NCBI GenBank assembly: GCA_028287185.1 | Contig: JAQBQD010000155.1 | Location: 33,609-97,608 of the forward strand | DNA length: 64,000 nt | Direction of reading: 5' to 3' | DNA from: Gemmatimonadota bacterium | GTDB lineage: Bacteria; Gemmatimonadota; Gemmatimonadetes; Longimicrobiales; Longimicrobiaceae | Shown: one piece after another, positions 1 through 64,000 of the stretch | Position numbering within the stretch: position 1 is the first letter of the stretch | How the letters are laid out: every line of letters starts with the position of its first letter | Notes under the pieces: generated by a model | What the model was told of the DNA's origin: nothing | Databases searched by the model: none | The model's input: only the letters and a program-made list of their open reading frames with translations | Translations under genes and position numbers: made by a program

Positions 1-182
1 CGCTCCGTCAGCTCGTCCAGCCGCAGCAGGGTGTTCTCGTAGGTACGCGGGCCCGTGAACGCGATCAGGTCCTCCAGGTCGCGCTCGGCGCGGGCCAGCG
101 CCTCGCGCACGGCGGGCACCACGTGCTCCGGCCGCACCTGGTGGAAGGGAAAGCGGTATTCCCGCGAAAGAAGTGGGTTCAT
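1..182 (-). CDS. M3-family metallopeptidase (oligopeptidase A / peptidyl-dipeptidase Dcp-like), N-terminal fragment; gene continues beyond window start
   Basis: Minus-strand ATG (cat at 180-182) gives MNPLLSREYRFPFHQVRPEHVVPAVREALARAERDLEDLIAFTGPRTYENTLLRLDELTE, typical M3 peptidase N-terminus; ORF runs off the window edge. Confidence 0.5.
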   Translation of the reverse strand, partial: MNPLLSREYRFPFHQVRPEHVVPAVREALARAERDLEDLIAFTGPRTYENTLLRLDELTE

Positions 183-743
183 CAGTCCGTTGGTCGGTAT
201 GGGTCCCCGTCGCGAGGCGCCGTCCCCCCACGCCCGGGCGCGCCTGAAAGGAACGCCTCGCGGGATCGCGGACAAGACTGGCAGCAAGTTCGGTGCGCGG
301 CCCCGCCGCACACGCATCGTCGCAAAGGGAAACGGCCGATATGTCCAGACCCCGGGGGCCCCGCGAATGCTCCCGCGGCCCGTTTCCGGTGGAAATCATT
401 GCCGCGCAAGGCACTTTCGCCCTACACCCCGGCGGAGTGCGTCCCGGTATCCGCGGCGGTGCCGCGAACCTCGCCCGGGTCCGGTGCGGGGCGGCCATGG
501 GACACCGACGGGCGGCCCCGCCCACCGCCGGCCCGAGATTCGTGAAAGAAGTACGACGCGGGGCGCTCCAGCCGGGGGAGCGCCCCTTTCGATCGTCCGG
601 CCTGCCGATGCCGCGGAACCCGGCCGCGTGACGACTCGAGGCGGCCGGCGGATACGATGCCGCCGGATTCTCTCGTGATTCCACGACGGCCCTTCCGACG
701 CTCGTTCGATGGAGGGGTCGGGGCCCGGTGGATACGCTGCCGC

Positions 744-2243
744 CTACGCGACGCGTTCGACGGTGGAGGCCTCCTCGGAGTGCGAGGTGCCGTCGAAGTG
801 CATCGCCAGGGGCCTGTCGTCGTACGTGGTCTCCAGGTGCACGGGACGCTTCCAGATGCGCTGCACGTTGGCGAGCGTCTCGCGGGCCATGTCCAGGCGC
901 AGGGGCACGCCCTCGTAGCGGTGGGCCAGCACCAGCTCGCCGCGGTTCAGGAAGTTGGCGTCGGCCACGTCGATCCGCGGCTGCCCGAAGTTGGTGAGCA
1001 TGAAGAGCAGCTTCTCCTTCACCGCGTGGAAGTCGCGGTCGGCGATCACGTACTGCCGGGCGGCGCGGTCGTACCCGTAGGTGAACAGGCCGTGGCGCCG
1101 CACGAACTCGGGGGTCAAGAAGGCGTCGATGAAGGTCACGTCGTTGTAGTGGCGGCGCACCTCGAAGATCTTCTCCTGGCCCCGCATCTCGCCCGTGTCC
1201 CACCGCTCGCGGGCCGCGTAGTCGTCGCACGCCTCCCAGTCGGGCCCGTGGCGCCCCTTGTTCCAGCGCTCCTCCACGTCGCGCCACAGCTCGATGCCCA
1301 GCTTGTACGGGTTGAAGCGCCCCGGCGCCGGCGCCATCACCCCCGCGTGGTTGTCGGCGTAGTCGATGACCTCCGATCCTTCCAGCAGGCGCTCCGTCAT
1401 CAGCCGCGAGTGCCAGTACGAGGCCCATCCCTCGTTCATCACCTTGGTGCGGCCCTGCGGCGCGAAGTACGCGGCCTCCTCGCGCACGATGCCCAGCACG
1501 TCGCGCTCCCAGTTGCGCAGGGGCGCGTGCTCCTGCAGGAAGAGCATCACGTCGCGCTGGGGCTGCGCGGGAAAGCGCTCCTCCTTCTTCCGCTCGGCCT
1601 TCCTGCGGCGCCGGCTGGCCTCCATTGCGGCGCGGGGGTTCACGAACTCGTCCATGTAGCCCTTGGCCCGCAGCTTCGCCGGCTCCTCGGCCACCGGGTC
1701 CTCGTCCACCGGCTCCCGCGGCTCGGGCCGGCGCGAGGGCGGCGCGTTGGGGTCCACCAGGTTGTCGATCGAAAGGCACAGGTCCAGGAAGCCCTCCACC
1801 GCCTCCACGCCGTGGGTCTCCACGTAGCGCCGGATGCGCGCGGCGTGGTTGGCCATCTCGTCCACCATCCGCCGGTTGGTGCCGGCGAACATGTAGTTGT
1901 GCTTGAAGAAGTCGGCGTGACCGCTCACGTGCGCCATCACCAGCTTCTGGTCCACGAAGTGGTTGGCCGCCAGCAGGTAGGCGTAGGTGGGATCGTTGTT
2001 GATAACCATCTCGTAGATCTTGGACAGCCCGTACGCGTAGCTGCGCGACAGCTCCTGGTACTCCATCCCGAAACGCCAGTGAGGATACCGGGCGGGGTAT
2101 CCCCCGTACGCCGCCACCTCGTTGATCTCCTCCCAGTCCAGCACCTCGTAGACGATGTCGAAGAAGTCCAGCCCGAAGGCGCGGGCGTGGTGCTCCACGG
2201 CCATCTGCAGGGCCTGCAGCTCGCGCGGGGGCTCGTGCGCCAT
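744..2243 (-). CDS. spoVR: SpoVR-family protein (YcgB-like)
   Basis: 499-aa ORF, ATG at 2241-2243 (cat); sequence AHEPPRELQALQMAVEHHARAFGLDFFDIVYEVLDWEEINEVAAYGGYP... is characteristic of SpoVR/YcgB; last gene of prkA-yeaH-spoVR operon. Confidence 0.9.
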   Translation of the reverse strand: MAHEPPRELQALQMAVEHHARAFGLDFFDIVYEVLDWEEINEVAAYGGYPARYPHWRFGMEYQELSRSYAYGLSKIYEMVINNDPTYAYLLAANHFVDQKLVMAHVSGHADFFKHNYMFAGTNRRMVDEMANHAARIRRYVETHGVEAVEGFLDLCLSIDNLVDPNAPPSRRPEPREPVDEDPVAEEPAKLRAKGYMDEFVNPRAAMEASRRRRKAERKKEERFPAQPQRDVMLFLQEHAPLRNWERDVLGIVREEAAYFAPQGRTKVMNEGWASYWHSRLMTERLLEGSEVIDYADNHAGVMAPAPGRFNPYKLGIELWRDVEERWNKGRHGPDWEACDDYAARERWDTGEMRGQEKIFEVRRHYNDVTFIDAFLTPEFVRRHGLFTYGYDRAARQYVIADRDFHAVKEKLLFMLTNFGQPRIDVADANFLNRGELVLAHRYEGVPLRLDMARETLANVQRIWKRPVHLETTYDDRPLAMHFDGTSHSEEASTVERVA

Positions 2244-2246
2244 GGG

Positions 2247-3353
<1,107 letters not shown>

Positions 3354-3740
3354 GCGTCCATCCGCTGCTGTGTGGCCCCTCCACCTCCGCCGCCGCCACC
3401 CTCGCCGCCACCGACCCCGGCCCGTCCGCGCCGCCATCGTTCCACCGGTTTTTCGACGGACCGCCGCCTTGGCCGCGAGGACCGATTCCGCGAGGTGTCG
3501 CCTCGCGTAGCATCCGATTGCGAGCGTTTCCCCACATCACCGGATGGCATCGCTCCGCTCCAGGGGGATGAACCCCCCGGCTGGAACTACGATCGCGATT
3601 TCGATTGGCCCAAGCTCCGCACCGAGCCGATTTCTCGTGGTGCGTTCGTGCATCCACGGCCCTTGTCGAGCGTCGCCGGCTGCGTGAGAACACCCGTCGA
3701 CCACGTCGCGCGAACACCGACCAACCTGCCGGCCGGAGCC

Positions 3741-5798
<2,058 letters not shown>

Positions 5799-6472
5799 GG
5801 GTGCGGCTCCTTTCAGAAGCGGCGGGCACGGCGCGGCCCGCGGACGCCCGCGTGGGCGCCCGGTGAGCGGACGAGTGGCGATGGATGGTGGCGGCGGCTT
5901 CGAATGGACGAGGGGCGTGCTGCGGGCGCTCCGGCAACGGCTCCGCCGGCGCGGCGCGCCGTCCCCCGGGACCGGAGGGGCGCGCCCGGAGCAGGAGAAG
6001 ATCCCCGTCCGCGGGCTGGTGCACGCTGCTGCATGTGCTTTCTGGGGGCTGGGTTCCCCGATCGGCGGGCGGCGGCTACATCGGTAGCGGCCCGCCTTTA
6101 CCTCTATCCCCACACCGCGGCGCGAAGTTCCGCGCCTGCGGAAGCGTCCGCGCGCGGAGGACTTCCGGCGCCGGGATCTCGTCCAACCCCGCTGCATAGA
6201 GCTTGCCGGGCCGCGCAGCCCAGGCGGGGCCTGCACGGGCGACGTTCCACCGAGGCTCCGCGGACACGGATGTTTGGCAGTCCGTGCCGCATCCGGCACT
6301 CCGTGCGGGGTGCGTGGGTATCCAGCGTCCGGCCGTTGACGGTGGATGGGTTCGCTCGCTACCCTCCATCCCCGTCCGTCCATCGAACGTCCGTCGTCGG
6401 CGGATCGGGACGTGCGTCGTCCTTCCGCGCGCCGTCGACGGAATCTACCGAACGATCCCGAGCCTCGTGCCG

Positions 6473-8032
6473 ATGACCCGCATCCACCTCTCCCGCCGCC
6501 TCTGCTTCCTGCCCCTGCTCGCCTCGGCGCTCTCGCTCGCCGGCTGCGCGCACCCCCGCGCCGGGGAAGCGGCCGCTGGCGACGGCCCGCGGCTGCCCGC
6601 GCTCATGCAGCAGGTGGGCACGCCAGACGAGATCGGGCGCTGGGCGGTGGGGCGCTGCGCCGGCGCGGGCGGGCGGCAGATGGCGTGCTACGACGCGGTG
6701 CTGAACGCGGTGCTCGGCCCCCGCGGCGTGCGGCCCACCATGGAGACGCTGGCGGCCATGACGGCGCTGGACCCGGCGGTGGCGCGCGACGGGCACGTGT
6801 ACGCCCACGGAATCGGCATCGCGGCCTACAGGTCCGCGGCGGAGATGAACCGCACCTTCATGGAGTGCACGCCGCTGCACCAGTCAGGGTGCTACCACGG
6901 CGTGATCCAGGCCTACTTCGCGGACATGCAGGCGCACGGCGGGGTGACGGAGGCCTCCACGCGCGCCGCCTGCCACGAGATGGCGAACGACGCATGGCTG
7001 CTCTTCCAGTGCGCGCACGGCGTGGGGCACGGGCTCACGGCGCTGTACGGCCACGACCTGCCGCGCGCGCTGCAGGGCTGCGACCTGCTGGCCACGGAGT
7101 ACGAGCGCAACGCGTGCTGGGGCGGGGCTTTCATGGAGAACGTGGTGAGCGTCGCATCGCCGCACCACCACGACATCACCGCCGCGCTGGACCACGTCGC
7201 GGGGTCCGGCTCCGCGTCCCCCGCGGAGCCCTCCGTCTCCGGCGGGCAGGCGGAGACGGCGGGGATGGAGCACGGGGAGCACGCCGGCCACGCGGAGCAG
7301 GCATCCGCCGCCACGTCGTCCGCCGAGCACGCGGAGCACTCCGAGCACGCGGGCATGGCGGGCATGGCGGGCATGGCGGGGATGGAATCCGGCGAGCACG
7401 CGGGGCACCAGGGGATGGTTGGGACGGGTGGATCGACCGGGTCGGCCGAGCATGCGGGCATGGCAGGGATGGACCCCGGAGCGCACGAGATGGCGGGGAT
7501 GGACCACGCGGGGAACGGGAGCCCTTGGAAGGCGGTCGATCCGTCGGACCCGCTGTATCCCTGCACCGCGGTGGGAGCGCGCTACCAGGGCGCGTGCTAC
7601 AGCATGCAGACCTCGGTGATGCTGCACCTGAACGGCGGCGACGTGGCCGCCGCGGCGCGCGGGTGCGACGGCGCGCCCCTGCGGATGCGGAACGCCTGCT
7701 ACGCCAGCCTGGGACGCGACGTGAACTCCATCTCCGGCGGCAGCCGGCGCGAGGCGGCGCGCCTGTGCGGCCTGGGCAGCGCCGAGCACCGCCCGTGGTG
7801 CCACCTGGGCGTGGTGAAGAACATCATCGACGTCTCTTCCCGCGCGGACGACGGGCTGCCGTACTGCGCCTCGCTCCCCGACTCCCGCGACAAGTCGCGC
7901 TGCTACCGCGGCGTGGGCGAGGAGCTGCGTTACACCCCTGGCGACCTGTCCCAGCGCGAAGCGACCTGCCGGAAGGCGGAGCCGGGGTACGAGGCCGTCT
8001 GCCGCGAGGGGGCCGCGCTCGGGGCGAGATAG
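6473..8032 (+). CDS. Lipoprotein with about 9 Cys-containing repeats (C-x-HG-V/I-G) and a His/Met/Gly/Glu-rich insert ([13 protein letters not shown]); candidate periplasmic metal (copper)-binding protein
   Basis: ATG at 6473 ([25 protein letters not shown] = signal peptide + lipobox); the upstream part of the 609-aa ORF is Arg-rich and non-coding-like; 9-nt DNA repeat ggcatggcg x3 at about 7353-7383. Confidence 0.6.
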
Positions 8033-8171
8033 CCGGATCGGGGAAGCGACACCACCGGCCGTCCGGGCCGCGCCGGTCGCGCATCCCCCAGGGAAGAGAC
8101 TACCGCAATGCCTCGTTGGCCATTACATATAACGGTATTCCGTAAATGAACCCTCTTTCCTCCGCCCTTCC

Positions 8172-9254
8172 ATGACCTTCCCATATCTCCGGAGCGCGTT
8201 CGTGATTGCGCTCACCGCGCTCGCCGGGTGCAGCGACGCCGTGACGACCCCCGTCCAGCCGGATCCGCCCGCGCCGGTGCTGGTGTCCGTGCAGTGGGCG
8301 TCCGTGTCCGCGGGCGACCAGCACACCTGCGGCGTCTCGGTGCAGGGCGCGGCGTACTGCTGGGGCCGCGGGGGTGGCGGGCAGCTCGGGACCGGGACCA
8401 GGGATTCCACGGCCGTTCCCACGCGCGTGTCGGGGGGGGTGGCGTTCGCGCAGGTGGCGGCGGGCGTCACCGGAACGTGCGCGCGCACCGCGGCGAGCGA
8501 GGTGTACTGCTGGGGAGACACGGGCCTCACGCCCCGGCTCGTCCTGGCCTCGGCCGGCGGCGTGGCGCTGCTGAAGGCACCGGGCTCGTACGGGTACGCC
8601 TGCGGCATCCAGGCCGGCGGCGCGCTCGTCTGCTGGAACCCGAGCGCGACGGCGAGCCTTGCCGGACCCTACCGCGACGCCGCGCCCGGCGCCGACTGCC
8701 TGCTGGACGGGGACGGACACGTGCTGTGCGCGCAGCACCGCCTGGTGGGCGACGACCATCCGTTCGCGGCCACGCGGGTGAACCCCACCGCAGGCGATCC
8801 CGACGCCGCGTTCGCCAGCGTCGACGGCGGCGGAGCGAGCGCGTGCGCCCTGCGCACGGACGGAGCCGCGTTCTGCACGACCCGCGCGAGCTCGGGATGC
8901 TGCCTCTCGGCCTGGGTCGACAACCTGACGGCCGTGCCCGGCGGCCACGCGTTCACCCAGGTCAGCGCCGCCGGGCTGCACGCGTGCGGGCTGGACGCGG
9001 AGCACCGCGTGTGGTGCTGGGAGCTGCAGACCACGTCCGCCGGGCCGTCTACCACCTTCCAGCTCGGCGACCCCGTGCAGGTGGCCGGCCTTCCTCCCCT
9101 GACGCAGATATCCGTGGGCTCCGCGCATGCGTGCGGAGCCACGTCCGCGGGAGACGCGTACTGCTGGGGGAGCAACCAGTTCGGACAGCTCGGCACCGGC
9201 AGCTTCGGGGGAACCGCCGCGGCGCCGGTGAAGATCCCGGGCGCGATCTCGTAG
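8172..9254 (+). CDS. RCC1-repeat (beta-propeller) lipoprotein
   Basis: MTFPYLRSAFVIALTALAGC lipoprotein signal; repeated motifs HTCGV..GAAYCWGRGGGGQLGTG / YCWG..GQLG are typical of RCC1-like repeats. Confidence 0.7.
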   Translation: MTFPYLRSAFVIALTALAGCSDAVTTPVQPDPPAPVLVSVQWASVSAGDQHTCGVSVQGAAYCWGRGGGGQLGTGTRDSTAVPTRVSGGVAFAQVAAGVTGTCARTAASEVYCWGDTGLTPRLVLASAGGVALLKAPGSYGYACGIQAGGALVCWNPSATASLAGPYRDAAPGADCLLDGDGHVLCAQHRLVGDDHPFAATRVNPTAGDPDAAFASVDGGGASACALRTDGAAFCTTRASSGCCLSAWVDNLTAVPGGHAFTQVSAAGLHACGLDAEHRVWCWELQTTSAGPSTTFQLGDPVQVAGLPPLTQISVGSAHACGATSAGDAYCWGSNQFGQLGTGSFGGTAAAPVKIPGAIS

Positions 9255-9450
9255 CCGCCGGCCGCTTCGCGCGGAGGTCCGTGGAGGGGACGGGACGTAG
9301 GGCGGCGATGTGGACGCGGAAGATTCGTGACTGGCTTGCCGCGCGAATTTCTGGGATCGAAACGGAGAAACCCAGGAGCAGTCACGGAATCCACCGTCGA
9401 GACAGAACGAAGCTCCGCACGATGGGTACCGGTCGATGAGGAGCGGCAGC

Positions 9451-9480
9451 GGGGCCGGCGAATCACGCCGGCCCCGCTTT
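9451..9480. terminator. Candidate bidirectional rho-independent terminator between convergent genes
   Basis: ggggccggcg-aatca-cgccggcccc (10-bp GC stem) followed by gcttt; lies between the 3' ends of the RCC1 lipoprotein gene (+) and thrC (-). Confidence 0.5.
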
Positions 9481-9570
9481 GCATCCGCCCATCACCCACG
9501 TTCCTCTGCTCCCGCCAATTCCGATTCCGACGATTCCGACGATCCACCGACTGGGCCGATCCTCCCCGGG

Positions 9571-10857
9571 TCAGCCGCCGGCTGCCAGCTCTCGTTTCAG
9601 CGCAGCCAGCGTGGCGTCGATCTCCGCCGCGTGGGACGGGCGCTCCAGCAGCGCGGCCAGGTCGGGCGGCACGGGAACGGGGTGGCCGACCAGGGGCTCC
9701 ACGACGCCCTCGAACTTGGCGGGATGCGCGGTGGCGACGAGGATCCAGTCCTCGCCGCCGATCTTGCGGCGGACGGCGGCGGCGGTGGCGGTGTGCGGGT
9801 CCCACGTCTCGCCCCACTCCGCCTCGCCGCGGCCGATCTCGTCGCGAATCTCGTCGTCCGTCACCGCGAACGTCCGTACGGCCTTCCGCGCGGCATCCTC
9901 CCCGCCGGCCAGGTGCACCACGCGCTCCAGGTTGCTGGGGCGGCCCACGTCCATCGCCGTCGCCAGGGTAGCCACCGTCGGCGTGCCGGGACGCCAATCT
10001 CCGCCGGCCACGAAGTCGCCGAGCGCGCGGTTGGCGTTGGTGGCCATCACCACCTCGCGCACGGGCAGCCCGCAGCGGCGCGCCCACAGCCCAGCGGTCG
10101 CGTTCCCCACGTTTCCGGTGGGGACGATGAATCCCGCGTCGCTCCCGGTCTCCGTGCGATAGCGCAGCGCCGACCACGCGAAATAGCCCATCTGCGCCAG
10201 CAGCCGCGCCACGTTGATGCTGTTGGCGCTCGTCAGCCGGCGGCTCCGCGCCAGCTCCGCGTCCGCGAACGCCTCCTTCGCCAGCCGCTGGCAGGCGTCG
10301 AAGTCGCCGCGCACCGCCAGTGCGCGCACGTTGCCGCCCCAGCAGGTGAGCTGCTTCTCCTGGCGCGGCGACACCAGCCCCCTGGGATACAGCACCACCA
10401 CCTCCATCCCCGGCCGCCCGTGCACGGCCGCCGCCACCGCGCCGCCCGTGTCGCCGGAGGTGGCGACCAGGATCGTGAGCGGCCTCGGGTCGGCGGACGG
10501 GATGCGCGCCAGGCATGCGGCCAGGAAACGCGCGCCATAGTCCTTGAAGGCCGCCGTGGGCCCGTGGAACAGCTCCAGCACCGCCGTCCGCTCCTTCAGC
10601 ATCCGCAGCGGCGTGGGAAACGACAGCGCCTCGCGGACGATGGCCGTCAGGTGCGGCGCCAGCGCATCGGCCGCGAAGAACGGCGCCAGCGTGCGCTCGG
10701 CGGTTTCGGCAAGACTTGCCTCCGGATCGAAGTCATCGGCCGACAGCTCCGGAAACGATTCCGGCACGTACAGCCCGCCGCCCGGCGCGATGCCGCGGGC
10801 GACAGCGTCGGAGAGCGTGGCGGAGTGGGACGGATCGCGCGTGCTGACGTATCGCAA
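9571..10857 (-). CDS. thrC: Threonine synthase
   Basis: 428 aa, (M)RYVSTRDPSHSATLSDAVARGIAPGGGLYVPESFPEL..., typical ThrC N-terminus; start appears to be TTG (caa at 10855-10857) with no in-frame ATG upstream. Confidence 0.88.
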   Translation of the reverse strand: MRYVSTRDPSHSATLSDAVARGIAPGGGLYVPESFPELSADDFDPEASLAETAERTLAPFFAADALAPHLTAIVREALSFPTPLRMLKERTAVLELFHGPTAAFKDYGARFLAACLARIPSADPRPLTILVATSGDTGGAVAAAVHGRPGMEVVVLYPRGLVSPRQEKQLTCWGGNVRALAVRGDFDACQRLAKEAFADAELARSRRLTSANSINVARLLAQMGYFAWSALRYRTETGSDAGFIVPTGNVGNATAGLWARRCGLPVREVVMATNANRALGDFVAGGDWRPGTPTVATLATAMDVGRPSNLERVVHLAGGEDAARKAVRTFAVTDDEIRDEIGRGEAEWGETWDPHTATAAAVRRKIGGEDWILVATAHPAKFEGVVEPLVGHPVPVPPDLAALLERPSHAAEIDATLAALKRELAAGG

Positions 10858-11054
10858 GATGTTTCTGCGGATGGGGTTCGGCGGTCGACGGTCGAGCGCG
10901 GCGGCTCGTGCGGACGCCGCGCCCGCGGGTTGGAAAACCCGGGGTTGCCGTCGGAATCAGGCCCGCCTCGCGACTCGTCGCGGCGATCGGCGGCTCGGGC
11001 GGCCGGAGGCGGCCTACGTTCGACGGCGGAGCGCGGCTCGGGCGGACGGACGGG

Positions 11055-12014
11055 TCAGCCGCTGATGGTTTCGACGATGCGCGCGCCGGGACAGTCGACC
11101 GGCGAGATCCAGGCCTCGGACTCCACGCCGGCGGCGCGGAAGGCGGCGGTCATGGCGGCGCGGACGGCGGCCGCCATGGCGTCCCCATCACACCAGGCGA
11201 AGAGGCTGGGCCCGGCGCCGGAGAGCGAGCATCCCAGCGCGCCGGCCCCGCGCGCGGCCGCCTGCACGGCGTGGAAGCCGGGGACGAGCGGGGCGCGCGC
11301 GGGCTCCACCACGTGGTCCGCCAGCGCGCGGCCGATGAGCGCCACGTCGCCCGCGAAGCAGCCGGCGACCAGGCCCGCCAGCTCCGCGGACTGGCGCACG
11401 TGCAGGGAGAGCGGGATCTGGCGCGGCAGCACGGCGCGGGCGGTGCGCGTGTCCAGGCGCAGCATGGGGTGCACCAGCACGCAGCGGATGCCGGCCGGCA
11501 CGGGCACGCGCACGATGTCCGGCGGGTCGATGGCCCGCACCAGGCGAAGGCCGCCCAGCAGGATGGGCGCCACGTTGTCGCCGTGCATGGCCCCGCTCGC
11601 CACCGCCTCGCCCACCATCGCGTAGGTGAACTGCTCGTCGACGGAGAGGGGCACGTCCAGCACCGCGCTCGCCGCCACCACGCCCGCCACGGCGGAAGAC
11701 GCGGAGCCCCCCATCCCCGAGCCCAGCGGAATCCCCTTCCGGATCGCAACCTCGAATCCGAAGGACAGTTCCAGGTCGTCGACCATCCGCAGCAGCCCCG
11801 CCGTGGCCGTGTTCGCCGCCGGGTCGCCGGGCAGGTCGCCGACGATGCCGTCCACCGACACGATCCGAACGCCGCGCTCGACGGACCGGGTGACGGTGAC
11901 GAGGTCGCCGACGGCGTCCATGGCGTGCCCCAGCACGTCGAACCCGGCGGCCACGTTGCCGATGGAGGCGGGCGCGAAGGCCGTGGCGGAGCGGAGGGGC
12001 CGGTCGGGAATCAT
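11055..12014 (-). CDS. thrB: Homoserine kinase
   Basis: ATG at 12012-12014; MIPDRPLRSATAFAPASIGNVAAGFDVLG... and GHMP-kinase motif PLGSGMGGSASSAVAG; 319 aa; the 919-aa six-frame ORF upstream of this Met is a high-GC artefact. Confidence 0.9.
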   Translation of the reverse strand: MIPDRPLRSATAFAPASIGNVAAGFDVLGHAMDAVGDLVTVTRSVERGVRIVSVDGIVGDLPGDPAANTATAGLLRMVDDLELSFGFEVAIRKGIPLGSGMGGSASSAVAGVVAASAVLDVPLSVDEQFTYAMVGEAVASGAMHGDNVAPILLGGLRLVRAIDPPDIVRVPVPAGIRCVLVHPMLRLDTRTARAVLPRQIPLSLHVRQSAELAGLVAGCFAGDVALIGRALADHVVEPARAPLVPGFHAVQAAARGAGALGCSLSGAGPSLFAWCDGDAMAAAVRAAMTAAFRAAGVESEAWISPVDCPGARIVETISG

Positions 12015-12238
12015 GGGATGTCCGTCCACGGAATCGGTGGATCGAAGGAAACTGCGTAGCGAATCCTTGCGGCATCCCGATCGTTCGATGGACGACGGGG
12101 TGCCCGGATTCGGCGTCACAGGCTGGTACCCAGCTACGATGCCAGGCGCAGGAGATCGGCGAAGATGCCGCCGGTGGTGACGCCGGGGCTCCTTTTCGGA
12201 CGGCCGCGCGCCATCCGTCCAGCGAGGGCCTCCGCCCC

Positions 12239-13927
12239 TCACCGCGGCGTCAGCTTCTCGATGCGCGCGCGGGGTACCGCGGCGAGGCACATCCGCTCGC
12301 CGGGCCGGCCCGCCAGACAGCCGCCGCGGGGCAGCGGGTCCTCCTCGTCCGTCAACCGATACACCACGCCGTCGCCCAGCCTCGCGACGGGCAGCAGGGC
12401 TACGCGCTGCGCCAGCGCCACCAAAGTGCGCGGGTAGCCGTCGGGGTCGCGGTCCAGCCAGACGAACCAGACCGGACCGTCGCCGAGGTAGTCCTCGTAG
12501 TCCTGCAGCGCCGCCGCGGTGGGCAGTGCGGGCCTGTCGCGCGGGACGATGGGCCCCAGGCGCACCGCACGGCCCGTCATCATGTGCAGGGTCCACGGAT
12601 CGTTGCTGAACACGTGGCCGGGCAGCGAGTGCGCGTGAAGCCAGCGGCCGACGTCGGACTGCCGCCAGTCGCGGGCGGCGGCCTCCTCCGCGGGGTCCTG
12701 GATCACTGCCGCCTCCGCGTCCTCCCCCGTCGCCAGCGCCACCCACACGGCGAAGACCCCGGCCGCCGCCAGCTTCAGTGCCCAGCGTGGACGGCGGGCG
12801 CGCACCCGGGCCAGCAGCGCGTGCGCCGCGCAGGCGGCGGCCACCAGCGCGGGCGCCAGCAGCGGCACCGCCAGCCGGTCGCCCACGGGGTCGATGGGGG
12901 TCAGCGTGGCGCTCGCCAGCAGCAGTGCGGCGTAGAGCACCACGTACGTCGCCGGCGGGACCAGCGGACGCAGCGCCGGCCGCACGTCCCGCATCCGCCC
13001 CGCGAGCACGGCGAGGGCGATGCCCGCCGCAACGCAGGCCGCGCCTGCGGCGATGCGCATTCCATCCGCCGACTCCGCCGGAAGGACCCAGCCGCCGAGC
13101 GTTCCCAGCAGGAGCGCGACGTTGTGCGACAGGGGGATGTGCGCCGTCTTCCGCCCGCCCGTGAGGTTGCCTGCGACGTGGTAGTTGCGCAGCGACCAGA
13201 GCACGTTCCCGGCGATGCCGATCGCGCCGAACAGCAGCGCGTCGACCGTCCGCCGCGGCCACGTCGATCCCGGGCGGAGGAGGATCAGCAGTCCGCCGGT
13301 GGCGATGCCCGCGACGCCGACGTAGCGCGTGAGCATGGCGGCGGAGCTGAGGAGGGCAGCCAGCACCAGCCGCGCGCGCCGGGGCTGGGCGTCGTAGGCC
13401 GCCAGCGCGAAGAGGGCGAGGAGGGAGAGTAGAAGGTACAGCGGCTCGGACCAGGCGTAGACCGCCACCAGCACCAGCGGCGCGCTGCGCAGGCAGGCGG
13501 CACAGACGGCGGCGGCCGTGAGCGGCGAGCGGGTGCGGCGCCACGTCCACGCACTCGCGGCCGCGGCGAGGCCTCCGAATGCCAGGGCGTTGATGTACGT
13601 GGCCGCGCGGTGTGCATCGCCCAGCAGCGCCGTTCCCGCGGCGATGGCGAGGGGAAAGAGCGGCGGCCACTCCGTGTACGCGTCGCCGTTGTAGGTGGCG
13701 AAGCCGCGCCCCTGGAGCAGGTGTCGCGCGGTGGCAAGGTACGACACCGAGTCCGGCGTGATGCGCGCGCCGAACGGGGTGCGCGCCAGCACCAGCCCCA
13801 CGCCCGCCGCGCACGCCAGCGCCGGCAGCAGGATGCCGGCGACGCGGGACACGGCTTCGCGTGCGGACGGAGATGCGGGCGCGCGGACGTCCCGGAGCGG
13901 GGCGTGCGGGGGCGGGGGAGACGGCAT
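12239..13927 (-). CDS. Polytopic membrane glycosyltransferase, PMT/ArnT-like (GT39/GT83-type), with C-terminal soluble domain
   Basis: ATG at 13925-13927 (MPSPPPPHAPLRD...); about 10 predicted TM helices, motif DSVSYLATARHLLQGRGF typical of PMT_2/ArnT-type transferases. Confidence 0.55.
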   Translation of the reverse strand: MPSPPPPHAPLRDVRAPASPSAREAVSRVAGILLPALACAAGVGLVLARTPFGARITPDSVSYLATARHLLQGRGFATYNGDAYTEWPPLFPLAIAAGTALLGDAHRAATYINALAFGGLAAAASAWTWRRTRSPLTAAAVCAACLRSAPLVLVAVYAWSEPLYLLLSLLALFALAAYDAQPRRARLVLAALLSSAAMLTRYVGVAGIATGGLLILLRPGSTWPRRTVDALLFGAIGIAGNVLWSLRNYHVAGNLTGGRKTAHIPLSHNVALLLGTLGGWVLPAESADGMRIAAGAACVAAGIALAVLAGRMRDVRPALRPLVPPATYVVLYAALLLASATLTPIDPVGDRLAVPLLAPALVAAACAAHALLARVRARRPRWALKLAAAGVFAVWVALATGEDAEAAVIQDPAEEAAARDWRQSDVGRWLHAHSLPGHVFSNDPWTLHMMTGRAVRLGPIVPRDRPALPTAAALQDYEDYLGDGPVWFVWLDRDPDGYPRTLVALAQRVALLPVARLGDGVVYRLTDEEDPLPRGGCLAGRPGERMCLAAVPRARIEKLTPR

Positions 13928-14115
13928 CCGGGCGGGAGCGGGTGGAGGACAGGCGCGGGGTGGACCCCCGCGAAGGTGTGACGGGGCTACAGGATAGCGC
14001 ACGTGAGACTGGCGCGACAGCGCGACGGGCGCCATTCTGCGTCCGGTGGACACGCGCTGGCCGCCTCCTTGCCGTTCAGCCAGCGGCGACCATCAACCCT
14101 TTGCCCGGAAACCCG

Positions 14116-15675
14116 ATGGGCAGGCCCGAATCCCGCTCGGTGGTGCCCCTCACCAGCGCCCTTCCCGGCGACGACGCGCTCTACCGCCTGCTGGTGGAGC
14201 ACGTGACGGACTACGCGATCGCCGTGCTCACGCCCGACGGCCGCGTCGCGTCGTGGAACGAGGGCGCCGAGCGGATGATGGGGTGGAGCGAGGCCGAGGT
14301 GATGGGCGAGCACTTCGCCCGCTTCTACCCCGCGGACGAAGCGGAGGACGGCGCCCCCGGGCGCGACCTGCGCCGCGCCGCCGACGAGGGGCGGTGCGAG
14401 GCGCTGGCGTGGCGGGTGCGCAAGGACGGCTCGCGGCTGTGGGCCACCACGGTGCTCACCGCCATGCGCGACCCCGGGGGGCGGCTGCTGGGCTTCGGGC
14501 AGATCACCCGCGACCTGACCGACCGCAAGGAGGCCGCGGACCGCTACGAGGAGAGCCGCCAGCGCTGGCGCTCGCTCTTCGAGCACAACCCCGACGCCGT
14601 GTTCTCGCTGGACCTGTCCGGCGACGTGCAGGGCGCCAACCCCGCCGCCGCCGCGCTCTTCGGCTACGGCGTGGACGAGCTGACGGGCGCGCCCCTGGAG
14701 TTCCTGGTGGCCGCCGCGGACCGCGAGCGGGTGCGGACGCTCTTCGCGGGTTCGGCCGCGGGGGAGCCGCAGTACGCAGACCTTTCCGTGCCGCACCGCA
14801 CGGGGCGCACGCTGGAGCTCAGCATCTCGCTGGTGCCCATCCGCACCGGCGACACCATCGTGGGCGTGTACTGCATCGCCGAGGACATCACCGCGCGGCG
14901 GCTGGCCGAGGCGGAGCGCGAGGTGCTGCTGCTGCGCGAGCGCATCGCCCGCGCCGAGGCCGAGGCGGCCAGCCGCGCAAAGAGCGACTTCCTGGCCGTG
15001 GTCACGCACGAGCTGAAGACGCCGCTCAATGCCATCACCGGCTTCGCGGAGCTGCTGGGCGACGGCGACGCGGGGCCGCTGGCGCCGGGGCAGGAGCGCT
15101 GCGTGGAGCGCATCCGCGGCAGCGCCCGCCACCTGCTGCGCATGGTGGACGAGGTGCTGGGATACGTGCGCATGGAGTCGGCCGACGGCGGCCCGGGCCT
15201 GGCGCCCGTGGACCTGAACGAGCTGGTGCGCGGGCTGGCCGACGACACCGCCCCCGCCGCGCTGGCCAAGGGGCTGGCGCTGCGGCTGGACCTGGCGGGC
15301 GGCCCCTTCGTGGTGCAGACCGACCGCGGCCGCGTGGCCCAGCTCGTGGCGCACCTGCTGGAGAACGGGGTGAAGTTCACCGAGTCGGGCGAGGTGCGCG
15401 TGGGCGTGCGCCGCGAGCCTGGCGCCGCCGTGGTGGAGGTGCGCGACACGGGCATCGGCATCGCCGCCGAGGCGCTGGAGAAGATCTGGGAGCCCTTCTG
15501 GCAGGCCGAGCACCCGCTGGTGCGGCGGCACGGCGGCACAGGGCTGGGGCTGAGCGTGGCGCGGCGCCTGGCGGGGCTGCTGGGCGGCGACGTGGGCGTG
15601 GACAGCCGCCCCGGCGAGGGCAGCACCTTCACGCTGCGCCTGCCCGCCACGGGCGCCTCCGCGCGCAACGGTTGA
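14116..15675 (+). CDS. PAS-domain sensor histidine kinase (two PAS + HisKA + HATPase_c), cytoplasmic
   Basis: ATG at 14116 (MGRPESRSVVPLTS...); PAS signatures, H-box VVTHELKTPLNAITGFAELL, G-boxes DTGIGI and GGTGLGLSV; no adjacent response regulator. Confidence 0.85.
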   Translation: MGRPESRSVVPLTSALPGDDALYRLLVEHVTDYAIAVLTPDGRVASWNEGAERMMGWSEAEVMGEHFARFYPADEAEDGAPGRDLRRAADEGRCEALAWRVRKDGSRLWATTVLTAMRDPGGRLLGFGQITRDLTDRKEAADRYEESRQRWRSLFEHNPDAVFSLDLSGDVQGANPAAAALFGYGVDELTGAPLEFLVAAADRERVRTLFAGSAAGEPQYADLSVPHRTGRTLELSISLVPIRTGDTIVGVYCIAEDITARRLAEAEREVLLLRERIARAEAEAASRAKSDFLAVVTHELKTPLNAITGFAELLGDGDAGPLAPGQERCVERIRGSARHLLRMVDEVLGYVRMESADGGPGLAPVDLNELVRGLADDTAPAALAKGLALRLDLAGGPFVVQTDRGRVAQLVAHLLENGVKFTESGEVRVGVRREPGAAVVEVRDTGIGIAAEALEKIWEPFWQAEHPLVRRHGGTGLGLSVARRLAGLLGGDVGVDSRPGEGSTFTLRLPATGASARNG

Positions 15676-15825
15676 GCCGAAAGAAAACACGGGCGCTCCC
15701 CCGGGCCGCTCGCTATCTTCCATCCCCGCCGCGCCGCCGCGCACCGGCCCAAGCGCCTGCGCCGCGCGGCCTTCCATCCCCGTCCCGGCCGCTCCCCGCG
15801 GTCCATCGCTCCCCGTTCCTCCGAG

Positions 15826-16740
15826 GTGCCGCATGTCCCTTCCGCTTTCCCGCCGCTCCCGCGCCGTGCTCGCGCTTCCCCTGCTGGCCCTGGCCGCCGC
15901 CTGCGGCCGTCAGACTCCGGCGGCGGCGCAAAGCCCGAGGACGTGGACCAGAAGGCCTCCGGCAGCGCCACCGAGCAGGAGGTCGCCGCCTTCAAGGCCC
16001 CCGCCGACAGCGCGCTCACCGACGCCCAGGTGAAGGCGTACCTCCAGGTGGCGCTCCTGCAGTTCGACCTGGTGCGCCGCGAGGCGCCGGCGTGGCACCA
16101 GAAGGTGGCCGAGATGAACGATCGCGCCAAGTCGGGCGGCACGCTGGCCCAGTTCCGCAACGCGGTGGAGGGCGTGGGCGCGCTGGGGCAGATGGGCGAC
16201 CTGATCGGCGGAAGCTACGTGCGCGCCTCGCGCGCGCTGCACCAGAACCCCGCCGAGATGGAGTGGGTGCGCGACCGGATGAACGAGGTGGGCGGCTACC
16301 TGATGGCCAAGCCCATGCTGGCCGCCCAGGTGCAGGCCGCCGAGCAGATGCGCGCGCAGGCCAGCCAGATGAGCGGCATGGGCCTGACGGCCGACCAGAT
16401 CGCCGAGATGAAGAAGAACGCCGACGACATGGCGGCCAACGCGCGCGGCGAGAACCAGCCCAAGCACGTGCTGGCGAACGCCGAGCTGCTGCACCGCGTG
16501 CGCCCCGGCGTCCCCGAGGCCCAGTGGACGCAGGTGGGCCTCTTCGGCGCCGCATCGGGCCTGGCCGTCTTCGCCGCCCTGGGCGACAGCACCGACACCG
16601 AGTCGCACCGGAAGCTGGACGAGTTCCGCACGCTCTTCCAGGCCACCCTGGACGGCAAGCCCGCCCCCGGAATGGAAGACCCCAGGCCCGCCGCCCCCGC
16701 CGCCGCTCCGGCCCCGGCCGCACCGGCCCCCACGACCTGA
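15826..16740 (+). CDS. Hypothetical periplasmic protein (Ala/Pro-rich C-terminus). A probable frameshift or assembly indel separates a lipoprotein signal peptide (ATG 15833, frame +2) from the mature part (frame +1)
   Basis: Frame +2 from ATG 15833 gives the canonical MSLPLSRRSRAVLALPLLALAAACGRQT signal/lipobox and then stops at 16033; frame +1 carries the long ORF (AKPEDVDQKASGSATEQEVAAFK...); junction at GGC GGC GGC repeat 15917-15928. Confidence 0.5.
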   Translation: MPHVPSAFPPLPRRARASPAGPGRRLRPSDSGGGAKPEDVDQKASGSATEQEVAAFKAPADSALTDAQVKAYLQVALLQFDLVRREAPAWHQKVAEMNDRAKSGGTLAQFRNAVEGVGALGQMGDLIGGSYVRASRALHQNPAEMEWVRDRMNEVGGYLMAKPMLAAQVQAAEQMRAQASQMSGMGLTADQIAEMKKNADDMAANARGENQPKHVLANAELLHRVRPGVPEAQWTQVGLFGAASGLAVFAALGDSTDTESHRKLDEFRTLFQATLDGKPAPGMEDPRPAAPAAAPAPAAPAPTT

Positions 16741-16990
16741 CACCCTCCGTCTCCGCGCCGGCTGCCATCAACGGCCGGCGGGAGGCTCGGCAGATCAGAA
16801 AGACGAGCCGCCCCGGCCAGCATCGGCCCGGGCGGCTCATCTCGTCCCGTGCATTCCCTCCTCTGTCCACCGCCCGCTGCCCGCACCGCCAGCCGTTCCC
16901 GCGCGGAGCGAGCCCACGAAGGTGGGCGGATCGGTCGTTGCAGCCCCGGGATTCATCCCGAGGCCGTCGCGAGGTCCGCCCGCCCACCTC

Positions 16991-17054
16991 CACGGACTCC
17001 ACGGACTCCACGGACTCCACGGACTCCACCGACTCGACCCGACTCGACCGACTC
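16991..17054. repeat. 9-bp tandem repeat (CACGGACTC x4 perfect, then about 3 degenerate copies)
   Basis: cacggactc cacggactc cacggactc cacggactc caccgactc gacccgactc gaccgactc read directly; intergenic between convergent gene ends 16740 (+) and 17218 (-). Confidence 0.75.
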
Positions 17055-17217
17055 CGCCGATTGCTTTGGATACCGTCCCGAGCATCGACATCTCCGCCGA
17101 TCCCACCATCATCTCACGCCCACCCTCGGCCAACCTCGCAGGCCGATCGCCAGACCACCCCTCATCGATCCACGGATCTCTGCACGTCGCTCGGCGCCGT
17201 CCGGACCGCCGGCCGCG

Positions 17218-18666
17218 CTACTTCTCGCACTCCGCGAACATCACCATGCCGTCGCCGGCGTAGCGGATGGCGGAGGCGGGCGCCTCGAACCGGGACGCGC
17301 CGAACAGGCGGTTGGCATCCTCCTCGCCGCGGTGCGCCAGGCGCCACTCCAGCACGTGGTCCATGAACGCCTTGCTGGGATTGCCGGTGTGGAAGCTGCC
17401 CAGCACCACGCGCCCGCCGGGCTTCAGCAGGCCGTGCACCAGGTCCAGCAGCTTCACGAACATCCCGTCGTCGAAGTAGTCCGCAAGACCCAGGGCGTAG
17501 ATCACGTCCTGGGGCTCCACGTCCAGCGTCGCGCGGCCCAGGGCCAGGTACACGGGGTTGATGCCCACCATGTCCACGCGGTCGCGCAGCCCCGCCTTCT
17601 CGCGGCGCTCGGACGCGAACGCCAGCGCCTGCGGGTCGAAGTCCACCAGCGTCGCGTGGATGCGCTGCGGGTCGCCGACGGCCGCGAAGGCATCGAACAG
17701 CTCCTGCGCCGGCCCCGCCGCCAGCGCCGTCACCCGCAGCGGCTCGGCCGACGTGCTCTCGGACGCCAGCGCGGCGATGCGCTCCGCCATGGACGTGCGC
17801 CGCGCCCGCAGGGCGGCGCCGAAGGGCGAGCGCAGGAAGCAGCGGTCCAGCGCGGGCCCGATGCGGCTGGTGCCGCGCGGCACGTCCTGGTAGAACATCT
17901 CCAGCGTCATGAAGTCGCCGGGGTAGCCGCGCGGCTTGCCGTAGAGGCGCTCGGCGCTGCGCGTGAGCAGGATGTACGGCAGGAGCTGCTTCTGCACGTG
18001 AAGCCCGATCTTCTCGCGCACCTCCTCGGGCTCGCTGCCGGCGTCGCCCGCGGCCTCCTCCAGCAGCGGGTAGAAGTCGTTGAAGCGCCCGGTGAGCGCG
18101 GCCTGCATCTCCTCGGGCACGACCTCGTGGTTGCGCAGCGCGGCGTCGTTCGCGGCGTGGATCAGCCCTTCCAGCTCCACGACCGCCGCCGCCACGCGCC
18201 GGTGCGCCGGGCTCTCCTCGCCCCCCGCCGGCGCGTCCCCCTGCGCCTGCACCGAAAGCCGGCTGTTGGTGCGCCGCAGCTTCTGCGACAGCGACTTGGC
18301 CATGCCGCGGTACAGCCGCGCCGCAAAGTGCGGGTCCTTCTGGAACTTGGCCTGCAGCTCGGTGAACGGCAGGCTCAGCACGGTGCTGGTCTCCTGCGCC
18401 ACCACGTTCTCGGTGGGCGTGCGGTCTTCCAGCAGCGACATGTCGCCCACCACGCCGCCCGGCCCGATCACCGCCAGCCGCTCGCTTGCCATGGCCGGCG
18501 AGAAGACGGCGAGGATGCCCTTGAGCACCACGTACAGCGCCGTCACGGGCTGGCCGGCGCGGATCACCGCATCGCCCTTCATCACCTGCTCCTCGAGCGC
18601 GGTGTTCAGGATCCAGTCGACGTCGGCGTCGCTCAGCTTCTCGAACAGCGCGGCGGCTCGGTTCAT
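17218..18666 (-). CDS. Cyclic-nucleotide-binding (CAP/cNMP) domain fused to a class I SAM-dependent methyltransferase
   Basis: ATG at 18664-18666 (MNRAAALFEKLSDADVDWILNTALEEQVMKGDAVIRAGQPVTALYVVLKGILAV = cNMP-binding beta-roll); C-terminal half has an MTase fold (VDMVGINPVYLALG, LLKPGGRVVLGSF). Confidence 0.75.
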   Translation of the reverse strand: MNRAAALFEKLSDADVDWILNTALEEQVMKGDAVIRAGQPVTALYVVLKGILAVFSPAMASERLAVIGPGGVVGDMSLLEDRTPTENVVAQETSTVLSLPFTELQAKFQKDPHFAARLYRGMAKSLSQKLRRTNSRLSVQAQGDAPAGGEESPAHRRVAAAVVELEGLIHAANDAALRNHEVVPEEMQAALTGRFNDFYPLLEEAAGDAGSEPEEVREKIGLHVQKQLLPYILLTRSAERLYGKPRGYPGDFMTLEMFYQDVPRGTSRIGPALDRCFLRSPFGAALRARRTSMAERIAALASESTSAEPLRVTALAAGPAQELFDAFAAVGDPQRIHATLVDFDPQALAFASERREKAGLRDRVDMVGINPVYLALGRATLDVEPQDVIYALGLADYFDDGMFVKLLDLVHGLLKPGGRVVLGSFHTGNPSKAFMDHVLEWRLAHRGEEDANRLFGASRFEAPASAIRYAGDGMVMFAECEK

Positions 18667-18926
18667 GGGCTCGGAGACGGTGGAGAGGGGGCGGATGGGG
18701 CGTTCGGCAGGCGCGGAGGCCTCGGCCGGCCTCCGTCGTAAGGTGCCGGGCGGGGGTGGGAGCCGCAAGGATGGCGGGGAGGTTGGCGAAGGCGCTTGAC
18801 GCGATCAATGTACACACTCGAAAGCAGTGGCAACGCGCTTCGCTTTCTCGCGGTAACTCTGCACGCGTCGAGATCTTAACGGGTGCGGGTTAGGCGCTAT
18901 CAAGCCAGTGGGCTGCATCCGATAGC

Positions 18927-18961
18927 TACAAAACGGGGGACACTCAGATTAGGTGCCCCCC
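18927..18961 (-). terminator. Candidate rho-independent terminator (minus strand), 3' of the Ntn-hydrolase gene
   Basis: Minus-strand reading: GGGGGGCAC-ctaatctga-GTGTCCCCC followed by GTTTTGT; 8-9 bp GC stem plus U-tract. Confidence 0.35.
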
Positions 18962-19091
18962 GCGAACTATGATTCTCGTCTAGCGCTTGTTTGACCGCGA
19001 GCTACCGGTGTCGTGCAGGACGTGGGATGGAGTGGGATTATTCTCAGCCCACCGCTCAATCCAACGTATCTCCGCTTGAGTCAGCCGAGGA

Positions 19092-19101
19092 GGGGGGGGG
19101 G
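19092..19101. repeat. Homopolymeric G10 tract
   Basis: gaggaGGGGGGGGGGtag read directly; intergenic, about 55 bp 3' of the Ntn-hydrolase stop. Confidence 0.8.
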
Positions 19102-19155
19102 TAGTCTGCGTTTTCGGCGATGTCAGACTGCCCGGGAGCGGGCTCGGTGTATTTT

Positions 19156-20082
19156 TCATTCTTGCCTCCAGTTTGGGGGAGGTGTGTCCAATCTCGGTGG
19201 GTCAACAGGGTTCAACTCCCCAGGGTAATAGTGTTTCCGACTGACCCACTTAAACCCTTGGTGTCTAGTGATTGCGGCAATGTCAATCGGCGGTCCGACA
19301 ACGGGCGCGCCCGGTTTGAACCGCAAATAACCCGCCGTGACATCCGCCAAGTACTTCACCAGATCGATCGCATCTTGGATGGGCATACCCGGGTGCGCAA
19401 GCTGTGTTTCCGAGACAAGAATCGCGTCGGCAGCCTCATGTGTGAGCCCAGCCTCGACTAAGCGATCGTGGGCCTCGGCAGACCACCCGTAAACTAGGCG
19501 GTACAGGGCTTCTGGCTGGGCCCAAAATCGCACAATACCTGTCTGGCCAGCAGGCACGATCTGCGTGGGACCCTCGCAGACGCCGCCTTCATGGACTTCA
19601 ATGGTCCAGACCTCGGGAAGGTACGCATTGGCGGAGAACCCGGCAAGAACAAATCCGAGGGACGGACGCTCTGGCGCCGGACCGATGGGTGGTTGGTCCG
19701 TGTCTCCATCCGACGTACCCGGAGCGTGTGATGGTTGACCAAAGTGACTTACGTACAATTGATCGTAAAAGAATGTTTTTACCAATCCCGCAACTTCTTC
19801 CATCGTATACGTGCGGCGATCAATTTCCCACCCGGGTACGTCTTCGTCTTCACCACTCAACAAATCCCGGAGGACGCGAGCCAGGCTCGCAATTGACGTC
19901 CCAGCCATGCTCCCAAGACCCCAAGTCATCAGTCCGATGGGGAGGCCCTTAACCAGGTTGATCGTCTTCTCCGCATTGGAGTAAATGTTGTGGTAGCGCT
20001 CTCCCGGAAGGACAATCGACGTCGCACTGTCGGTTCCCAGCACCACCCCGTCACCAACAACAAGTGAAATCGCGATTGTCAT
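19156..20082 (-). CDS. Ntn-hydrolase, proteasome beta-subunit / HslV-like protein (solitary)
   Basis: 308 aa, MTIAISLVVGDGVVLGTDSATSIV... has a Thr at position 2 (putative N-terminal nucleophile after Met removal) and a proteasome-beta-like GxxxD/T...K context; lower-GC codon usage than neighbours. Confidence 0.55.
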   Translation of the reverse strand: MTIAISLVVGDGVVLGTDSATSIVLPGERYHNIYSNAEKTINLVKGLPIGLMTWGLGSMAGTSIASLARVLRDLLSGEDEDVPGWEIDRRTYTMEEVAGLVKTFFYDQLYVSHFGQPSHAPGTSDGDTDQPPIGPAPERPSLGFVLAGFSANAYLPEVWTIEVHEGGVCEGPTQIVPAGQTGIVRFWAQPEALYRLVYGWSAEAHDRLVEAGLTHEAADAILVSETQLAHPGMPIQDAIDLVKYLADVTAGYLRFKPGAPVVGPPIDIAAITRHQGFKWVSRKHYYPGELNPVDPPRLDTPPPNWRQE

Positions 20083-20412
20083 GCGTCCTCATGGTTGGCG
20101 GTTACTAGAAATCGTATCCAAGATGCGGCAGCCTACAGACGATGCCCACACACCAACCGACAGCGGAAGGCACGACCAAGGCTGAACGGAGAGTAATCGA
20201 GCATGAATGCAACCGTGAGTCGCAATTACCGGGAGGCGCGCGTGGCTCCAGACTGGCCGGTCGCACTGGCGAGGGCCCCGTCGAGGCCACACGCTTGTCC
20301 GGCCACTTGTTGGAAGGCCCGGGAGTTTCGTAGAATTGCGCTCGCCGCCGCGGACCCCATCCGCGGACCGCACCGCGCAACCGGCAACCGAACCCATCCA
20401 CAGGAGGCAACC

Positions 20413-22461
20413 GTGCCCGAGCAGGCGCAGCAGTTCACCTTCCAGGCCGAGGTGCAGCGGCTCCTGGACCTGGTGATCCACTCGCTCTACACCGACAAGG
20501 AGATCTTCCTGCGCGAGCTGGTCTCCAACGCGTCCGACGCCATCGACCGATTGCAGTTCGAGGCGCTGACCAACCCGGAGCTGCTTCCGGAGGGCCACGA
20601 GCCGAAGATCCGCCTGGTTCCCGACAAGGAGCGGCGCACCCTCACCATCGAGGACGACGGGATCGGGATGACGCGCGACGAGGTGGTGCGGAACATCGGC
20701 ACCATCGCCCGCTCGGGCACGCGCGAGGCGCTGGAGCAGCTCAAGGAGAAGGCCGAGGGCGCGGGGCAGCTCATCGGCCAGTTCGGCGTGGGCTTCTACT
20801 CGTCGTTCATGGTGGCCGAGCGGGTGGAGCTGGTGACGAGGAAGGCGGGAACGGACGAGGCCGTGCGTTGGACCTCTTCCGGCGACGGCTCGTTCACGGT
20901 GGCGGAGGCCCAGCGCGACCGGCCGGGCACCACCATCACGCTGCACCTGAAGGCGGTGGACACGGAGAACGGGATCGAGGACTTCACCGACCGCTGGGTG
21001 CTGTCGCGCCTGGTTCGCCAGCACGCGGACTTCATCACCTATCCCATCGTCCTGCCGGCGGAGAAGGCGGACGAGGTGCCGGAGGGCGAGACGCCGGAGC
21101 CGGAGAAGCCCCTCAACTCCATGAAGCCCATCTGGGCCCGGCCCCCGGCCGAGGTGACGAAGGAGGAGTACGCCGACTTCTACCGCCAGATCGCGCACGA
21201 CTGGTCCGAGCCGCTGGAGACGATCCACACCCGCAGCGAGGGGCTGGTGGAGTTCCAGGCGGTGCTCTTCCTGCCATCGCGCGGGGGGACGGAGCTGTAC
21301 TATCCCGGCTTCAAGCCCAGCCTGCGGCTGTACGTCAAGCGGATGCTGGTGCGCGAGAACAGCGAGGAGCTGCTGCCGCGCTGGCTGCGCTGGGTGCGCG
21401 GCGCGGTGGACTCGCCCGACCTGCCGCTCAACGTGTCGCGCGAGATGCTGCAGAGCGACCGCCACGTGCGCCAGATCCGCCGCGCGCTCACCAGGAAGGT
21501 GCTGGACACCCTCAAACGGCTGCTGGAGAGCGAACGGCCGAAGTACGAGGCGTTCTGGCGCGAGCTGGGACGGGCCGTGAAGGAGGGGGTGGAGGGCGAC
21601 TTCGAGAACCGCGACGCCCTGGTGGACCTGCTGCTCTTCGGCTCGTCGCGCGAGGCCGAGGCGCTCACCACGCTGGCGGAGTACGTGGAGCGCATTCCCG
21701 AGGGCCAGGCCGACGTCTGGTACCTGACGGGCGCCAGCCGCGAGCAGATGGAGAGCTCGCCGGCGCTGGAGGCGTTCCGCGACCGCGGGTGGGAGGTGCT
21801 CTACCTGACCGACCCGGTGGACGAGCTGGTGGTGCAGTCCGTCACCGAGTTCCGGGGCAAGCGCCTGCGCTCGGCCGCCAAGGGCGCGGTGGAGCTGGAC
21901 GGCGCGGAGAAGAAGGAGGAGGGCCTGGCGCGGGAGAAGGAGTTCGAGCCCTTCCTGACCTCCCTCCAGAAGCGCCTGGACACCTGGGTGAAGGAGGTGC
22001 GCCTCTCCGGCCGCCTGACGCGCTCGCCCGCCGTGCTGGTGGTGGCCGAGCACGACTACTCGCCGCAGCTGGAGCGCCTGATGTCCGGCGGCCGCCGCGA
22101 CGCCATCCGCCAGCGCCGCATCCTGGAGCTGAACGCAGCGCACCCACTGGTGCAGGGCCTGCGCCGCCGCTGGGACGCCGGCGCCGAGGACCCGGTGGTG
22201 GGCGACTACGCCGAGCTGCTGCTGGGATGGTCGCTGCTCGCCGAAGGATCGGAGCCGCACGACCCCGTGCGCTTCACCCAGCTCGTCGCCGGCCTGATGG
22301 AGACGGCGCTGGATGCGGCGCCCGCGGCGGCTCCGCCGGCAGCGGAGGTCGCGTCCGAGCCGGCGGGCGCGACCGGTTCTTCGGCGGATGCCGCAGGCTC
22401 GGTCCGTTCCGGAGGCGCGGTGGAGTCGCCGGACCCGGAGGCCCCGAAGAAGGAGAATTGA
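20413..22461 (+). CDS. htpG: Molecular chaperone HtpG (Hsp90 family)
   Basis: GTG at 20413 preceded by aggagg RBS (caggaggcaaccGTG); VPEQAQQFTFQAEVQRLLDLVIHSLYTDKEIFLRELVSNASDA is the Hsp90 N-terminal signature; the 752-aa six-frame ORF extends upstream artefactually. Confidence 0.9.
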   Translation: MPEQAQQFTFQAEVQRLLDLVIHSLYTDKEIFLRELVSNASDAIDRLQFEALTNPELLPEGHEPKIRLVPDKERRTLTIEDDGIGMTRDEVVRNIGTIARSGTREALEQLKEKAEGAGQLIGQFGVGFYSSFMVAERVELVTRKAGTDEAVRWTSSGDGSFTVAEAQRDRPGTTITLHLKAVDTENGIEDFTDRWVLSRLVRQHADFITYPIVLPAEKADEVPEGETPEPEKPLNSMKPIWARPPAEVTKEEYADFYRQIAHDWSEPLETIHTRSEGLVEFQAVLFLPSRGGTELYYPGFKPSLRLYVKRMLVRENSEELLPRWLRWVRGAVDSPDLPLNVSREMLQSDRHVRQIRRALTRKVLDTLKRLLESERPKYEAFWRELGRAVKEGVEGDFENRDALVDLLLFGSSREAEALTTLAEYVERIPEGQADVWYLTGASREQMESSPALEAFRDRGWEVLYLTDPVDELVVQSVTEFRGKRLRSAAKGAVELDGAEKKEEGLAREKEFEPFLTSLQKRLDTWVKEVRLSGRLTRSPAVLVVAEHDYSPQLERLMSGGRRDAIRQRRILELNAAHPLVQGLRRRWDAGAEDPVVGDYAELLLGWSLLAEGSEPHDPVRFTQLVAGLMETALDAAPAAAPPAAEVASEPAGATGSSADAAGSVRSGGAVESPDPEAPKKEN

Positions 22462-22482
22462 CGACCCGCTCGTTCGCTTCGG

Positions 22483-22513
22483 AGGCCGCCTTCCCCTGGA
22501 TGGCGGCCTTCGT
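22483..22513. terminator. Candidate hairpin terminator after htpG, between convergent genes
   Basis: gaggccgcc-ttcccctggat-ggcggcctt followed by cgtcgtt; weak T-tract. Confidence 0.35.
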
Positions 22514-22644
22514 CGTTCAATCGAACCTCTTCGATCTGCGTCGATTCCGAAGGTGCTGGCGAAAGCGATGCACGCGGAAACGACGAAGGCCGCCCTCCTC
22601 GCGGAGAGCGGCCCTGCCGTGGCACCACCGGAAGCGCACGCGCC

Positions 22645-23886
22645 TCAGCCGACGGCTTCCTCCTGCGCGGCGACGGCGATCGGCGCGGGGGCGGCCGGCG
22701 CCGCGGGCGGACCGCCCGCCTCGCCCGCGGACATGTCCTCCGCGTCGGGCACCCCCAGCGGGCGCGGCTCGTCCACCGCGGCGACCGGGGCGGCGACGGG
22801 CGCCGTGACGATGGAGAGCGCCGACGCGGCGGGCGGGCCGGCGGAACCGGCGGGCGCATCGAAGGCGGAGGCATCCGAGGCGGGGGCGGAGACGATCGCC
22901 ATGTTGGGCACGGCGATGGTGGCGCGGGCGGACTCGTCGTCGCCGCCCAGCCCGGGCTCTCCCCCCGTCATCACCGAGTTGACGATCTGGTTGAGCTGCC
23001 GCCGCACGTCGTCGCTGCTGGCGCCCGCGGACAGCTTCTGCTGCAGGGCCACCAGGTCGGTCGTCATCTTCATCCGGTGCTGCGAGATCTCCTCGTCGGC
23101 CTTCTGCTTGGCGGCGCGCTCGCGCCCCTCGACCATCGACTTGGCGTCGCCCTGCACCATCGACTCCATGGTCTCCACCAGCCGCGCGATCACGCGGTAC
23201 ACGGCGGCGGCGGAGAAGCCCCCGAGCATGGCCAGCGTGGGCCGCGCGAAGCCGTGGCCGGCGGTGGCGTTGATGGGGATCAGCGTCACCATGATGAGCC
23301 CGGCGATGAGCCCCAGGAGGAACTTGATCCAGTACGACACCTCGTAGCGCGGATCGAAGTTGCGCTGCACCAGGAAGCGGTTGGCCTCGAACAGGGCGTG
23401 GAACGCCGCGCCCATCCCCGCCGCGGACATGAAGAAGAGCTCGTTGACGAGGAGCGGGATGCCCGAGCTCATCAGGATGTCGCCCGCGTCGGGCTTGTCG
23501 TTGTTGATGAGCGGCGACAGGCTGAGGGCGATGAACGCCACCACGCACACGAACGCGGCCAGCGTCATCCGCCGCACGAAGGGAACCGGGCCCAGGAAGC
23601 TGAGCCCGCTGTCCGACTCCTCGTCCAGAAGCACGAGCGACTGGGGCGTGGCCGGCACCACGATCCTGGCGAGCGCCTCGTGTGCCACGGCCAGGCGCTT
23701 GAGGTCCTCGGGCGAGGCCGGCGCCCCGGCCGGCTGCTCGGACGCGGCGCCGATGACCTGCACCGTCCAGGGCGGAACGCGTAGGCCGCGGGCGAAGGCG
23801 AACTCGGCCATCTCCTCGCACTCGCGCAGGATCTGGGCACGGAGCGGGAGCTGGGCGGCCTGGTAGGCCTGCAGGCGGGAGCTCAT
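22645..23886 (-). CDS. Hypothetical integral membrane protein
   Basis: ATG at 23884-23886 (MSSRLQAYQAAQLPLRAQILRECEEMAEFA...); several hydrophobic helices (LAAFVCVVAFIALSL, FLLGLIAGLIMVTLIPI); Ala/Pro-rich tail. Confidence 0.5.
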   Translation of the reverse strand: MSSRLQAYQAAQLPLRAQILRECEEMAEFAFARGLRVPPWTVQVIGAASEQPAGAPASPEDLKRLAVAHEALARIVVPATPQSLVLLDEESDSGLSFLGPVPFVRRMTLAAFVCVVAFIALSLSPLINNDKPDAGDILMSSGIPLLVNELFFMSAAGMGAAFHALFEANRFLVQRNFDPRYEVSYWIKFLLGLIAGLIMVTLIPINATAGHGFARPTLAMLGGFSAAAVYRVIARLVETMESMVQGDAKSMVEGRERAAKQKADEEISQHRMKMTTDLVALQQKLSAGASSDDVRRQLNQIVNSVMTGGEPGLGGDDESARATIAVPNMAIVSAPASDASAFDAPAGSAGPPAASALSIVTAPVAAPVAAVDEPRPLGVPDAEDMSAGEAGGPPAAPAAPAPIAVAAQEEAVG

Positions 23887-24191
23887 CGGAAGACCTCTGG
23901 GGCTGTCGGAAGGGCCGCCGCCCGTGTGTGGGGGGCGCGGCCGTGGCCGGTCGGGAGTGGCGCGGGGAGGGCCCGGGACGGCTGCCGGGGCCGTAAGTAT
24001 GTGCGATAAAACGCCGAAACGCAAGATGTGGCGGAAACGGGCGGCGCCCGTGCTGGCGTGGAAGGTGCCGGGATGGATCGTTACAATGGATACGTCGCCC
24101 CCGCGGCGGCCGCCGTTTAGCTTGTCCCGTGCCCGCCGCGCACCCGCTTGCCCGCGGACGGGCCCACCACCTCCCCTCCACCGCCTTCTCC

Positions 24192-26396
24192 ATGGCCACG
24201 CAGGAGCGATCCGCCCAGCAGCAGCCCGCCCCGCCGGCCCCGCCCGTGCCCCGCGCGGTGGTGCCCATGCCCGTGCCCGAGGGCGCGGACCTGGAGCACC
24301 CTTCGCTGTACTTCAACCGCGAGCTGAGCTGGCTGGACTTCAACTGGCGCGTGCTGCAGCAGGCGCGCGACGGGCGCGTGCCGCTGCTGGAGCGGGTGCG
24401 CTTCGTGGCCATCACCTGCTCCAACCTGGACGAGTTCTTCCAGAAGCGCGTAGGGGGGCTCAAGCAGCAGGAGGCGGCCGGGGTGCTGTCGCTGTCGCGC
24501 GACGGGCGGGCGCCGGCCGAGCAGCTCCAGCTCATCCGCGGCGCCGCGGGGCTCATGCACCAGGTGATGACGGAGACGTGGGAGAAGGAGCTGCGGCCCC
24601 TGCTGCGTCGCGAGGCGGAAGTGGTGGTGTCCGACTGGGCCGGCCTTCGCGCCCCGCAGAAGCTGGCGCTGAGCCGCTGGTTCCGCGAGCAGATCTACCC
24701 CGTGCTCACCCCGCTGGCGGTGGACCCCGGGCACCCGTTTCCCTTCATCAGCAACCTGTCCCTCTCCCTCGCCGTGCTCATGCGGCACGCCGCGCGGGGC
24801 ACGGTGCACTTCGCGCGCATCAAGATCCCCACCTCGCAGGGGCGGTGGATCCGGGTGGAGGGCGCCTTCGCGCGGCACCACTACGTGCCCGTGGAGCAGG
24901 TGATCCAGGCCAACGTGGGCGACCTCTTTCCCGGGATGGAGGTGCAGAGCGCGCACCCCTTCCGCATCACCCGAAGCGCCGCGACGGGCCGCGACGAGGA
25001 GGGTGCCGAGGACCTGCTGGAGGAGATCTCGGAGGAGCTCCGCGAGCGGCGCTTCGCCCCCGTGGTGCGGCTGGAGGTGGACCGCGCCATGCCCCTCGAG
25101 GTGCGCGAGCTGCTGGTGCGCGAGCTGGAGCTGAGCCCCGAGGACCTGTACGAGACGACCGGCCTGATCGCCCCGGCCGACCTGACGGGGCTGGCCGACC
25201 TGGACCTGCCGGAGCACCGCTACCCGGCCTGGGAGCCGGTGGTGCCCGAGCCCTTCCAGCACGAGGGCGAGACGGAGGACGAGCGCAACGTCTTCAGCAT
25301 CATCCGCCGCGGCGACCTGCTGCTGCACCACCCGTACGACTCCTTCTCGGGAAGCGTGCAGCGGCTGGTCGAGGAGGCGGCGGACGACCCGGCGGTGCTG
25401 GCCATCAAGCAGACGCTGTACCGCACGGGCAGCAGCTCGCCCATCGTGAAGGCGCTGCTGCGCGCGGCGGAGCGCGGCAAGCAGGTGGCGGTGCTGGTGG
25501 AGGTGAGCGCGCGCTTCGACGAGGCCAACAACCTGCAGTGGGCCGAGGTGCTGGAGGACGCGGGGGTGCACGTCACCTACGGCCTGGTGGGGCTCAAGAC
25601 GCACGCCAAGGTCACCCTCATCGTGCGCTACGAGGGGGGCCGGCCCCGCACCTACTGCCACATCGGCACGGGCAACTACCACGCGCGCACGGCCCGCATC
25701 TACAGCGACCTGGGGGTGATGACCTGCGATCCCGCGCTGGGGCTGGACCTGGTGAACGTCTTCCACTTCCTCACCGGCTACGCGCCCGACCAGCAGTACG
25801 CCAGCCTGGTCGTCGCCCCGCGCGACATGCGCCGCGTGTTCGAGGAGCGCATCCGCGCCGAGGTGGAGACGCAGCGGGCGGGCGGCACGGGCCGCATCGT
25901 CGCCAAGCTCAACGCGCTGGACGACGACGGGATCATCCAGGCGCTGTACCGGGCCAGCCAGGCCGGCGTGCGGGTGGACCTGGTGGTGCGCGGCCACTGC
26001 CGCCTGCGTCCGGGGCTTCCCGGCTACAGCGAGAACATCCGCGTGCGCAGCATCGTGGGCCGCTTTCTGGAGCACGACCGCGTGTACTGCTTCGGCAACG
26101 GCGGCGATCCCGTCATCTACCTGGGCAGCGCGGACTGGCGCCGCCGCAACCTGGCCGAGCGCGTGGAGGCCATGGTGCCGGTGCTGGACCCCGCCCTGCG
26201 CGCCCGCCTGGTGCACGTGCTGGAGGTGGCGCTGGCCGACAACCGCCTGGCCTGGGAGCTGGCCGCCGACGGCCAGTACGTGCAACTCCATCCTTCCCCC
26301 GGCGAGCCCGAGGTCGACTACCAGGACACGATGATGCGCGAAGCCCTGGAGCGCTCGCGCAAGGGCGGGCGCCCGTGGGAGCTGGCGGAGGCGTAG
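24192..26396 (+). CDS. ppk: Polyphosphate kinase 1
   Basis: ATG at 24192 (MATQERSAQQQ...); LYFNRELSWLDFNWRVLQQA, FVAITCSNLDEFFQKRV and two PLD-like HxK motifs (LKTHAKVTLIV) are diagnostic of PPK1. Confidence 0.9.
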   Translation: MATQERSAQQQPAPPAPPVPRAVVPMPVPEGADLEHPSLYFNRELSWLDFNWRVLQQARDGRVPLLERVRFVAITCSNLDEFFQKRVGGLKQQEAAGVLSLSRDGRAPAEQLQLIRGAAGLMHQVMTETWEKELRPLLRREAEVVVSDWAGLRAPQKLALSRWFREQIYPVLTPLAVDPGHPFPFISNLSLSLAVLMRHAARGTVHFARIKIPTSQGRWIRVEGAFARHHYVPVEQVIQANVGDLFPGMEVQSAHPFRITRSAATGRDEEGAEDLLEEISEELRERRFAPVVRLEVDRAMPLEVRELLVRELELSPEDLYETTGLIAPADLTGLADLDLPEHRYPAWEPVVPEPFQHEGETEDERNVFSIIRRGDLLLHHPYDSFSGSVQRLVEEAADDPAVLAIKQTLYRTGSSSPIVKALLRAAERGKQVAVLVEVSARFDEANNLQWAEVLEDAGVHVTYGLVGLKTHAKVTLIVRYEGGRPRTYCHIGTGNYHARTARIYSDLGVMTCDPALGLDLVNVFHFLTGYAPDQQYASLVVAPRDMRRVFEERIRAEVETQRAGGTGRIVAKLNALDDDGIIQALYRASQAGVRVDLVVRGHCRLRPGLPGYSENIRVRSIVGRFLEHDRVYCFGNGGDPVIYLGSADWRRRNLAERVEAMVPVLDPALRARLVHVLEVALADNRLAWELAADGQYVQLHPSPGEPEVDYQDTMMREALERSRKGGRPWELAEA

Positions 26397-26549
26397 CACG
26401 AGACCTGCGCTTCTGCCGTGGATGGGAAGATCCCCCGGACCTCTCCAGAGGCTGGGGGATCTTCTCATCCAAAAGCGTCCCGGTCCGCTCCATGCACTCG
26501 CCTCGCCGGTCCCATCTCTGCTCCTGACCCACCGGAACCATCGCTCCCG

Positions 26550-28289
26550 ATGCCGAACGACACCGCCGCGCGGGTGGCCGAATGCATCGCGGGCGCCCAC
26601 GCGGCGCTGGCGGAGGGGTTCGTGGCGCTCACCCGCCGCGCGCCGGGCCGCTTCGCGCGGCGGGAGTGGGCCCAGGGGCAGGCGGACGCCCGCGCCCGCC
26701 TGGAGCTGTACCCGCACGCGGTGCAGGCCGCCGTCGCCGAGGTGCAGGCGCTCGTGGCCGCGGAAGGGTGGAGCGGCGAGCAGGCGGTGGAGGCCAAGTG
26801 GCTGTTCGTGGACCGCATCGCCGAGCGGGACGACGCGGAGCTGGCGGAAACCTTCTACAACTCCGTGGTGCGGCGCGTGTTCGAGACGGTGGGCGTGAAC
26901 GCGGAGGCGGAGTTCACGGCCACGGTGCCCGTCCATGGGCGCGGGGGCGAGCGGGCGATCGGGTTCCGGTCGTATCCGATCGACGATCGAGAAGACGTGT
27001 CGGCGGATCTCGTCCGGCGGATGCTGGTGGAGGCGGCGCCGGACCTTTCGTGGGCCGACCTGACGGGCGATGCCGCGCTCGTGGCGCGGAGCGTCTCCCG
27101 GGATATGGCTTCCCCCGGCGCGGCAGGGGAGAGGTTCGGCTGCGTCCAGGTGCTGCCGGCGCTGTTCTATCGCAACAAGGGCGCGTACCTGGTCGGGCGG
27201 ATGGTCCATGCTGACTGGGACGGGCCTCCGCTGCCGCTCATCCTGGCGCTGGTGCACCCGGAGGGCGGGGTGCGGGTGGACGCGGCGCTCACCACAGCGG
27301 ACGAGGCGAGCGTCGTGTTCGGCTTCACCCGCTCGTACTTCCAGGTGGAGACGGCGCGGCCGTGCGCGGTGGTGGAGTTCCTGGGGTCGGTGATGCCGAT
27401 GAAGCCCGTGCACGAGCTGTACACGGCCATCGGCTACCACAAGCACGGCAAGACGGAGCTGTATCGCGAGCTGCGCGACCACCTCCGCTCGCCCGACGCG
27501 CGCTTCGAGGCGGCGGCGGGCGTGCCGGGCATGGTGATGGCGGTGTTCACGCTGCCGTCGCAGGCGGTGGTGTTCAAGGTCATCCGCGACCATTTTGCGC
27601 AGCCCAAGGACACCTCGCGGCGCCAGGTGATGGCCAAGTACGATCTGGTGTTCCGCCACGACCGCGTGGGCCGCCTGGCCGACGCGCAGGAGTTCGAGCA
27701 CCTCACCTTTCCGCGGCGCTGCTTTCCGGATGCGCTGCTGGCCTCGCTCGTGGCCGACGCGGGGGCCACCGTGAGCGCGGAGGGCGACTGCGTGGTGGTG
27801 CGCCACCTGTACACCGAGCGCCGGGTGCGGCCGCTGGACCTGTTCCTCCGCGAGTCGGGCGCGGACGAGGCCCGCGACGCGGTGGTGGACTACGGGCAGG
27901 CCATCAAGGACCTGGCCGCCGCCAACCTTTTTCCCGGCGACCTGCTGCTCAAGAACTTCGGCGTGACGCGGCACGGGCGCGTGCTGTTCTACGACTACGA
28001 CGAGATCTCGCTGCTAGCCGACTGCCGCTTCCGCACCATCCCCACCGCCCGTTCCGACGAGGACGAGATGTCCGCCGATGCGTGGTATTCGGTGGACGAC
28101 GGCGACGTGTTCCCGGAGGAGTTCCTTCCCTTCCTGGTCCCGCCCGGCCCCCTGCGCGACGCGTTCCTGGAGGCGCACGGCGACCTGCTGAGCGTGCGCT
28201 TCTGGCGGCGCATGCAGGCAAGCCAGGCCGCGGGTGAGATCCCCGACTTCCATCCGTACCGCGCGTCGCGTCGCCTGGGCACGGAGTAG
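26550..28289 (+). CDS. aceK: Isocitrate dehydrogenase kinase/phosphatase
   Basis: ATG at 26550 (MPNDTAARVAECIAGAHAALAEGF...); 579 aa; AceK-like kinase-domain motifs (LLLKNFGVTRHGRVLFYDYDEISLL, MAKYDLVFRHDRVGRL). Confidence 0.8.
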   Translation: MPNDTAARVAECIAGAHAALAEGFVALTRRAPGRFARREWAQGQADARARLELYPHAVQAAVAEVQALVAAEGWSGEQAVEAKWLFVDRIAERDDAELAETFYNSVVRRVFETVGVNAEAEFTATVPVHGRGGERAIGFRSYPIDDREDVSADLVRRMLVEAAPDLSWADLTGDAALVARSVSRDMASPGAAGERFGCVQVLPALFYRNKGAYLVGRMVHADWDGPPLPLILALVHPEGGVRVDAALTTADEASVVFGFTRSYFQVETARPCAVVEFLGSVMPMKPVHELYTAIGYHKHGKTELYRELRDHLRSPDARFEAAAGVPGMVMAVFTLPSQAVVFKVIRDHFAQPKDTSRRQVMAKYDLVFRHDRVGRLADAQEFEHLTFPRRCFPDALLASLVADAGATVSAEGDCVVVRHLYTERRVRPLDLFLRESGADEARDAVVDYGQAIKDLAAANLFPGDLLLKNFGVTRHGRVLFYDYDEISLLADCRFRTIPTARSDEDEMSADAWYSVDDGDVFPEEFLPFLVPPGPLRDAFLEAHGDLLSVRFWRRMQASQAAGEIPDFHPYRASRRLGTE

Positions 28290-28512
28290 TCCTGCGCGAA
28301 GTCGATCGACCTTCGTCGCCCGCGGAGACGGGCCGAACGGGGTCGGCGAGCCGGGCCGCGGATCAACTCCACAGAGCCGTGCAAACCGAAGCGGCTGCGG
28401 CACCTGCGCGGTCGGGCTACGTCACGCGGAAGCGCGGGGCAGGCCTCCGGCTCGCATACGTTCCATGCGTGCCGGTGACGACCCCCTTCGCGTTGGAAGC
28501 AGGAGCCGAGAG

Positions 28513-29196
28513 ATGTCCGCAGCGTTCCCCGTCCCGTTCGTCCGTCCCCTGGCGAAGGCCGCGTGCCTGGCGCTCGCCGTGTCGTCCGCCGGCTGCTCGG
28601 CTCTGTGCGGGGGCGCGGAGGAGCAGGCCGTCAGCGCCGGCACGGACCCCGCCCTGACGCTGGACCGCGGCGCCGGCGCGCCCCCCGTGCAGGTGCAGCT
28701 CCAGGGGCGCATCACCCCCTCCGAGCTGGGCAGGGCAGACTTCGACGCGGTGTTCGGGTCGCTCGGCGAGGGCCGGGGCGCATCCGCCGTCGCCGTGAGC
28801 CTGGGCGGCGAAGACCCCGCCACGCACGAGCAGGTGGCCCTCACGCTGGTGCTGCCGTCCCCCATGCACGAGGGCGACACGTACCCCATCACGAGCACCC
28901 TCCGGATCGCTCCCAACCCCGGCGCGGCAGCGGTCTGGGGCGCGCGCACACCGCCGGCCGGAGGCGGGGCGGCGGTCGCCCTCTCCACCTTCACCTACAC
29001 CTTTCCTCCCGCCGCGTATCACGTGCAGTTCCAGGCCGCGACGGCCACGGGAAGCGCGCGCGTGCTGGACCGCTACCGCGGCGTCGGCTTCTCGCTGGGC
29101 ATCGACCTGGTGGGCACGGACGACGCGGGCCGCGCCATCCACGTGCAGGGCAGGGTGACCGCCGTCACCGAGCGCTACACGCCGCCGTGCACCTGA
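28513..29196 (+). CDS. Hypothetical lipoprotein
   Basis: ATG at 28513, MSAAFPVPFVRPLAKAACLALAVSSAGCSALCGG (signal + lipobox); no recognisable domain. Confidence 0.5.
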   Translation: MSAAFPVPFVRPLAKAACLALAVSSAGCSALCGGAEEQAVSAGTDPALTLDRGAGAPPVQVQLQGRITPSELGRADFDAVFGSLGEGRGASAVAVSLGGEDPATHEQVALTLVLPSPMHEGDTYPITSTLRIAPNPGAAAVWGARTPPAGGGAAVALSTFTYTFPPAAYHVQFQAATATGSARVLDRYRGVGFSLGIDLVGTDDAGRAIHVQGRVTAVTERYTPPCT

Positions 29197-29299
29197 TCGG
29201 CCGGAGATCCGGTCCTGGGTAGCCCGGCCGCCAGAGAGCATCGGCCCCGGCTCCGGGGGTGGGAGCCTGGGCAGGCCTATGTATTCCGCTCGAATCCGC

Positions 29300-29839
29300 T
29301 CAGAGCCGGATATTCACCGCCAGCCCGTGCGAATTGGCCGTGACGGTGGGGGCGATGGAAACGCCGCCCGGCGTGCGGGCATCGCTCCAGCGCTCTCGCG
29401 GGAACAACGCGCCGGCCAGCGCTCCGCCCAGCGCGCCGCCGACCGCGCCGATCATCGCGTTCGTGCCGGTGGAGCGGGTGTCGTCCTTCATGTAGGTAAG
29501 GGTGGCCGCCATGCCTGTACCGATGCCCAGGGAGGCGCCCAGCCCCGCGCTCTTTCCTCGACTGGGGACGCCGAGGCTCACGTACGTATGCCGCACCACG
29601 GCTCGCGGTACGCGGACCGGGGCAGCGCCGGGGGTCGGCTCCACGGAGAGCGAGGTCGAGTCGGCTGCCACCAGCGTACCGCGGATCTGCCGTTTCATGA
29701 GCCCCTCTCCCCCCGGCTGCCCGTGCCCGAGAAGCAGCATCACGCGCTGGCCGGGCTGCGGCGTCGGGCTCTGCGCCGTGGCGGGCGCGGCGAACGCGAG
29801 GAGGGCGGCGAGCGCCAGGATGGGCTTGATCGTACGCAT
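29300..29839 (-). CDS. Secreted glycine-zipper protein (paralog of 40381-41322)
   Basis: Signal peptide MRTIKPILALAALLAFAAPATAQ; C-terminal GAVGGALGGALAGALF glycine-zipper. Confidence 0.55.
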   Translation of the reverse strand: MRTIKPILALAALLAFAAPATAQSPTPQPGQRVMLLLGHGQPGGEGLMKRQIRGTLVAADSTSLSVEPTPGAAPVRVPRAVVRHTYVSLGVPSRGKSAGLGASLGIGTGMAATLTYMKDDTRSTGTNAMIGAVGGALGGALAGALFPRERWSDARTPGGVSIAPTVTANSHGLAVNIRL

Positions 29840-30162
29840 GGAAGGCTCCCGTTACGGATGACGAAGGACCAGCGGAGTACCGTGTTCGAGGGCAAGGCAA
29901 GGGCCCACAAGGAATGTCTCGAACCATCCCATTGTCGGGTTGGAAGATACGCGCGCGGTCCGCGTGCGCGACCGACGTCGTGTGGGGGCATGACTGTTCC
30001 ATCGGAGGGACACAGGTGTACCTGCAGCGCCCCAGAACCGGTGCCGCCCATGGTCACCGGCTCGCGAAGCCGACGTGGTCCCTGACGGCGGACGAGACCG
30101 TACCGTACAGCGCCCGAAGACGGTAGATTGGTGGACACGCGATCCACCCTTCCACACCGGCG

Positions 30163-31389
30163 ATGGACACCACTCCCGACGGCACCCGGCGCATCCTGCT
30201 GGCCGACTGCGACTCGTACTTCGTGCGCTGCGCCATGCTCGCCGACCCGGAGGGGGCGGGCCGGGCGGAGCTGCTGATCGTGGGCGGCAAGGCGACCGGG
30301 CGCGGGGTGGTGACGTCGGCCAGCTACGCGGCCCGAAAGTACGGCGTGCACGCGGGGATGCCGTCGTCGCAGGCCATGCGGCTGTGCCCGGGGGCCATGC
30401 TGGTGCCCGTGCCGGGTGAGATGGTGGGGCGCAAGCACGACGAGGTGCGCGCCGTGCTGGACCGCTTCAGCCCCGTGGTGGAGGCGGCCAGCGTGGACGA
30501 GTTCTACCTGGACCTGACGGGCACGGAGCGCCTGTACGGGGGCGAGCCCCTGGAAGACACCGCCCGCCGCATGCAGGCCGCGGTGATGGACGAGACGGGG
30601 ATTGCGATCTCGGTGGGCGCCTCCACGCAGCGCATGCTGGCCAAGATGGCGGCGTCGGTGAACAAGCCCATGGGCGTGTTCGTGGTGCCGCCGGGGCGAG
30701 AGGAGGAGTTCATGCTGCGCTTCGAGCTGGGCGACATTCCCGGCGTGGGACCGGCGTTCCAGGAGTCGCTGCGGCGGCGCGGCGCCCGCACCGTGCGCGA
30801 CATCGCGGCGCTGGACGAGGACACGCTGGCGGCGTGGCTGGGCGACTCGCGGGGGCGCTGGCTGCACGCGGTGGCGCACGGGCGCGACCCCTCGCGCGTG
30901 CACGAGCGCTCGCCGCAGAAGTCGGTGAGCACCGAGCGCACCTTTCCCGTGGACATCGACGACGACGAGGAGCTTCGCGCCCGGCTGCTGTCGCTGGCCG
31001 GCGAGACGGGGGCGGCGCTGCGCGAGGACGGGCATCGGGGCCGCACCATCACCGTGCGCGTGCGCGACGGGGACTTCACCGACCGCTCGCGGAGCCGCAC
31101 GGTGCCCCAGCCCGTGCAGTCCGACCGCGCCATCTACGGCGTGGCGCTGGAGCTGCTGGCCGAGCTGCGCGCCCGGCGCCGCGGCGGGGTGCGCCTGCTG
31201 GGCGTGGGCGTGTCGCGCCTCAGCACGGGCGACGCGGACGCGCCGCTCACCTTCTTCGGGCCCGACGAGTCGCTGGAAAGCCCCCGCGACCGCACGCTCT
31301 CGGAGGTGTCGGACCGGCTGCGGCGCCGCTTCGGCAAGGGCGCCATCGTGCCCGGACGCATCGCGCCGACGCCTCCGAGGAAGGAATAG
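30163..31389 (+). CDS. dinB: DNA polymerase IV (Y-family translesion polymerase)
   Basis: MDTTPDGTRRILLADCDSYFVRCAML..., SVDEFYLDLTG, IPGVGP motifs typical of DinB/UmuC family; 408 aa. Confidence 0.9.
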   Translation: MDTTPDGTRRILLADCDSYFVRCAMLADPEGAGRAELLIVGGKATGRGVVTSASYAARKYGVHAGMPSSQAMRLCPGAMLVPVPGEMVGRKHDEVRAVLDRFSPVVEAASVDEFYLDLTGTERLYGGEPLEDTARRMQAAVMDETGIAISVGASTQRMLAKMAASVNKPMGVFVVPPGREEEFMLRFELGDIPGVGPAFQESLRRRGARTVRDIAALDEDTLAAWLGDSRGRWLHAVAHGRDPSRVHERSPQKSVSTERTFPVDIDDDEELRARLLSLAGETGAALREDGHRGRTITVRVRDGDFTDRSRSRTVPQPVQSDRAIYGVALELLAELRARRRGGVRLLGVGVSRLSTGDADAPLTFFGPDESLESPRDRTLSEVSDRLRRRFGKGAIVPGRIAPTPPRKE

Positions 31390-31537
31390 CTTCCCCCGGC
31401 GCCCCTCCGGCGCTAAGCTCCTGCGAAACCAGCGCCTTCCGCGTCGCGTAGGGATGCCCGCGCCCGTGGGTGTCCGGCCGCACGGGGCCGCCTCGCGGCT
31501 CCCTCATCCCCGTCCCGCTGTCCAGGAGAAGCCTTTC

Positions 31538-32464
31538 ATGCCCATCAGCCAGATCCCCATCGGCCGCCCCCGCTCGCCCGAGGCCGGCAACCTGGTGCTG
31601 GGGATCGCCCGCAAGCTCCCGTGGATCATCGGCGCGCTGCTGGTGGTCTCGCTGTTCTCGGGCATGTTCACGTACATCAACCCCGGCTACGTGGGCATCA
31701 AGATCGACAAGCTGGCCGGCGGGGTGGAGCGCACTCCCCTGCAGCCGGGCATCCACTTCAAGGCCCCGTTCGCCACGGAGATCGAGGAGTATCCCATCTA
31801 CATGCAGACGCTGGTGCTGACCCGCAGCGCCGGCGAGGGCTCCACGGGCAACGACGAGATCAACGTCAACAGCATCGAGGGGCAGCCCATCTCCATCGAC
31901 GTGTCGCTCTCGTTCGAGCTGGATCCCAGCCGCACGCCGCGCCTGTACACCACCTTCCGCACGGACATCGTCTCCATCCAGCACGGCTTCGTGAAGCAGG
32001 CCATCCGCCAGGTGCTGCAGGAGGTGATCGGCAGCGAGGAGATCGCCTCCATCCTGGGCCCCAAGAAGGCCGAGACGGTGGCCCGCGCCCAGCGCCTGCT
32101 CACGGACCGCCTGTCCACCTACGGCTTCATCGTCAAGCAGTTCACGGTGAACGAGATCCGCGCGCCGCAGGCGGTGATGGAGGCCATCAACACCAAGAAC
32201 GTGATGCAGCAGCAGGCGCTGACCGCCCAGAACGAGCTGCAGAAGAACACCTTCCAGGCCCAGGGCGACAGCATCAAGGCCGCCGGCCGCGCCATGGCCA
32301 TCCTGGGCGAGGCGCGCGCCCAGGCCGAGGCGAACCGGCTGCTCAGCCAGAGCATCACGCCCACGCTGGTGCAGTACGAGATGACGAAGAAGTGGAACGG
32401 CCAGATGCCGCAGGTGACGGGCGGCGCCACGCCCCTTCTCCAGCTCTCCCCCACCAAGCCGTAG
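31538..32464 (+). CDS. SPFH/band-7 (prohibitin/HflKC-like) membrane protein
   Basis: ATG at 31538 with aggagaa RBS; N-terminal TM helix then band-7 domain (VGIKIDKLAGGVERTPLQPGIHFKAPFATEIEEYPI...). Confidence 0.8.
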   Translation: MPISQIPIGRPRSPEAGNLVLGIARKLPWIIGALLVVSLFSGMFTYINPGYVGIKIDKLAGGVERTPLQPGIHFKAPFATEIEEYPIYMQTLVLTRSAGEGSTGNDEINVNSIEGQPISIDVSLSFELDPSRTPRLYTTFRTDIVSIQHGFVKQAIRQVLQEVIGSEEIASILGPKKAETVARAQRLLTDRLSTYGFIVKQFTVNEIRAPQAVMEAINTKNVMQQQALTAQNELQKNTFQAQGDSIKAAGRAMAILGEARAQAEANRLLSQSITPTLVQYEMTKKWNGQMPQVTGGATPLLQLSPTKP

Positions 32465-32557
32465 CCCCTCCGGCCGCCACGCCGGCGGATCGGCCCACGG
32501 TGTGAAACGACGCGGCGCCCCCTGTCGGAACGGGGGGCGCCGCGCCAGCTTGGGGGG

Positions 32558-33112
32558 ATGACGAGCACCCTTCCCGACGCGCTCTCGGTGCTGTCGGCCA
32601 TGATCACGCCCGCCGTGCTGATCTCGGCCTGCGGCTCGCTGATCATGGCCACCTCCGGCCGGCTGAACCGCGCGGTGGACCGGGCCCGCGAGCTGGCCGG
32701 CCTGTTCGCCGCGCTCCAGGCCGCGCCGCCCGGCGGCGAGATGCTGGACGAGGAGCGCCGCATGCTCTTCGCGCAGCTCGACCTCAGCACCTCGCGCTCG
32801 CGGCTGCTGCAGCGGGCGCTGGCGCGGCTGTACTCGGCGCTGGGCACCTTCGTGGGCACCAGCGTGGCGATCGGCATCGTGGCCGTCAGCGGACGGCAGT
32901 ACACGTGGCTGCCCGTGGGCCTCGGCCTGCTGGGCGCCGCGCTGCTGCTGTACGCCAGCCTGCTGCTGGTGCGCGAGTCGCGCGTTGCCCTGGCCGCGCT
33001 GGAGGCCGAGATGGACTTCATCTGGAGCCAGGGCCGCCACCGCGCCACGCCCGAGCTGCTGAACCTGCACCGATCCGCCGAGGGAGGCTTCTTCCGCCGC
33101 CGGCGCAAGTAG
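32558..33112 (+). CDS. DUF2721-family membrane protein
   Basis: MTSTLPDALSVLSAMITPAVLISACGSLIMATSGRLNRAVDRAREL matches the DUF2721 N-terminal pattern; 2-3 TM helices. Confidence 0.5.
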   Translation: MTSTLPDALSVLSAMITPAVLISACGSLIMATSGRLNRAVDRARELAGLFAALQAAPPGGEMLDEERRMLFAQLDLSTSRSRLLQRALARLYSALGTFVGTSVAIGIVAVSGRQYTWLPVGLGLLGAALLLYASLLLVRESRVALAALEAEMDFIWSQGRHRATPELLNLHRSAEGGFFRRRRK

Positions 33113-33272
33113 ACCGCACGGCCGATCATCGATTCGGCCGGTCGATGCGGCTGGATCGTGCGGGGTTCGAATCGACCGGCGACAGGACGCGGCGCTTCCA
33201 GAAGATCGGGAGCGCCGCGCCTGCTTTCTGTGATCGCCGGCCTTTTGAGGTTTCTCGGTCATAGACAGCCCA

Positions 33273-33650
33273 TCACGGTCGATGCGACTCGTCGACTGCC
33301 TCGGTTGCGAGATGGAACACCCGGCTGTCCGCGGGCGCCTCTGCGCGGCTGTGCATGCCGTAGTCGCGCACCACGCCGGCGATGCGCAGGCGGTAGTCGC
33401 GGAACAGCTCGCCGCGGCCCACGCGCTGCGCGTCCCGGTGCGCCTCCAGCCTGCGCCACTGCTCCACCGCCGCCTCGTCGCGCCAGAACGAGAGCGACAG
33501 CACCTTGGCGGGATCGGACAGGCTCTGGAAGCGTTCGATGGAGACGAATCCGTCGATGCCGTCCAGCAGCGGCCGCAGCTCGGCCGCAACGTCCAGGTAC
33601 GCCTGCAGGCAGCCGTCGCGCGGCTGCACCTCGAAGATCACGGCGATCAC
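33273..33650 (-). CDS. Antibiotic-biosynthesis-monooxygenase (ABM/Dabb) domain protein
   Basis: GTG start (cac 33648-33650), overlapping the P450 stop by 4 nt (GTGA); VIAVIFEVQPRDGCLQAYLDVAAELRPLLDGIDGFVSIERFQSLSDPAKVLSLSFWRDEAAVEQWR is an ABM ferredoxin-like fold signature. Confidence 0.6.
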   Translation of the reverse strand: MIAVIFEVQPRDGCLQAYLDVAAELRPLLDGIDGFVSIERFQSLSDPAKVLSLSFWRDEAAVEQWRRLEAHRDAQRVGRGELFRDYRLRIAGVVRDYGMHSRAEAPADSRVFHLATEAVDESHRP

Positions 33651-34843
33651 GGCATCTCCCGGTTCGTTCGATCGATCCCGTCCTCCGCGCACGCGAAGCG
33701 CGGGATCCGGGTGTTCCCGGACGGCTGGTACCCCCGGCCCGCCGCCAGCCGCCCGAGATCCACCCGCATGGCCATCATCTCGGCGATGGCCGCCACGACG
33801 ATCGTGCGCGCGATGCCGGTTCCGGGACACGCGTGGCGCCCGTGGCCGAAGCCGGACGTGCGGCGGGCGGGACGGCGGAGGCGGAACACGTGCGGATCGG
33901 CGTTCGCGCCCGGATCGCGGTTCGCGGCGGCGAGCAGGACCAGCACGGCCTCGCCCGCGCGCATCGCCTGGCCCGCCACGACGCCGTCCTCCGCCACCCA
34001 CCGCCGCGTGTTCTGCACCGGCGGATCGTGGCGCAACACCTCATCGACGAAATCCCCCAGCAAACCGGGATCGCGCTCCACTTCGCCGCGCATCGGTGGA
34101 TTCTCCGCCAGCGCGACGATCGCGTTGCCCAGCAGTCCCGCCGTGGCATCGTGCGTCTGGATGAGCAGCCCGACGGCGTTCGCGGCCGCCGTCTCCGGCT
34201 CCAGGCACCCGGCGGCTCGGAGGCTTCGGTCCAGTGCGCCGATCGGGGCGGACCGGCGCACGCCGCCGCGGGAGAACAGCGCCGTCAGGTGCGTGGCGGC
34301 ATCCGACCCGACCGCGACGAGATCCGCAGCCGCGCCCGGCGCCATCCCCCGGACCAGCTCTCCGGTTCTCCGCGCGACGTGGGGCAGGCATGCGTCCGGC
34401 ACACCGAGCAACCCCGCGACCACGTGGACGGGCAGCCGGAAACCGAGCGGAATGCCTTCCGCGCCCCACCAGCCGCCTTCCCGCCAGAGCGCACGCGTCC
34501 GCCTCCGCGCCTTGCGGTCGACCGCTGTGGAATCCATCGCCGCCGTCGCGGTCAGGACGCCGGCCTTCAGGGTGGCGTGGGTGGCGCCATCCGTCATCCG
34601 AGCCAGGCGCCGAAACACCTCGCCGGCGGATGTGCCTGCGAGGGCGGGCGGTACGGGCTCACCCGGCGGACGCACGCGGCAGAGCGGGGAATCGAGCACG
34701 GCCTGCACAGCTTCCGCAGACGCCGCGACCCAGCAGCGCATCCCGGCGTTCCACGCGAGCGGCTGCGTCCGCGCCAGGCGCTCGTAGTAGGCGTACGGGT
34801 CCGGGTGCGTGACGGCGGCGATGGGATCGAGCGGTTCGGTCAT
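33647..34843 (-). CDS. Cytochrome P450 monooxygenase
   Basis: ATG at 34841-34843 (MTEPLDPIAAVTHPDPYAYYERLAR...); heme-binding loop FGHGRHACPG and ExxR (EVLRHD); 398 aa; forms the 3' part of the artefactual 2263-aa six-frame ORF. Confidence 0.85.
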   Translation of the reverse strand: MTEPLDPIAAVTHPDPYAYYERLARTQPLAWNAGMRCWVAASAEAVQAVLDSPLCRVRPPGEPVPPALAGTSAGEVFRRLARMTDGATHATLKAGVLTATAAMDSTAVDRKARRRTRALWREGGWWGAEGIPLGFRLPVHVVAGLLGVPDACLPHVARRTGELVRGMAPGAAADLVAVGSDAATHLTALFSRGGVRRSAPIGALDRSLRAAGCLEPETAAANAVGLLIQTHDATAGLLGNAIVALAENPPMRGEVERDPGLLGDFVDEVLRHDPPVQNTRRWVAEDGVVAGQAMRAGEAVLVLLAAANRDPGANADPHVFRLRRPARRTSGFGHGRHACPGTGIARTIVVAAIAEMMAMRVDLGRLAAGRGYQPSGNTRIPRFACAEDGIDRTNREMP

Positions 34844-35170
34844 TCGGCTTGCGACGCGTGCGGGAGGAGGACCATCGAGCCATGCAGGGGCTGATCGGCA
34901 CCACGAATATCCATCGACGGTCATCCAAAGCCCAGCCAAATCGTTTTGCTCCGGAGCAAACGATCGGGTCGGACGCGCATCTCGGTTTGTTCGCGATCCA
35001 TCGACCGATACGCCGTCAACACGTTGTCTCGATGATGGATAGCGTTCATCCGCGCCGCCGATCTTCGTGTTCGAGGCGGACTCACGGGTGACGGGAGGCG
35101 TGCTGGCGACGGCTTGCATCCGCGGGCGGCGCGCGGCGATCATGCTGGGGACGAATTTTCCCCGCACAGG

Positions 35171-35884
35171 ATGCGTTCGATGACGATGGAAGGACCCGAT
35201 CTCTCCAGCCTGGCGCGCACCATCGGCGAGCCCAGCCGCGCGCGGATGCTGACGCTGCTGATGCAGGGCCGCGCGCTGACGGCCAAGGAGCTGGCGTACG
35301 GCGTGGGGATCGACCCGGCGACGGGCACCGCGCACCTGCGCCGGCTGCACGCCGAAGGCCTGCTGACCATGGTGGCGCAGGGCCGGCACAAGTACTTCCG
35401 CCTGGCGGGCGCCGAGGTGGCCGCGCTGGTGGAGTCGATGATGGTGGCCAGCGCCGCCCACGCCGCCGCGCCCATGCGCGACGAACCCATCCGCCACGCG
35501 CGCTTCTGCTACGACCACCTGGCCGGCCGCCTGGGCACGGGCCTGCTGAACGCCTTCGTGGAGCGCGGAATCCTGGCGCGGGATGACGGGAGCTTCGCCG
35601 TTACGGCGGACGGGGAGGCGTGGTTCACCGCGTTCGGGGTGGACGTGGACGCGCTCCGCCGCGGCCGGCGTCGGTTCGCGGCCCCGTGCCTGGACTGGAG
35701 CGAGCGCACCGACCACCTGGCCGGCGCGCTCGGGGCCGCCATTGCGGAGCGGATGGTGGCGGCGGGGTGGATCGACCGCGTGCGCCGCTCGCGCGCGGTG
35801 ACGGTCACGGAACTCGGGCGCCACGAGCTGTCCCGGCAGCTCGGCCTCTCGCATACGTCGGAGCCGCGCGCCGCCGCCGGGTGA
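35171..35884 (+). CDS. ArsR/SmtB-family winged-helix transcriptional regulator with C-terminal extension
   Basis: HTH region ARMLTLLMQGRALTAKELAYGVGIDPATGTAHLRRLHAEGLL; divergent from the P450/ABM operon across a roughly 330-bp spacer; start ATG 35171 (alternatives 35180, 35186). Confidence 0.6.
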   Translation: MRSMTMEGPDLSSLARTIGEPSRARMLTLLMQGRALTAKELAYGVGIDPATGTAHLRRLHAEGLLTMVAQGRHKYFRLAGAEVAALVESMMVASAAHAAAPMRDEPIRHARFCYDHLAGRLGTGLLNAFVERGILARDDGSFAVTADGEAWFTAFGVDVDALRRGRRRFAAPCLDWSERTDHLAGALGAAIAERMVAAGWIDRVRRSRAVTVTELGRHELSRQLGLSHTSEPRAAAG

Positions 35885-36069
35885 TCCGACCTGCACCACA
35901 GGCCGGCCGGACCCTGGAGCGCCCACGGCAAGGACGCGGCGGAACCAAGCAGCGGACGAAGCGGACCGGGAGACGTTCTCACGGCCCGCTTCGCCGTCCA
36001 TCCGCCCACCGGTCCGGATCGTCCCGCGTCCGGCCTTCCTTCGAGACCGTCGGAGGAGCTGCGCCGTGC

Positions 36070-38094
36070 CTATCTCGCCGCCGCCCGCTCGCCGAGGTGG
36101 CCGTCGAACCAGCCCAGCACGCGCCGCAGGTAGTCCAGGTGGTGGCTGGGGGTGAAGTTGATGGAATGGCCCTCGCCGGGATAGCGCACCATCTGCGTCT
36201 CCACGCCCAGCCTGCGCAGCGCCACGTACATCTCCTCGCCCTGGGTGATGGGCACGTCGTTGTCCGCCTCGCCGTTCAGGAACAGCACGGGCGTGCGCAC
36301 GTTGCTCACGTGCGCCAGCGGCGACCACTGCCAGAGCAGGGGCCAGTTGTCGAAGGGCGCGCCGCCGAACTCCGTCTCCACCAGGTCCGAGTACAGCGAC
36401 GTGCCGTAGAACGACACCAGGTTGCTCACGCTGGCGCCGGCCACCGCGGCGCGGAAGCGGAGCGTGCGGGTGACGATCCAGTTGGTCATGAAGCCGCCGT
36501 AGCTGTGCCCCACGACGCCCATGCGCGTGGAGTCGATCCACGGATTGCGCTCCAGCGCCGCGTCCACGCCGGCCATGAGGTCGGCGTAGTCGCCGCCGCC
36601 CCAGTTGAGCACCGTGCCGTCGCCGAACGCCTGGCCGTATCCCGTGCTGCCGCGCGGGTTCAGGAACAGCACGGCGTACCCGCGCGCCGCCAGCAGCGCA
36701 TTGGCTTCGTTGAAGGCGTAGCCGTACATACCGTGCGGCCCGCCGTGCACGTACAGCACCAGGGGATACCGCCGGCCCGGCTGCCAGCCGGCGGGCTTCA
36801 TCAGCCATCCCTGCACCGGCGTGCCGTCCGCCGAGCGCACCCACAGCGAGTCGGCCGCGGGAAGGTCGACGCGGGCCACAAGCGCGTCCTGCTCGTGGCT
36901 CACCTGCCGCGCCGCGCTTCCGTCCGCGCGCGCCGTCCACACCTCGGTGGGATGCGCAAAGTCGCCGCGCAGGAAGGCGAGCGTGGCGCCCGACGCGTCG
37001 CGCGCCACCGACCGCGCCTGGAAGGCGCCCTGCACCACGGCGGAGACGGCGCCGGTGCGCGGATCGGCGCGGTAGATGGGGGTGGCGCCGCGGTCGGCGG
37101 CCACGAACAGCAGCGTTCCGCGCGGCTCCCACAGCAGCTCGCTCACGCGCCGGTCCAGCGCCCGCGCCAGCACGCGCGCCGGGCCGCCGGCGGCGGGCAC
37201 CACGGTGAGGTACGTGTCCTCGGGCGAGCTGTCCTTGGTGTTCACGGCGCGCACGTTGCCCAGGTACGCGATGCTGCCGCCGTCCGGCGACCACGCGGGC
37301 TGGAACTCGGGCCCCACGGTCTCCGTGAGCCGCGTCTCGGCGCCCGACTCCACGTCCACCGTCCACAGGTCGTCGCCGTAGTTGGCGTCGGGGTCGGCGG
37401 AGCGATTGCTGATGAAGGCCAGCCGCCGCCCGTCCGGCGACCAGGCCAGCGAGTGCTCGTCCCACCGGCCGTGCGTGACCTGGCGCGCCGGGCCACCGGC
37501 GGCCGAGACGACGTACAGGTGCGTCAGCCGGTTGTCGCTCAGGCCCGTGCGCGTCTTGTACATCGACCGGCTCACCACGCGCGGCGCGTTGGCATCCGTG
37601 GAAACGACAGGGTCCGCCGAGGTGAAGGCGATGCGGCTGCCGTCGGGCGACCACGCGAAGCCCTTCACGGCGCGGTGGCCCAGGAAGTGTTCGGTCGAGA
37701 GCACCCGCGCCACGAAGCGCGCGCTGTCCGCCGCCACGTCCCACGCCCAGATGCCCGCCCGCTCCCCGCGCCCGCCCATGAACGCGATCGTGCGCCCGTC
37801 CGGCGACCAGCGCGGCATGCTTCCCTTCGCCAGGTGCCGCGCGGCGCCACCGGCCGCGGGCACCAGCACCACGTCGGTGCGCGCGGTGTCCGCCGCGTAG
37901 TCCGTGGCGGTGGACGTGTAGGCGATCCAGCGCCCGTCCGGAGAGAGCTGCGGGTCGCCCACGCCGCGCACCAGCGACAGGTCGTCCAGCGTGATCGGGT
38001 GGCGCTGGGCCGGCAGCGCCGCCGGGGCGAGCAGCGCGAACGTCACCGCGGCCAAGTACGCGGCGCGCGAAGCAGAACGTCGGATATGGATCAT
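36070..38094 (-). CDS. S9-family serine peptidase (beta-propeller + prolyl-oligopeptidase/acylaminoacyl-peptidase catalytic domain), secreted
   Basis: ATG at 38092-38094, signal peptide MIHIRRSASRAAYLAAVTFALLAPAALPAQ; WSPDG repeats; catalytic GHSYGG serine motif. Confidence 0.85.
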   Translation of the reverse strand: MIHIRRSASRAAYLAAVTFALLAPAALPAQRHPITLDDLSLVRGVGDPQLSPDGRWIAYTSTATDYAADTARTDVVLVPAAGGAARHLAKGSMPRWSPDGRTIAFMGGRGERAGIWAWDVAADSARFVARVLSTEHFLGHRAVKGFAWSPDGSRIAFTSADPVVSTDANAPRVVSRSMYKTRTGLSDNRLTHLYVVSAAGGPARQVTHGRWDEHSLAWSPDGRRLAFISNRSADPDANYGDDLWTVDVESGAETRLTETVGPEFQPAWSPDGGSIAYLGNVRAVNTKDSSPEDTYLTVVPAAGGPARVLARALDRRVSELLWEPRGTLLFVAADRGATPIYRADPRTGAVSAVVQGAFQARSVARDASGATLAFLRGDFAHPTEVWTARADGSAARQVSHEQDALVARVDLPAADSLWVRSADGTPVQGWLMKPAGWQPGRRYPLVLYVHGGPHGMYGYAFNEANALLAARGYAVLFLNPRGSTGYGQAFGDGTVLNWGGGDYADLMAGVDAALERNPWIDSTRMGVVGHSYGGFMTNWIVTRTLRFRAAVAGASVSNLVSFYGTSLYSDLVETEFGGAPFDNWPLLWQWSPLAHVSNVRTPVLFLNGEADNDVPITQGEEMYVALRRLGVETQMVRYPGEGHSINFTPSHHLDYLRRVLGWFDGHLGERAAAR

Positions 38095-38590
38095 CGACAG
38101 ATCGGGTCTGGGGATGGGACGGCGGCGGCGGCACGGACGCGCGGCCCGACGCGGAACGGAATTCGGTGGATGGTGGGAGATACGGCCGCGCCGCACCGCC
38201 GGTCAAGCCCGCGCCCGCGCACGAAGCCGATCGATCGTTTTCCGAACCGCACCGCCGGCGCACGACTCCGTTCGTCGTCGACCGAGATGCTGACACGGAC
38301 AGGCCTCTCGCGTCCCGGGGGATGAACCGCCGGCTGGAACCATGATCGGCCCCTCCGCCCATGCCGCCCGTCCGGAGGACGGTCGTCGTTCGATCCAGGA
38401 GCTTCATGCCCCTGGAATGCCGGTGGACGTCCGCACGCATCCACAGGTCCGATCGAGCCGCCATCGTCCGATTCGTCGACGCGGGGACACGCTTGCCGAC
38501 GGGCAGGCCCCGTCGTAACATCCGCCAGGCGTTTCCTTCGACGCCGGGCGCTCCCCGCGCGCGATCCCCGTCCAGCGAGATCATCATCCG

Positions 38591-40180
38591 ATGACCTTCC
38601 AACGCACCTCTCGCCGCCCGCTGCTTCGAATCGCCGCCGCGGCCGGCGCGCTGCTGGCCCTCGCGGCGCCGCTCGCCGCGCAGGACCCCGGCTTCAAGCC
38701 CGACGTCGCGGTCATCCAGCTCAACGACGTCTACCGCATCGACGCGGTGGCAAACGGGGCCGCGGGCGGGCTGGGGCGCGTGTCCACGCTGGTGGACCGG
38801 GCGCGAAGCGACGCGGGCGGGGCGCCGGTGGTGCTGGTGCACTCGGGCGACTTCATCGCGCCGTCGCTGGAAAGCCGCTACTTCGGCGGCCTGCAGATGA
38901 TCGCCGCGATGAACTTCCTGGCCACGCGGGCGCCCCTCATCGCCATCCCCGGCAACCACGAGTTCGACGAGAAGGCGCCCGGCATGCTGGCCGGCGCCCT
39001 CAGCGCGTCGCACTTCCCGTGGCTGGCCGGCAACGTGGCCGTCCACACCGGCGACGCGGCGGCGGACGCGCGGATGGGGCGCGACACGGTGGTGACCTGG
39101 GGCGGCATGAAGGTGGGCATCTTCACCGTCACCTTCCTGGACTCGCCGCGGGACTATGCCACGGTGGACGCGGACCACGTGGCCAGCGCCGAGCGCCAGA
39201 TCCGCGAGCTGGAGGCGCGCGGCGTGGACGCCGTGATCGGCATCACGCACCTGGAGATCGCCGAGGACCGGCGCATCGCCCGGCTGCGGCGCGCGCACCC
39301 CAGGCTGCTGTGGATCGCCGGCGGGCACGAGCACTTCCTGGAGCGCGAGGAGCTGACGGACACCACGGCGCTCATCACCAAGGGCGACTCCAACGCGCGG
39401 CGCGTGTGGGAGGTGTTCATGGCCCGCGGACCCTCGGGCCCGCGCATCTTCGCGCGCCCGGTGGTGATGGACGCAAGCGTGGCGGTGGACCCCGCGTACG
39501 AGCACCAGGTGCGCGACGTCTGGTCTGCCCGCCTGCGCGAGAAGCTGCCGTTCGTGGACGCCCGAATCGGCACCGCGTCGCAGCCGCTGGACGGGCGCGA
39601 GGAGACGGTGCGCGACGCCGAGAGCAACTGGGGAAGCTGGCTGGCCGACCAGATGCGCGGCGCCTTTCCCGACCTGCGCGCCGACGTGGCCGTGCTGAAC
39701 GGCGGCGCCATCCGCATCGACGACGTGTTCAGCGGGTCCATCCGCTGGGAGCACCTGGCGCGCACCTTCGGCTTTCCCACGCGCGTGGGCCTGGTGTGGC
39801 TGCGAGGGCGCGACCTGCGGCAGACGGTTCTGGAGCAGGGCGTCTCGGGCGGGCGCGGCGAGGGGCGCTTCCTCCAGGTCTCGGGCCTCCGGTTCCGCTT
39901 CGACCGCGCCCGGCCGGTGGGCCAGCGCGTGCTGGACGTGCAGGTGCCCGCGGGCACGGGCTGGGCGACGCTGGACGACGACCGCGTCTACATCGTCGCC
40001 GTGCCCGACTACATGTACGCAGGGGGCGACGGCTACAGCTTCAAGCTCCGCGCGATCCAGTCCGTCGCGCCCGGTCCCGACCTCAAGTACCTGGCGTTCG
40101 ACGCCCTCACCGCCGCCTACGCCCGCGGCGAGGCCATCGCCCCGGTGGTGGAAGGGCGCGTCGTGGAGGTGAAGCACTGA
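38591..40180 (+). CDS. Bifunctional metallophosphatase/5'-nucleotidase (UshA-like), secreted
   Basis: Signal peptide MTFQRTSRRPLLRIAAAAGALLALAAPLAAQ; calcineurin-like motifs GDFIAP, GNHEFD, GGHEH. Confidence 0.85.
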   Translation: MTFQRTSRRPLLRIAAAAGALLALAAPLAAQDPGFKPDVAVIQLNDVYRIDAVANGAAGGLGRVSTLVDRARSDAGGAPVVLVHSGDFIAPSLESRYFGGLQMIAAMNFLATRAPLIAIPGNHEFDEKAPGMLAGALSASHFPWLAGNVAVHTGDAAADARMGRDTVVTWGGMKVGIFTVTFLDSPRDYATVDADHVASAERQIRELEARGVDAVIGITHLEIAEDRRIARLRRAHPRLLWIAGGHEHFLEREELTDTTALITKGDSNARRVWEVFMARGPSGPRIFARPVVMDASVAVDPAYEHQVRDVWSARLREKLPFVDARIGTASQPLDGREETVRDAESNWGSWLADQMRGAFPDLRADVAVLNGGAIRIDDVFSGSIRWEHLARTFGFPTRVGLVWLRGRDLRQTVLEQGVSGGRGEGRFLQVSGLRFRFDRARPVGQRVLDVQVPAGTGWATLDDDRVYIVAVPDYMYAGGDGYSFKLRAIQSVAPGPDLKYLAFDALTAAYARGEAIAPVVEGRVVEVKH

Positions 40181-40380
40181 GCCGGCACCCGGGCTGAAGG
40201 ACGGCATACGACGTGGCAAACGGGACCGGATGCGGCATGCTGCATCCGGTCCTGCGTCGTTTCGGCGGTGGATACGTATTCGCGGAAGACGGTCATACAC
40301 GTAGCCTTCAGGGCGTGAACGCGTCCGGACGATCCACCACCGGCCGCGGCGTTCCGTCCACCCGTTCCGCCGCCCTTTCC

Positions 40381-41322
40381 ATGCGCCGCCTTCTCCCACT
40401 CCTCGCCGTGCTCCCGCTGCTTCCCTTCGCCGCGCCACCGTGGGCGAACGCGCAGGAGCTCATCCGCGACACACGCATCCGCGTGACGGCGCCGGGGCTC
40501 GCGCCGCAGCGCCAGGTCGGCCGCTTCGTCGGCATGCGGGGCGACACGCTGCTCGCCATGCTGGGCACCGACTCCACCGTCATGGCGCTGCCCACCGCCT
40601 CGCTGGCGCGGGTGGAGGCCAGCCGCGGGTCGCCGGCCCGGCGCGGGCGCGGTGCGCTGGTGGGCGCGGGCATCGGCGGCGCGGTGGCGTTCCTGACGGT
40701 CTACGCCATCGCCTCGCGGCCCGGCGCGGGCGAGGAGGACTATGCGAGCATCTTCGCGGTCCTGTTCGTGACGCCCGTCACCGTGGGCGGAGGCGCGATC
40801 ATCGGGGCCCTCTCCGCGCCGCGCCGCGAGCAGTGGAGCGTGGTGCGCGTCGCCGGCGTGGGCCTGGTGCCCGGCGCGCGCGTCCGCGTCTGGGCCGTGT
40901 CGCCGCGCCTGTACAGGGCGGACGCGACGCTGCAGCAGGTGCGGGGCGACACGCTCGTCCTGCGCGTCGGCGGCGGTCTCGTCACCGTGCCTGCCGACGC
41001 GGTCACGAGGCTGGACGTGCGGCAGGGCGGGGCGTCGTGGGGCCAGGGCGCCCGCCACGGCGCGGTGCGGGGGCTGCTGGTGGGTGGCGTGCTGGGCGCG
41101 GCAGGCGGCGCCGTCGTCTTCCCCGGCGACGACGCCTACGTCCGGTCCACGCTGGTGGGCCAGGGAATCATGATCGGGGTCGGCCTGGGCGCGACGCTCG
41201 GAGCGGTGGTGGGCGCCGTGCACCCGGGCGACGCATGGACGCCGTCGCGAACGCCCGTGCGCGTCACCGTCGGCCGCACCGTGGACGGAGGCACGAAGCT
41301 GGGCGCCAGCATCCGATTCTGA
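40381..41322 (+). CDS. Secreted glycine-zipper protein with internal duplication (paralog of 29300-29839)
   Basis: ATG at 40381, signal MRRLLPLLAVLPLLPFAAPPWANA; two copies of an RVrV..PG..GDTLvL..V.VPa.AVtRL module plus Gly-zippers (GAGIGGAVAF, GVLGAAGGAVV, GVGLGATLGAVVGAV). Confidence 0.5.
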   Translation: MRRLLPLLAVLPLLPFAAPPWANAQELIRDTRIRVTAPGLAPQRQVGRFVGMRGDTLLAMLGTDSTVMALPTASLARVEASRGSPARRGRGALVGAGIGGAVAFLTVYAIASRPGAGEEDYASIFAVLFVTPVTVGGGAIIGALSAPRREQWSVVRVAGVGLVPGARVRVWAVSPRLYRADATLQQVRGDTLVLRVGGGLVTVPADAVTRLDVRQGGASWGQGARHGAVRGLLVGGVLGAAGGAVVFPGDDAYVRSTLVGQGIMIGVGLGATLGAVVGAVHPGDAWTPSRTPVRVTVGRTVDGGTKLGASIRF

Positions 41323-41762
41323 GGCTCGCGCCGACCGGTGGGCGGGGGAAGCAGCCGGTCGATGGGAAGCCTCTTCGGAAGCCCGTACTTCCGAATAGCA
41401 CCGTCTGGACGATGGATGCTGCCGGATCGACTCCGCTTCCTTGGATGATGGAGCAATCCGCCGCGTGCCGCACTTGGCCTTGTCAGGCGGGTGCTTGCGG
41501 CAGTGCTCGGGCGTGGGCAGCGGCGCGAAGTCGCGGAACCGCACGATGCGCCAGCCTCTTGCCGCGGTACGGGTGCGACGCCAGGCAGCCCGCCGGCAGC
41601 GCGGGAACGAGGCGCGTCCTCGGCAGCGCCATCCCGCTGTGAATCCCCGCCCGCCCAATCCGTCCCGCGCCCGTCACCTCCGAATCTCCACGCGCATCCC
41701 TCGAGTACCGGGGTTCACGGATCGAGTGGACCGATCTCGCCTCGCCTGATCGGACGCAGCCT

Positions 41763-42833
41763 TTACGCGTATCGACAGATGAGCAGCACGGCCAGCGCGA
41801 ATCCGCAGACGGTGGCGATACCCAGCCCGGTATCCAGCCGCTCCGCGCGGCGCTCCCCAAGGCGGTCGCCCAGGCGGAACACGGCCACGGAGGCGAGGAT
41901 CGAGAGGAAGACCACCGCCATCGCCAGCACGTGCAGCTTGTCCGTGAGGGTGAACTCGCCCGTCTCGGGCAGGCTGCCGGCCGCGACCACGTACGACGAC
42001 ACCACGCCGAACACGCTCGCCAGCCCCAGCCCCAGCCGCGCATCCACCTGCCTCGCGGAGAGCAGGGTGGCGAGAAAGCCGACGCCGACGGAGATGAACA
42101 TCACCAGGAAGGTCTTCAGGAAGATTCCGGCGCCGGGACGGCGAAGCGGGATGCCCAGCTCGAAGTGCGAGTACACCTCGTCCGCCGCGCCGGCCTCCTC
42201 GCTGCCCAGCGGCGGGTACGTGTGGCGTGTGGCGTCCACGCGCGCTGGGTCCAGGATCCAGCCCGGCAGCCGCACCCGGGGGTCCATCAGCGCCCAGCGG
42301 CGGTCGGGCACGTACGTCAGCTCGCGCACCGTGTGCTGTCCGTCCTCCACCATCACCCGCAGCACGTGCGCGTCCAGCGGATAGCGGCGCTGGTCCAGCG
42401 GCTCGTGGAAGCGGTACTGGCACCGGTAGGTGACGGACCTTCCCTTCGGTCCCGTGGACTCCGCCTCCTTGTCCTGCTGCTCGCGCGTGCCGTTCAGGAT
42501 GCTGAACCCGGTGGGGTCCACATCTCCCGTCCACTCGAACCACAGGTCGAAGTCCACGAAGTACGTGCCCGCCTTCAGGTTCACGTCGTACACGTCGCGC
42601 ACGTAGATCCCCACCCGCACCGGCTCCGGCCCGGCTTTCTCCGCCGCGGAAGGCGTCGCCGTCGAAGCCGACTCGCCGCGCCGCTCGACCCGTGCGCTGC
42701 GATCAGATCTCGAAGCAGTCGACGAGGTCTGCACGTCCGCCGGCGCTTGACCACCGAGAGGGGCCGGATGGACGACGAGAAGGAGGGCGGCGGCGAGCGG
42801 AAAGGCGGAACGACGGGCGGCGGAACGGAGCAT
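41763..42833 (-). CDS. Pentameric ligand-gated ion channel (pLGIC/Cys-loop-receptor-like) homolog
   Basis: ATG at 42831-42833; signal peptide MLRSAARRSAFPLAAALLLVVHPAPLGG; about 220-aa extracellular domain with an RYPLDAHVLRVMVEDG loop resembling the F/YPxD Cys-loop core; pre-M1 IPLRRPGAGIF then 4 C-terminal TM helices. Confidence 0.55.
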   Translation of the reverse strand: MLRSAARRSAFPLAAALLLVVHPAPLGGQAPADVQTSSTASRSDRSARVERRGESASTATPSAAEKAGPEPVRVGIYVRDVYDVNLKAGTYFVDFDLWFEWTGDVDPTGFSILNGTREQQDKEAESTGPKGRSVTYRCQYRFHEPLDQRRYPLDAHVLRVMVEDGQHTVRELTYVPDRRWALMDPRVRLPGWILDPARVDATRHTYPPLGSEEAGAADEVYSHFELGIPLRRPGAGIFLKTFLVMFISVGVGFLATLLSARQVDARLGLGLASVFGVVSSYVVAAGSLPETGEFTLTDKLHVLAMAVVFLSILASVAVFRLGDRLGERRAERLDTGLGIATVCGFALAVLLICRYA

Positions 42834-43049
42834 CGGGTCCGTGCGTCGGATGGGATCCGCGTTGGCCTGCGGGGACTGGATCGATCGGAAAGTACCGGTG
42901 GGACCGATGCTGCCCCGGCGATCGGCTGATGATGCCCGACGGCGCCGGACGCCGCCTCGCGCCAACGCCACGCACGATACGCAATGCGGACGATGGGCGC
43001 GAGAGCGGCGTGCTTCGACGGTGGGGCTTGAGTGGATGCGGCGCGCCGG

Positions 43050-43850
43050 CTACTCGGGCGCGGAGAAGCGGGCGAGCATCCCGCGCACGTCCTCCAGCGA
43101 GGCGCCGGGGTGCCGCTCGCGGATGAGCGCCACGATGCCGGCGATGTGCGGCGCCGCGAAGCTGGTGCCGCTGCGGGGGATGCGGCGGCCGCCCAGCCAC
43201 AGCACCGGCACCTCCAGGCCCCAGGCCAGGCACTCCATCGCCTCGTCGGGCCGATACCGGAAGGTGAAGGGAGAGTCGAGCTTGCCCGCGTCCACGCCCA
43301 CCGCGTTCTCGAAGACGGCGGGATAGCTCCAGCCGCCCACGTTGTTGCCCGCGGCCACCACGATGGTGCCCTGCCGCCGCGCGCGCTCGCACAGCACGTA
43401 CAGGTGGTCGCGAGTGTCGTCGCGGGTGGTGCCCAGGCTCATGTTCACCACGTCCACCCGCTCCTCCACCGCCCAGCGCAGCGCCTCGCACAGCACCGAG
43501 GGCGACGTCTCCAGCCCCGCGCCGAACACCCGCGCGGGCAGCACGCGCGCGTCCGGGGCCATGCGCAGGATCTGGTCGGCGCAGGCGGTGCCGTGGCCGT
43601 TACGGTCGCCGTCGTCGTCGCTGCGCCCCAGCGCCAGCTCGTCCGCCGTGCTGGCCAGGCCGATGCCGGGCAGCACGCGCGGCTCCGGCAGCGAGCGGTC
43701 CCACCCGCTGTCGATGACCGCCACCCGCACCCCGCGCCCCGTCGCGTCGCCCAGCTCGCGCGCCACCCACGCCGGCCGCGCCGTGGGCGGCGCCGGCTCG
43801 TACGGAAGCGAGGGAAGGGAGGTCCTCCGCGCGCCCGCCGTGCCGCTCAT
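43050..43850 (-). CDS. lanP: Subtilisin-like S8 serine protease, candidate lanthipeptide leader peptidase LanP
   Basis: ATG (cat 43848-43850) overlaps the HlyD stop (ATGA); catalytic triad motifs VAVIDSG (Asp), HGTACA (His), GTSFAAPH (Ser); 266 aa with no obvious signal peptide. Confidence 0.8.
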   Translation of the reverse strand: MSGTAGARRTSLPSLPYEPAPPTARPAWVARELGDATGRGVRVAVIDSGWDRSLPEPRVLPGIGLASTADELALGRSDDDGDRNGHGTACADQILRMAPDARVLPARVFGAGLETSPSVLCEALRWAVEERVDVVNMSLGTTRDDTRDHLYVLCERARRQGTIVVAAGNNVGGWSYPAVFENAVGVDAGKLDSPFTFRYRPDEAMECLAWGLEVPVLWLGGRRIPRSGTSFAAPHIAGIVALIRERHPGASLEDVRGMLARFSAPE

Positions 43851-45037
43851 TCGGGGCGTCCCTCCATGCGGTCCCACAGGTAGTCCCACACCAGCACGAT
43901 CACCCGGCCGCGGCGGGTCACGATCTGCCCCTCCACCGTGTAGCCGCGCCGGAACTTGTGGATGCCGATGCGGTCCAGCTGGCGCTGGTCCAGTCGCGCC
44001 GTCACCCGGTACAGGCCCCCCGCCTGCGGCACCCCGCCCGCCGCGGCGGCCGGCGACGCGGAGAGCGGCTCGGGGCTCACGTACACCACGCTGCCGCGCA
44101 GGCGCTCGTCCTCGTCGGCGTTGAAGGCCTGCACCTGCACCTGCACCGAGTCGCCGAGGCGGATGCGGTGCACGTCGCGCTCGCGCACCAGCAGGTTCAC
44201 CCGCCACCCGTCCAGGTCGGCCACCTCCAGCAGCTGGTCGCCCTCGCGCACGTAGCTGCCCGGCAGCCGCTCGATCTGCTCGGTCAGCACCACCCCGTGC
44301 GTGGGCGAGCGCAGCGACAACCGGCCCAGACGCTGGCGCAGCGCCGCGATCTGGGCCGTGAGCTGGGCCTGCTCCACCGTCCGCTTGTCGCGGTCGAAGC
44401 GTTCCAGCGCCAGCATGTCGCGCTGCGTGCCCCCCATGCGCACCTCCGACTCGGCGGCGCGCACCTCGGCCACGGCCAGGTCGATCGCCACGTGCTGGCC
44501 CACCCGGTAGGCCGCCAGCAGCGAGTCGGGATCGCTGCCCATCCCGTTCTCCACCATGCGCTGGCGCAGCCCGGCGCGCGCCGTCACCAGGTGGTTGCGC
44601 GCCTGCTCCACCTTCTCGTCCTGCTGCCGCACCTCCACCGGCGCCGCCCGCTCGGCCCGCGCCACGTCGATCTGCGATGCGCGGAGCTGCGCCTCCAGGC
44701 CGTCCAGGGTGGAGGCGAGCGCCAGCGGGTCCAGCCGCACCAGCTCGCGCCCGGCGGACACCGTGTCGCCCGTGCCCACCAGCACGCGGCTCACCGTGCC
44801 CGCCTCCTGCGCGCGCACCGGCCACACGCCCACGGGCTCCATGCTGCCCGCCGCCTTCACCGTCACGTGGATGGACACCAGGCACGCCACGGCCAGCGCC
44901 AGGGCGGTCAGCCCCGCCAGCGTGCCCAGGGTGAGGCCCACGGCGCGCTTCACGAAGCCGGCGCCGGGGTTGCCCTCGTCGCCCAGCGCGGGCAGCTCCA
45001 GCCGCAGGGGCGGCCGGTCCTTCGGCGCCGTGCTCAC
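43847..45037 (-). CDS. HlyD-family membrane fusion (periplasmic adaptor) protein of the lanthipeptide exporter
   Basis: GTG start (cac 45035-45037) overlapping the ABC stop (GTGA); N-terminal TM (AVGLTLGTLAGLTALALAVACLV), long coiled-coil, C-terminal beta domain; the upstream 829-aa six-frame ORF is artefactual. Confidence 0.8.
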   Translation of the reverse strand: MSTAPKDRPPLRLELPALGDEGNPGAGFVKRAVGLTLGTLAGLTALALAVACLVSIHVTVKAAGSMEPVGVWPVRAQEAGTVSRVLVGTGDTVSAGRELVRLDPLALASTLDGLEAQLRASQIDVARAERAAPVEVRQQDEKVEQARNHLVTARAGLRQRMVENGMGSDPDSLLAAYRVGQHVAIDLAVAEVRAAESEVRMGGTQRDMLALERFDRDKRTVEQAQLTAQIAALRQRLGRLSLRSPTHGVVLTEQIERLPGSYVREGDQLLEVADLDGWRVNLLVRERDVHRIRLGDSVQVQVQAFNADEDERLRGSVVYVSPEPLSASPAAAAGGVPQAGGLYRVTARLDQRQLDRIGIHKFRRGYTVEGQIVTRRGRVIVLVWDYLWDRMEGRPE

Positions 45038-46842
45038 GGCGTCTGCGCCACCGCGCGCAGGCGGCGCGCGTCGTCCACGCCGGCGCCCTGCAGCTGTCGG
45101 TAGGTCTCGCACTCCCGCATCAGCTCGGCGTGGGTGCCCGTGCCCACCACCCGGCCGGCCTCCACCACCACGATCTGGTCGGCCAGCGCCGCCGTGGCCA
45201 CGCGGTGGGTCACGAACAGCACCGTGCGCCCCTGGCCGCGGGCGAACAGGTCGCGCAGGATCTCCGTCTCCGTCTGCATGTCCACGTTGCTGGTGGCTTC
45301 GTCCAGCAGCAGCACCGGGGTGTCGCGGATGATGGCCCGCGCGATGGCCAGGCGCTGCCGCTGCCCGCCCGAGAGCGTGGCGCCCCACTCGGCGACGGAG
45401 GTGGCGTACCCGTTGGGCAGCCCCGCCACCAGCTCCTCCAGCCGGCACAGGCGCACGGCGTCGTCCACCCGCTCGCGCGAGGGCTCGTCCGCGCCCATGG
45501 TCAGGTTCTCCCAGATGGTGCCCTGCATGAGCGCGAACTCCTGCCACACCACCGAGGTCTGCCGGCGCAGGTCGGGCAGCGAGATCTTGCTCGCGGGCAC
45601 CCCGTCCAGGTACAGCTGCCCCTCGTCCGGCTCCTCCATGCGCGTCACCAGGCGCAGCAGCGACGACTTCCCGGCGCCGCTGGGGCCCACGATGGAGGTC
45701 ACGGTCCCGCGGGGAAAGTGCAGCGTCACGTCGTGCAGCACCCGCTTCTCGGCCGAGTAGCCGAACGACACGTCGCGCAGGTGGATGTCGCCGCGCATGC
45801 GGTGCGCCACGGGCGGCGCCGGCGCGTAGGCCTGCGCGGGGTCCTGCTCCACGGGCAGGTCCAGGTACTCGAACATGCGCCCCAGGTTCACGGCGCTCTG
45901 CTGGAAGTCCGAGAACAGCCCCGTGATCTGCGCCAGCGGGTTGTACAGGTATCCCATGTACGAGGTGAAGGCGATGTAGTCGCCCAGCGTCATCTCCTGG
46001 CGCAGGATGAGCATCCACGCGTACCACGTGAACACCGCCGTGCCCAGCGCGCGGATGGTGCCGTTGGCCAGCCCGAAGATCTGCCCGAAGCCGCCCGCCT
46101 TGAGCTGCACCTGCAGCGCGTCCTGCATCTGCCGCGCGGCCCGCGTGTACAGGTGGTGCTCCATCGCCAGCGCTTTCAGGGTGCGGATGTGGCTCAGCAC
46201 CTCCACCTGGAAGGCGCCCAGGTCGGCGTACGCCTCGGCGCTCCGCTTCCAGTAGCGGCGCAGCACCCGGGCCGAGAGCGTGGTCACCATCACCGTCAGC
46301 GGGATGGTGATGAGCGACACGATGGCCAGCTTCCACTGCAGGAGGAAGAGGAAGGGCGGCACCAGCAGCAGGTAGACGCCGTTCACGAACAGCGTCTCGA
46401 ACACCTTGCTCACGCTGTTCAGCGAGCTGCGCACGTCGGCGAAGCGGCTCATCACCTCGCCCACCCGATGCTCGTCGAAGAAGCGCACCGTCAGGTGCTG
46501 CAGGTGGTTGAAGAAGAGCAGCCCGGTGGCGTTGGAAAGGTGCGAGGTGGTGTAGGTGGTGAAGTAGCCCCGGATGGCGCCCATCACCGTCCCGGCGATG
46601 GTGAACGCGAAGGTGCCCAGCACCAGCATCTCCATCAGCGGCACGTTGCGCGCCGGGTAGGCCTGGTCGATGAGCAGCTTGGACAGGTACGGCGGAAGCA
46701 TGCCGAACACGCCCAGCACCAGCCCCAGGGCCATCCCCTTCATGAGGGGGCCCCAGTACGGGCGGATCAGCCGCAGCAGCCGGAAGAACTGCTGGAAGGC
46801 TTCCCGCAGCGGCGGGATGTCGGCACGGGCGGCGGGCGGCAT
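45034..46842 (-). CDS. lanT: ABC exporter (fused TMD-NBD, no N-terminal C39 peptidase domain), candidate LanT
   Basis: 602 aa; six TM helices then Walker A GPSGAGKSS, signature LSGGQRQR, Walker B LLLDEATS; absence of a C39 domain is consistent with a separate LanP (class I). Confidence 0.85.
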   Translation of the reverse strand: MPPAARADIPPLREAFQQFFRLLRLIRPYWGPLMKGMALGLVLGVFGMLPPYLSKLLIDQAYPARNVPLMEMLVLGTFAFTIAGTVMGAIRGYFTTYTTSHLSNATGLLFFNHLQHLTVRFFDEHRVGEVMSRFADVRSSLNSVSKVFETLFVNGVYLLLVPPFLFLLQWKLAIVSLITIPLTVMVTTLSARVLRRYWKRSAEAYADLGAFQVEVLSHIRTLKALAMEHHLYTRAARQMQDALQVQLKAGGFGQIFGLANGTIRALGTAVFTWYAWMLILRQEMTLGDYIAFTSYMGYLYNPLAQITGLFSDFQQSAVNLGRMFEYLDLPVEQDPAQAYAPAPPVAHRMRGDIHLRDVSFGYSAEKRVLHDVTLHFPRGTVTSIVGPSGAGKSSLLRLVTRMEEPDEGQLYLDGVPASKISLPDLRRQTSVVWQEFALMQGTIWENLTMGADEPSRERVDDAVRLCRLEELVAGLPNGYATSVAEWGATLSGGQRQRLAIARAIIRDTPVLLLDEATSNVDMQTETEILRDLFARGQGRTVLFVTHRVATAALADQIVVVEAGRVVGTGTHAELMRECETYRQLQGAGVDDARRLRAVAQTP

Positions 46843-47058
46843 CGGCGGAACGTCACTCCAGGGCTTGCGCGGGCGCGGAGGAGCCGGATCGCTCCCGCCG
46901 GGTCCGCGGAGGGCGGCCAGAAACGGCGCGATTCGCCTTTCCGGCCATCATCCAACATAACCAGAACGCTCTCCCACGCACCACTGCCTCCGCGGCGGAG
47001 GACCGGACGTCCGGCGGGAGCCTTCCCGGCCCCGCCGGCGCCCGGTCCCGCGGGCGGC

Positions 47059-47319
47059 TCAGCACTCGCAGGTCTGCGCGCAGGTGAAGCAGGTGGGGCG
47101 GCACGAGATGCCGCACGACTCGTTCGCCTGGCAGGTGTCGACGAGCGTGCAGTCGCCGCACCCGGTGTACGCGCACGACTCCTCGTCCGTGCAGAAGTAG
47201 GTGCTGCACACCCCGTCGCGCGACAGGTGCGCGTGCACCGTCCCGCGCTCCGGCTCCGCCGCCGCCGTCTCGAACGAGTCCACCGACAGCGCGTCCAGGT
47301 CCAGCCTCAGCTTGCGCAT
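47059..47319 (-). CDS. lanA: Lanthipeptide precursor peptide LanA2: FNLD-type leader + very Cys-rich core (12 Cys, 12 Ser/Thr in about 51 aa)
   Basis: ATG at 47317-47319 with gggagg RBS 7 nt upstream; MRKLRLDLDALSVDSFETAAAEPERGTVHAHLSRDGV | CSTYFCTDEESCAYTGCGDCTLVDTCQANESCGISCRPTCFTCAQTCEC; leader resembles nisin/subtilin leaders (FNLDLVSV / FDLDVVKV). Confidence 0.7.
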   Translation of the reverse strand: MRKLRLDLDALSVDSFETAAAEPERGTVHAHLSRDGVCSTYFCTDEESCAYTGCGDCTLVDTCQANESCGISCRPTCFTCAQTCEC

Positions 47320-47348
47320 GCAAACCTCCCGCTCACGGGTGTCCGCGC

Positions 47349-47454
47349 GGGCCGCGGCACCTCCGCGGCCCGAACCGGCCCGCGGTGCCCGCGGGCCTTT
47401 CCGTCCGGCAGGGGAAGGGACGCGGGGCGGGTGGAAAGGCGCCCGCCCCGCGTC
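47349..47454 (-). other. Three consecutive GC-rich stem-loops in the lanA1-lanA2 intercistronic spacer
   Basis: gggccgcgg-cacct-ccgcggccc (47349-47371), ggcccgcgg-tgc-ccgcgggcc (47378-47398), gacgcggggcggg-tggaaaggcg-cccgccccgcgtc (47419-47454); the last one follows the lanA1 stop by about 10 nt. Confidence 0.6.
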
Positions 47455-47464
47455 TCCGAAAAGG

Positions 47465-47761
47465 TCAGACGCAGTCGTACGGGAAGCCGCCGCCGGGCGC
47501 CGCGGCGGCGCCGGGGGCCAGGCCGCAGCCGTTGAAGGTCTCCGGCGGCGACGCGCCGCAGGTGCCGCCGTAGCTGTACCCGCACTGCGCCCACCCCGTG
47601 TCGGGGCACACCTGCACGACCGAGTCCGGACAGTCCGCCGTGTCGCAGAAGGCGGTGCCCACCATCCGGAGCCCCAGCACCGTTCCCCGTCCGCGCCCCG
47701 CCTCCGCCGTCTCGAACGTCTCCACGTTCAGGTCCTCGAGGTCCAGCCGCAGCTTTCTCAT
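47465..47761 (-). CDS. lanA: Lanthipeptide precursor peptide LanA1: FNLD-type leader + Cys/Gly-rich core (7 Cys, 8 Ser/Thr)
   Basis: ATG at 47759-47761 with aaggag RBS; MRKLRLDLEDLNVETFETAEAGRGRGTVLGLRMVG | TAFCDTADCPDSVVQVCPDTGWAQCGYSYGGTCGASPPETFNGCGLAPGAAAAPGGGFPYDCV; first about 28 aa are near-identical to LanA2. Confidence 0.7.
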   Translation of the reverse strand: MRKLRLDLEDLNVETFETAEAGRGRGTVLGLRMVGTAFCDTADCPDSVVQVCPDTGWAQCGYSYGGTCGASPPETFNGCGLAPGAAAAPGGGFPYDCV

Positions 47762-47885
47762 GGGGCTCCTTCCGTTCTGGGTGATGAGGGTACCCGGGCC
47801 TGCAACCTGCCTCCACCGGTTCCGAAGCGCGGCGCGCCCCGACCGACGGCGCTGGACCGGCGGAGGACCGGCCGGGCTCCGGACG

Positions 47886-49907
47886 TCAGCCCGGCACGCC
47901 CGCCCCGGCCGGCTCGCTCTCCACGAACCCGGCGCGGTAGGCCTGCCGAAGCTGCTCCAGCACGCGGCCCCGCAGCCAGTCGCGGTCGGGCGCGCGGTCG
48001 CCGGACACGGCCTCGGCCACGCGGTCCACCACGTCGTCCAGGAGCGCGGAGCCGCGCGTCGCTTCCAGCACCACGGCGGCGAAGGGCGTCAGCCGGCGCT
48101 CCACCACCTTTCCTCCGATGGACTGCAGGAGCACGAACACGTCGTCCTCGGGCGGCAGGGGCTCGCCGGCCGCGTCCTCCAGCCAGCCGTCCCAGTCGCG
48201 GAGGGAGTGGACGAGCCGCGCGCGGGGCGAGAGCGCGAAGGCGGCCTCGTCCCACGCCACCTCGTCCTCCTCCGCGCGCACCAGCGAGGCGATGAACTCC
48301 GCCGTGTTGTCCTCCACCGCCCGCCACAGCTCCACCCGCGCCAGGTCCAGCCGGGCCGCGTCCTCCAGCAGCGCAGCGCGGTCGCCGCCGCCCTCGGCGG
48401 AGATCCGGGCCTTCACGCCGTCGACCGCGGCGGCGACGGGCGAGCGTTCGCGGTTCCCGTCCGCCGCCGCCGCGGCGCGCACGGCGGCGCCATCCGCCCC
48501 CACCGCGGTGAAGGTCCGCAGCGTACGCCCCAGGTAGCCGTCCACGTCGGCCCCGCGGGCCTCGCGGCGGCCGGGCTCGGCCGCCGCGCGGTCGGGGTGC
48601 GCGCCGTCGCGGGTGACGAGGAGGACGGAGGGGACCTCCGGCAGCGCCAGGCGCAGCAGGAACCACCCGATGCCGGACTCGCCCAGCAGCAGGCCGGGGT
48701 CGGAGACTCCTCCCAGGGTGCCGCAGGGCCAGCTCACCCCGGGCCGCTCCCAGCGCTCCACGCCGGTCAGCATGCAGTCCTCCGCCGTCGTCCGCAGCGT
48801 GTCGTCGCCCAGCACGCGCGCGCCGTACAGCAGCGTCTCGCAGTTGCCCGCGCGGCCATGGCAGAGCGAGTAGTTCATCCGGTCGTCCACGATGGAGGCG
48901 AGCGTGGCGCGGAGGGCGGCCTCCGCCTCGTCGCGGTACAGGGGCTCGCCCAGCAGCTCCCACGCGCGCAGCCGGGTGAGGCCGATGCCGGGCGCGCCGT
49001 GGCACCACGCGCTCATGTGGCGCGGCTCGTAGGCGGGAAATCCCTCGGGGCTCGCGATCCGGCGGCGCAGCTCGTCGATGCGGCCGGCGTGCAGGTACTC
49101 GGACAGGTCGCTGTGGCGCAGGTCGGGCCAGTTGTCGTGCTCGGCGCTGAAGGTGCGCCGCTCGTAGACGAAGGCCTGCTCCGCGCCGTGCAGCCAGTGC
49201 CCCTCGCCGGTGGCGTCGTACAGCTCCAGCAGCGCGTGCCCGAAGCCCGCCGCGCCGTGCGCCAGCCCGTTCAGGTTGCGGGCGGACGACTGCGGCATGG
49301 TGGCCCACGACCACCCGTCGGGCTCGCGCACGGCCGTGGCCAGCAGGTTGTCGCCCATGCGCTGCGCCCGCTCCAGCATCCACGCGCCGTCCAGCTCGTC
49401 CGCCATCGCCAGCAGGGCGGGGATGGCGCCCGCCGCGCCGGCGATCACGTCCAGCCCGCGGTCCTGCGCCTCGGCGCCCTCCAGCGGCGCCAGCGTGCGG
49501 CGGGCGGCATCCCGCATCTCCTCCATCCCCAGCAGCTTCGCGGCGCGCAGGGCGGCGTAGGCGATGCCCACGCGGCCCGAGTGGAAGCCGTTCGAGCCGG
49601 GGGGTAGCCCGTCGGCCTCGGCCAGCGAGAAGCGCAGGGCCCCGGCGGCGGCGCGGGCCGCCTCGCGGTCTCCGGTGGCGGCGGCGAGCTGGGCCAGGAA
49701 GAGGGCGATGCCCGCCGTGCCCTCGTAGACGGTGCCCCCGGCGCGGGCGGGCACCGCCACGCGGGCGGCCTGGTTGTCGCGGTCGGGGCTCATCACCTGC
49801 CAGGTGCAGGCGTCGCCCTCCCACAGCGCCTGGGACGCCACGCGCGCGCCGATGCGCGCGGCCGCGTCCAGCAGCGCGCCGCTGCGGGGGTTCTCCGGGT
49901 TGGGCAT
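47886..49907 (-). CDS. lanC: LanC-type lanthipeptide cyclase with about 240-aa C-terminal extension of unknown function
   Basis: ATG at 49905-49907 (MPNPENPRSGALLDAAARIG...); LanC zinc-ligand/active-site motifs GLAHGAAGFGHALLEL, WCHGAPGIGL, LCHGRAGNCE; ORF continues about 240 aa beyond the usual LanC end without any Met. Confidence 0.8.
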   Translation of the reverse strand: MPNPENPRSGALLDAAARIGARVASQALWEGDACTWQVMSPDRDNQAARVAVPARAGGTVYEGTAGIALFLAQLAAATGDREAARAAAGALRFSLAEADGLPPGSNGFHSGRVGIAYAALRAAKLLGMEEMRDAARRTLAPLEGAEAQDRGLDVIAGAAGAIPALLAMADELDGAWMLERAQRMGDNLLATAVREPDGWSWATMPQSSARNLNGLAHGAAGFGHALLELYDATGEGHWLHGAEQAFVYERRTFSAEHDNWPDLRHSDLSEYLHAGRIDELRRRIASPEGFPAYEPRHMSAWCHGAPGIGLTRLRAWELLGEPLYRDEAEAALRATLASIVDDRMNYSLCHGRAGNCETLLYGARVLGDDTLRTTAEDCMLTGVERWERPGVSWPCGTLGGVSDPGLLLGESGIGWFLLRLALPEVPSVLLVTRDGAHPDRAAAEPGRREARGADVDGYLGRTLRTFTAVGADGAAVRAAAAADGNRERSPVAAAVDGVKARISAEGGGDRAALLEDAARLDLARVELWRAVEDNTAEFIASLVRAEEDEVAWDEAAFALSPRARLVHSLRDWDGWLEDAAGEPLPPEDDVFVLLQSIGGKVVERRLTPFAAVVLEATRGSALLDDVVDRVAEAVSGDRAPDRDWLRGRVLEQLRQAYRAGFVESEPAGAGVPG

Positions 49908-49945
49908 GGGGGCCACGCTCGCTTCTCCTGCCGGTGACGGGGGGC

Positions 49946-50917
49946 TCACGCCGTGGCCTCTGCGCCGGCCGGGGCCGGCACCGCCAGGGCGCGGTGGATC
50001 AGGTACGCCAGGTACGACTCCTCCTGGATGCTGACGCCCAGGCGGTTGTTCATCATGTGCACGTAGCTGGGCACGATGGCCGCGACGGCGAACTCCCAGG
50101 TGTCGATCGCCCCGCCCTCGCGAAGCAGTCGCCCGGCGTCGAACAGCTCGCGGAAGCGGACGCGCACCTCCGCCAGGTCGTCGCGCCAGCGGTCCAGCGC
50201 CTCGGAGAGCTCCTCGCCCGTCGCCAGTCGCTCCCAGGCCTCGTCCACGTACGCCGTCAGGTTCCCCGCCTGCTGCTCGAAGCCGCTGCCGAAGGCGTCC
50301 AGCCACGCGCTACGCCGCTCGTCGTCGGGCACCATCGAGCGCAGGTAGTTGATGCCGTACTGCCGCGCGAACTCCGCGGCCGCTGTGCGCTCGGGGTGGA
50401 AGGCGTGCACCAGCACCACCATCGCCAGCAGCCCCTTGCCCAGGCGGCCGCTGCGCTCGGTGGGGTGCACGCGCGCCAGCAGGGCCAGCGCGGCTTCGCT
50501 GGAGCGGTGGAAGAGCTCTTCCGCCAGCAGCACGCCGTCGGGGCCGCCGTAGCGCTCCGTCTCCGGCTCGTACACCGCCTCGGCCACGTGCGTCACCCCC
50601 TCGCCGCCGCTGCCGATGGGCTCCGGATAGCCCTCCTGAAGGTCGGGATACAGGGCCGCCAGGTGCCTGCGCAGCGCGGGCCTCACCTCGCGCTCCAGCA
50701 CGTCGCGCTCGCCGTGGAACCGCAGCCGCACGTGGAAGCCGCGCTCGCTGTAGCGGATGAAGAACCACCGGTCGGCCCACCCGCGCTCGGCGCAGGCGCG
50801 GACGAACGGCTCCACGGCGTCGCGCACGATGGCGTCGCAGTCCCCGCCGTAGATGTTCTCGCGCAGGAACAGGTACTCGCTCAGCCAGGCCTTCTCCATC
50901 TCAGGCGAGGGCGGCAT
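49946..50917 (-). CDS. lanB: Lanthipeptide dehydratase, glutamate-elimination domain (Lant_dehydr_C/SpaB_C-like); stand-alone ORF of a split LanB
   Basis: 323 aa; MPPSPEMEKAWLSEYLF...WFFIRYSERGFHVRLRFHG matches the WF(F/Y)IRY...H(L/V)RLR start of LanB C-terminal domains; overlaps the upstream ORF by 17 nt in a different frame. Confidence 0.75.
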   Translation of the reverse strand: MPPSPEMEKAWLSEYLFLRENIYGGDCDAIVRDAVEPFVRACAERGWADRWFFIRYSERGFHVRLRFHGERDVLEREVRPALRRHLAALYPDLQEGYPEPIGSGGEGVTHVAEAVYEPETERYGGPDGVLLAEELFHRSSEAALALLARVHPTERSGRLGKGLLAMVVLVHAFHPERTAAAEFARQYGINYLRSMVPDDERRSAWLDAFGSGFEQQAGNLTAYVDEAWERLATGEELSEALDRWRDDLAEVRVRFRELFDAGRLLREGGAIDTWEFAVAAIVPSYVHMMNNRLGVSIQEESYLAYLIHRALAVPAPAGAEATA

Positions 50918-53900
50918 GCGCCTCCCCCCGCGCGGGCGCGGCGCCGGCGTTCGCGGTCCCCTCCGGAAAGTCGAGCTGCACCACCATCTCCGTGGCCCAG
51001 CGCCCGCCGGCCACCTCGGCCAGCGCGTCGGGCCCGGGCAGGCGCTCCTCCACGATCACGTTGAAGTGCTTCACCCCCGCGGCCAGCTTGCCCAGCAGCC
51101 CCACCAGCAGCGGGTTGCCAAAGTCCATGAACTGCGGCTTGTAGAAGTCGCGCGACGGCGTGGTCACCTTCACCGGCGGGCCCTTCGCGTCGTCCTCCGC
51201 CTTCGCTCCCTCGGCCTCGGCCGCCTTCGCCGCCTCGGGCTGCTCCGGCTCGTCCGCGGCGGGCATCGCCTCGGCGCCCACGTTCATGGCCGCCTCCTGG
51301 GCGTCCATCGCCGCCGGCGTCTCGTCCCCCGGCTTCTTGGCCGCGGGGTCCGGAATGGGGATCATCCGCACGTAGCAGCTTTCCGGCAGCCCCGCGTCGC
51401 GCCGCCAGCGGGTGGCGCGCACGAAGAAGTCGGCGGCCGTCTCGTCCGCCGCGCGCTGCGGGACGAGGACGCCCGGCACCAGCCACCGCCGCCGGGTCAC
51501 CAGCACCCGCCCGCCTATGGAGATGCGCGGCCGGTGCGAGATCTCCGGCGGGGCAGGGGGCGGCGCCTCGGCCTTCGTCTCCTCGGCGGACGCATCCTCC
51601 GCGGTCGCCGCCTCAGCTCCGGCGTCCGCCGAGGCGATGGAATCCGTGGCCTCGCCGTCCGCCGTCTTCGCGACCCCATCGGACGCAACCACCTGCGCAG
51701 CGGCGGACGCTTCCGGCGCCGCGGCGTCCGCGGTATCGGGAGATGCGACGCCCTCCACGGGGGCGGCCGTATCCGCAGCCGCATCGACCGGCACGCCGTC
51801 GGCCGGCGGAGCCGGGCGCGGCGGGTTGACGGGCGTCTCGGGCACGGACGGCGCGAAGGTGACGGGCGGGGTGAAGCGCGACAGGAGCTGGTACAGCGGC
51901 GGCCGCATGCGCGGGTTCAGGAACCCCAGGTCCACGGGGATCACCCGCCGGCCGCTGGGCCCGTGGCGCAGGGCGAGCGAGTGCGGGTCCTCGGGATCCG
52001 GCTCCACGAACAGGTCCGAGCTGCGGAGCTGGTCGGCCGCGTCGCCGCTCTCGCCCGTGGGGTAGCTGATCTCCCAGCGCATCAACGAGGGGTGCAGGTT
52101 GGCGTTGAACTGCGCATCGCCGCAGATCTCCGCCAGCAGCTCGTCCGTGAGCGCCTGGTTGCCGGCGCGCACCTCCTCCAGGAAGTCTTCCGGCAGCATG
52201 TACAGGAAGCGCGAGAAGTACTTGCCGTACCCCGCGGTGTAGCTGCCGCTCTGCAGCAGGAAGGCGGGGTCGCCCCCCTCCTCGCGCGGGGGCACCAGCA
52301 GGGTGAACGCGCTCACGGAGCGGCACGGCGCCGGCTGCGGCTCGACCCCCGCCAGGGCCTCCTCCACCTCGGCCAGCGGGATCGTGACCTCGGCCGCGTC
52401 GGGCGCCTCGCGCCAGCGCGCCACGATGCGCTCCTGCAGCCGCATGCGCGCCTCGTTGAGCGCCTGGATAAAGGGCAGCTTGAAGGGGTTGTTGACGTCG
52501 TATCCCTCCAGCGCCGCCTTGTCCGCCCCGCCGCGCGCCTTCTGCTCCTTCTCCACGTGCGCCTTGAAGTGCTCGCGGTAGAAGTCCTCGTAGAACTGCA
52601 AAAGCGGCACGCCGTGCCGGTCGCCGTACTGCATGTCGAAGAAGTGCCGCATGGTGGCCTGCTCGGCCCGCGGCCACGCCAGGCGCGAGGTGAGGCGCGC
52701 CCAGTCCACCAGCGCGTCCGTGGCCCGACGCACGCCGGGCGTGAGCGCCACGGTGGCGTCCGCGTCGGCCGTGGCGTCCTCGTAGAACGGCATGTCCTTC
52801 CGCAGGCGGGCCTTCACCTCCATGGCCGTGAACGCCTCGTCGATGGCGGCGTGGATCTCGGCCACCACGGCCTCGCGCCTCTCCACCGGCGCCGCCGCGT
52901 AGGCGTCCGTGCGCTCTCGCACCTGGCGCAGCAGGGCGGCGGCGCGCGTGGCGTGCTCGTCGTCCAGCGCGTCCAGCAGCGCGGCGAAGGGCAGGTCCCA
53001 GTCGGCGTCCTGCTCGCGGATGCCGGTGTGGAAGCGCAGGAAGCCGATCTCGATCAGCTTCTCCAGGTACGCCTCCGCCTCCTCGGTGCTGGCGTCGATC
53101 TGCGGATCGCGCGTCAGCCGGTCCACCAGGTCGCCCAGCGTGGGCGCCGGGTCGGCGGCGAACACCTGCGTGATCACCTGCAGCACCTCGTTGGCGGCCA
53201 CGCGCTGGAACACCTCGCGCCCCTGCACGGCCGACAGGAAGACCAGGCGGGCGCCCTCGGTGCGCAGCGTGGGGTTGGGCTCCACCACCAGCCGCCGCCG
53301 CACGCCGGGCCGCTCCTTGAGGTGATCCAGCAGGATGCCGTACAGCAGCTTGTTGATGCGCACGAAGCTGCGCTTGGCCCGGGGGTCGCCGTGCAGGCGC
53401 AGCAGGCCGCCCTCGCCGTCCTCCGCCGCCCCGTCCTCGGTGAAGCGGCCGGGGACCACGGCGCAGAACGCCGCGAAGGGCGTCGCCTTCATGGCCATGC
53501 GCGTGTAGTAGCGCAGCAGCCCGCGCTCCGTCTTCTCGTCCTTGCCCGAGAGCGCGCCGGCCGTTCCCGCCGTGTAGCGGTCCAGCGACGCGTGCAGCGA
53601 ACGGCTGGACACCAGCAGCCCCTTCCGGAACTCCGGATCGCGCAGCAGCTGGCGGAAGGCCGCCCGGGCCGTTCCGCTCTCCTCGCCGTACGCCGCCGCC
53701 ACCTCCGCCGCCAGCGCGTCGCGCTCCACCAGCGCCTGCTGCAGCGCTCCAACCTCGGATGCCTGCTCGGTGGAGAGCTGCGCGCAGGCGCCTTCCAGCA
53801 CCTCCGCCGGCAGCGGACGCAGGTTGAACAGCTCGCGCCGGGCGCGCAGCAGGCGTTTGCGCGCCGCGCCGTCGTCCCCCGCCGCGCCGATGGCGGCGAA

Positions 53901-54116
53901 CAGCAGGGCCGAGACGGCCTCGCGGCGCTCCGCGAGCGCGTCCTCGGCCGCCAGCAGCGCGTCCAGGCGCTCCAGCGTGCGGGTGGCGCGCATCTGCTCG
54001 ACGCCGTCCACCGGCGCGCCCGAGATCCGGCATACGAAGCGGCGCACCAGGCGCTCGGCCTCCCGCCCGGGGCGGTCCTCGTTCCAGGTGTCGGCGGTCA
54101 CTTCGGCGTTCTCCAT
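50901..54116 (-). CDS. lanB: Lanthipeptide dehydratase, glutamylation domain (Lant_dehydr_N-like) with long Ala/Pro/Asp/Glu-rich low-complexity inserts
   Basis: ATG at 54114-54116 (MENAEVTADTWNEDRPG...); motif YYTRMAMKATPFAAFCAV corresponds to the conserved Y.TRM..R.TPFGLF of LanB; 1071 aa; the upstream part of the 1144-aa six-frame ORF is non-coding-like. Confidence 0.75.
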   Translation of the reverse strand: MENAEVTADTWNEDRPGREAERLVRRFVCRISGAPVDGVEQMRATRTLERLDALLAAEDALAERREAVSALLFAAIGAAGDDGAARKRLLRARRELFNLRPLPAEVLEGACAQLSTEQASEVGALQQALVERDALAAEVAAAYGEESGTARAAFRQLLRDPEFRKGLLVSSRSLHASLDRYTAGTAGALSGKDEKTERGLLRYYTRMAMKATPFAAFCAVVPGRFTEDGAAEDGEGGLLRLHGDPRAKRSFVRINKLLYGILLDHLKERPGVRRRLVVEPNPTLRTEGARLVFLSAVQGREVFQRVAANEVLQVITQVFAADPAPTLGDLVDRLTRDPQIDASTEEAEAYLEKLIEIGFLRFHTGIREQDADWDLPFAALLDALDDEHATRAAALLRQVRERTDAYAAAPVERREAVVAEIHAAIDEAFTAMEVKARLRKDMPFYEDATADADATVALTPGVRRATDALVDWARLTSRLAWPRAEQATMRHFFDMQYGDRHGVPLLQFYEDFYREHFKAHVEKEQKARGGADKAALEGYDVNNPFKLPFIQALNEARMRLQERIVARWREAPDAAEVTIPLAEVEEALAGVEPQPAPCRSVSAFTLLVPPREEGGDPAFLLQSGSYTAGYGKYFSRFLYMLPEDFLEEVRAGNQALTDELLAEICGDAQFNANLHPSLMRWEISYPTGESGDAADQLRSSDLFVEPDPEDPHSLALRHGPSGRRVIPVDLGFLNPRMRPPLYQLLSRFTPPVTFAPSVPETPVNPPRPAPPADGVPVDAAADTAAPVEGVASPDTADAAAPEASAAAQVVASDGVAKTADGEATDSIASADAGAEAATAEDASAEETKAEAPPPAPPEISHRPRISIGGRVLVTRRRWLVPGVLVPQRAADETAADFFVRATRWRRDAGLPESCYVRMIPIPDPAAKKPGDETPAAMDAQEAAMNVGAEAMPAADEPEQPEAAKAAEAEGAKAEDDAKGPPVKVTTPSRDFYKPQFMDFGNPLLVGLLGKLAAGVKHFNVIVEERLPGPDALAEVAGGRWATEMVVQLDFPEGTANAGAAPARGEAHAALA

Positions 54117-54571
54117 CGTCACCGGAAGGATCTGTTGCGGCAGAATGTGGCAGAAACAGGCAGGCGCGCCGGCCGCGCTGGTCTCGCGGCAGGAATCGGC
54201 CTGCCGAGCAGCCGTGGGCCGAGCCAGGATATGCGATACAAAGCGCTTACGGATGATATTCGCGGAGCCCAAATCTCGCAAGCCGCCGCCATTTGCGTAG
54301 GGCCGCACCCGTCCGCGCCCACCATCCCAGATCACCAGCAGCCATCTCGTTGCTCCTGCGCCCCTTCCGTCTTTTCAGACGCCCGCAGGCGATCGAGTCT
54401 CTGGAACGCCGGCGAATTCTCCACGTCGCAAAGGGAGCGAACCATACATCAGAAATCGACTGGACCGGCTACAGGTGTTTCGATCCCCGGCATGTCTCCC
54501 GTGCTCGGAGCTCGAGGCCCCTCGTCGAAAGAAGTCCGGCCCTTCCGTCCCCGCTGACGGCGTGCGGAGCG

Positions 54572-54862
54572 TTACTGCTCCACCTGCACGCCCTTCCAGA
54601 ACGCCACGTGATCGCGAATGTTCGCGGCGGGGTCCTTCGGCTCCGGGTAGTACCAGGCCGCGTCGCGATTCGTCTCGCCGTCCACCACCACGTCGTAGTA
54701 GCTGGCCGTTCCCTTCCACGGGCAGACGGTCTGCGTGGCGCTGTCGCGAAAGTGCTCGCGGCTCACCGCATCCGGCGGAAAGTAGACGTTGCCCTCCACC
54801 ATCTGCACCCGCTCCTGCGGCGCCTCGGCGATCACGGCGCCCTTCCACGTTGCCTTCGGCAT
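54572..54862 (-). CDS. DUF427-domain protein
   Basis: ATG at 54860-54862: MPKATWKGAVIAEAPQERVQMVEGNVYFPPDAVSREHF...CPWKGTASYYDVVVDGETNRDAAWYYPEPK matches the DUF427 pattern. Confidence 0.6.
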   Translation of the reverse strand: MPKATWKGAVIAEAPQERVQMVEGNVYFPPDAVSREHFRDSATQTVCPWKGTASYYDVVVDGETNRDAAWYYPEPKDPAANIRDHVAFWKGVQVEQ

Positions 54863-55000
54863 GCGACGTTCTCCTGGCCTGTGGATTCGCTGCGGTTCCG
54901 GACCCGTCCGACGCGATTCCACTACGGCGGCGGAAGATGGATGCATCCTGCAACAGTTCATCGTCCACCTCGACGTGCGGCGCTCCTGCGGGAGAGGAAT

Positions 55001-55756
55001 CTATAGCCCGGTGGGATGATCGATGAACTCCCACGCGATGCCGAACTTCTCCTCCAGGTGGCGCGCCAGGGCCTTCACGCCCCACGTCTCGGTGGCGTAG
55101 TGGCCGCCCAGGAAGAGGTTGACGCCGCCCTCCTCCGCGTCGAAATAGTTGTGATGTGCACCTTCTCCTGTGATGAACGCGTCCAGCCCCGCCGCGGCGG
55201 CCGCGCCCACCATGCTGCCCGCGCCGCCGGTGATGATGCCCATCCGGCGCACGCGCTCGGGCCCACCCGGCACCAGCTTCACGCGCACGCCCAGCACCTC
55301 GTCCAGGCGCGCGCAGAGCGCCTCGCGGCGCAGGTCCAGCTCGCCCCACACCCCCAGCGGCCACCCCTTGTAGTCCGCGAACGTCCCCCGCGGCTCCATG
55401 CCCAGCGCGCGGGCGAGCACGGCATTGTTGCCCACCTCGGGGTGCACGTCCAGCGGCAGGTGCGCCGAGTAGACGGCCAGGTCCGCGTGGAACAGCGCGC
55501 GCAGCCGGCGATAGCGCCGTCCGGTGACGGGCTGGCTGCCGTCCCAGAACAGGCCGTGGTGCACCAGAAGCAGGTCTGCGCCGCTGGCGGCCGCGCGCTC
55601 CACCACCGCCTGGGCCGCGTCCACCGCCACCGCGATCCGGCGCACCTCGCCGCGGCCGGTGTCCAGCTGCAGGCCGTTGAGCGCGCCTGCGTAGTCCGGC
55701 ACCTCGCAGATGCGCAGGTAGTCGTCCAGGTACTCGGTCAGCTCGCTCGGGGTCAC
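55001..55756 (-). CDS. Nif3-family dinuclear-metal-centre protein (YqfO/YbgI-like)
   Basis: VTPSELTEYLDDYLRICEVPDYAGALNGLQLD...; start uncertain (GTG at 55754-55756 preferred; the ORF's ATG at 55873 would place a DnaA-box cluster inside an atypical N-terminal extension). Confidence 0.65.
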   Translation of the reverse strand: MTPSELTEYLDDYLRICEVPDYAGALNGLQLDTGRGEVRRIAVAVDAAQAVVERAAASGADLLLVHHGLFWDGSQPVTGRRYRRLRALFHADLAVYSAHLPLDVHPEVGNNAVLARALGMEPRGTFADYKGWPLGVWGELDLRREALCARLDEVLGVRVKLVPGGPERVRRMGIITGGAGSMVGAAAAAGLDAFITGEGAHHNYFDAEEGGVNLFLGGHYATETWGVKALARHLEEKFGIAWEFIDHPTGL

Positions 55757-55780
55757 GCGGGGCGCGGGGTTCCGGCCGGT

Positions 55781-55888
55781 TCCACAATTGTGGATAACGA
55801 CGGTGGATAAACCTGGGATGTTTCTGTGGAAAATCTGCAACCCAATGTGGGACGCAGGTTTAAGACTGCACACCGCGTTTGTGGAGAA
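55781..55888. promoter_or_regulatory. Cluster of DnaA-box-like 9-mers (candidate oriC element or DnaA-regulated region)
   Basis: TGTGGATAA (55789-55797, perfect DnaA box), GGTGGATAA (55802-55810), TGTGGAAAA (55825-55833), TGTGGAGAA (55880-55888), plus inverted TTCCACA (55781-55787); locally A/T-richer; about 3.5 kb from parAB-mnmG. Confidence 0.5.
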
Positions 55889-56356
55889 CTACGCGAAGCT
55901 TTGTTCAGGTTCGCCTGGCGGAAGGGCGTGGGGCAGCGGCTGCGGAGCGCCGTCCATCATCCGGATCTGGCCGTTGAACTGCGCCCCCTCCTCCAGCGAC
56001 AGGTGGTGGGGATGGGTGCGGATCTCGCCCTCGATGTCGCAGGTGGACTGCAGCGTCAGCCGCTCGGCCGTCAGCGTCCCGCGGATGCGCCCGCCGATCA
56101 CGATGGTTTCGGCCGTGACGTCGCCGACGATCTCGCCCTCCTTGCCGATGAACACCGATCGGCCCGCGCGCAGCGTGCCCTGGATGCGTCCCTCCACGCG
56201 GATCTCGCCCTCGGTGGTCACGTCGCCCACCACCACCATCCCGGGACCGATCAGCGAGATCGATCCCACCTCCGCATTGCGGATCGCCGAAGCCACCTTG
56301 TCTCGTGCCACGGACCCTCCCGGCCGGTCGTTCGTTTTCTTTCCGAAGATCGCCAT
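55889..56356 (-). CDS. Bactofilin (DUF583) cytoskeletal protein
   Basis: MAIFGKKTNDRP...; repeated beta-helix pattern IGPGMVVVGDVTTEGEIRVEGRIQGTLRAGRSVFIGKEGEIVGDVTAETIVIGGRIRGTL. Confidence 0.75.
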   Translation of the reverse strand: MAIFGKKTNDRPGGSVARDKVASAIRNAEVGSISLIGPGMVVVGDVTTEGEIRVEGRIQGTLRAGRSVFIGKEGEIVGDVTAETIVIGGRIRGTLTAERLTLQSTCDIEGEIRTHPHHLSLEEGAQFNGQIRMMDGAPQPLPHALPPGEPEQSFA

Positions 56357-56368
56357 TCTCTCACGCCC

Positions 56369-57133
56369 TCATCGCGGGTTGCGGACCAGGCTCCGGGGAT
56401 CGACCGGGCTGCCGTCCTTGCGGATCTCGAAGTGCAGGTGCGGCGCCGTGGACGCGCCCGTGCTGCCGCTCAGCGCGATCACCTGATCGCGCGCCACGCG
56501 CTGGCGCCGCGCCACCAGCAAGCGCGACGCGTGCCCGTACAAGCTCTCGTATCCGCCCGCGTGGGCGATGCGCACGAAGCGGCCGTACACCGGGTCCTCG
56601 CGCGCCTCCGTCACCACGCCCGCGCCCGCCGCATGGATGGCCGATCCCGCCGCCACCGCGATGTCCAGCCCCGGGTGCCCCAGCCCCGCGCGGCCCAGCA
56701 GCCCGCGGGTGACGAAGCCCGCCGGGCTGAGCGGCCAGTCGCGGGGCAGGGAAGCCTGCGGCGAGCCCCCGTGCGCCGGCGTGCTGTCCACGACCGCCGC
56801 GCCCGGTTCCGCCGTGTCGCGCACGATGGAGTCGCGAGGCACGTCACCGCCCAGCATCGCGCGCACCCGGTCGTACTGCGCCTCCATGCGGGCCACGGCC
56901 CGGGACAGCTCCTCCACCCGCTGCCGGTCCTTCTGCAGCGTTGCGATCTCGTGCTTCAGCGCCGGCACGCGCGCCGCCTGCGCCGCGAACCAGAACCACG
57001 TCACCGCCATCAGCACGATCGCCACGCCCGCCGCCGCGCCGCCGATCACGGCCAGGCGCAGCTGACGGTACGTCACCTCGAACGAGCGCGTCGTCAGGTC
57101 CTCGCTTCCGTGCGGGACGATGATGAACGACAT
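56369..57133 (-). CDS. M23-family metallopeptidase (LytM domain) with N-terminal TM and coiled-coil
   Basis: ATG at 57131-57133 (MSFIIVPHG...); HxxxD and HLHFEIR zinc motifs. Confidence 0.75.
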   Translation of the reverse strand: MSFIIVPHGSEDLTTRSFEVTYRQLRLAVIGGAAAGVAIVLMAVTWFWFAAQAARVPALKHEIATLQKDRQRVEELSRAVARMEAQYDRVRAMLGGDVPRDSIVRDTAEPGAAVVDSTPAHGGSPQASLPRDWPLSPAGFVTRGLLGRAGLGHPGLDIAVAAGSAIHAAGAGVVTEAREDPVYGRFVRIAHAGGYESLYGHASRLLVARRQRVARDQVIALSGSTGASTAPHLHFEIRKDGSPVDPRSLVRNPR

Positions 57134-57230
57134 GCGCCGCTCGTCCCGGTCGCGGGGCTTCGCCACGTCGGCCCGCCTCAGCGCAAAAGCGGGGAATGGA
57201 CCCCGCCCCGGGATGTCGATCCCGCGTCGG

Positions 57231-58220
57231 TCACGGCCGGTCCGCCTCGGCGCCCAGGATCAGCTCGAGGACCCGGTCGAAGTCGTCCGCGTTGTAGAAG
57301 GGGATCTCGATGCGACCTGCCTTGCCGCCCTTCAGGTGGATGCGCACCGCCGTGCCCAGCGTGCGCTGCAGGTCCGCCTCCAGCGACCGCAGGTGCGGAT
57401 CGTCCATCCCCCGGCCGCGCCCGCCCACTGCCGGCGTTCCCGAGAGCGCGGCGGAGGGTCGCGCATCCGTGGCGCCCTCCGTGGCCGCCGCGTCGGACGG
57501 CGTGGCTGCGGCGGGAGCACGCCGGGCACGCACCCGCTCCTCCACCACCCGCACCGACAGCCCGCGGTCCACGGTTTCGCGCGCCAGGTCCGCCATGGCG
57601 CGCTCGTCCTCCAGCCCCAGGATGGCGCGGGCGTGGCCCATCGACAGCGACCCCAGGCTCACCATGCGCTGCACGGAGGGGGGAAGCTGGAGCAGGCGAA
57701 GGAGGTTGGCGACGGTGCTGCGCTCGCGGCCCACGCTCTCGGCCACCTCGGCCTGCGTGAAGCCGAACTCGTCGATGAGCTGCCGGTAGCCCTGGGCCTC
57801 CTCCAGCGGCGAAAGCTCGGCGCGCTGGACGTTCTCCACGATGGCCAGGATGAGCATGGCGCGGTCGTCCAGCTCCTTGACCACCGCCGGCACCTCCGTC
57901 CACCCCAGGCGCCGCACGGCCCGCCAGCGCCGCTCGCCCGCCACCAGCTCCCAGTCCGCGCCCTCGGCCGTCGCCGAGGTGGCCGCGCGGACCACGATGG
58001 GCTGCAGCAGGCCGTTCTGGCGGATGGACTCTTCCAGCTCCGCCAGCTGCTCGGGCGCGAACTCGCGGCGGGGCTGGAAGGGGTTGGGGGCGATGCGCGA
58101 GGTGGCGAGCTGGCGTAGCGTCTCGCCGCTCTGGGGGCCGCCGCCCTCCTCGCCCGGCAGGTACTCGCCCAGCAGCGCGCTGAGTCCCTTGCCGAGCCGG
58201 CCCTTCTTCTGCGCCGACAC
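57231..58220 (-). CDS. parB: Chromosome partitioning protein ParB
   Basis: GTG start (cac 58218-58220) overlapping the parA stop by 1 nt; ParB box GERRWRA, HTH and KGRLGKGLSALL N-terminus. Confidence 0.85.
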   Translation of the reverse strand: MSAQKKGRLGKGLSALLGEYLPGEEGGGPQSGETLRQLATSRIAPNPFQPRREFAPEQLAELEESIRQNGLLQPIVVRAATSATAEGADWELVAGERRWRAVRRLGWTEVPAVVKELDDRAMLILAIVENVQRAELSPLEEAQGYRQLIDEFGFTQAEVAESVGRERSTVANLLRLLQLPPSVQRMVSLGSLSMGHARAILGLEDERAMADLARETVDRGLSVRVVEERVRARRAPAAATPSDAAATEGATDARPSAALSGTPAVGGRGRGMDDPHLRSLEADLQRTLGTAVRIHLKGGKAGRIEIPFYNADDFDRVLELILGAEADRP

Positions 58221-59032
58221 TACCTGGCCCCCGCCGCCGCGGCCGCCGCCGGCGCGCTCGCCGTGGCCACCTTCCGCGAGATCACTTCCTTCGCCAGCGC
58301 CAGGTAGCTCTTGGCACCCACGGACAGCACGTCGTACAGCACGATCGGCTTCCCGAAGCTCGGCGCCTCGGCGATGCGCACGTTCCGGGGAATGGTGGTG
58401 CGGTACACCTTGGGGCCGAAGTACTCCTTCGCCTCCTCGGCCACCTGGCGCGACAGGTTGAGGCGGCCGTCGAACATGGTCAGCAGCACGCCCTCGATCT
58501 GGAGCCGCGGGTTCAGGTTCTTCTGCACCAGCGTGACGGTGTTCAGGAGCTGCGAGAGGCCCTCCAGCGCGTAGAACTCGCACTGGATGGGGATGAGCAC
58601 CGAGTCGGCCGCGGCCAGCGTGTTGAGCGTGATCAGGCCCAGGGAGGGGGGACAGTCGATGAGGATGTATTCGTAGCGGTTGCGCACCACGTCCAGCGCC
58701 CGCTTCAGGATGGTGTCGCGGTTGCGGCGGTTCACCAGCTCCACCTCGGCGCCCACCAGGTCGCGCGTGGCCGGTGCCACGTCCAGGAAGGGGAAGTGAA
58801 CCTGGGAGCGGATCACGTCCTCCAGCGGCGTGTCGCCCGTCAGCACGTCGTACATCGACCGCTCCAGCTCGTCCTTGACGATTCCGAGCCCGCTGGTGGC
58901 GTTGCCCTGCGGGTCGGTATCGATCACCAGGGTCTTCTTCTCCGCCACGGCCAGGCACGCGCCAAGGTTGATGGCCGTGGTCGTCTTTCCGACGCCGCCC
59001 TTCTGGTTCGCGATTGCGATGATGCGCGACAC
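58220..59032 (-). CDS. parA: Chromosome partitioning ATPase ParA/Soj
   Basis: Deviant Walker A KGGVGKTTTAINL directly after the proposed GTG start (cac 59030-59032; VSRIIAIANQKGG...); the alternative ATG at 59152 would add a 40-aa non-conserved leader. Confidence 0.8.
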   Translation of the reverse strand: MSRIIAIANQKGGVGKTTTAINLGACLAVAEKKTLVIDTDPQGNATSGLGIVKDELERSMYDVLTGDTPLEDVIRSQVHFPFLDVAPATRDLVGAEVELVNRRNRDTILKRALDVVRNRYEYILIDCPPSLGLITLNTLAAADSVLIPIQCEFYALEGLSQLLNTVTLVQKNLNPRLQIEGVLLTMFDGRLNLSRQVAEEAKEYFGPKVYRTTIPRNVRIAEAPSFGKPIVLYDVLSVGAKSYLALAKEVISRKVATASAPAAAAAAGAR

Positions 59033-59120
59033 GCTGCTCCTCTGGGTGTGGTCTTGCTGCGGGAGTCGGGAGTGGTTCGCGCAATATAACGCGCGTGCGC
59101 GCGAGGCGTCCAGCGAAGCC

Positions 59121-59146
59121 AGCCGTGTTCCACGTGGAACACGGCT
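59121..59146. promoter_or_regulatory. parS centromere-like site (perfect 26-bp palindrome containing TGTTCCACGTGGAACA)
   Basis: agccgTGTTCCACGTGGAACAcggct read directly; 2 symmetric mismatches to the canonical TGTTTCACGTGAAACA; located between mnmG stop and parA start. Confidence 0.8.
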
Positions 59147-59148
59147 TC

Positions 59149-61041
59149 TCACGCACCCACGGGGGGTGCCGCTCGGCGCTTCCGCACCTCCATCACCAGA
59201 TTCTGCAGGTCGCTGGGGCTCACACCCGGCACCCGCCCGGCCTGCGCCAGGGTATGCGGCCGGATGCGGCCCAGCTTCTGCCGCGCCTCGAACGAAAGCG
59301 ACAGCAATCCATCGTACTCCAACTCCGGCGGCAGCACGAAGTCCGCCTGCCGCTGCAAAGCCGCGGCGCGCTCGCGCTCACGGACCAGATACCCCTCGTA
59401 GCGAAGCTCCATCTCCGCCGCCGCCAGCGCCTCACGGACCGCTTCCGCATCCCCCTCGACACCGCCATCGATCGCCGCCGCCAGCTTCTCCGCGGGCACG
59501 TTCGGGCGTCGGATCAGTGCTGCCAGCCGCGTCGGCTCGGTGATCGGCGAGGAGCCCACTTCCCCGAGGACCGGATTCGCCTGCGCGGGAGAGATGTTCG
59601 TGGAATCCAGCCATCCGCTGACCCTTTCCAGCAGCTCCAGGCGCTCGCCGAGCGCTCGCTCCTGCCCCTCCGTCAGCAGCCCACGCGCGGCCGCGATGGG
59701 GCCCAGGCGGTGCAGCGCGTTGTCCTGCCGCAGCGTCAGGCGGAACTCGGCGCGCGAGGTGAACAGGCGATACGGCTCGTCCGTTCCACGCGTCACCAGG
59801 TCGTCCACCAGCACCCCGATGAACGCCTCGTCCCGCTCCAGGATCAGGGGATCGGCGCCATGCGCGGCGAAGGCGGCGTTCGCGCCCGCGACGACGCCCT
59901 GGCCTGCGGCCTCTTCGTATCCCGTTGTGCCGTTCACCTGGCCGGCCAGGAAGAGGCCGTCCAGCGCCTTGCTTTCCAGCGTGGCGCGGAGCTGGTGGGG
60001 TGGGTAATAGTCGTATTCGATGGCGTATCCCACCTTGGTAATGCGCGCATGCTCCATCCCCGGAACGCTGCGCAGCATGCGGAGCTGCACGTCCGCCGGC
60101 AGGGACGTGGAAAGGCCGTTCACGTACAGCTCGTGCGTCTCCAGTCCCTCGGGCTCCAGGAAGACCTGGTGCCGTGTGGCATCCGGAAACTTCACGATCT
60201 TGTCTTCGATGGAGGGGCAGTAGCGCGGGCCACGGCCTGCGATCTCGCCCCCGTAGAGGGCGGATTCGGACAGGCTGGAGCGCACGATGTCGCGCAGCTC
60301 CTCGCCCGTCCATGTGATCCAGCAGGGGAGCTGGGGCAGGAGCGGGGCTTTCTCCCACGTCGACAGGCGGTAGTCCGGGCTCTCGCCGGGCTGCAATTCG
60401 CACCGGGCGAGGTCCACCGTACGCCCGTCCACGCGGGGTGGAGTGCCCGTCTTGAAGCGCGCCACCTCCAACCCCAGGGCCTCCATCTGCTCCGCCAGGC
60501 GGATCGACGGCGCGTCGCCCGCACGTCCAGCCGGCACCCCGGCGGCGCGGCCCACGTGGATTCGTCCACGCAAGAAGGTGCCTGCGGTGAGGACCACGGA
60601 GCGGGCGTGGAACTCGACTCCGCTCTCCGTGCGCACGCCCGCAACGCGGTTTCCCTCGAGGATGAGAGAGCCGACCATCGCCTGAAACAGGTCCAGCTTC
60701 TCGATCCGTTCCAGCAGGCTACGAACGGCGCGGGGATAGAGTCCGCGGTCGCATTGCGCGCGAGGAGCCCACACGGCGGGGCCCTTGGAACGGTTCAGCA
60801 TCCGGAACTGGATGCGGGAGCGGTCCGTCGCCAGCCCCATGATGCCGCCAAGCGCATCCACCTCGCGCACCACGGTGCCCTTCGCGACGCCGCCGATCGC
60901 CGGGTTGCAGCTCATCTGGCCGACGCCCTCCAGGTTCGGCGTGACGAGCAGCGTGCGCGCACCCGCGCGCGCTGACGCCGCGGCGGCCTCCACACCCGCG
61001 TGCCCGCCGCCCACCACGATCACGTCGTATCTCTGCTCCAT
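59149..61041 (-). CDS. mnmG: tRNA uridine-5-carboxymethylaminomethyl modification enzyme MnmG (GidA)
   Basis: ATG at 61039-61041; MEQRYDVIVVGGGHAGVEAAAASARAG FAD-binding motif and GidA-family conservation throughout; 630 aa. Confidence 0.9.
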   Translation of the reverse strand: MEQRYDVIVVGGGHAGVEAAAASARAGARTLLVTPNLEGVGQMSCNPAIGGVAKGTVVREVDALGGIMGLATDRSRIQFRMLNRSKGPAVWAPRAQCDRGLYPRAVRSLLERIEKLDLFQAMVGSLILEGNRVAGVRTESGVEFHARSVVLTAGTFLRGRIHVGRAAGVPAGRAGDAPSIRLAEQMEALGLEVARFKTGTPPRVDGRTVDLARCELQPGESPDYRLSTWEKAPLLPQLPCWITWTGEELRDIVRSSLSESALYGGEIAGRGPRYCPSIEDKIVKFPDATRHQVFLEPEGLETHELYVNGLSTSLPADVQLRMLRSVPGMEHARITKVGYAIEYDYYPPHQLRATLESKALDGLFLAGQVNGTTGYEEAAGQGVVAGANAAFAAHGADPLILERDEAFIGVLVDDLVTRGTDEPYRLFTSRAEFRLTLRQDNALHRLGPIAAARGLLTEGQERALGERLELLERVSGWLDSTNISPAQANPVLGEVGSSPITEPTRLAALIRRPNVPAEKLAAAIDGGVEGDAEAVREALAAAEMELRYEGYLVRERERAAALQRQADFVLPPELEYDGLLSLSFEARQKLGRIRPHTLAQAGRVPGVSPSDLQNLVMEVRKRRAAPPVGA

Positions 61042-61099
61042 CGTACCGCCGTTGAAGTGAGGATCGGCCTCGCTCGTTCTTACCTCCGTGCAGGGTTGC

Positions 61100-61115
61100 T
61101 GTTCCACGTGGAACA
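61100..61115. promoter_or_regulatory. Second parS site (identical 16-mer TGTTCCACGTGGAACA)
   Basis: ctgTGTTCCACGTGGAACActc, about 60 bp upstream of the mnmG start codon. Confidence 0.75.
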
Positions 61116-61203
61116 CTCCTGTTCCGCAGACAAGTCATGACTGGCACACTCGTTGCGCCTGCGGCCCATCCCACGGACGGGGACCTGATCCACGGAGGAA
61201 TGC

Positions 61204-62421
61204 ATGGACGAGAAGAAGACCGGCACGGGAGATGGCGCGGGGTACGGCGCCGGAAGCGGACGGACGGGCTCGGGGGCCAGCAGCTCCGACCGCTCGGGAC
61301 TGACGGACGGATTCGAAGGCAGCGGCACCTCGCGGTCGGGCGCGGAGCGCAACGCGTCGGGCATCGGCGGCACGGGAAGCGAGCGCAGCGGCACCGGAGC
61401 GTCGGCGGGCCTCGGCGGCACGGGCACCAACCGCGGGCTGGGTTCCGACGCAGGGCTCACCGCCTCGTCCAGCGAGATGTCCGGCGGCACGCGCGGCAGC
61501 GGGTACTCGGCCTCCAGCAAGGATCCGCTGGGCGGCTCCGGAGCCTCGGGCGGCACGTCGGGCACATCGGGCGCGTCGGGAAGCTCCGGCTACGGCAGCA
61601 GCGCCCTGTCCGGAAGCGAGGGCACGTCGGGTTCCAGCGGGCTCAGCGGATCGGGGAGTGCCTTCGGGTCGAGCGGCCTCAGTGGCTCGGGATCGACGAG
61701 CGGCGGCTCCGGCCTGAGCGGTTCAAGCAGTTCGACGGGCTCCTCTGGGATGAGCGGGTCCGGGTCTTCGAGCGGATCGTCCGGGCTCAGCGGCTCCGGC
61801 AGCTCCGCGGGCTCGTCCGGTTTAGGAGGCTCCAGCGCGTCGACGGGATCGTCGGGCCTCGGCGGTTCGAGCGCATCGACCGGATCCAGCGGCCTGGGTG
61901 GATCGGGAAGCTCGACAGGGTCGTCCGGTCTCGGCGGCTCTGGATCGTCGTACGGTTCGCCGGGGCTGAGCGGATCCAGCGCCTCGAGCGGGGGCACCCT
62001 CGGCGGCACGGGATCTACCTCGGGGCTCGGCGGAAGCGCGTCGGGTGGCTCGTCCTGGACGCCGGGATCGGCGGAGGGTTCGGGCGCGTCCGGCGTGGGC
62101 GCGCAGGTACAGCAGGCCGCGGCGGGCGTGGCGGGCCGGCTGGAGGATCGGGCAAACGAGGTGATCAACCGCGTGGGCGACGGGCTGCAGCAGGCGGCCG
62201 ACCGCATCGAGGACATCTCGGGCGGCGGCGACATCGCGGCCAAGGCCGGCGACCTGGCGCACAGCGCGGCGGACGGCATGGAGTCGGCGGCGCGCTACCT
62301 GCGCGACAACGACGTGCGCTCGCTGCAGGGCGACCTGGAGCGCATGGTGCGCGAGAAGCCGCTGCAGACGCTGCTGATGGGCGTCGCGGCGGGGTGGCTC
62401 GTGGGCAAGATCCTCCGCTGA
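61204..62421 (+). CDS. YqjD/ElaB-like (DUF883) membrane-anchored protein with about 300-aa Gly/Ser-rich tandem-repeat region
   Basis: C-terminus DLERMVREKPLQTLLMGVAAGWLVGKILR is the DUF883 C-terminal TM signature; central region consists of degenerate GSSGLGGSSASTGSS-type repeats (repetitive DNA about 61560-62060). Confidence 0.6.
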   Translation: MDEKKTGTGDGAGYGAGSGRTGSGASSSDRSGLTDGFEGSGTSRSGAERNASGIGGTGSERSGTGASAGLGGTGTNRGLGSDAGLTASSSEMSGGTRGSGYSASSKDPLGGSGASGGTSGTSGASGSSGYGSSALSGSEGTSGSSGLSGSGSAFGSSGLSGSGSTSGGSGLSGSSSSTGSSGMSGSGSSSGSSGLSGSGSSAGSSGLGGSSASTGSSGLGGSSASTGSSGLGGSGSSTGSSGLGGSGSSYGSPGLSGSSASSGGTLGGTGSTSGLGGSASGGSSWTPGSAEGSGASGVGAQVQQAAAGVAGRLEDRANEVINRVGDGLQQAADRIEDISGGGDIAAKAGDLAHSAADGMESAARYLRDNDVRSLQGDLERMVREKPLQTLLMGVAAGWLVGKILR

Positions 62422-62435
62422 CCGGGAGAACGGCC

Positions 62436-62894
62436 ATGAACGAGCCCCAGATCGCCCGCACGCCGGTGACGGACGGCCGCCCCCTGGGGGGGGCCGATCC
62501 GTCGCTGGGCGACCTCTTCCGGCAGCTCGCGGAGGACAGCGCGACGCTGATCCGGCAGGAGGTGGCCCTCGCCAAGACGGAGATGAAGGACAACGTCCAG
62601 CATGCGGCGAAGAACGCCAGCATGGTGGCGGTGGGCGGGGTCGTCGCCGCGATCGGGGCCCTCGTCCTGGTCGCCTTCCTGGTGATGATCGTCGGCAAGG
62701 CGCTCGGGGCGCCCTGGGCGGGAGCGCTGGTGGTGGGCCTGCTGTTCGTGATCGCCGGCGCGGTGCTGGCGAAGCGTGCGCTGGGCCACCTGAAGCACGA
62801 CTCGCTGGCCCCCGAGAACACCATCCAGAGCCTCAAGGAGGACAAGCAATGGGTGCAGACCGAGATGCAGCAGGCACGCCGGGAGCTGGCATGA
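62436..62894 (+). CDS. YqjE-like (DUF1469, holin-X-like) inner membrane protein
   Basis: ATG at 62436 with gggaga RBS; two TM helices (MVAVGGVVAAIGALVLVAFLVMIV, ALVVGLLFVIAGAVLA); gene order after a DUF883 gene matches yqjD-yqjE. Confidence 0.55.
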   Translation: MNEPQIARTPVTDGRPLGGADPSLGDLFRQLAEDSATLIRQEVALAKTEMKDNVQHAAKNASMVAVGGVVAAIGALVLVAFLVMIVGKALGAPWAGALVVGLLFVIAGAVLAKRALGHLKHDSLAPENTIQSLKEDKQWVQTEMQQARRELA

Positions 62895-63580
62895 CGCCCG
62901 GGGCCGGCCGCGACGACGGCGGACTGAACGCCGGCACCACGCGTTCCATGGCGGGCGACCGTCCGGGAAGCGCGGAGGTTCACGGGGGCCTGCACGCGGG
63001 TGGAAGCCCGGGCGGCTCCACCGCGGCCATGGGCGACACCGCCCGCACGGGCTCCGCGTCCGACGAGTACGGCGCGCTGAGCTTCAGCCGTGGAGCCGAG
63101 GAGGAGGGCCTGCGCGAGAAGGCCACCAACCGGATCAGCGGCGCGCTGGAGGATGCCAAGGACCTGGGCGGCCGCGCCACCGAGCTCGTGGGCCAGGCCC
63201 GCGAGCGCGCAGGCGAGATGGCGGGCGAGGCGCGCGAGCGCATGACCCAGGCGATGGGCCAGGCCGAGGACATGCTTCGCCGCAGCGGCGCCATCGACCG
63301 CGTGAAGGCCAACCCCATGCCCGCGCTTGGCATCGCCTTCGGGGTGGGCTACCTGCTGGCGGGCAGCAGCAAGGGCGTGGTGGGCAAGGCCAAGGGCGAG
63401 CTGAAGCACGCGGTGCTCGCCGGCCTCACCGCCACGGTGGCCCGCGAGGCGCGCGACTACCTGGGCAGCAGCGGCGGCGGCATGCTCAGCCAGTTCCTGG
63501 GCGGGCAGGGGGGCGGGCAGACGGGCCGGAGCGGGAGCACGGCCTCGCACCGGCCGCCCAGCCACCGCGAGCAGCTCTAG
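62891..63580 (+). CDS. Second DUF883-like (ElaB/YqjD family) protein
   Basis: ATG at 62891 overlapping the upstream stop (ATGA); ...RISGALEDAKDLGGRATELVGQARERAGEMAGEARERM...PMPALGIAFGVGYLLAGSSK resembles the DUF883 core + C-terminal anchor. Confidence 0.5.
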   Translation: MTPGAGRDDGGLNAGTTRSMAGDRPGSAEVHGGLHAGGSPGGSTAAMGDTARTGSASDEYGALSFSRGAEEEGLREKATNRISGALEDAKDLGGRATELVGQARERAGEMAGEARERMTQAMGQAEDMLRRSGAIDRVKANPMPALGIAFGVGYLLAGSSKGVVGKAKGELKHAVLAGLTATVAREARDYLGSSGGGMLSQFLGGQGGGQTGRSGSTASHRPPSHREQL

Positions 63581-63582
63581 CG

Positions 63583-63852
63583 GTGGTGGAGGCGGGCCTG
63601 CGGGTTCGGGGCCGGGTGCAGGGCGTGGGATTCCGCTGGTGGGTCCGCGCCCAGGGCACCCGCCTCGGCCTCGCCGGCACCGTGCACAACTGCGACGACG
63701 GGACCGTGGAGGTTCACCTCCGTGGTCCCGCGTCCGTCGTCGACCAGATGACCCGGCTTCTCCACGACGGTCCGCCCGGCGCGCGGGTGGATACCGTCGA
63801 CTCCGTTCCGTTCCGCGAAGCACCCGGCGCCGGCTTCTCTATCCTCCGCTGA
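63583..63852 (+). CDS. acyP: Acylphosphatase
   Basis: GTG start; VRGRVQGVGFRWWVRAQGTRLGLAGTVHNCDDGTVEVHLRG matches the acylphosphatase signature (VxGxVQGVxFR ... GxVxNxxDGxV). Confidence 0.75.
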   Translation: MVEAGLRVRGRVQGVGFRWWVRAQGTRLGLAGTVHNCDDGTVEVHLRGPASVVDQMTRLLHDGPPGARVDTVDSVPFREAPGAGFSILR

Positions 63853-64000
63853 GCCGAATTCCGAACATCACCCGAAGAAAAACGGCTTCTCAGGTTCGCT
63901 CAGGACGCACGAACGCCGATTCGCGAGGGCACTCGTTCGCTTAGAACGTCAAAATGCCTCAGAGGCGAAATTCGGGCGGTTTTTTCGTCGCGCACTCCGC

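Follow-up and report, generated by a model that had tools for sequence, protein, structure and literature searches.

A low-GC islet in a Gemmatimonadota genome pairs a proteasome-like hydrolase gene with a small overlapping gene in a mobile two-gene module

INTRODUCTION

Using iterative searches, Fuchs, Alva and Lupas described 22 new proteasome-like subfamilies in 2021 (PMC8665760). Among them are the proteins named "Proteasome homolog with Multiple Insertions", PMI-1 to PMI-6, whose hallmarks are a catalytic triad, the absence of a propeptide, and insertions after helices H1/H2 and between H3 and H4 (PMC8665760). Their spread across bacteria and Euryarchaeota is broad and patchy, and PMI-4 is also found in phages (PMC8665760). 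The insertions in the pore loop and between H3 and H4 are expected to prevent assembly of a closed double-ring barrel, and ATP-independent roles of such orphan homologs have been discussed (PMC8665760). The authors reported no genomic context and no co-occurrence pattern for any of the new homologs, and the 22 families were catalogued without function, partner, or context (PMC8665760). We found no later functional work on these homologs in the literature searched. A further proteasome homolog, connectase, is sequence specific (PMC7980362).

Here, we describe a locus encoding a protein of this kind. The window, the whole stretch of 64,000 nucleotides that was analyzed, had been the subject of an earlier note made from its letters alone, which proposed that a low-GC islet carries a solitary proteasome/HslV-like N-terminal-nucleophile (Ntn) hydrolase gene of horizontal origin. 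We find that the islet is a mobile two-gene module with an accessory distribution, in which the hydrolase gene (gene 1) overlaps a small downstream gene (gene 2), and we weigh several readings of what the pair might do.

RESULTS

A lineage-specific, low-GC segment between two core genes

The region from 18790 to 20230 has a GC content of 56.9% against 71.8% across the window, and is the lowest-GC 1.4-kb window of all, lying about 5 SD under the mean. The compositional contrast seen earlier is therefore real, and it extends to third codon positions. GC3 is 0.60 for the 308-aa gene 1, for which codon usage is atypical, and 0.64 for the 59-aa gene 2, against 0.94–0.97 for htpG, the cNMP-methyltransferase gene, and other neighbors. 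As the earlier note had placed it, the segment sits between a core gene for a cNMP-binding and methyltransferase protein (17218 to 18666, minus strand; Pfam cNMP_binding and Methyltransf_20; GC3 0.97) and the core gene htpG, which encodes Hsp90 (20413 to 22461, plus strand; Pfam HSP90, E = 3e-124; GC3 0.96; start as in the ortholog of sister contig L109).

The bounds of the islet were set by comparison with relatives. Three long sister contigs (L108, L109, and L110) carry an ortholog of the cNMP-methyltransferase gene at ~80% identity, and the Ntn gene is absent from all three (tblastn E > 1). In a blastn alignment against L109, htpG homology (88%) stops at ~20400 and cNMP-methyltransferase homology (81%) restarts at ~18774, which leaves a lineage-specific islet of 1.6 kb from 18775 to 20399 (GC 0.57 versus 0.72), made up of the two-gene module and its own non-coding flanks. 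The corresponding slot of L109 holds 2742 bp of unrelated DNA with a 482-aa gene of unknown type and a glyoxalase gene, and the equivalent slots of L108 and L110 hold other small genes, including a Fic gene in L110. Because the sister contigs carry different cargo, we regard the slot as variable and the module as lineage-specific. A comparison with sister genomes had been proposed as a check, and it shows that the three closest relatives lack the gene at this htpG locus.

The two-gene module is flanked on both sides by non-coding DNA. Gene 1 and htpG are divergent, and the intergenic DNA that separates them (20083 to 20412), delimited by the gene coordinates and the L109 comparison, is lineage-specific except for the last 13 nt ahead of the htpG start, and presumably holds the promoters of both genes, though no match to a sigma-70-like promoter was found in it and promoters around the islet are at chance level. 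On the other side, the spacer that separates gene 2 from the cNMP-methyltransferase gene (18667 to 18979) is islet-specific from 18775 to 18979 and conserved with sister genomes from 18667 to 18774, and it has no Rfam match. The flanking direct repeats for which a search had been suggested are not present above chance, and inverted repeats, tRNA-like elements, and Rfam elements around the islet are likewise at chance level. The region has 2 terminator-like sites, where shuffled sequences predict 1.8, and no integrase marks the insertion. With repeats, tRNA/Rfam elements, promoters, and terminators all at chance, we found neither attachment sites nor cassette ends. Between the islet and its closest homologous loci, no conserved non-coding sequence was detected, upstream regions included. 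In the comparison of homologous loci, flanks are shared only among L010, L011, and L014.

Gene 1 encodes a proteasome-type Ntn hydrolase

The 308-aa reading frame reported earlier is present at 19156 to 20082 on the minus strand, and its product begins with the quoted N-terminus, MTIAISLVVGDGVVLGTDSATS. Scans of the protein against Pfam, NCBIfam, and PADLOC gave no match; the sole Pfam match at E ≤ 10 is a spurious one to MerE, and searching the PDB with this one sequence gave chance matches only. A word-indexed search recovered 1,086 homologs. In an exhaustive profile search, 2,957 cluster representatives (clustering at 50% identity) scored E < 1e-10, of which 417 scored E < 1e-30.

The profile of the family (A1) matches yeast beta1 with E = 0.004, aligning T2 with Thr1 and D18 with Asp17. 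Among 253 full-length members, position 2 is Thr or Ser in 251 and D18 is kept in every one. K39, kept in 251, falls within an E/N-K motif where D32-K33 sits, and is assigned as the Lys33 equivalent from position and conservation. G55 (250/253) and G57 (227/253), both after a strand modeled at 49–56, are candidates for the Gly47 equivalent. The family also has a signature of its own, comprising M233 and W279 (each 253/253), R195 (251), R282 (249), and K283 (246). Since 239 of the 253 members start directly at (M/V/L)(T/S), the family has no propeptide. Methionine aminopeptidase prefers small second residues, from which we infer that the initiator methionine of the gene 1 protein is removed.

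A confident structure model was obtained for the 308-aa protein, showing an alpha-beta-beta-alpha Ntn sandwich that is superimposable on 20S subunits. Two features set the model apart from a 20S beta subunit: a variable segment of low confidence at 115–140, after H2 (94–114), and extra helices at 202–210 and 215–223 between H3 and H4, ahead of the helix at 235–249. The naming of helices as H1–H4 is our own assignment. Ser129, Asp166, and Ser169 of the proteasome have no obvious equivalents, and the model is weakest at 253–257, close to the position expected for Asp166/Ser169. Taken together, the fold and the catalytic-residue conservation identify the gene 1 protein as a proteasome-type Ntn hydrolase with the Thr1/Asp17/Lys33 pattern. 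The proposed proteasome/HslV likeness thus holds for fold and active-site pattern but needs amending in one respect, as the protein is nearer to 20S and Anbu than to HslV.

A small gene is coupled to gene 1 in nearly all loci

Gene 1 is not solitary. Directly downstream, at 18980 to 19159 on the minus strand, lies a 59-aa reading frame, gene 2 (MKNTPSPLPGSLTSPKTQTTPPPPRLTQAEIRWIERWAENNPTPSHVLHDTGSSRSNKR), and its ATG is laid over the TGA of gene 1 in an ATGA overlap at 19156 to 19159 (minus strand), which can be read from the sequence and is of the type associated with translational coupling. The ~490 bp previously described as non-coding DNA 3' of gene 1 therefore includes a conserved reading frame, the rest being the non-coding spacer. 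A G10 tract exists at 19092 to 19101, as had been pointed out, but it is C10 on the coding (minus) strand, where it supplies the codons ACC CCC CCC CCT (T-P-P-P) of gene 2 and falls in a Pro-rich PPPPRL motif (family motif PPPPxL). The candidate terminator at 19132 to 19147 lies on the opposite strand inside gene 2, and is not sustained by the count of terminator-like sites given above. An AF2 single-sequence model of the 59-aa protein has one confident amphipathic helix at 28–40 with low-confidence segments on either side, and the Pro-rich N-terminal part is probably disordered.

An iterative HMM search was run over ~6,460 small reading frames taken from a six-frame translation of 84 non-redundant homologous loci, and alternative-frame reading frames that overlap the main gene at its conserved 3' end were left out of the clustering. 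All 27 members of a first family, whose alignment (A4) has a conserved PPxPxL[ST] box, lie directly downstream of the Ntn gene, with none among ~6,300 other small reading frames. A second, actinobacterial family comes from 10 loci, has 10 of its 11 matches at the partner position, and carries the motif Y[RS]S[AG]P[QR]GAAV. Archaeal loci (YFYQP.S) and others have smaller families, and the motifs of Gemmatimonadota partners include YPxPSxxGG / PRGGSKP as well as PPxPxL[ST]. The small reading frame lies outside every family in 39 of the 84 loci. Kinship of the first and second families was considered and rejected (hhalign probability 0.2%). Because no homology could be detected between partner families from different clades, "one conserved partner" is to be understood as position and size, with sequence conserved within clades only.

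Position gives the most general signal. A small reading frame abutting the stop codon (same strand, 45–130 aa, start at -10 to +40 nt from the stop) is found in 80 of 83 homologous loci (96%), against 33% and 31% in two controls. The offset of -3, which gives the 4-nt overlap seen here, occurs in 28 of the 80, and 66 of the 80 start with ATG. Between the partner reading frames of L010 and L014, there are 10 synonymous and 2 non-synonymous codon changes (2, 0, and 10 by codon position), a pattern that, judged by these counts, shows purifying selection. The small reading frame downstream of the 308-aa gene is a real gene, and its near-universal presence as a coupled partner appears to be unreported before.

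The module is accessory and occurs in prophages and phages

Relatives of the 308-aa protein are present in 277 of 185,579 species-representative genomes, spread over Gemmatimonadota, Actinomycetota, Proteobacteria, Firmicutes, Chloroflexota, Acidobacteriota, Bacteroidota, Verrucomicrobiota, and several archaeal lineages. The gene is lower in GC than its flanks in 96% of 81 loci, with a mean gap of 7.6 points. The pattern is repeated in 18 IMG/VR viral contigs, 16 of which also have the layout of gene plus small reading frame. Homologs of gene 1 are carried by prophage contigs, often close to the contig end. Two cultured phages, one of Porphyromonas and one of Providencia, encode members of a sister subfamily whose proteins are longer (414 and 431 aa; phrog_5990), the phage protein being a full-length homolog (hhalign probability 98.9%). 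In both phages, a 55–58-aa reading frame directly follows the gene and a DNA methyltransferase gene lies just upstream; in the Providencia phage, the two genes immediately precede the lysis cassette.

The closest homologs, at 62–67% identity, come from the same phylum and are low in GC too. The composition therefore reflects a long history in a mobile gene pool rather than one recent import from a distant donor. The suggestion of horizontal acquisition thus stands as far as the accessory character of the module and its absence from the locus in the three closest relatives are concerned, but not as one such import. The occurrence of the pair in variable slots and in prophages points to an accessory, not a housekeeping, role.

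We also looked for other potential partners. No AAA+ unfoldase, alpha subunit, or gene 1 paralog lies within ~10 kb in the window, and no unfoldase or alpha partner is conserved across the 84 homologous loci, in line with the earlier statement that an HslU or alpha partner is lacking. All-against-all clustering of larger neighbors across the 84 loci yielded no conserved one, the largest cluster being generic ABC ATPases at 4 of 84 loci. The 92 immediate neighbors of homologs span 81 Pfam families; defence and mobile-element genes are a minority of them, with MazF/PemK, Mokosh, HEC-01, PDC-S70, transposases, and RepSA at some loci. A role tied to htpG is unlikely; we considered such a functional link and set it aside, since no other lineage shows the adjacency.

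DISCUSSION

A proposed mobile pair of hydrolase and dedicated ligand

We put at roughly 60% the probability that the islet is a compact two-gene module, spread horizontally, that combines a predicted active Thr1 hydrolase with a coupled, dedicated ligand. The hydrolase would lose its initiator methionine to expose T2 as the Thr1 nucleophile, helped by D18 and K39 as equivalents of Asp17 and Lys33 and by a Gly-rich oxyanion segment (G55/G57). Gene 2 would be translated in coupling with gene 1 through the ATGA overlap, and its fast-evolving, probably largely disordered product of ~60 aa would most likely bind the hydrolase as its dedicated ligand, either as an inhibitor or regulator filling the substrate cleft or as a specific substrate. 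Because insertions of this kind hinder a closed double ring (PMC8665760), the enzyme may be a monomer or an open assembly, and it would rely on its specific ligand instead of compartmentalization. The pair would move among genomes and serve an accessory role there.

A broader reading, which we offer tentatively, is that these loci represent an unrecognized mobile two-component protease system across bacteria, archaea, and phages, resembling an immunity or conflict module, where the Thr1 hydrolase would be the effector and the mini-protein its cognate inhibitor or sensor. If true, an orphan proteasome homolog would for the first time have a functional context. The pairing recasts the question of substrate and control in the absence of an unfoldase as a two-protein experiment, and the small coupled partner is the most useful lead. 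A conflict module of protease and inhibitor would extend proteasome-type chemistry to mobile-element biology, and a specific processing enzyme might be a tool, as connectase has become.

What the pair might do

Several more specific roles can be set against the data; ranked by probability, a toxin-antitoxin or anti-phage function comes ahead of connectase-like processing, which comes ahead of Ump1-like assembly. The first casts the locus as a module resembling toxin-antitoxin or abortive-infection systems, in which the Thr1 protease is a putative toxic effector, its partner a labile inhibitor, and loss or sequestration of the partner, for instance on phage infection, would unleash proteolysis. 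A two-gene arrangement in which the partner is small, evolves fast, and is specific to its clade suits such a function, as do the low GC, the patchy cross-domain spread, and the variable location. Copies in prophage contigs, often near the contig end, and in cultured phages, where the gene follows a methyltransferase gene and in the Providencia phage precedes the lysis genes, point the same way. Neighbors such as MazF/PemK, Mokosh, HEC-01, PDC-S70, transposases, and RepSA at some loci, and a Fic module in the same slot of a sister genome, also fit. However, PADLOC returned no match, most neighbors are ordinary genes, and the partner has no recognizable DNA-binding domain, and we consider this function possible but somewhat doubtful. 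It is a specific version of the hydrolase-and-ligand explanation and not an alternative to its enzymology.

A second proposal, which we hold to be unlikely, is dedicated processing or ligation, in which the hydrolase would read a short conserved motif of the small protein and act on that protein by cleavage or transpeptidation, so that a peptide is released or attached, in the manner of connectase and MtrA or of a peptide-maturation protease. It draws on the clade-specific short linear motifs in the partners of actinobacteria, archaea, and Gemmatimonadota and on the precedent of connectase (PMC7980362).

Less probable still is that the small protein acts like the assembly factor Ump1/POMP, replacing the propeptide in trans and then being degraded, with the complex serving as a general ATP-independent protease for unfolded proteins. 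The propeptide is indeed missing, the partner is small and probably disordered, ATP-independent roles of orphan homologs have been discussed (PMC8665760), and adjacency to htpG would suit protein quality control. That adjacency, however, recurs at no other homologous locus, the module is missing in sister genomes, its accessory, low-GC, and phage-borne spread would be unusual for a general quality-control protease, and the pore-loop and H3/H4 insertions are expected to hinder a barrel. The notion that gene 1 is an inactive relic or a mis-called reading frame in AT-rich junk DNA, with the small reading frame there by chance, could appeal to the absence of Pfam and NCBIfam matches and to the atypical codon usage, but it is hardly credible and already contradicted by the conservation data, given >1,000 homologs in the word-indexed search and 2,957 cluster representatives at E < 1e-10, invariant catalytic residues, a confident model, and small-reading-frame statistics and mostly synonymous substitutions that speak for coding.

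Relation to known systems

Returning to the hydrolase and its proposed ligand, we compared the pair with the systems that it most resembles. Among catalogued defence models, PADLOC has 0 families matching the 308-aa protein at E ≤ 10. HslV (ClpQ) is likewise bacterial, starts with Met-Thr, and works with no alpha subunit, whereas gene 1 neither co-occurs with HslU nor encodes a compact subunit of ~175 aa. In contrast to the 20S beta subunit (PF00227), gene 1 has no alpha subunit, propeptide, or Pup/ARC or Mpa context, its product is not matched by PF00227 even at E ≤ 10, and Ser129/Asp166/Ser169 are unrecognizable in it.

Anbu (ancestral beta subunit; PDB 5LOY/5LOX) is the best fold match, at 17% identity, but the gene 1 protein differs from it in extra insertions of ~80–100 residues and in having no Pfam Proteasome match. 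Anbu is encoded in a conserved multi-gene operon with larger partner genes, whereas gene 1 loci have no conserved larger neighbor. Connectase (DUF2121; PDB 6ZW0) offers a functional analogy, as it has no unfoldase and acts on one partner through a short motif; its missing H1/H2 and its two-helix lid between S3 and S4 are not features of the gene 1 protein.

The closest likeness is to the PMI proteins, with which the gene 1 protein shares Thr1/Asp17/Lys33, the lack of a propeptide, both insertion sites, the patchy spread, and the lack of an AAA+ partner. The core, the insertions, the absent propeptide, and the spread all agree with the definition of that group, and the present family is very probably one of the PMI groups, matched to the published description and not to the sequences. 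The accessions of nine isolate copies, all named "hypothetical protein" in RefSeq, do not coincide with those of the PMI representatives (WP_115649681.1, WP_137109689.1, OGZ26396.1, HDY66466.1, WP_179179973.1, and WP_103790100.1). The published account of PMI-4, with its long pore-loop insertion, suits the phage subfamily of 415–431 aa (phrog_5990) more than it suits the family of 270–310 aa seen in the window. The gene 1 protein is most likely a new, PMI-type addition to a kind of protein that is computationally known and functionally blank; that such orphan homologs are poorly characterized, as the earlier note held, agrees with the published survey (PMC8665760). What sets the present loci apart from PMI as published is the coupled small partner gene, found here in 96% of loci.

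Gene content beside the cNMP-methyltransferase gene

The slot that holds the module, upstream of the cNMP-methyltransferase gene, carries different cargo in the sister contigs L108, L109, and L110 (locus positions ~4200–6900), which lack the Ntn hydrolase gene. L109 encodes a 482-aa protein without a Pfam match and a glyoxalase; L110 encodes YitT, a 75-aa ORF, a Fic-domain protein, and a 132-aa ORF; and L108 has a 92-aa ORF, an 86-aa ORF, and a methyltransferase. When these contigs and the window are compared, htpG is found only in the window and L109. The slot looks like a local hotspot of gene turnover. We also observed a 449-aa gene with no Pfam match in L109, located beyond htpG on its far side (301–1800) and within another low-GC patch (0.58–0.64 vs 0.71).

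Two sets of tandem repeats were seen in the window. The 9-nt unit CTCCACGGA is repeated 7.4 times with 91% matches at 16988–17055, between a 304-aa ORF (15826–16740) and the 3′ end of the cNMP-methyltransferase gene. Translation of this repeat gives STD or PRT repeats, though in spurious frames. Shorter repeats at 20348–20390 comprise 2.4 copies of the 13-nt unit CCGCGGACCCCA and 2.5 copies of a 7-nt unit, immediately upstream of the htpG start and at the right-hand end of the segment specific to this lineage. They may belong to the sequences that regulate htpG, or they may be a scar of the junction. Further, much weaker GC dips (0.61–0.63 in 300-bp windows) occur in the window at 1751–2200, 4601–5050, 34751–35200, 54201–54550, and 55701–56050.

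Extended copies of the Ntn gene

Two homologous loci carry the Ntn gene in an extended form. In a Gemmatimonas MAG (L013), the Ntn gene (P0045, 377 aa) has a long 3′ extension, which is overlapped in a different frame by an ORF resembling the partner ORF, with the motif YPAPSIRG...PPKLPRETV (4883–5071). This arrangement represents either a nested gene, a frameshift, or an assembly error. The Leifsonia virtsii copy (L077, 6001–7317) reads through to 438 aa, ~150 residues beyond the length of its relatives, and is possibly a fusion or the product of a missed stop.

Phage and possible prophage contexts

In two Firmicute loci, a protein judged by eye to be phage-holin-like is encoded ~1 kb from the module (L036, 824–1288; L089, 8014–8415), and this proximity suggests a prophage context for the module there. 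A sister subfamily of 414–431 aa, phrog_5990, is encoded in two cultured phages, Porphyromonas phage BK068103.1 (L111, 25469–26905) and Providencia phage MW358929.1 (L112, 37186–38660). These phage proteins share with the window's Ntn family both the N-terminus, MT...DSA...K, and the C-terminus, GGPxDxAxIxxxxGFxWxxRKHYF. Both phage loci have the same layout, in which a DNA methyltransferase gene is followed by the phrog_5990 gene and then by a 55–58-aa ORF.

Follow-up and report, generated by a model that had tools for sequence, protein, structure and literature searches.

The window analysed here, a stretch of 64,000 nucleotides from a Gemmatimonadota bacterium, contains a gene resembling those for pLGICs, the pentameric ligand-gated ion channels, directly next to a lanthipeptide gene cluster. 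This arrangement raised the questions of whether the gene indeed encodes a pLGIC subunit, and whether it belongs to the cluster or only adjoins it. Since prokaryotic pLGICs have no known biological role (PMC4795631), a genuine connection with a natural-product cluster would have been of value.

The gene and its protein family

The window is ∼72% GC and crowded with spurious long ORFs in every frame; the real genes were therefore picked by codon-position GC. Over positions 41763–42600 a coding pattern was observed in one frame only, the minus-strand frame of the pLGIC gene, with GC3 of 0.86–0.94 and GC2 of 0.39–0.53. The gene runs from an ATG at 42833 to a stop at 41763–41765; this start lies within a longer ORF (41763–42971) and was chosen from the starts of homologs and the NCBI record. 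The product has 100% identity with a protein of a Gemmatimonadetes MAG that is deposited at NCBI as 'hypothetical protein' (JWM27_3510). Homologs at 24–79% identity were present in many metagenomes, and the taxonomically labelled relatives (P0006 and L009) belong to Longimicrobiaceae/Longimicrobium. In DNA of this GC content, with long spurious ORFs in all frames, the reading frame could have been a chance ORF and no gene at all. This was refuted by the codon-position GC, which shows the coding pattern in the pLGIC frame alone, by the homologs, and by the 8,911 representatives matched in the profile search described below, and its probability is practically negligible. The features of the gene and of its surroundings are collected in Table 1.

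Table 1. Coordinates of the pLGIC gene, its predicted protein segments and the neighbouring lanthipeptide cluster genes in the window
Feature	Position	Strand	Basis or remark
Predicted pLGIC (Pro-loop receptor) subunit gene	41763..42833	minus	356 aa + stop; ORF, GC3, profile, AlphaFold2, Foldseek
Signal-peptide-like N-terminus, aa 1–28	42750..42833	minus	Basic n-region, hydrophobic core FPLAAALLLVV
Disordered Ser/Ala/Arg-rich linker, aa 29–66 (∼38 aa)	42636..42749	minus	pLDDT < 50 for aa 21–66
Predicted periplasmic β-sandwich domain, aa 67–232 (∼165 aa)	42138..42635	minus	AlphaFold2 strands; aligned to GLIC extracellular domain
Pro-loop motif Y151-P152-L153-D154	42372..42383	minus	[F/Y]PxD signature
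Predicted four-helix transmembrane domain, aa 233–356	41766..42137	minus	AlphaFold2 helices, hydropathy peaks
Predicted M2 pore helix	41973..42047	minus	Register from HMM alignment to GLIC and GABA-A α1
S8–pLGIC spacer	42834..43049	minus	Exactly 216 bp; S8 stop at 43050
Small S8 (subtilisin-like, QhpE-like) peptidase	43050..43850	minus	PF00082, E 1.4e-24
HlyD-type adaptor	43847–45037	minus	Pfam; 57–75% identical to genes in L019–L022
ABC exporter	45034–46842	minus	Pfam; 80–90% identical to genes in L019–L022
Precursor-peptide gene (86 aa)	47059–47319	minus	Translation, frame plot
Precursor-peptide gene (98 aa)	47465–47761	minus	Translation, frame plot
LanC	47886–49949	minus	PF04738/PF14028/PF05147 Pfam set
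LanB elimination domain	49946–50917	minus	PF04738/PF14028/PF05147 Pfam set
LanB glutamylation domain	50901–54335	minus	PF04738/PF14028/PF05147 Pfam set

A Pfam search with the 356-aa protein gave no Neur_chan match, even at E ≤ 10. When the PDB was searched with phmmer, the protein matched a GLIC–GlyR chimera with an E value of 6e-7 and GLIC itself with ∼5e-3. A profile was built from 14 homologs that were 24–79% identical (alignment A1), and its PDB matches were GLIC, ELIC and GABA-A/Gly receptor chimeras, with E values of 1e-23 to 1e-27; the aligned region covered β1-β2 and then β6 through M4, with a gap between β2 and β6. The NCBIfam model LGIC_1 was matched with an E value of 2.4e-9, at 37 bits against an equivalog-style cut-off of 500, and curated HMM membership, as set by this cut-off and the Pfam gathering score, was not reached. 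When 1.84 billion representatives were searched exhaustively with the profile, 8,911 proteins matched at E ≤ 1e-3, of which 882 reached E ≤ 1e-30. Sixty members of this clade were sampled (alignment A2), on which the residue frequencies given below are based; PF02931 was matched by 20/60 and PF02932 by 8/60 of them (E ≤ 1e-3). The check with these two Neur_chan models that the first-pass annotation had proposed thus came out negative for the protein itself, which by the letter of that proposal would have refuted a pLGIC, and positive for part of its clade. Because phmmer, the profile, LGIC_1 and Foldseek (see below) all gave matches, and 20 of the 60 members matched PF02931, the Pfam miss was attributed to model sensitivity. 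A sub-threshold Pfam match of the transmembrane region to DUF998 was treated as spurious hydrophobic similarity.

The AlphaFold2 monomer model of the protein had a pLDDT of 77, with most of the extracellular domain (ECD) at 88–97. It exhibited about ten β-strands within aa 70–231, followed by four helices within aa 236–355 (M1, 236–257; M2, 263–287; M3, 296–325; M4, 327–355). The best 50 Foldseek matches in the PDB were all pLGIC chains (GLIC, GlyR and GABA-A receptor), aligned over ∼320 columns with E values of 6e-21 to 7e-19 and TM of 0.56–0.74. The β-sandwich plus four-helix fold anticipated for this gene was thereby recovered, and together with the profile E values and the sequence motifs it bore out the proposed GLIC/ELIC architecture. 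It was concluded, on sequence comparison and structural modelling, that positions 41763–42833 encode a GLIC/ELIC-type pLGIC subunit.

The Sec-type signal-like N-terminal segment (aa 1–28) has a hydropathy peak centred at aa 18–19 and contains three K/R and no D/E; a short helix was modelled at aa 10–21. The linker that follows is long solely in this protein and its 79% identical relative, and its columns are mostly gapped in alignment A1. The ECD had been put at ∼220 aa by the first-pass annotation; its folded part comprises only ∼165 aa (aa 67–232), preceded by the signal-like segment and the ∼38-aa disordered linker. Family members that have been characterised bind their ligand through the β-sandwich ECD. 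Loop C (aa 207–218) was variable across the family and poorly modelled, and prediction of an agonist was therefore set aside. The YPLD core (aa 151–154), the pre-M1 stretch IPLRRPGAGIF (aa 228–238) and the four transmembrane segments, all of them remarked on earlier, were confirmed by hydropathy and sequence. The link between M3 and M4 is very short, leaving almost no cytoplasmic loop, and the transmembrane domain (TMD) could be aligned by HMM with those of GLIC, GABA-A α1 and GlyR α1.

Conserved residues, predicted pore and comparison with characterised channels

Residues were placed in register with GLIC through the HMM alignment, and compared with the positions that Jaiteh et al. 2016, Table 1 (PMC4795631), list as most conserved in the superfamily. 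Six of the seven most conserved residues were present in the protein, with M1 14′ P as the exception. The superfamily has the motif [F/Y]PxD at its β6-β7 loop tip, and the proline of this motif is the one residue conserved without exception (PMC4795631). At this tip the protein has Y151, P152 and D154, and its YPLD was aligned with YPFD of GLIC; P152 and D154 are invariant in A1 and were found in 60/60 and 58/60 members of A2, respectively. W192 of β9, in the ECD core, and P289 of the M2-M3 loop are likewise invariant in A1, and were conserved in 48/60 and 58/60 members of A2. The pre-M1 arginine, R232, was aligned with GLIC R192; this position is R in 50/60 and H in 10/60 members. In known pLGIC structures the pre-M1 Arg pairs with the Pro-loop Asp.

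At M1 14′ the protein has V244, aligned with P204 of GLIC and with the YLP of GABA-A α1. This proline is the most conserved transmembrane position, found in 77% of the superfamily and absent from ∼23% (PMC4795631). Among the 60 clade members the position was occupied by G (19), P (12), A (9), T (8) and V (5). Since the M1 14′ proline is not universal, V244 is compatible with superfamily membership. The Cys-loop disulfide is absent: the sole cysteine, C138, lies upstream of the loop, and there is none after YPLD. The C138 column is V/I in 43/60 relatives.

In M2, YEAN of GLIC was aligned with VDAR, and PAR of GABA-A α1 with DAR. In this register the M2 residues are D264 (−2′), A265 (−1′), R266 (0′), G268 (2′), A272 (6′), F275 (9′) and S279 (13′), and D264 corresponds to E222 of GLIC. 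A basic residue at 0′ and Leu/Phe at 9′ were thus both found, as R266 and F275, in agreement with the conserved set in Table 1 of PMC4795631. Phe at 9′ is a minority state in the superfamily, with a share of 13% (PMC4795631). Within the clade it was observed in 53/60 members, together with R at 0′ in 55/60 and D/E at −2′ in 50/60. Charge-selectivity filters at −2′/−1′ are established for the pLGIC superfamily, and by analogy with these the pore is probably cation-selective, with a Phe hydrophobic gate. Five copies of the subunit would come together around M2. At −2′ the D264 ring, with the small residues at 2′ and 6′ (G, A), would make the pore selective for cations, and the girdle of F275 at 9′ would serve as the hydrophobic gate that closes it. 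Some periplasmic small molecule, ion or pH change would then open the pore.

The missing M1 kink proline and the unusually compact ECD raised the question of whether the protein has the pLGIC fold and yet is no gated channel, being instead a receptor that has degenerated or a membrane sensor that conducts no ions. The ECD fold of ∼165 aa compares with ∼190 aa for the ECD of GLIC; the profile gap between β2 and β6 and the lack of a Pfam Neur_chan match for the 356-aa protein would also agree with a loss of channel function. So would V244 in place of a proline that is 77% conserved, but ∼23% of pLGICs do without this proline (PMC4795631), and the clade varies there too. Moreover, the clade keeps 0′ R, 9′ F and −2′ D/E at the frequencies given above, as well as the M2-M3 P (58/60) and the pre-M1 R (50/60). 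This strong conservation of pore and coupling residues argues for a working pore and for ECD–TMD coupling, and a protein that has lost channel function is unlikely.

GLIC is the proton-gated channel of Gloeobacter violaceus (PDB 3EAM/4HFI). Like GLIC, the subunit has no N-terminal helix, a Cys-less Pro-loop, four transmembrane helices, a minimal M3-M4 link and an acidic residue at M2 −2′; the profile matched GLIC with an E value of ∼1e-23, and the Foldseek TM was up to 0.74. In contrast, the identity was only ∼18–21%. The 9′, 0′ and M1 kink residues are Phe, Arg and Val in the protein compared with Ile, Asn and Pro in GLIC, the ECD is shorter, and a long disordered N-terminal linker is present. 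V277 was aligned with the 11′ His of GLIC, which takes part in the GLIC proton response; there was no sign of proton gating for the protein studied here.

ELIC, the amine- and GABA-gated channel of Dickeya/Erwinia (PDB 2VL0/2YKS), is likewise a prokaryotic Cys-less pLGIC, and it was matched by the family profile about as strongly as GLIC (E of 3.5e-23). However, there was no evidence for the conserved amine-binding aromatic box of ELIC, with loop C being variable and poorly modelled, and the genomic contexts are unrelated. The fold is also homologous to that of the eukaryotic Cys-loop receptors (GABA-A, glycine, nicotinic and 5-HT3). The TMD aligned well with those of GABA-A α1 and GlyR α1, and the best single PDB matches were chimeras bearing those TMDs; R at 0′ is common to both, as is an LP motif in the M2-M3 loop. 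Unlike the eukaryotic receptors, the protein has no cytoplasmic M3-M4 domain and no Cys-loop disulfide, the latter being absent from other bacterial pLGICs too. Its Asp at −2′ differs from the Pro found there in anion-selective receptors.

Relation to the lanthipeptide cluster

The lanthipeptide cluster has a split LanB, with the glutamylation and elimination domains encoded by separate genes. Both precursors carry the leader MRKLRLDL..L.V..FET, and the pinensin leader model matched one of them weakly (E of 5.8e-4, below cut-off). The S8 peptidase was matched by the NCBIfam model QhpE with an E value of 5e-39, also below cut-off, and its sequence has no evident signal peptide. The reading frames overlap by 4 bp at LanB_C/LanC, ABC/HlyD (GTGA) and HlyD/S8 (ATGA), and by 17 bp at LanB_N/LanB_C. 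Beyond LanB the window contains housekeeping genes (DUF427, NIF3, bactofilin and M23). On the side away from the cluster, two genes converge on the pLGIC gene: one of 369 aa that matches no family, and one for a 5′-nucleotidase. Scanning all 64,000 nucleotides for Rfam families and tRNAs gave no match.

The pLGIC gene was confirmed to be, as originally described, a gene for a predicted secreted protein that follows the protease gene (lanP, the S8 gene of Table 1) co-directionally after 216 bp, with the S8 stop at 43050 and the ATG at 42833. This gap stands against overlapping junctions at the four checked sites of the cluster. A consensus scan of the spacer (42834–43049) detected no σ70-like promoter and no intrinsic terminator; neither an inverted repeat nor an ORF confined to the spacer was found there, and the fold of the spacer RNA was unexceptional (z of −0.83). 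As the spacer contains neither promoter nor terminator consensus, read-through transcription from the cluster into the pLGIC gene is possible.

The surroundings of pLGIC homologs were compared at 17 loci (29–67% identity), several of them with 10-kb flanks on contigs of 37–272 kb. The sample was 17 loci and not hundreds because pattern-based scans of genomes and metagenomes with the family alignment gave only 6 and 4 loci, far below the real size of the family. By tblastn with LanB, LanC, ABC, HlyD and S8, cluster genes were found at 0/17 loci. The neighbours of the homologs varied in every lineage and included SIR2 with nSTAND-WD40, pentose-phosphate genes, glyoxalases, cyanophycin synthetase and antitoxin-like genes. 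The sole neighbour in common was the 5′-nucleotidase on the cluster-distal side of the pLGIC gene, which was 85% identical in L001. When L001–L003 were compared with the window beyond the pLGIC gene, the 5′-nucleotidase alone was shared, and DUF427, NIF3, bactofilin and M23 had no counterparts. The common 5′-nucleotidase suggests that the pLGIC gene lies in the chromosomal backbone and that its upstream side is a variable region.

The comparison was also made from the side of the cluster, at the four loci with the closest S8 homologs (L019–L022, 67–74% identity). These loci keep the order LanB-LanB_C-LanC-(2–7 precursor-like ORFs)-ABC-HlyD-S8, and S8 was the final cluster gene in all four (three long loci, L020–L022, and the shorter L019). 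The genes past S8 were unrelated and mostly on the opposite strand: MamF_MmsF, a PKS acyltransferase, a 325-aa gene without annotation and, in L019, a PI-PLC-like gene. A pLGIC gene was present in 0/4. One metagenome contains both a pLGIC locus (L002) and a homologous cluster (L020), on separate contigs, and the partner gene is absent from the 10-kb flanks of each. The class I lanthipeptide cluster of the window, which is pinensin-like, ends with the S8 peptidase gene as its conserved 3′ boundary.

The co-occurrence of pLGIC and lanBC genes in relatives, a check proposed by the first-pass annotation, was thus not seen in either direction (0/17 and 0/4 loci). At the level of comparative sequence evidence, a link between the pLGIC and the cluster is not supported and is argued against. 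The gene very probably encodes a lone GLIC/ELIC-type pLGIC subunit that is a mere neighbour of the cluster; the fallback reading of the first-pass annotation, 'simply a neighbour', is the one favoured by synteny and spacing. The pLGIC gene would stand alone, as its own transcription unit or at least outside the cluster, abutting the 3′ end of the latter.

Another explanation is that the pLGIC was recruited to the cluster in this Gemmatimonadota lineage, sensing the mature peptide from the periplasm (for autoinduction or a stress response) or acting as an immunity or decoy component, and is expressed by read-through from S8. The gene is co-directional with S8 and immediately 3′ of it, and no terminator-like element was detected in the 216-bp spacer. 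Against recruitment, 216 bp is a wide gap next to the cluster's own junctions, which overlap. The gene tables of the homologous clusters contain no recognisable LanI, LanFEG or LanRK, so immunity and sensing are unaccounted for there. The likeness of the pLGIC to these proteins is one of position only: its gene borders on a lanthipeptide cluster and specifies a protein of the membrane or periplasm. No homology to LanI, LanFEG, LanH or LanRK was found, Pfam and NCBIfam giving only channel-family or spurious DUF matches, and co-occurrence of the pLGIC with lan genes is not conserved. In the nearest relative, P0002 (79% identity; a 2,278-bp contig from JGI sample 3300050046), a co-directional gene likewise lies 211 bp upstream. 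Searching with the S8 C-terminus (180 aa) brought up no 181-aa protein of this contig, but cut genes may be missing from the collection; even if the upstream gene were S8, shared ancestry of close relatives would explain it. In the literature searched, no paper joining a ligand-gated ion channel with a lanthipeptide gene cluster was found. With cluster genes at none of the 17 pLGIC loci, a pLGIC in none of the four homologous clusters and S8 last in all four, recruitment is quite improbable, and the target-like immunity or sensing component first suggested for this gene was not upheld.

In a more specific form, the pLGIC, expressed through operon read-through, would serve in the periplasm as the receptor of the mature, Cys-rich lanthipeptide or of a by-product. 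Peptide production would then be tied to membrane potential or ion flux, for self-sensing or immunity. Such a receptor is very improbable; if true, a physiological role, and with it a peptide agonist, would be assigned to a bacterial pLGIC for the first time.

Implications for annotation and genome mining

With the gene read as that of a lone pLGIC subunit beside the cluster, a protein deposited as 'hypothetical' and without a Pfam domain becomes annotatable as a pLGIC subunit. Its clade is large and mostly unannotated, is found mainly in environmental metagenomes and MAGs, and comprises the 8,911 cluster representatives at E ≤ 1e-3. Judging from the 60 sampled members, it is marked by an acidic residue at −2′, by F at 9′ and by variation at M1 14′. 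For genome mining, the 3′ boundary of the pinensin-like cluster is set at the S8 peptidase gene.

Lanthipeptide cluster and its precursor peptides

The coordinates of the features considered here are collected in the table. The class I lanthipeptide cluster, which is pinensin-like, was found to comprise a split LanB, a long LanC, an ABC exporter, an HlyD adaptor and a small QhpE-like S8 peptidase. LanC is 687 aa in length, of which ∼370 aa were covered by the LANC_like match in Pfam, and ∼240 aa at its C-terminal end were without such a match. No signal peptide was evident in the sequence of the S8 peptidase at its N-terminus. A matching architecture was observed again on Longimicrobiaceae-type metagenome contigs (L019–L022, the four loci with the closest homologous clusters), and the tandem precursor-like genes in contigs of this type numbered 2–7 per cluster, each of ∼100 aa. 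Homologs of the S8 family alone amounted to more than 2,400.

The leader of the two precursors in the window reads MRKLRLDL(D/E)xLxV(D/E)xFET. Despite this common leader, their core regions differed strongly: within its C-terminal ∼50 residues, the 86-aa precursor exhibited 12 Cys along with numerous Ser/Thr, and the 98-aa precursor contained 6 Cys and a tail rich in Gly, Pro and Ala. The pinensin leader model matched only the 86-aa precursor, weakly (E 5.8e-4, below the cut-off); no match of this model to the 98-aa precursor was obtained.

Positions of the features in the window and in two comparison loci
Feature	Location	Strand	Remark
Pinensin-like class I lanthipeptide cluster	window 43050–54335	minus	counterparts in L019–L022
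Precursor peptide gene	window 47059–47319	minus	common leader
Precursor peptide gene	window 47465–47761	minus	common leader
308-aa ORF	window 19156–20082	minus	at the GC dip
369-aa gene	window 40213–41322	plus	convergent with the pLGIC gene
PI-PLC-like gene	L019 5300–5815		directly after S8
PI-PLC-like gene	L001 11249–12109		directly after the pLGIC homolog

Local GC dip

At 18001–20000 of the window, GC falls locally to 0.63, compared with ∼0.72 elsewhere. The 308-aa ORF in this area had no match in Pfam; its neighbours are a cNMP-binding methyltransferase-like gene on one side and, on the other, an Hsp90 (HtpG) gene. Scans of the whole window for tRNA and Rfam elements found neither a tRNA nor an Rfam element in the dip.

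Both sides of the channel gene

The 369-aa gene showed no match in Pfam or NCBIfam. It was missing from L001, a locus that has the 5′-nucleotidase neighbour in common with the window and carries a homolog of the channel gene (pLGIC, pentameric ligand-gated ion channel), where the PI-PLC-like gene occupied the equivalent position. Upstream of the pLGIC homolog, L001 carries a defence-island-like set (2978–9804), in which a SIR2_2 gene is accompanied by two nSTAND1-WD40 NTPase genes. Because these genes lie at the equivalent position, the region upstream of the pLGIC may be a hotspot of variable cargo, holding the lanthipeptide cluster in the window and defence-like genes in L001.

The PI-PLC-like proteins of L019 and L001 shared 49% identity across 81 aa, a similarity too weak to be sure that their genes are orthologous. 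If they are, the cluster in L019, which has no pLGIC beside it, would occupy the same site in the chromosome.

What the first reader, a model, noticed from the sequence alone, without database searches (positions are those of the whole stretch)
43050..54116. Complete class I lanthipeptide (lantibiotic-type) biosynthetic gene cluster
Eight co-directional minus-strand genes form one unit. In transcription order they are LanB glutamylation domain, LanB elimination domain, LanC, lanA1, lanA2, a C39-less ABC exporter, an HlyD adaptor and an S8 subtilase. Start/stop overlaps (GTGA between ABC and HlyD, ATGA between HlyD and LanP) indicate translational coupling. The LanB and LanC signature motifs and the nisin-like precursor leaders are all readable in the sequence. 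The HlyD adaptor fits export across a double membrane. No lanI, lanFEG or lanRK homologs are in the window, so immunity and regulation are unexplained. The surrounding genome (prkA-yeaH-spoVR, GC about 70%) is not from a classical lantibiotic-producing lineage, so the product is likely uncharacterised.
Basis: partly seen in the sequence, partly recalled or inferred. Interest (0 to 1): 0.9.

Follow-up and report, generated by a model that had tools for sequence, protein, structure and literature searches.

The report
Pinensin-type lanthipeptide gene cluster, Gemmatimonadota
This is a real and apparently functional gene cluster for ring-forming, cysteine-rich peptides (class I lanthipeptides), an uncharacterised soil-bacterial relative of the known pinensin cluster, and its ring-closing enzyme carries an extra built-in domain that probably binds the peptide.

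Summary
Eight co-directional minus-strand genes at 43050-54116 encode a split LanB (PF04738 4e-47, PF14028 7.5e-47), a LanC (PF05147 6.6e-55), two precursors (98 and 86 aa), an ABC exporter without a C39 domain, a HlyD adaptor and a short S8 protease. The GTGA and ATGA overlaps are present.

The interpretation as a class I lanthipeptide cluster holds, with four refinements.
- The source is a Gemmatimonadota (Longimicrobiaceae-like) MAG. The same six-gene scaffold with 1-7 precursors recurs in many Longimicrobium MAGs and, at 33-50% GC, in Bacteroidota-type contigs.
- The leaders are pinensin-type (KLxLxLxxLxVESFxT...GTVxG) rather than nisin-type.
- The S8 has no signal peptide or prodomain, so leader removal is probably cytoplasmic.

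The cores are long (about 55-67 aa, 7-12 Cys). The A2 core is under strong purifying selection. More than 2400 relatives, mostly with xx[S/T]C repeats and up to 21 Cys, have no characterised member that I found.

I file it as a new member of a known kind, with moderate interest.

The parts
54253..54281 (-). Candidate sigma-70-like promoter (TTGCGA-17-TATCAT), 137 nt upstream of the lanB-N start, in the lower-GC intergenic region
   Evidence: this was the only match in 12.7 kb, against 0.1 expected from shuffles. It is a consensus match only, not shown to be functional.
50901..54116 (-). LanB-N: glutamyl-tRNA-dependent glutamyl transferase half of a split LanB (1071 aa). It carries two low-complexity Ala/Pro/Glu-rich inserts at residues ~758-858 and ~922-982.
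   Evidence: PF04738 4.3e-47. The closest solved relatives are the split-LanB proteins TbtB (6ec7, 4e-31 with the family profile) and a goadsporin protein (9jhq); NisB was not matched. Inserts.
49946..50917 (-). LanB-C: stand-alone glutamate lyase (elimination) half, 323 aa
   Evidence: PF14028 7.5e-47 and TIGR03891 2.5e-35. The family profile aligns R122 (ERYGG motif) with NisB Arg826 and H287 (HMMNNRL) with NisB His961. The FFIRY Arg55 aligns with FFIRY of MibB. All three are invariant in 10 homologues.
48615..49916 (-). LanC cyclase domain (residues ~1-434 of the 676-aa protein)
   Evidence: PF05147 6.6e-55. The best NCBIfam match is the cyclase end of the LanM model TIGR03897 (2.2e-78). 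H217, C302, C349 and H350 are invariant in 56 homologues. I equate them with NisC His212 and its Zn ligands Cys284, Cys330 and His331 from motif context and memory, not from an alignment made here. The model has pLDDT 92.9 and matches CuvL, LicM2, LanCL1, MadC and NisC.
47886..48614 (-). C-terminal extension of LanC (~245 aa): a helical bundle followed by a beta-sheet and three helices, resembling a RiPP recognition element
47465..47761 (-). lanA1 precursor, 98 aa. Leader ~1-31 (MRKLRLDLEDLNVETFETAEAGRGRGTVLGL); core ~67 aa with 7 Cys and 8 Ser/Thr.
   Evidence: An orthologue in L012 is 65% identical and shares CPDTG.QCGYSYGGTCGASPP. The gene was called independently in L011.
47320..47464 (-). 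GC-rich stem-loops downstream of lanA1
   Evidence: MFE -97.5 kcal/mol, z = -4.2 against shuffles. A role in attenuation or mRNA stability is inferred.
47059..47319 (-). lanA2 precursor, 86 aa. Leader ~1-31 (MRKLRLDLDALSVDSFETAAAEPERGTVHAH); core 55 aa with 12 Cys and 13 Ser/Thr. Its C-terminal part is a run of xx[S/T]C units (ESC GISC RPTC FTC AQTC EC).
   Evidence: NF038180 leader_pinensin scores 19.7 bits, below its cut-off of 24. The core is 53/55 identical to the L012 orthologue, with 9 synonymous and 2 conservative changes, whereas the leader has 10 non-synonymous changes.
46920..47058 (-). GC-rich stem-loop downstream of lanA2
   Evidence: MFE -86.1 kcal/mol, z = -4.4.
45034..46842 (-). 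ABC exporter (TMD plus NBD, 602 aa) without an N-terminal C39 peptidase domain
   Evidence: PF00664 1.6e-41 and PF00005 8.2e-31; no C39 domain. It aligns to bacteriocin and type I secretion ABC models only from their position ~145 onward. It is 88% identical to the L012 orthologue.
43847..45037 (-). HlyD-family periplasmic adaptor (396 aa). Its GTG start overlaps the ABC stop (GTGA).
   Evidence: HlyD_D23 1.7e-15 and HlyD_3 6.5e-15. TIGR01843 type_I_hlyD 1.1e-25, below its cut-off. Junction read.
43050..43850 (-). Short S8 subtilase (266 aa) with no signal peptide or prodomain: the putative intracellular leader peptidase. Its ATG overlaps the HlyD stop (ATGA).
   Evidence: PF00082 1.4e-24. Best NCBIfam hit is QhpE NF049966, 133.8 bits against a cut-off of 165. 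It aligns end to end with mature subtilisin BPN' and keeps the DSG, GHGT, GN and SGTS motifs that I take to be the Asp32/His64/Asn155/Ser221 equivalents (positions assigned from memory of subtilisin numbering). Junction read.

Best explanation
This is a functional, operon-organised class I lanthipeptide biosynthetic gene cluster of the pinensin type (split LanB), from a Gemmatimonadota (Longimicrobiaceae-like) soil bacterium.

Proposed mechanism:
1. The eight genes are transcribed as one unit from upstream of lanB-N. Stable hairpins after each lanA probably raise precursor mRNA levels relative to the downstream genes (inferred).
2. A1 and A2 are translated with a ~31-residue leader, KLRLDLxxLxV(E/D)(S/T)FET...RGTVxG/A. 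It contains both an LxLD and an Lx4F motif.
3. LanB-N esterifies core Ser/Thr with glutamate from Glu-tRNA(Glu). LanB-C carries the canonical anti-elimination residues (equivalents of NisB R826 and H961, plus the FFIRY Arg). It eliminates glutamate to give Dha and (Z)-Dhb.
4. LanC adds Cys thiols to these residues at its zinc site to form (methyl)lanthionine rings. Its fused C-terminal TglI/DUF2063-like domain holds the leader, or docks the split LanB, so that long cores with up to 12 Cys can be processed (inferred from the fold).
5. The signal-less, prodomain-less S8 removes the leader in the cytoplasm, probably just after the conserved GT(V/I)xG(Q/H/L) motif (inferred).
6. The C39-less ABC transporter and the HlyD adaptor, with an unlinked outer-membrane channel, export the product across the diderm envelope (inferred).

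Shown here: gene content, catalytic residues, synteny, selection on the precursors and the fold of the extra domain. Inferred: ring chemistry and topology, leader binding by the extra domain, the cleavage site, and the compartment where cleavage happens.
For: - Pfam and NCBIfam hits for all six proteins.
- Lyase R122 and H287 align with NisB R826 and H961 and are invariant.
- LanC H217, C302, C349 and H350, the presumed catalytic His and Zn ligands, are invariant in 56 homologues. The LanC model has pLDDT 92.9 and matches lanthipeptide cyclases.
- The S8 keeps the subtilisin active-site motifs and aligns only to the mature subtilisin domain.
- Translational coupling junctions are present.
- The six-gene scaffold is conserved with 1-7 precursors in Longimicrobium MAGs and in contigs of 33-50% GC.
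- The leader motif and the GT(V/I)xG motif are conserved from 33% to 72% GC. One low-GC relative passes NF038180 leader_pinensin at 28.4 bits against a cut-off of 24.
- The A2 core is under purifying selection.
- Cys and Ser/Thr counts are near 1:1 in the cores: 12 to 13 in A2 and 7 to 8 in A1.
- No YcaO or other RiPP enzyme was found among the scanned genes of the window.
Against: - No product has been observed.
- A1 gives no hit and A2 only a sub-threshold hit to the curated pinensin leader model.
- Many Ser/Thr residues sit directly before a Cys (7 of 12 Cys in A2). That geometry is rarely cyclised, so the ring pattern cannot be predicted, and some Cys may stay free or form disulfides.
- The glutamylation-domain catalytic residues were not mapped.
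- The extra LanC domain could serve protein-protein docking rather than leader binding.
- No terminator, regulator, immunity gene or TolC-like gene is linked.
- The promoter is only a consensus match.
Confidence: 0.85

Rival explanations
1. The enzymes are as annotated, but the mature products are not mainly thioether-bridged antibiotics. They would be Cys-rich, metal-binding or disulfide-stabilised peptides in which only some Cys are cyclised, acting as metallophores or metal buffers rather than lantibiotics.
For: Pinensins, the only characterised members of this leader family, bind Zn(II) with nanomolar Kd (PMC13532221). In the 120 best relatives Cys outnumbers Ser/Thr (18.3 against 15.8 per core), and ~70% of Cys directly follow a Ser/Thr, which is an awkward geometry for ring closure. 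No immunity genes are linked.
Against: The window's own cores have slightly more Ser/Thr than Cys (13 to 12 and 8 to 7), as expected if each Cys finds a dehydro partner. LanC retains the invariant residues of its presumed Zn site and a dedicated lyase is present. According to that paper, pinensin's Zn binding most likely involves histidines.
Confidence: 0.12
2. The cluster makes a thiopeptide-like or other non-lanthipeptide RiPP. Its split LanB resembles the thiopeptide/goadsporin dehydratases, and the stand-alone PF14028 protein could be a cycloaddition enzyme rather than a lyase.
For: LanB-N is closest to TbtB and a goadsporin protein, not to NisB. LanB-C hits TIGR03891 'thiopeptide-type bacteriocin biosynthesis' and, weakly, the TbtD pyridine synthase model. 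The leader contains the thiopeptide-type Lx4F motif (PMC12710340).
Against: The TbtD model scores 54 bits against a cut-off of 325. LanB-C keeps the lyase Arg and His that align with NisB R826 and H961. No YcaO, cyclodehydratase or dehydrogenase was found among the scanned genes of the window. A LanC with conserved active-site residues sits in the operon in every relative.
Confidence: 0.03
3. The cluster is a silent or decaying remnant, and the small ORFs are not expressed.
For: No regulator is linked. Two related MAG loci (L005, L006) have no recognisable precursor between LanC and the ABC gene.
Against: All ORFs are intact with GC3 of 0.90-0.97. Overlapping start/stop codons and SD sites are kept. 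The A2 core shows 9 synonymous against 2 conservative substitutions relative to a genome whose enzymes are only 69-75% identical.
Confidence: 0.03

Closest known systems
Pinensin biosynthetic gene cluster (Chitinophaga pinensis; class I lanthipeptide with split LanB PinB1/PinB2 and PinC)
   Same: - Split LanB plus a separate LanC (PMC7268733, PMC9680876).
- A LanC whose best model match is the cyclase end of LanM, as reported for pinensin-family LanCs (PMC7268733).
- A leader of the KLxLxxLxVESFxT...GTxxG type recognised by NF038180.
- Bacteroidota-type relatives with a leader that passes NF038180 have the same LanBN-LanBC-LanC(+domain)-ABC-HlyD-S8 layout.
   Different: - Different phylum (Gemmatimonadota, 72% GC).
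- The window's leaders fall below the model cut-off.
- The cores are far longer (55-67 aa) than my recollection of pinensin (about 22 aa) and much richer in Cys.
- There is no adjacent two-component regulator, unlike L014 and L018, which carry a kinase-regulator pair, and L017, which carries a response regulator.
- I could not read the original pinensin paper or obtain the PinC sequence. Whether PinC itself carries the C-terminal domain, and whether that cluster has the HlyD and S8 genes, is untested.
SapT (spt) cluster and other split-LanB class I systems
   Same: A separate glutamyl transferase and glutamate lyase plus a LanC (PMC9011353, PMC9890492).
   Different: SptBb is a syn-eliminating lyase that lacks the catalytic His and Arg and uses a Lys. 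The window's LanB-C keeps the canonical His and Arg, so anti-elimination and (Z)-Dhb are predicted. The leader family also differs.
Nisin-type class I clusters (NisB, NisC, NisT, NisP)
   Same: The same chemistry is predicted: Glu-tRNA-dependent dehydration, Zn-dependent cyclisation, a C39-less ABC exporter and an S8 leader peptidase. The leader carries an LxLD variant of the FNLD box.
   Different: - LanB is split and is closer to TbtB.
- LanC carries an extra recognition-type domain.
- The S8 has no signal peptide, prodomain or anchor.
- A HlyD adaptor is present.
- There are no LanI, LanFEG or LanRK genes.
TglI / MbnC / NGO1945 (DUF2063-type RiPP recognition partner proteins of MNIO enzymes)
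   Different: Here the module is covalently fused to a lanthipeptide cyclase rather than partnering a DUF692/MNIO enzyme. Sequence identity is 11-12%. No Pfam family reaches its threshold.
QhpE (subtilisin-like leader peptidase of quinohemoprotein amine dehydrogenase maturation)
   Same: It is the best NCBIfam match for the S8 (5.3e-39). Both are short and consist of the catalytic domain only. From my own knowledge, QhpE cleaves the leader inside the cell before ABC export.
   Different: The score (133.8 bits) is below the equivalog cut-off (165), and the substrate class is different.

Membership tests
Class I lanthipeptide BGC | LanB glutamylation domain (PF04738) | tested here: met
   4.3e-47, 161 bits against a cut-off of 28. 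The family profile hits TbtB at 4e-31. Catalytic residues of this domain were not mapped.
Class I lanthipeptide BGC | Glutamate-elimination domain (PF14028) with catalytic Arg and His | tested here: met
   7.5e-47. R122 aligns with NisB R826 and H287 with NisB H961; both are invariant in 10 homologues, as is the FFIRY Arg55.
Class I lanthipeptide BGC | Stand-alone LanC with Zn ligands (Cys, Cys, His) and catalytic His | tested here: met
   PF05147 6.6e-55. H217, C302, C349 and H350 are invariant in 56 sequences; their equivalence to the NisC residues rests on motif context, not on an alignment made here. The fold matches NisC, MadC and LanCL1.
Class I lanthipeptide BGC | Adjacent precursor(s) with a leader and a Ser/Thr/Cys-rich core | tested here: met
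   A1 and A2. Their family has 2441 clusters. The A2 core is under purifying selection.
Class I lanthipeptide BGC | Product contains lanthionine or methyllanthionine | not testable with these tools
   Needs expression and mass spectrometry or NMR.
Pinensin family (NCBIfam NF038180 leader_pinensin) | Leader scores at or above the curated cut-off of 24 bits | tested here: not met
   A2 scores 19.7 bits (E 5.8e-4) and A1 gives no hit. The L012 orthologue of A2 scores 23.1 bits. The second precursor of the low-GC relative L014 passes at 28.4 bits.
Pinensin family | Split LanB with a LanM-like LanC | tested here: met
   There are two separate ORFs. The best NCBIfam hit for LanC is the LanM model, positions 544-930, at 2.2e-78. 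The feature is as described in PMC7268733.
Thiopeptide BGC | YcaO-type cyclodehydratase or dehydrogenase, and a [4+2] pyridine synthase | tested here: not met
   No such Pfam family was found in any scanned gene of the window. The TbtD model scores 54 bits against a cut-off of 325.
RiPP recognition element (PqqD-like / DUF2063-TglI type) for the LanC C-terminal domain | Winged-helix-like fold (beta-sheet followed by three helices) resembling solved RREs | tested here: met
RiPP recognition element | Sequence membership in PF05402 (PqqD) or PF22106 (NGO1945_C) | tested here: not met
   The window sequence gives no hit. Among homologues, 16 of 22 hit PqqD with a best E of 2e-4 and 7 of 22 hit NGO1945_C with a best E of 0.006; I judge these too weak for family membership, though the scores were not compared with the gathering cut-offs.
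RiPP recognition element | Binds the leader peptide | not testable with these tools
It needs a binding assay or a co-fold.
QhpE-type subtilisin (NF049966) | Score at or above the 165-bit equivalog cut-off | tested here: not met
   133.8 bits. The subtilisin active-site motifs are nevertheless kept.
Bacteriocin cleavage/export ABC (C39-ABC, TIGR01193) | N-terminal C39 peptidase domain | tested here: not met
   There is no Peptidase_C39 hit. The alignment to TIGR01193 starts at model position 171.
Tripartite type I-like export (ABC, HlyD, TolC) | A linked outer-membrane factor | tested here: not met
   No OEP/TolC family was found among the scanned genes of the window. It may be encoded elsewhere in the genome.

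The most novel reading that the evidence does not exclude
The window is one representative of a very large, uncharacterised radiation in Longimicrobiaceae. I found more than 2400 precursor clusters at 90% identity and at least 120 LanC clusters. The products would be exceptionally long (50-90 residue) and heavily cross-linked 'ladder' lanthipeptides built from periodic xx[S/T]C units, with up to 21 Cys. They would be made by a cyclase that has acquired its own TglI/DUF2063-type leader-recognition module, a domain fusion I did not find described for any LanC. If these cores are fully cyclised, they would be, to my knowledge, the most densely bridged lanthipeptides known. The fused module would show that class I cyclases can be RRE-dependent in their own right.
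Probability: 0.35. Interest if true: 0.7.

Novelty: new member of a known kind. Interest (0 to 1): 0.5.

Why it matters
No lanthipeptide from Gemmatimonadota has been characterised, as far as I could find. L. terrae was reported only as having three antiSMASH-predicted lanthipeptide clusters with no similarity to known compounds (PMC7291104).

This cluster links that phylum to the pinensin family. Pinensins are antifungal and, according to a 2026 report, chelate zinc and restore carbapenem activity (PMC13532221).

The work points to three testable things:
- An unusually conserved 55-residue, 12-Cys core (A2).
- A fused recognition-type domain on LanC that could explain how long, multi-ring substrates are handled.
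- A huge natural library of xx[S/T]C-repeat cores that could be used to study or engineer ring topology.

Tried and rejected
- Searching the 5.8-billion-protein index with the LanC C-terminal domain alone gave only one hit, a fragment, because of the word filter. The full-length query and the exhaustive representative search replaced it.
- A sequence search of the domain against the PDB found nothing significant. Only the fold comparison was informative.
- Pfam found nothing on the precursors, even at E of 10. A precomputed PF27846.1 label on two relatives could not be resolved because that model is not in the local copy.
- The terminator scan found no T-run terminators. Only GC-rich hairpins were found.
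- Rfam and tRNA scans of the window were empty.
- The downstream membrane protein (41763-42971) was considered as an immunity candidate and rejected. It has no homologue next to any related cluster (contexts) and only a weak DUF998 hit.
The pinensin cluster itself was therefore not compared directly.
- No precursor was found in the LanC-ABC gap of L005 or L006 with either of two motif searches. Those gaps contain short repeats instead.
- The syn-eliminating (SptBb-like) lyase idea was rejected because the canonical His and Arg are present.
- Literature searches for a LanC-RRE fusion or for Longimicrobium lanthipeptide chemistry found no description. Absence from the held library is not proof of absence.

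Full report
**Observation.** The window is about 72% GC, so I selected real genes by third-position GC and by reading the ORFs. Between 43050 and 54116 there are eight co-directional minus-strand genes. An independent public gene call on the identical contig (L011, Logan SRR13312994) lists the same eight.

| Gene | Coordinates | Pfam result |
|---|---|---|
| LanB-N | 50901-54116 | PF04738, 4.3e-47 |
| LanB-C | 49946-50917 | PF14028, 7.5e-47 |
| LanC | 47886-49916 | PF05147, 6.6e-55 |
| ABC | 45034-46842 | ABC_membrane + ABC_tran, no C39 |
| HlyD | 43847-45037 | HlyD_D23, HlyD_3 |
| S8 | 43050-43850 | PF00082, 1.4e-24 |

- The GTGA and ATGA start/stop overlaps are present.
- LanB-N and LanB-C overlap by 17 nt.
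- LanC most likely starts at the GTG at 49916, 8 nt after an AGGAG.
- Both precursor ATGs have Shine-Dalgarno sequences.
- A single sigma-70-like match lies 137 nt upstream of lanB-N.
- Strong GC-rich hairpins follow each precursor gene, with z of -4.2 and -4.4.

**Source and relatives.** The LanC is 100% identical to a protein of a 'Gemmatimonadetes bacterium' MAG (JWM27_3516) on a 158-kb contig. All named relatives are Longimicrobium or Longimicrobiaceae.

The order LanBN-LanBC-LanC-[precursors]-ABC-HlyD-S8 is conserved in L002-L008, L012 and L013, with one to seven precursors. The closest relative, L012 (LanC 69% identical), sits in the same gidA-parAB-M23-bactofilin-NIF3-DUF427 neighbourhood. 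L013 sits elsewhere. Genes outside the eight are not conserved, which fixes the unit's boundaries. The rest of the scanned window looks like housekeeping genes, including the prkA-DUF444-spoVR operon, with no YcaO, radical SAM, LanFEG, LanI or linked LanRK.

**Enzymes.**
- *LanB-N* is closer to split-LanB glutamyl transferases of thiopeptide and goadsporin pathways (TbtB 6ec7, 4e-31 with a family profile; 9jhq) than to NisB, which was not matched.
- *LanB-C* keeps the canonical lyase residues. A profile of ten homologues aligns R122 (ERYGG) with NisB Arg826 and H287 (HMMNNRL) with NisB His961. The FFIRY arginine matches MibB. All three are invariant. It is therefore an 'anti' glutamate lyase, not the SptBb-type syn-lyase that lacks these residues (PMC9011353, PMC9890492).
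- *LanC* has invariant H217, C302, C349 and H350, which I read as the catalytic His and the Zn ligands. Its best NCBIfam match is the cyclase end of the LanM model. Walker et al. reported the same for pinensin-family LanCs (PMC7268733).
- *S8* keeps the DSG, GHGT, GN and SGTS motifs of the subtilisin active site. It aligns end to end with mature subtilisin only, with a 35-residue non-hydrophobic N-terminus. Its nearest curated family is the intracellular leader peptidase QhpE, below that model's cut-off.

**An unnoticed domain.** LanC is 676 aa, about 245 aa longer than a normal LanC.
- The extension has no Pfam hit in the window sequence. It is conserved in at least 120 full-length homologues.
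- In 1.84 billion representatives it matches 352 clusters. In the roughly 100 full-length proteins (600 aa or more) among the 150 listed, the match lies at about residues 380-730, mostly 430-680. The other ~50 listed are 79-572 aa and look like fragments.
- AlphaFold2 models are confident: the full protein has pLDDT 92.9 and pTM 0.92, and the domain alone has pLDDT 89.9.
- Foldseek with the full-length model also finds TglI chains.
- Homologues give weak PqqD hits (16 of 22) and weak NGO1945_C hits (7 of 22).
- I found no description of an RRE-type domain fused to a LanC in the held literature.

That this domain binds the leader, or docks the split LanB, is an inference from the fold.

**Precursors.**
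- A1 (98 aa) and A2 (86 aa) share the leader MRKLRLDL(E/D)xLxV(E/D)(S/T)FET...RGTVxG/A.
- A2 gives a sub-threshold hit to NCBIfam NF038180 'pinensin family lanthipeptide' (19.7 bits against a cut-off of 24). A1 gives none.
- Low-GC relatives found through the LanC domain have the same gene layout and the same leader. They are L014 (33% GC), L017 (35%) and L018 (50%, next to a Por_Secre_tail protein, which suggests Bacteroidota). Their leaders read MKKLKLELNDLKVESFETT...GTIQGQ and MEKIKLNLDDLRVESFQT...RGTVHGL. One of them passes NF038180 end to end at 28.4 bits.
- The window's cluster is therefore a divergent member of the pinensin-type family, which spans two phyla.
- The leader contains both an LxLD motif (the FNLD variant) and an Lx4F motif (thiopeptide type; motif definitions from PMC12710340).
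- The 28-position model ends at the GT(V/I)xG(Q/H) motif, so I place the leader/core boundary at about residue 31.

**Cores.**
- The A2 core (55 aa) has 12 Cys and 13 Ser/Thr, and ends in xx[S/T]C units. The A1 core (67 aa) has 7 Cys and 8 Ser/Thr.
- Against the L012 orthologue, the A2 core is 53/55 identical, with 9 synonymous and 2 conservative changes. Its leader has 10 non-synonymous changes in 31 codons, and the enzymes are only 69-75% identical. This is direct evidence that the peptide is expressed and functionally constrained.
- A profile of 17 precursors retrieves 2441 clusters. Every source name given among the 120 listed hits (12) is Longimicrobium or Longimicrobiaceae.
- The dominant subfamily reads ...GTVFG(Q/E)QCTCYTQCTCPGCPTCDASCNGTC(xx[S/T]C)n plus a variable tail. 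Its cores have a mean of 18 Cys (maximum 21) in about 76 residues. About 70% of Cys follow a Ser or Thr, and the modal Cys spacing is 4.
- I found no literature on these peptides.

**Mechanism.**
- *Shown:* the gene set, catalytic residues, coupling, synteny, selection on the precursors, and the fold of the extra domain.
- *Inferred:* LanB-N glutamylates and LanB-C eliminates to give Dha/(Z)-Dhb. LanC, tethered to the leader through its fused recognition module, closes the thioether rings. The cytoplasmic S8 removes the leader near GTVxG. The C39-less ABC and the HlyD adaptor, with an unlinked outer-membrane channel, export the product.
- *Unknown:* the ring topology. The [S/T]C adjacency allows several patterns.

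**Rivals.**
- A partly uncyclised, metal-binding product is possible. Pinensins bind Zn with nanomolar Kd (PMC13532221), and the wider family has excess Cys. The window's own cores, however, have enough Ser/Thr for every Cys.
- A thiopeptide-like pathway is unlikely: there is no YcaO, the TbtD model scores far below its cut-off, and the lyase residues are intact.
- Decay is unlikely given the selection signal.

**Verdict.** It is a new, uncharacterised member of a known kind: the pinensin-type, split-LanB class I lanthipeptide cluster. Interest is moderate. It comes mainly from the LanC-fused recognition domain, which is apparently undescribed, and from the very large family of long, Cys-dense cores to which this cluster belongs.

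Noticed in passing
window 51545-51845 and 51173-51353 (minus strand, inside LanB-N): There are two low-complexity Ala/Pro/Glu/Asp/Thr-rich inserts, at residues ~758-858 and ~922-982 of LanB-N. They are in frame. Relatives vary in total length (960-1071 aa).
   Followed up: partly
window 54572-61116; L012 1-5351: The cluster lies next to a gidA-parA-parB-M23 peptidase-bactofilin-NIF3-DUF427 block. The same neighbourhood is kept in the closest relative (L012) but not in L013. Downstream genes differ between the window and L012, which suggests insertion at a fixed site.
   Followed up: partly
L014 397-2206; L018 372-2135; L017 4319-4981: Bacteroidota-type relatives carry two-component genes next to the cluster: a histidine kinase (HisKA_3 in L018) plus a GerE-type response regulator in L014 and L018, and a response regulator in L017. 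The window and the Longimicrobium loci lack these.
   Followed up: no
L014 10380-12236: One low-GC relative has an additional S41 (C-terminal processing) peptidase between the second precursor and the ABC gene. It is absent from the window.
   Followed up: no
L005 7294-8210; L006 7103-8006: In two Longimicrobium MAG loci the LanC-ABC gap holds no recognisable precursor. It contains short direct repeats instead (for example GCAACGCGGATG.CACGTTGCCGGATCAAGGCAC in L005).
   Followed up: partly
P0136, P0166 (relatives' precursors): Both carry a precomputed Pfam label, PF27846.1, that is absent from the local Pfam copy. Someone may already have curated a family for these Cys-rich precursors.
   Followed up: partly
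window 41763-42971 (minus strand): A 356-402 aa protein with a signal-peptide-like N-terminus, a soluble domain and C-terminal transmembrane helices lies immediately downstream of the S8. It has only a weak DUF998 hit and is not conserved beside related clusters.
   Followed up: partly
   Followed up: yes
window 19001-20000: GC drops to 57% between a cNMP-binding/methyltransferase gene and htpG. There is no Rfam or tRNA hit there, and I did not examine it further.
   Followed up: no
L012 17825-17983: A 52-aa glycine-zipper-like membrane peptide is encoded just after the S8 in the closest relative. The window has no counterpart. It could be an immunity candidate in that genome.
   Followed up: no

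What the first reader, a model, noticed from the sequence alone, without database searches (positions are those of the whole stretch)
47059..47761. Two divergent, extremely Cys-rich precursor peptides sharing a nisin-like leader
LanA1 (98 aa) and LanA2 (86 aa) share an almost identical N-terminal about 28 aa (MRKLRLDL-D/E-x-L-S/N-V-D/E-S/T-FETA...RGTV). This contains an F/L-x-LDL motif like the FNLD box of nisin, subtilin and epidermin leaders. The cores are unrelated to each other. The LanA2 core has exactly 12 Cys and 12 Ser/Thr in about 51 residues, so up to 12 (methyl)lanthionine rings are possible, with nearly every second residue potentially cross-linked. The LanA1 core is Gly/Pro-rich with 7 Cys and 8 Ser/Thr and ends ...FPYDCV. 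These may be a two-component lantibiotic or two products from one enzyme set. Both have strong RBSs (aaggag, gggagg).
Basis: seen in the sequence. Interest (0 to 1): 0.85.

Follow-up and report, generated by a model that had tools for sequence, protein, structure and literature searches.

The report
Cys-dense lanthipeptide precursors, Longimicrobiaceae gene cluster
Two small genes in an uncultured soil bacterium (Gemmatimonadota) encode real precursors of ring-forming lanthipeptides; one could carry up to 12 sulfur bridges, against 3-7 in the nisin/geobacillin group of one published survey, but the biosynthetic type itself is already known.

Summary
Two minus-strand ORFs (47465-47761, 98 aa; 47059-47319, 86 aa) share 19 of their first 28 residues and have unrelated cores rich in Cys, Ser and Thr.

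They lie in a complete class I lanthipeptide operon. It holds a split LanB (glutamylation and elimination proteins), LanC, the two precursors, an ABC exporter, a HlyD-type protein and a cytoplasmic S8 protease.

The leader is closest to NCBIfam's pinensin leader model, not to nisin. Only an LxLD box recalls nisin's FNLD. It defines a family of more than 1,500 peptides; every member that carries an organism name is from Longimicrobium, Longimicrobiaceae or this MAG.

Both ORFs are conserved in syntenic genomes. The LanA2 core shows 9 synonymous and 2 conservative changes, while its leader drifts. Across the family, Ser+Thr is at least Cys in 98.5% of cores, [ST]C and [ST]xxxxC are strongly enriched, and CC/CxC/CxxC are depleted. 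All 12 LanA2 Cys can pair with a donor 3-7 residues upstream.

Several products from one enzyme set fits better than a two-component pair. The cyclase also carries a C-terminal domain that looks like a leader-binding RRE.

Verdict: a new variant of a known kind, uncharacterised. Modification, ring topology and activity are all inferred.

The parts
47465..47761 (-). lanA1: 98-aa precursor. Predicted leader is residues 1-31 (about 47669-47761). The core holds the family-invariant motif DTGWxQCGYSYGGTCGASPP and a C-terminal P..CV.
   Evidence: ORF and RBS. GC3 0.95. Eleven-member family alignment A1 with invariant core columns. Orthologues in L001, L002 and L013-L017.
47059..47319 (-). lanA2: 86-aa precursor. 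Predicted leader is residues 1-31 (about 47227-47319). The 55-residue core has 12 Cys and 13 Ser/Thr, many in an [ST]C-x-x-[ST]C pattern.
   Evidence: ORF and RBS. GC3 0.99. NF038180 leader_pinensin E=5.8e-4. The L001/L002 orthologue core differs by only 2 conservative changes against 9 synonymous ones. A 12/12 Cys-donor pairing is possible.
47320..47464 (-). lanA1-lanA2 spacer with three strong GC-rich RNA hairpins, the first directly after the lanA1 stop. Possibly a transcript-stabilising or attenuating structure.
   Evidence: MFE -97.5 kcal/mol, z = -4.0 against shuffles. No U-tract terminator by consensus scan.
47886..49949 (-). lanC: cyclase of about 687 aa. It has a LanC-like domain with the Zn-ligand motifs (H231, C316, C363/H364) and a conserved C-terminal extension of about 245 aa.
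   Evidence: PF05147 E=1e-54. Best NCBIfam match is the cyclase part of LanM, TIGR03897. Motifs. GTG start overlaps the lanB-C stop. Extension conserved in orthologues.
47886..48215 (-). C-terminal domain of LanC with an RRE-like (PqqD-like winged-helix) fold: a beta-hairpin followed by three helices. Proposed leader-binding module.
49946..50917 (-). lanB-C: stand-alone LanB elimination domain (about 317-323 aa).
   Evidence: PF14028 E=7.5e-47. TIGR03891 122.7 bits, above its cut-off of 48.45.
50901..54116 (-). lanB-N: LanB glutamylation protein (about 1071 aa from ATG 54116).
   Evidence: PF04738 E=5.5e-47 and no PF14028. Start candidates. 70% identical orthologue in L001.
45034..46842 (-). 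ABC exporter (602 aa; transmembrane domain plus ATPase, no C39 peptidase domain).
   Evidence: PF00664 and PF00005; the match begins at the membrane domain. 88% identical orthologue in L001.
43847..45037 (-). HlyD-family membrane-fusion protein, partner of the ABC exporter.
   Evidence: PF16576 and PF13437. Conserved after the ABC gene in all related loci.
43050..43850 (-). S8 subtilisin-like protease (266 aa) with catalytic D47/H86/S230 and no signal peptide. Proposed leader peptidase (LanP-like, cytoplasmic).
   Evidence: PF00082 E=1.4e-24. Motifs and N-terminus. ATGA start/stop overlap with the HlyD gene. Conserved in all related loci.

Best explanation
LanA1 and LanA2 are genuine precursor peptides of a class I lanthipeptide pathway of the pinensin type, in a Longimicrobiaceae-like (Gemmatimonadota) genome.

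Inferred mechanism, step by step:
1. The shared 28-31-residue leader (M-R-K-L-R-L-x-L-D-x-L-x-V-E/D-S/T-F-E-T ... R-G-T-V) docks each precursor onto the enzymes. Docking would use an LxLD-type recognition box and probably also the RRE-like domain fused to the C-terminus of LanC.
2. LanB-N glutamylates core Ser and Thr using Glu-tRNA.
3. The separate LanB-C eliminates glutamate, giving dehydroalanine and dehydrobutyrine.
4. The Zn-dependent LanC adds each Cys thiol to a dehydro residue a few positions upstream, usually five.
5. In LanA2 the [ST]C-x-x-[ST]C spacing allows all 12 Cys to be used. This would give a continuous chain of overlapping rings over about 50 residues.
6. In LanA1, six of seven Cys have a nearby donor, arranged around the invariant motif CGYSYGGTCGASPP.
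7. The cytoplasmic S8 protease removes the leader, most likely after the third residue beyond GTV (V at P4, G/A at P2). That is after H31 in LanA2 and after L31 in LanA1.
8. The ABC exporter and the HlyD protein export the products.

The two peptides are best read as two of several alternative substrates of one tolerant enzyme set.

Shown here: the genes, domains, catalytic motifs, conservation, selection pattern and family statistics.
Inferred: every chemical step, the ring topology, the cleavage site and the biological activity.
For: Cluster content:
- Lant_dehydr_N, a stand-alone Lant_dehydr_C, LANC_like, ABC, HlyD and S8 all lie on the same strand.
- Catalytic and Zn-ligand motifs are present.

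Leader family:
- NF038180 leader_pinensin hits LanA2 (E=5.8e-4) and 74 of 134 family members (best 4.5e-8).
- The leader profile finds 1,507 short peptides with E<=1. Every named one among the 120 listed is from Longimicrobium or this MAG, and two are annotated as pinensin family lanthipeptide.
- Split LanB and a LanM-like LanC are the published hallmarks of the pinensin type (PMC7268733).

Conservation:
- The same operon in the same chromosomal context occurs in L001 and L002, with both precursors.
- For LanA2, the core has 9 synonymous and 2 non-synonymous changes, the leader 3 and 10. The enzymes are 68-75% identical and the ABC exporter 88%.
- LanA1 family alignment has invariant core columns.

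Thioether logic across 134 cores:
- Ser+Thr is at least Cys in 98.5% of cores. r = 0.76, and the partial correlation given length is 0.46.
- [ST]C z = 16.8; [ST]xxxxC z = 14.1; CC, CxC and CxxC are depleted.
- 765 of 819 Cys can be paired 1:1 with a donor 2-7 residues upstream, against 471 after shuffling.
- LanA2 pairs 12 of 12.

Protease site:
- G-T-V-x-[GA]-[HN] is near-invariant.
- It parallels the S8 recognition sequences GDVQAE (CylA), NDVNPE (LicP) and (D/E-5)(L/V-4)xx(Q-1) of the cytoplasmic ElxP (PMC10885120).

RRE on LanC.
Against: - No experimental data exist. Nothing shows that the peptides are expressed, dehydrated or cyclised.
- Both window peptides fall below the curated cut-off of NF038180 (19.7 bits against 24; LanA1 has no hit).
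- There is no significant similarity to nisin-group leaders.
- Twelve overlapping rings made by one cyclase is without precedent among the characterised peptides I could find. Some Cys may stay free or form disulfides.
- LanA1's C-terminal Cys has no nearby donor.
- The cleavage site rests on analogy only, and LanA1 has Leu where most members have His or Asn.
- The RRE assignment for the window protein rests on a single-sequence model of moderate confidence and on hits in homologues. The window copy itself has no significant Pfam hit.
- No immunity genes were recognised in the cluster.
Confidence: 0.85

Rival explanations
1. LanA1 and LanA2 form an obligate two-component lantibiotic: two different mature peptides that act only together, or synergistically, on a target.
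For: The two types sit side by side and are co-conserved in three syntenic loci: the window, L001 and L002. Both cores are under constraint.
Against: - LanA1-type peptides occur in L013-L017 with other partner sets and without any LanA2-type core. Those sets hold 2-4 further leader-bearing precursors, including duplicated LanA1 types.
- L001 has a third precursor.
- The LanA2 core type was found only in the window, L001 and L002.
- From my own knowledge, the known two-component lantibiotics are class II, usually with one LanM per peptide. Here there is one class I enzyme set.
Confidence: 0.12
2. The peptides are exported Cys-rich peptides in which most Cys are not in thioethers. Instead they form disulfides or bind metals as free thiolates (metallothionein-like or metallophore-like), with only a few lanthionines.
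For: - Cys density is very high, 12 of 55 residues in the LanA2 core.
- Pinensins, the named relatives, bind Zn(II) with nanomolar affinity (PMC13532221).
- Many family members would start with x-[GA]-His if cut right after GTV.
- L001 and L002 have a CsoR-type metal repressor gene a few genes downstream.
Against: - CC, CxC and CxxC are strongly depleted in the family (z = -9.6, -4.6, -5.0). From my own knowledge, these are the spacings typical of metal-thiolate clusters.
- Ser/Thr tracks Cys one-for-one and sits at i-5 and i-1.
- A complete dehydratase and cyclase set is encoded next door.
- Zn binding by pinensin was attributed to His residues, not to thiols.
Confidence: 0.1
3. The stand-alone Lant_dehydr_C-like protein is not an eliminase but a [4+2] cycloaddition enzyme, as in thiopeptides and pyritides. 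The products would then be pyridine-containing macrocycles rather than lanthipeptides.
For: The protein matches TIGR03891 (thiopeptide-type bacteriocin biosynthesis protein) and weakly matches the TbtD/PbtD pyridine synthase model. The literature notes this possibility for extra elimination-like domains (PMC7268733).
Against: - The TbtD/PbtD score is 54 bits against a cut-off of 325.
- LanB-N has no elimination domain of its own, so this protein is needed for elimination.
- A LanC cyclase with intact Zn ligands is present.
- No YcaO or azole-forming genes are in the operon.
- The cores are Cys-rich with matching Ser/Thr.
Confidence: 0.03
4. The two ORFs are chance open frames in GC-rich DNA or decayed remnants, and are not expressed as functional peptides.
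For: In NCBI they are annotated only as hypothetical proteins. High-GC DNA yields many spurious ORFs.
Against: - Third-position GC is 0.95 and 0.99.
- Both have Shine-Dalgarno sites.
- Orthologues sit in syntenic loci.
- Changes in the LanA2 core are mostly synonymous.
- The leader family has more than 1,500 members.
Confidence: 0.01

Closest known systems
Pinensin A/B system of Chitinophaga pinensis (class I lanthipeptide; NCBIfam NF038180 'pinensin family lanthipeptide' leader)
   Same: - Split LanB, with glutamylation and elimination on separate proteins.
- A LanC whose closest relatives are the cyclase domains of LanM.
- A Gram-negative producer.
- A leader that matches the same NCBIfam model: 74 of 134 family members, and LanA2 at E=5.8e-4.
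   Different: - Different phylum (Gemmatimonadota, not Bacteroidota).
- Both window peptides score below the model's cut-off.
- The leader ends in an invariant G-T-V-x-[GA]-[HN] junction. The Bacteroidetes leaders described in PMC7268733 have an LxLxKx5L motif, often with a Gly-Gly end and a C39 protease. Here an S8 protease is encoded instead.
- The cores are much longer and far richer in Cys. Pinensins are about 2 kDa.
- I could not retrieve the pinensin precursor or PinC sequences, so direct identity and the presence of an RRE on PinC were not tested.
Nisin / subtilin / epidermin group (canonical class I lantibiotics)
   Same: - Same chemistry is expected: a tRNA-dependent LanB and a Zn-dependent LanC.
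- A leader with a short hydrophobic-x-L-D box (FNLD there, LxLD here).
- Overlapping rings built from a [ST]C dipeptide, as in nisin rings D and E (my own knowledge).
- An S8 LanP protease.
   Different: - No detectable leader homology (hhalign probability 0.4%).
- No hit to nisin/gallidermin family models.
- By eye, neither core holds the lipid II motifs SxxxCTP(G/S)C or TxTxEC quoted. No regex check was run.
- LanB is split.
- The cyclase carries an extra RRE-like domain.
- 12 possible rings, against 3-7 bridges listed for this group in PMC11251773.
Prochlorosin-type systems (one promiscuous synthetase, many precursors with a conserved leader and hypervariable cores)
   Same: The logic is the same: a conserved leader, very diverse cores, and several precursors per locus served by one enzyme set.
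   Different: Those are class II (LanM) systems of cyanobacteria with a different leader type (my own knowledge). Here the system is class I with a split LanB. In addition, particular cores (the LanA1 motif and the LanA2 core) are strongly conserved rather than freely variable.
RRE (PqqD-like) leader-binding domains of lasso-peptide B1 proteins (TbiB1, TfuB1), PqqD, and the RRE inside LanB/TbtB
   Same: The C-terminal domain of this LanC has the same beta-hairpin plus three-helix topology. Its best structural matches are these proteins. Homologues hit Pfam PqqD and NGO1945_C.
   Different: Here the domain is fused to a LanC cyclase. I did not find that arrangement described in the papers searched. 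Binding of the leader has not been tested.

Membership tests
Class I lanthipeptide precursor (LanA) | Small gene clustered with separate LanB dehydratase and LanC cyclase genes | tested here: met
   PF04738 and PF14028 (split LanB) and PF05147 lie directly upstream on the same strand. The same arrangement occurs in L001 and L002.
Class I lanthipeptide precursor (LanA) | N-terminal leader with an FxLD-type recognition box | tested here: inconclusive
   L-x-L-D is present and conserved in the family. LxLD is listed as a tolerated variant of FxLD (PMC12710340). However, profile-profile comparison with nisin-group leaders is not significant.
Class I lanthipeptide precursor (LanA) | Core with Cys and Ser/Thr in ring-compatible number and spacing | tested here: met
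   LanA2 pairs 12 of 12 Cys and LanA1 6 of 7 with an upstream donor. Family-wide, 765 of 819 Cys pair, against 471 after shuffling. Ser+Thr is at least Cys in 98.5% of cores.
Class I lanthipeptide precursor (LanA) | Dehydration and thioether formation demonstrated in the product | not testable with these tools
   Needs mass spectrometry or NMR of the modified peptide.
Pinensin family lanthipeptide (NCBIfam NF038180 leader_pinensin) | Score at or above the curated cut-off (24 bits) of the leader model | tested here: not met
   LanA2 scores 19.7 bits (E=5.8e-4). LanA1 has no hit at E<=1. 74 of 134 relatives match at E<=0.01, best 4.5e-8, and two are so named by NCBI. The window peptides are therefore divergent relatives, not members by the curated rule.
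Pinensin-type class I cluster | [quoted passage not shown] | tested here: met
   The roughly 1071-aa protein has only PF04738. A separate 323-aa protein has PF14028 and TIGR03891. The feature is described in PMC7268733.
Pinensin-type class I cluster | LanC related to the cyclase domain of class II LanM | tested here: met
   The best NCBIfam match of LanC is TIGR03897 LanM, profile positions 540-930, 264 bits. The feature is described in PMC7268733. No phylogeny was made.
Nisin/gallidermin-type lantibiotic | Match to a nisin/gallidermin family model | tested here: not met
   No Pfam or NCBIfam hit of that kind at E<=1.
Nisin/gallidermin-type lantibiotic | [quoted passage not shown] | tested here: not met
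   Judged by eye only, comparing both cores with the motif as quoted. No regex check was run.
Two-component lantibiotic | Two peptides that always co-occur, usually each with its own LanM, and act in synergy | tested here: not met
   No LanM is present and there is a single enzyme set. LanA1-type peptides occur without LanA2-type partners in L013-L017. Synergy itself cannot be tested here.
RiPP recognition element (RRE, PqqD-like) for the LanC C-terminal domain | Winged-helix fold of a beta-sheet plus three helices, with sequence or structure similarity to known RREs | tested here: inconclusive
   [not shown]
LanP-type S8 leader peptidase | Subtilase domain with a D/H/S triad, encoded in the cluster | tested here: met
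   PF00082 E=1.4e-24. D47, H86 and S230 are present and there is no signal peptide. The gene is conserved in all related loci. Cleavage of the leader was not tested.

The most novel reading that the evidence does not exclude
LanA2-type peptides, and the 21-Cys relative in L001, are matured into a new lanthipeptide topology. It would be an uninterrupted ladder of overlapping (methyl)lanthionine rings built on a period-4 [ST]C-x-x-[ST]C repeat, with 12 rings in about 50 residues here. A single cyclase that carries its own leader-binding RRE would install them. This would be far beyond the ring number of any characterised lanthipeptide I could find, and it would be a distinct scaffold class with unknown activity.
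Probability: 0.3. Interest if true: 0.75.

Novelty: new variant of a known kind. Interest (0 to 1): 0.55.

Why it matters
- In the library I searched I found no report of a characterised lanthipeptide from Gemmatimonadota. This leader defines a pool of more than 1,500 uncharacterised precursors, seen mostly in metagenome assemblies.
- If the predicted cross-linking is real, LanA2 and its relatives would push the known limit of thioether density. They would also show how a single LanC controls a dozen overlapping rings.
- The RRE-like domain on the cyclase, if confirmed, would change the picture of leader recognition in class I systems. From my own knowledge, only LanB is known to carry an RRE there.
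- The near-frozen LanA2 core next to a drifting leader points to a specific molecular target, which makes the peptide a reasonable candidate for expression and activity screening.

Tried and rejected
- Nisin-type homology of the leader. No family-model hit.
- Lipid II motifs as quoted (SxxxCTP(G/S)C and TxTxEC). Not seen in either core by eye.
- Promoter and terminator consensus scan of 46800-48000. Nothing found.
- Leader-only profile as a search query.
- Structure of the whole 244-aa LanC extension. Too low in confidence to use (pLDDT 44.7). Only the last 109 aa gave a usable model.
- Structure prediction with an alignment of orthologues from loci.
- Profile searches of PDB sequences with the LanC C-terminal domain. 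Only designed helical proteins came back.
- Pfam on the N-terminal 158 aa and C-terminal 329 aa of LanB-N. No domain found.
- Literature searches for earlier descriptions. Queries covered Longimicrobium or Gemmatimonadota lanthipeptides, Cys-rich class I peptides and LanC-RRE fusions. Nothing specific turned up. One paper on Pedobacter ring patterns was not held.
- Metagenome scan with LanA2. Only three leader-level relatives and no further LanA2-type cores.
- Metallothionein-like reading. Rejected because CC, CxC and CxxC are depleted.
- Thiopeptide or pyritide reading. Rejected because the TbtD/PbtD score is far below its cut-off and there is no YcaO.
Full report
**1.

On the minus strand there are two ATG-initiated ORFs, 47465..47761 (98 aa, LanA1) and 47059..47319 (86 aa, LanA2). 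Their first 28 residues are 19/28 identical (MRKLRLDL..L.V..FETA.A...RGTV), and the rest is unrelated.

After RGTV, LanA2 has 12 Cys and 13 Ser/Thr in 58 residues. LanA1 has 7 Cys, 8 Ser/Thr, 13 Gly and 7 Pro in 70 residues and ends FPYDCV.

Both ORFs have Shine-Dalgarno sequences: GGAAGGAG 4 nt before the lanA1 ATG and GGGAGG 5 nt before the lanA2 ATG. Third-position GC is 0.95 and 0.99, the same as in the neighbouring real genes.

**2. The surroundings form a complete class I lanthipeptide operon**

All genes are on the minus strand, in this order:
- A LanB glutamylation protein (50901..54116; PF04738 only).
- A stand-alone LanB elimination protein (49946..50917; PF14028 and TIGR03891).
- A LanC-like cyclase (47886..49949; PF05147). 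Its best NCBIfam match is the cyclase part of LanM.
- lanA1, then lanA2.
- An ABC exporter without a peptidase domain (45034..46842).
- A HlyD-type membrane-fusion protein (43847..45037).
- A 266-aa S8 subtilase with no signal peptide (43050..43850).

LanC has the expected His and Cys/Cys-His zinc-ligand motifs, and the protease has its D/H/S triad.

Upstream lie housekeeping genes: DUF427, NIF3, bactofilin, an M23 peptidase, parA and mnmG.

**3. Origin and relatives**

Both peptides are identical to hypothetical proteins of a Gemmatimonadetes MAG, JWM27_3514 and JWM27_3515.

Two long JGI contigs, L001 and L002, carry the same operon in the same chromosomal context, with orthologues of both precursors. 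A scan of species-representative genomes with LanC found ten further loci, all in Longimicrobium or Longimicrobiaceae MAGs.

Protein identities between the window and L001 are 68-75% for the enzymes, 88% for the ABC exporter and 78-82% for the flanking housekeeping genes.

**4. Selection on the two peptides**

LanA1 belongs to an 11-member family with an invariant core block, DTGWxQCGYSYGGTCGASPP, and a C-terminal P..CV.

The LanA2 core is almost frozen. Against L001 it has 9 synonymous and only 2 non-synonymous changes (both Asp/Glu swaps), while its leader has 3 synonymous and 10 non-synonymous changes. This is clear purifying selection on the mature part, with every Cys, Ser and Thr kept. 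The spurious-ORF reading is therefore excluded.

**5. The leader defines a large family**

A profile of the leader plus 15 core residues retrieves 1,507 proteins with E<=1 from 5.8 billion. The best 120 are peptides of 54-114 aa. They share three parts:
- the leader M[KR]KL[RK]LxLDALxVESFxT....RGTV;
- a junction x-[GA]-[HN];
- hypervariable cores with 2-15 Cys.

Every named member is from Longimicrobium or this MAG, and two are annotated by NCBI as pinensin family lanthipeptide. The NCBIfam model NF038180 (leader_pinensin) hits 74 of 134 members at E<=0.01, best 4.5e-8. LanA2 scores 19.7 bits, below the 24-bit cut-off, and LanA1 gives no hit.

Split LanB and a LanM-like LanC are exactly the features reported for the pinensin type (PMC7268733). 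The closest known system is therefore pinensin, not nisin.

A profile-profile comparison with nisin-group leaders aligns only three columns, xLD to NLD, with probability 0.4%. A recent survey of RRE recognition sequences lists LxLD as a tolerated variant of FxLD (PMC12710340).

**6. Are the Cys meant for thioethers?**

Across 134 cores:
- Ser+Thr is at least Cys in 98.5% of cores.
- The two counts correlate, r = 0.76, and 0.46 after removing length.
- The dipeptide [ST]C occurs 322 times against 148 expected (z = 16.8).
- [ST]xxxxC occurs 277 times against 134 expected (z = 14.1).
- CC, CxC and CxxC are depleted (z = -9.6, -4.6, -5.0).

The underlying motif is [ST]C-x-x-[ST]C.

A bipartite matching asks whether each Cys can have its own Ser/Thr 2-7 residues upstream. 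It pairs 765 of 819 Cys, with 88 of 134 cores fully paired. After shuffling, only 471 Cys and 5 cores pair.

- LanA2: all 12 Cys can be paired, at offsets 5, 4, 5, 6, 5, 5, 7, 5, 5, 4, 5 and 3. Each ring then overlaps the next through the [ST]C dipeptide. From my own knowledge, this is how nisin rings D and E are arranged.
- LanA1: 6 of 7 Cys pair. The C-terminal Cys97 has no nearby donor.
- A third precursor in L001 (9369-9755): 21 Cys and 21 Ser/Thr in near-perfect period-4 repeats, all pairable.

These statistics support the lanthionine reading and argue against a metallothionein-like one. They do not show which rings actually form. For comparison, a published survey lists 3-7 bridges for the nisin/geobacillin group (PMC11251773).

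**7. Leader removal and export (inferred)**

G-T-V is invariant. The next residues are x, then G or A in 134 of 134 members, then His (71) or Asn (37).

S8 leader peptidases of lanthipeptides recognise GDVQAE (CylA), NDVNPE (LicP) and (D/E-5)(L/V-4)xx(Q-1) (ElxP, which is cytoplasmic) (PMC10885120). By analogy, Val would be P4 and the cut would fall after the third residue beyond GTV:
- GTVHAH|LSRDG... in LanA2, giving a 55-residue core;
- GTVLGL|RMVG... in LanA1.

The protease has no signal peptide, so cleavage would happen before export through the ABC/HlyD pair. An outer-membrane partner is not encoded here.

**8. One enzyme set, several substrates**

- L001 has three precursors.
- L013 and L014 have four leader-bearing precursors.
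- L015 has three and L016 four, including one or two LanA1 types.
- L017 has three, two of them LanA1 types.
- L004 has two other types.
- L005, L006 and L010 share a 53-aa type that lacks the GTV junction.

LanA2-type cores were found only in the window, L001 and L002. This favours 'several products from one tolerant enzyme set' over an obligate two-component pair. Synergy cannot be excluded.

**9. A side finding that bears on mechanism**

LanC is about 687 aa, with a conserved extension of about 245 aa. The extension occurs in 162 cluster representatives (E<=0.001), almost always at residues about 440-670 of proteins of 650-700 aa. All ten tested have a LanC domain in front, and one also has an S8 domain fused behind.

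- TbtB and MibB, which carry RREs, further down the list.

Foldseek also ranks TbiB1 first. Among 41 divergent homologues, the Pfam families hit most often are NGO1945_C (18, best E 9e-8) and PqqD (15, best E 1.6e-5). From my own knowledge, NGO1945_C is an RRE-like partner domain of MNIO enzymes.

The window copy itself gives no significant Pfam hit, and PDB sequence-profile searches found nothing. I rate the RRE assignment as probable, not proven. I found no description of a LanC-RRE fusion in the papers searched.

**10. Verdict**

The finding is real and correctly recognised as lanthipeptide precursors. It is a divergent branch of a known kind (class I, pinensin-type, split LanB), and standard genome-mining tools would flag the cluster.

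Four things go beyond the ordinary:
- the cross-link density and the periodic [ST]C-x-x-[ST]C architecture;
- the unusually frozen LanA2 core;
- the probable RRE on the cyclase;
- the size of the untouched, so far Longimicrobium-associated, family.

None of the chemistry has been shown. Interest 0.55; novelty: new variant of a known kind.

Noticed in passing
[not shown]
   Followed up: yes
L001:9369-9755 (+): A third precursor sits in the syntenic locus (128 aa as called; 127 aa from the second Met). It has 21 Cys and 21 Ser/Thr in near-perfect period-4 repeats (..CDATCGTCDASCYGTCYASCNGTC..). Every Cys can be paired with a donor 4-7 residues upstream. It is absent from the window.
   Followed up: partly
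window 47320-47464 (minus strand transcript): The 145-nt spacer between lanA1 and lanA2 folds into three long GC-rich hairpins (MFE -97.5 kcal/mol, z = -4.0). The first comes right after the lanA1 stop codon. There is no U-tract. I did not check whether they are conserved in L001 and L002.
   Followed up: partly
protein P0234 (906 aa, from the representative search with the LanC extension): One homologue has LanC, the extension and an S8 subtilase fused in a single protein. This supports a functional link between the cyclase and the leader peptidase.
   Followed up: no
protein P0023 (JWM27_3724, 69 aa; another contig of the same MAG): The same organism encodes at least one more peptide with this leader, elsewhere in its genome (..RGTVQGNAYPTQSCPGASCLPTCG..CCV). 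The window cluster is therefore not its only locus of this family.
   Followed up: no
L005:8227-8388, L006:3986-4147, L010:9545-9706: Three Longimicrobium loci share a short 53-aa precursor. It has the LxLDALRVESF leader but no GTV junction, and a conserved core FASGRSCRDACPTRDRLCLDTSTC. It may be processed differently.
   Followed up: no
window 50901-51890 and 53643-54116 (lanB-N, minus strand): LanB-N is as long as a full-length LanB (about 1071 aa). However, its first 158 or so and last 329 or so residues match no Pfam family. The function of these regions is unknown.
   Followed up: partly
window 54572-61116 and L001:1-2433, L002:1-1913: The cluster sits next to origin-region housekeeping genes: mnmG/gidA, parA, an M23 peptidase, bactofilin, NIF3 and DUF427. 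The part from M23 (L001) or bactofilin (L002) to DUF427 is kept in the same order in L001 and L002. The operon therefore looks vertically inherited in this lineage rather than recently acquired.
   Followed up: partly
window 41763-42971 (minus strand); L001:15162-15993: Downstream of the protease the synteny breaks. The window has a membrane protein with a weak ligand-gated-ion-channel match. L001 and L002 instead have MamF/MmsF-like and CsoR-type metal-repressor genes. Any link to the peptides, such as immunity or metal sensing, is untested.
   Followed up: no
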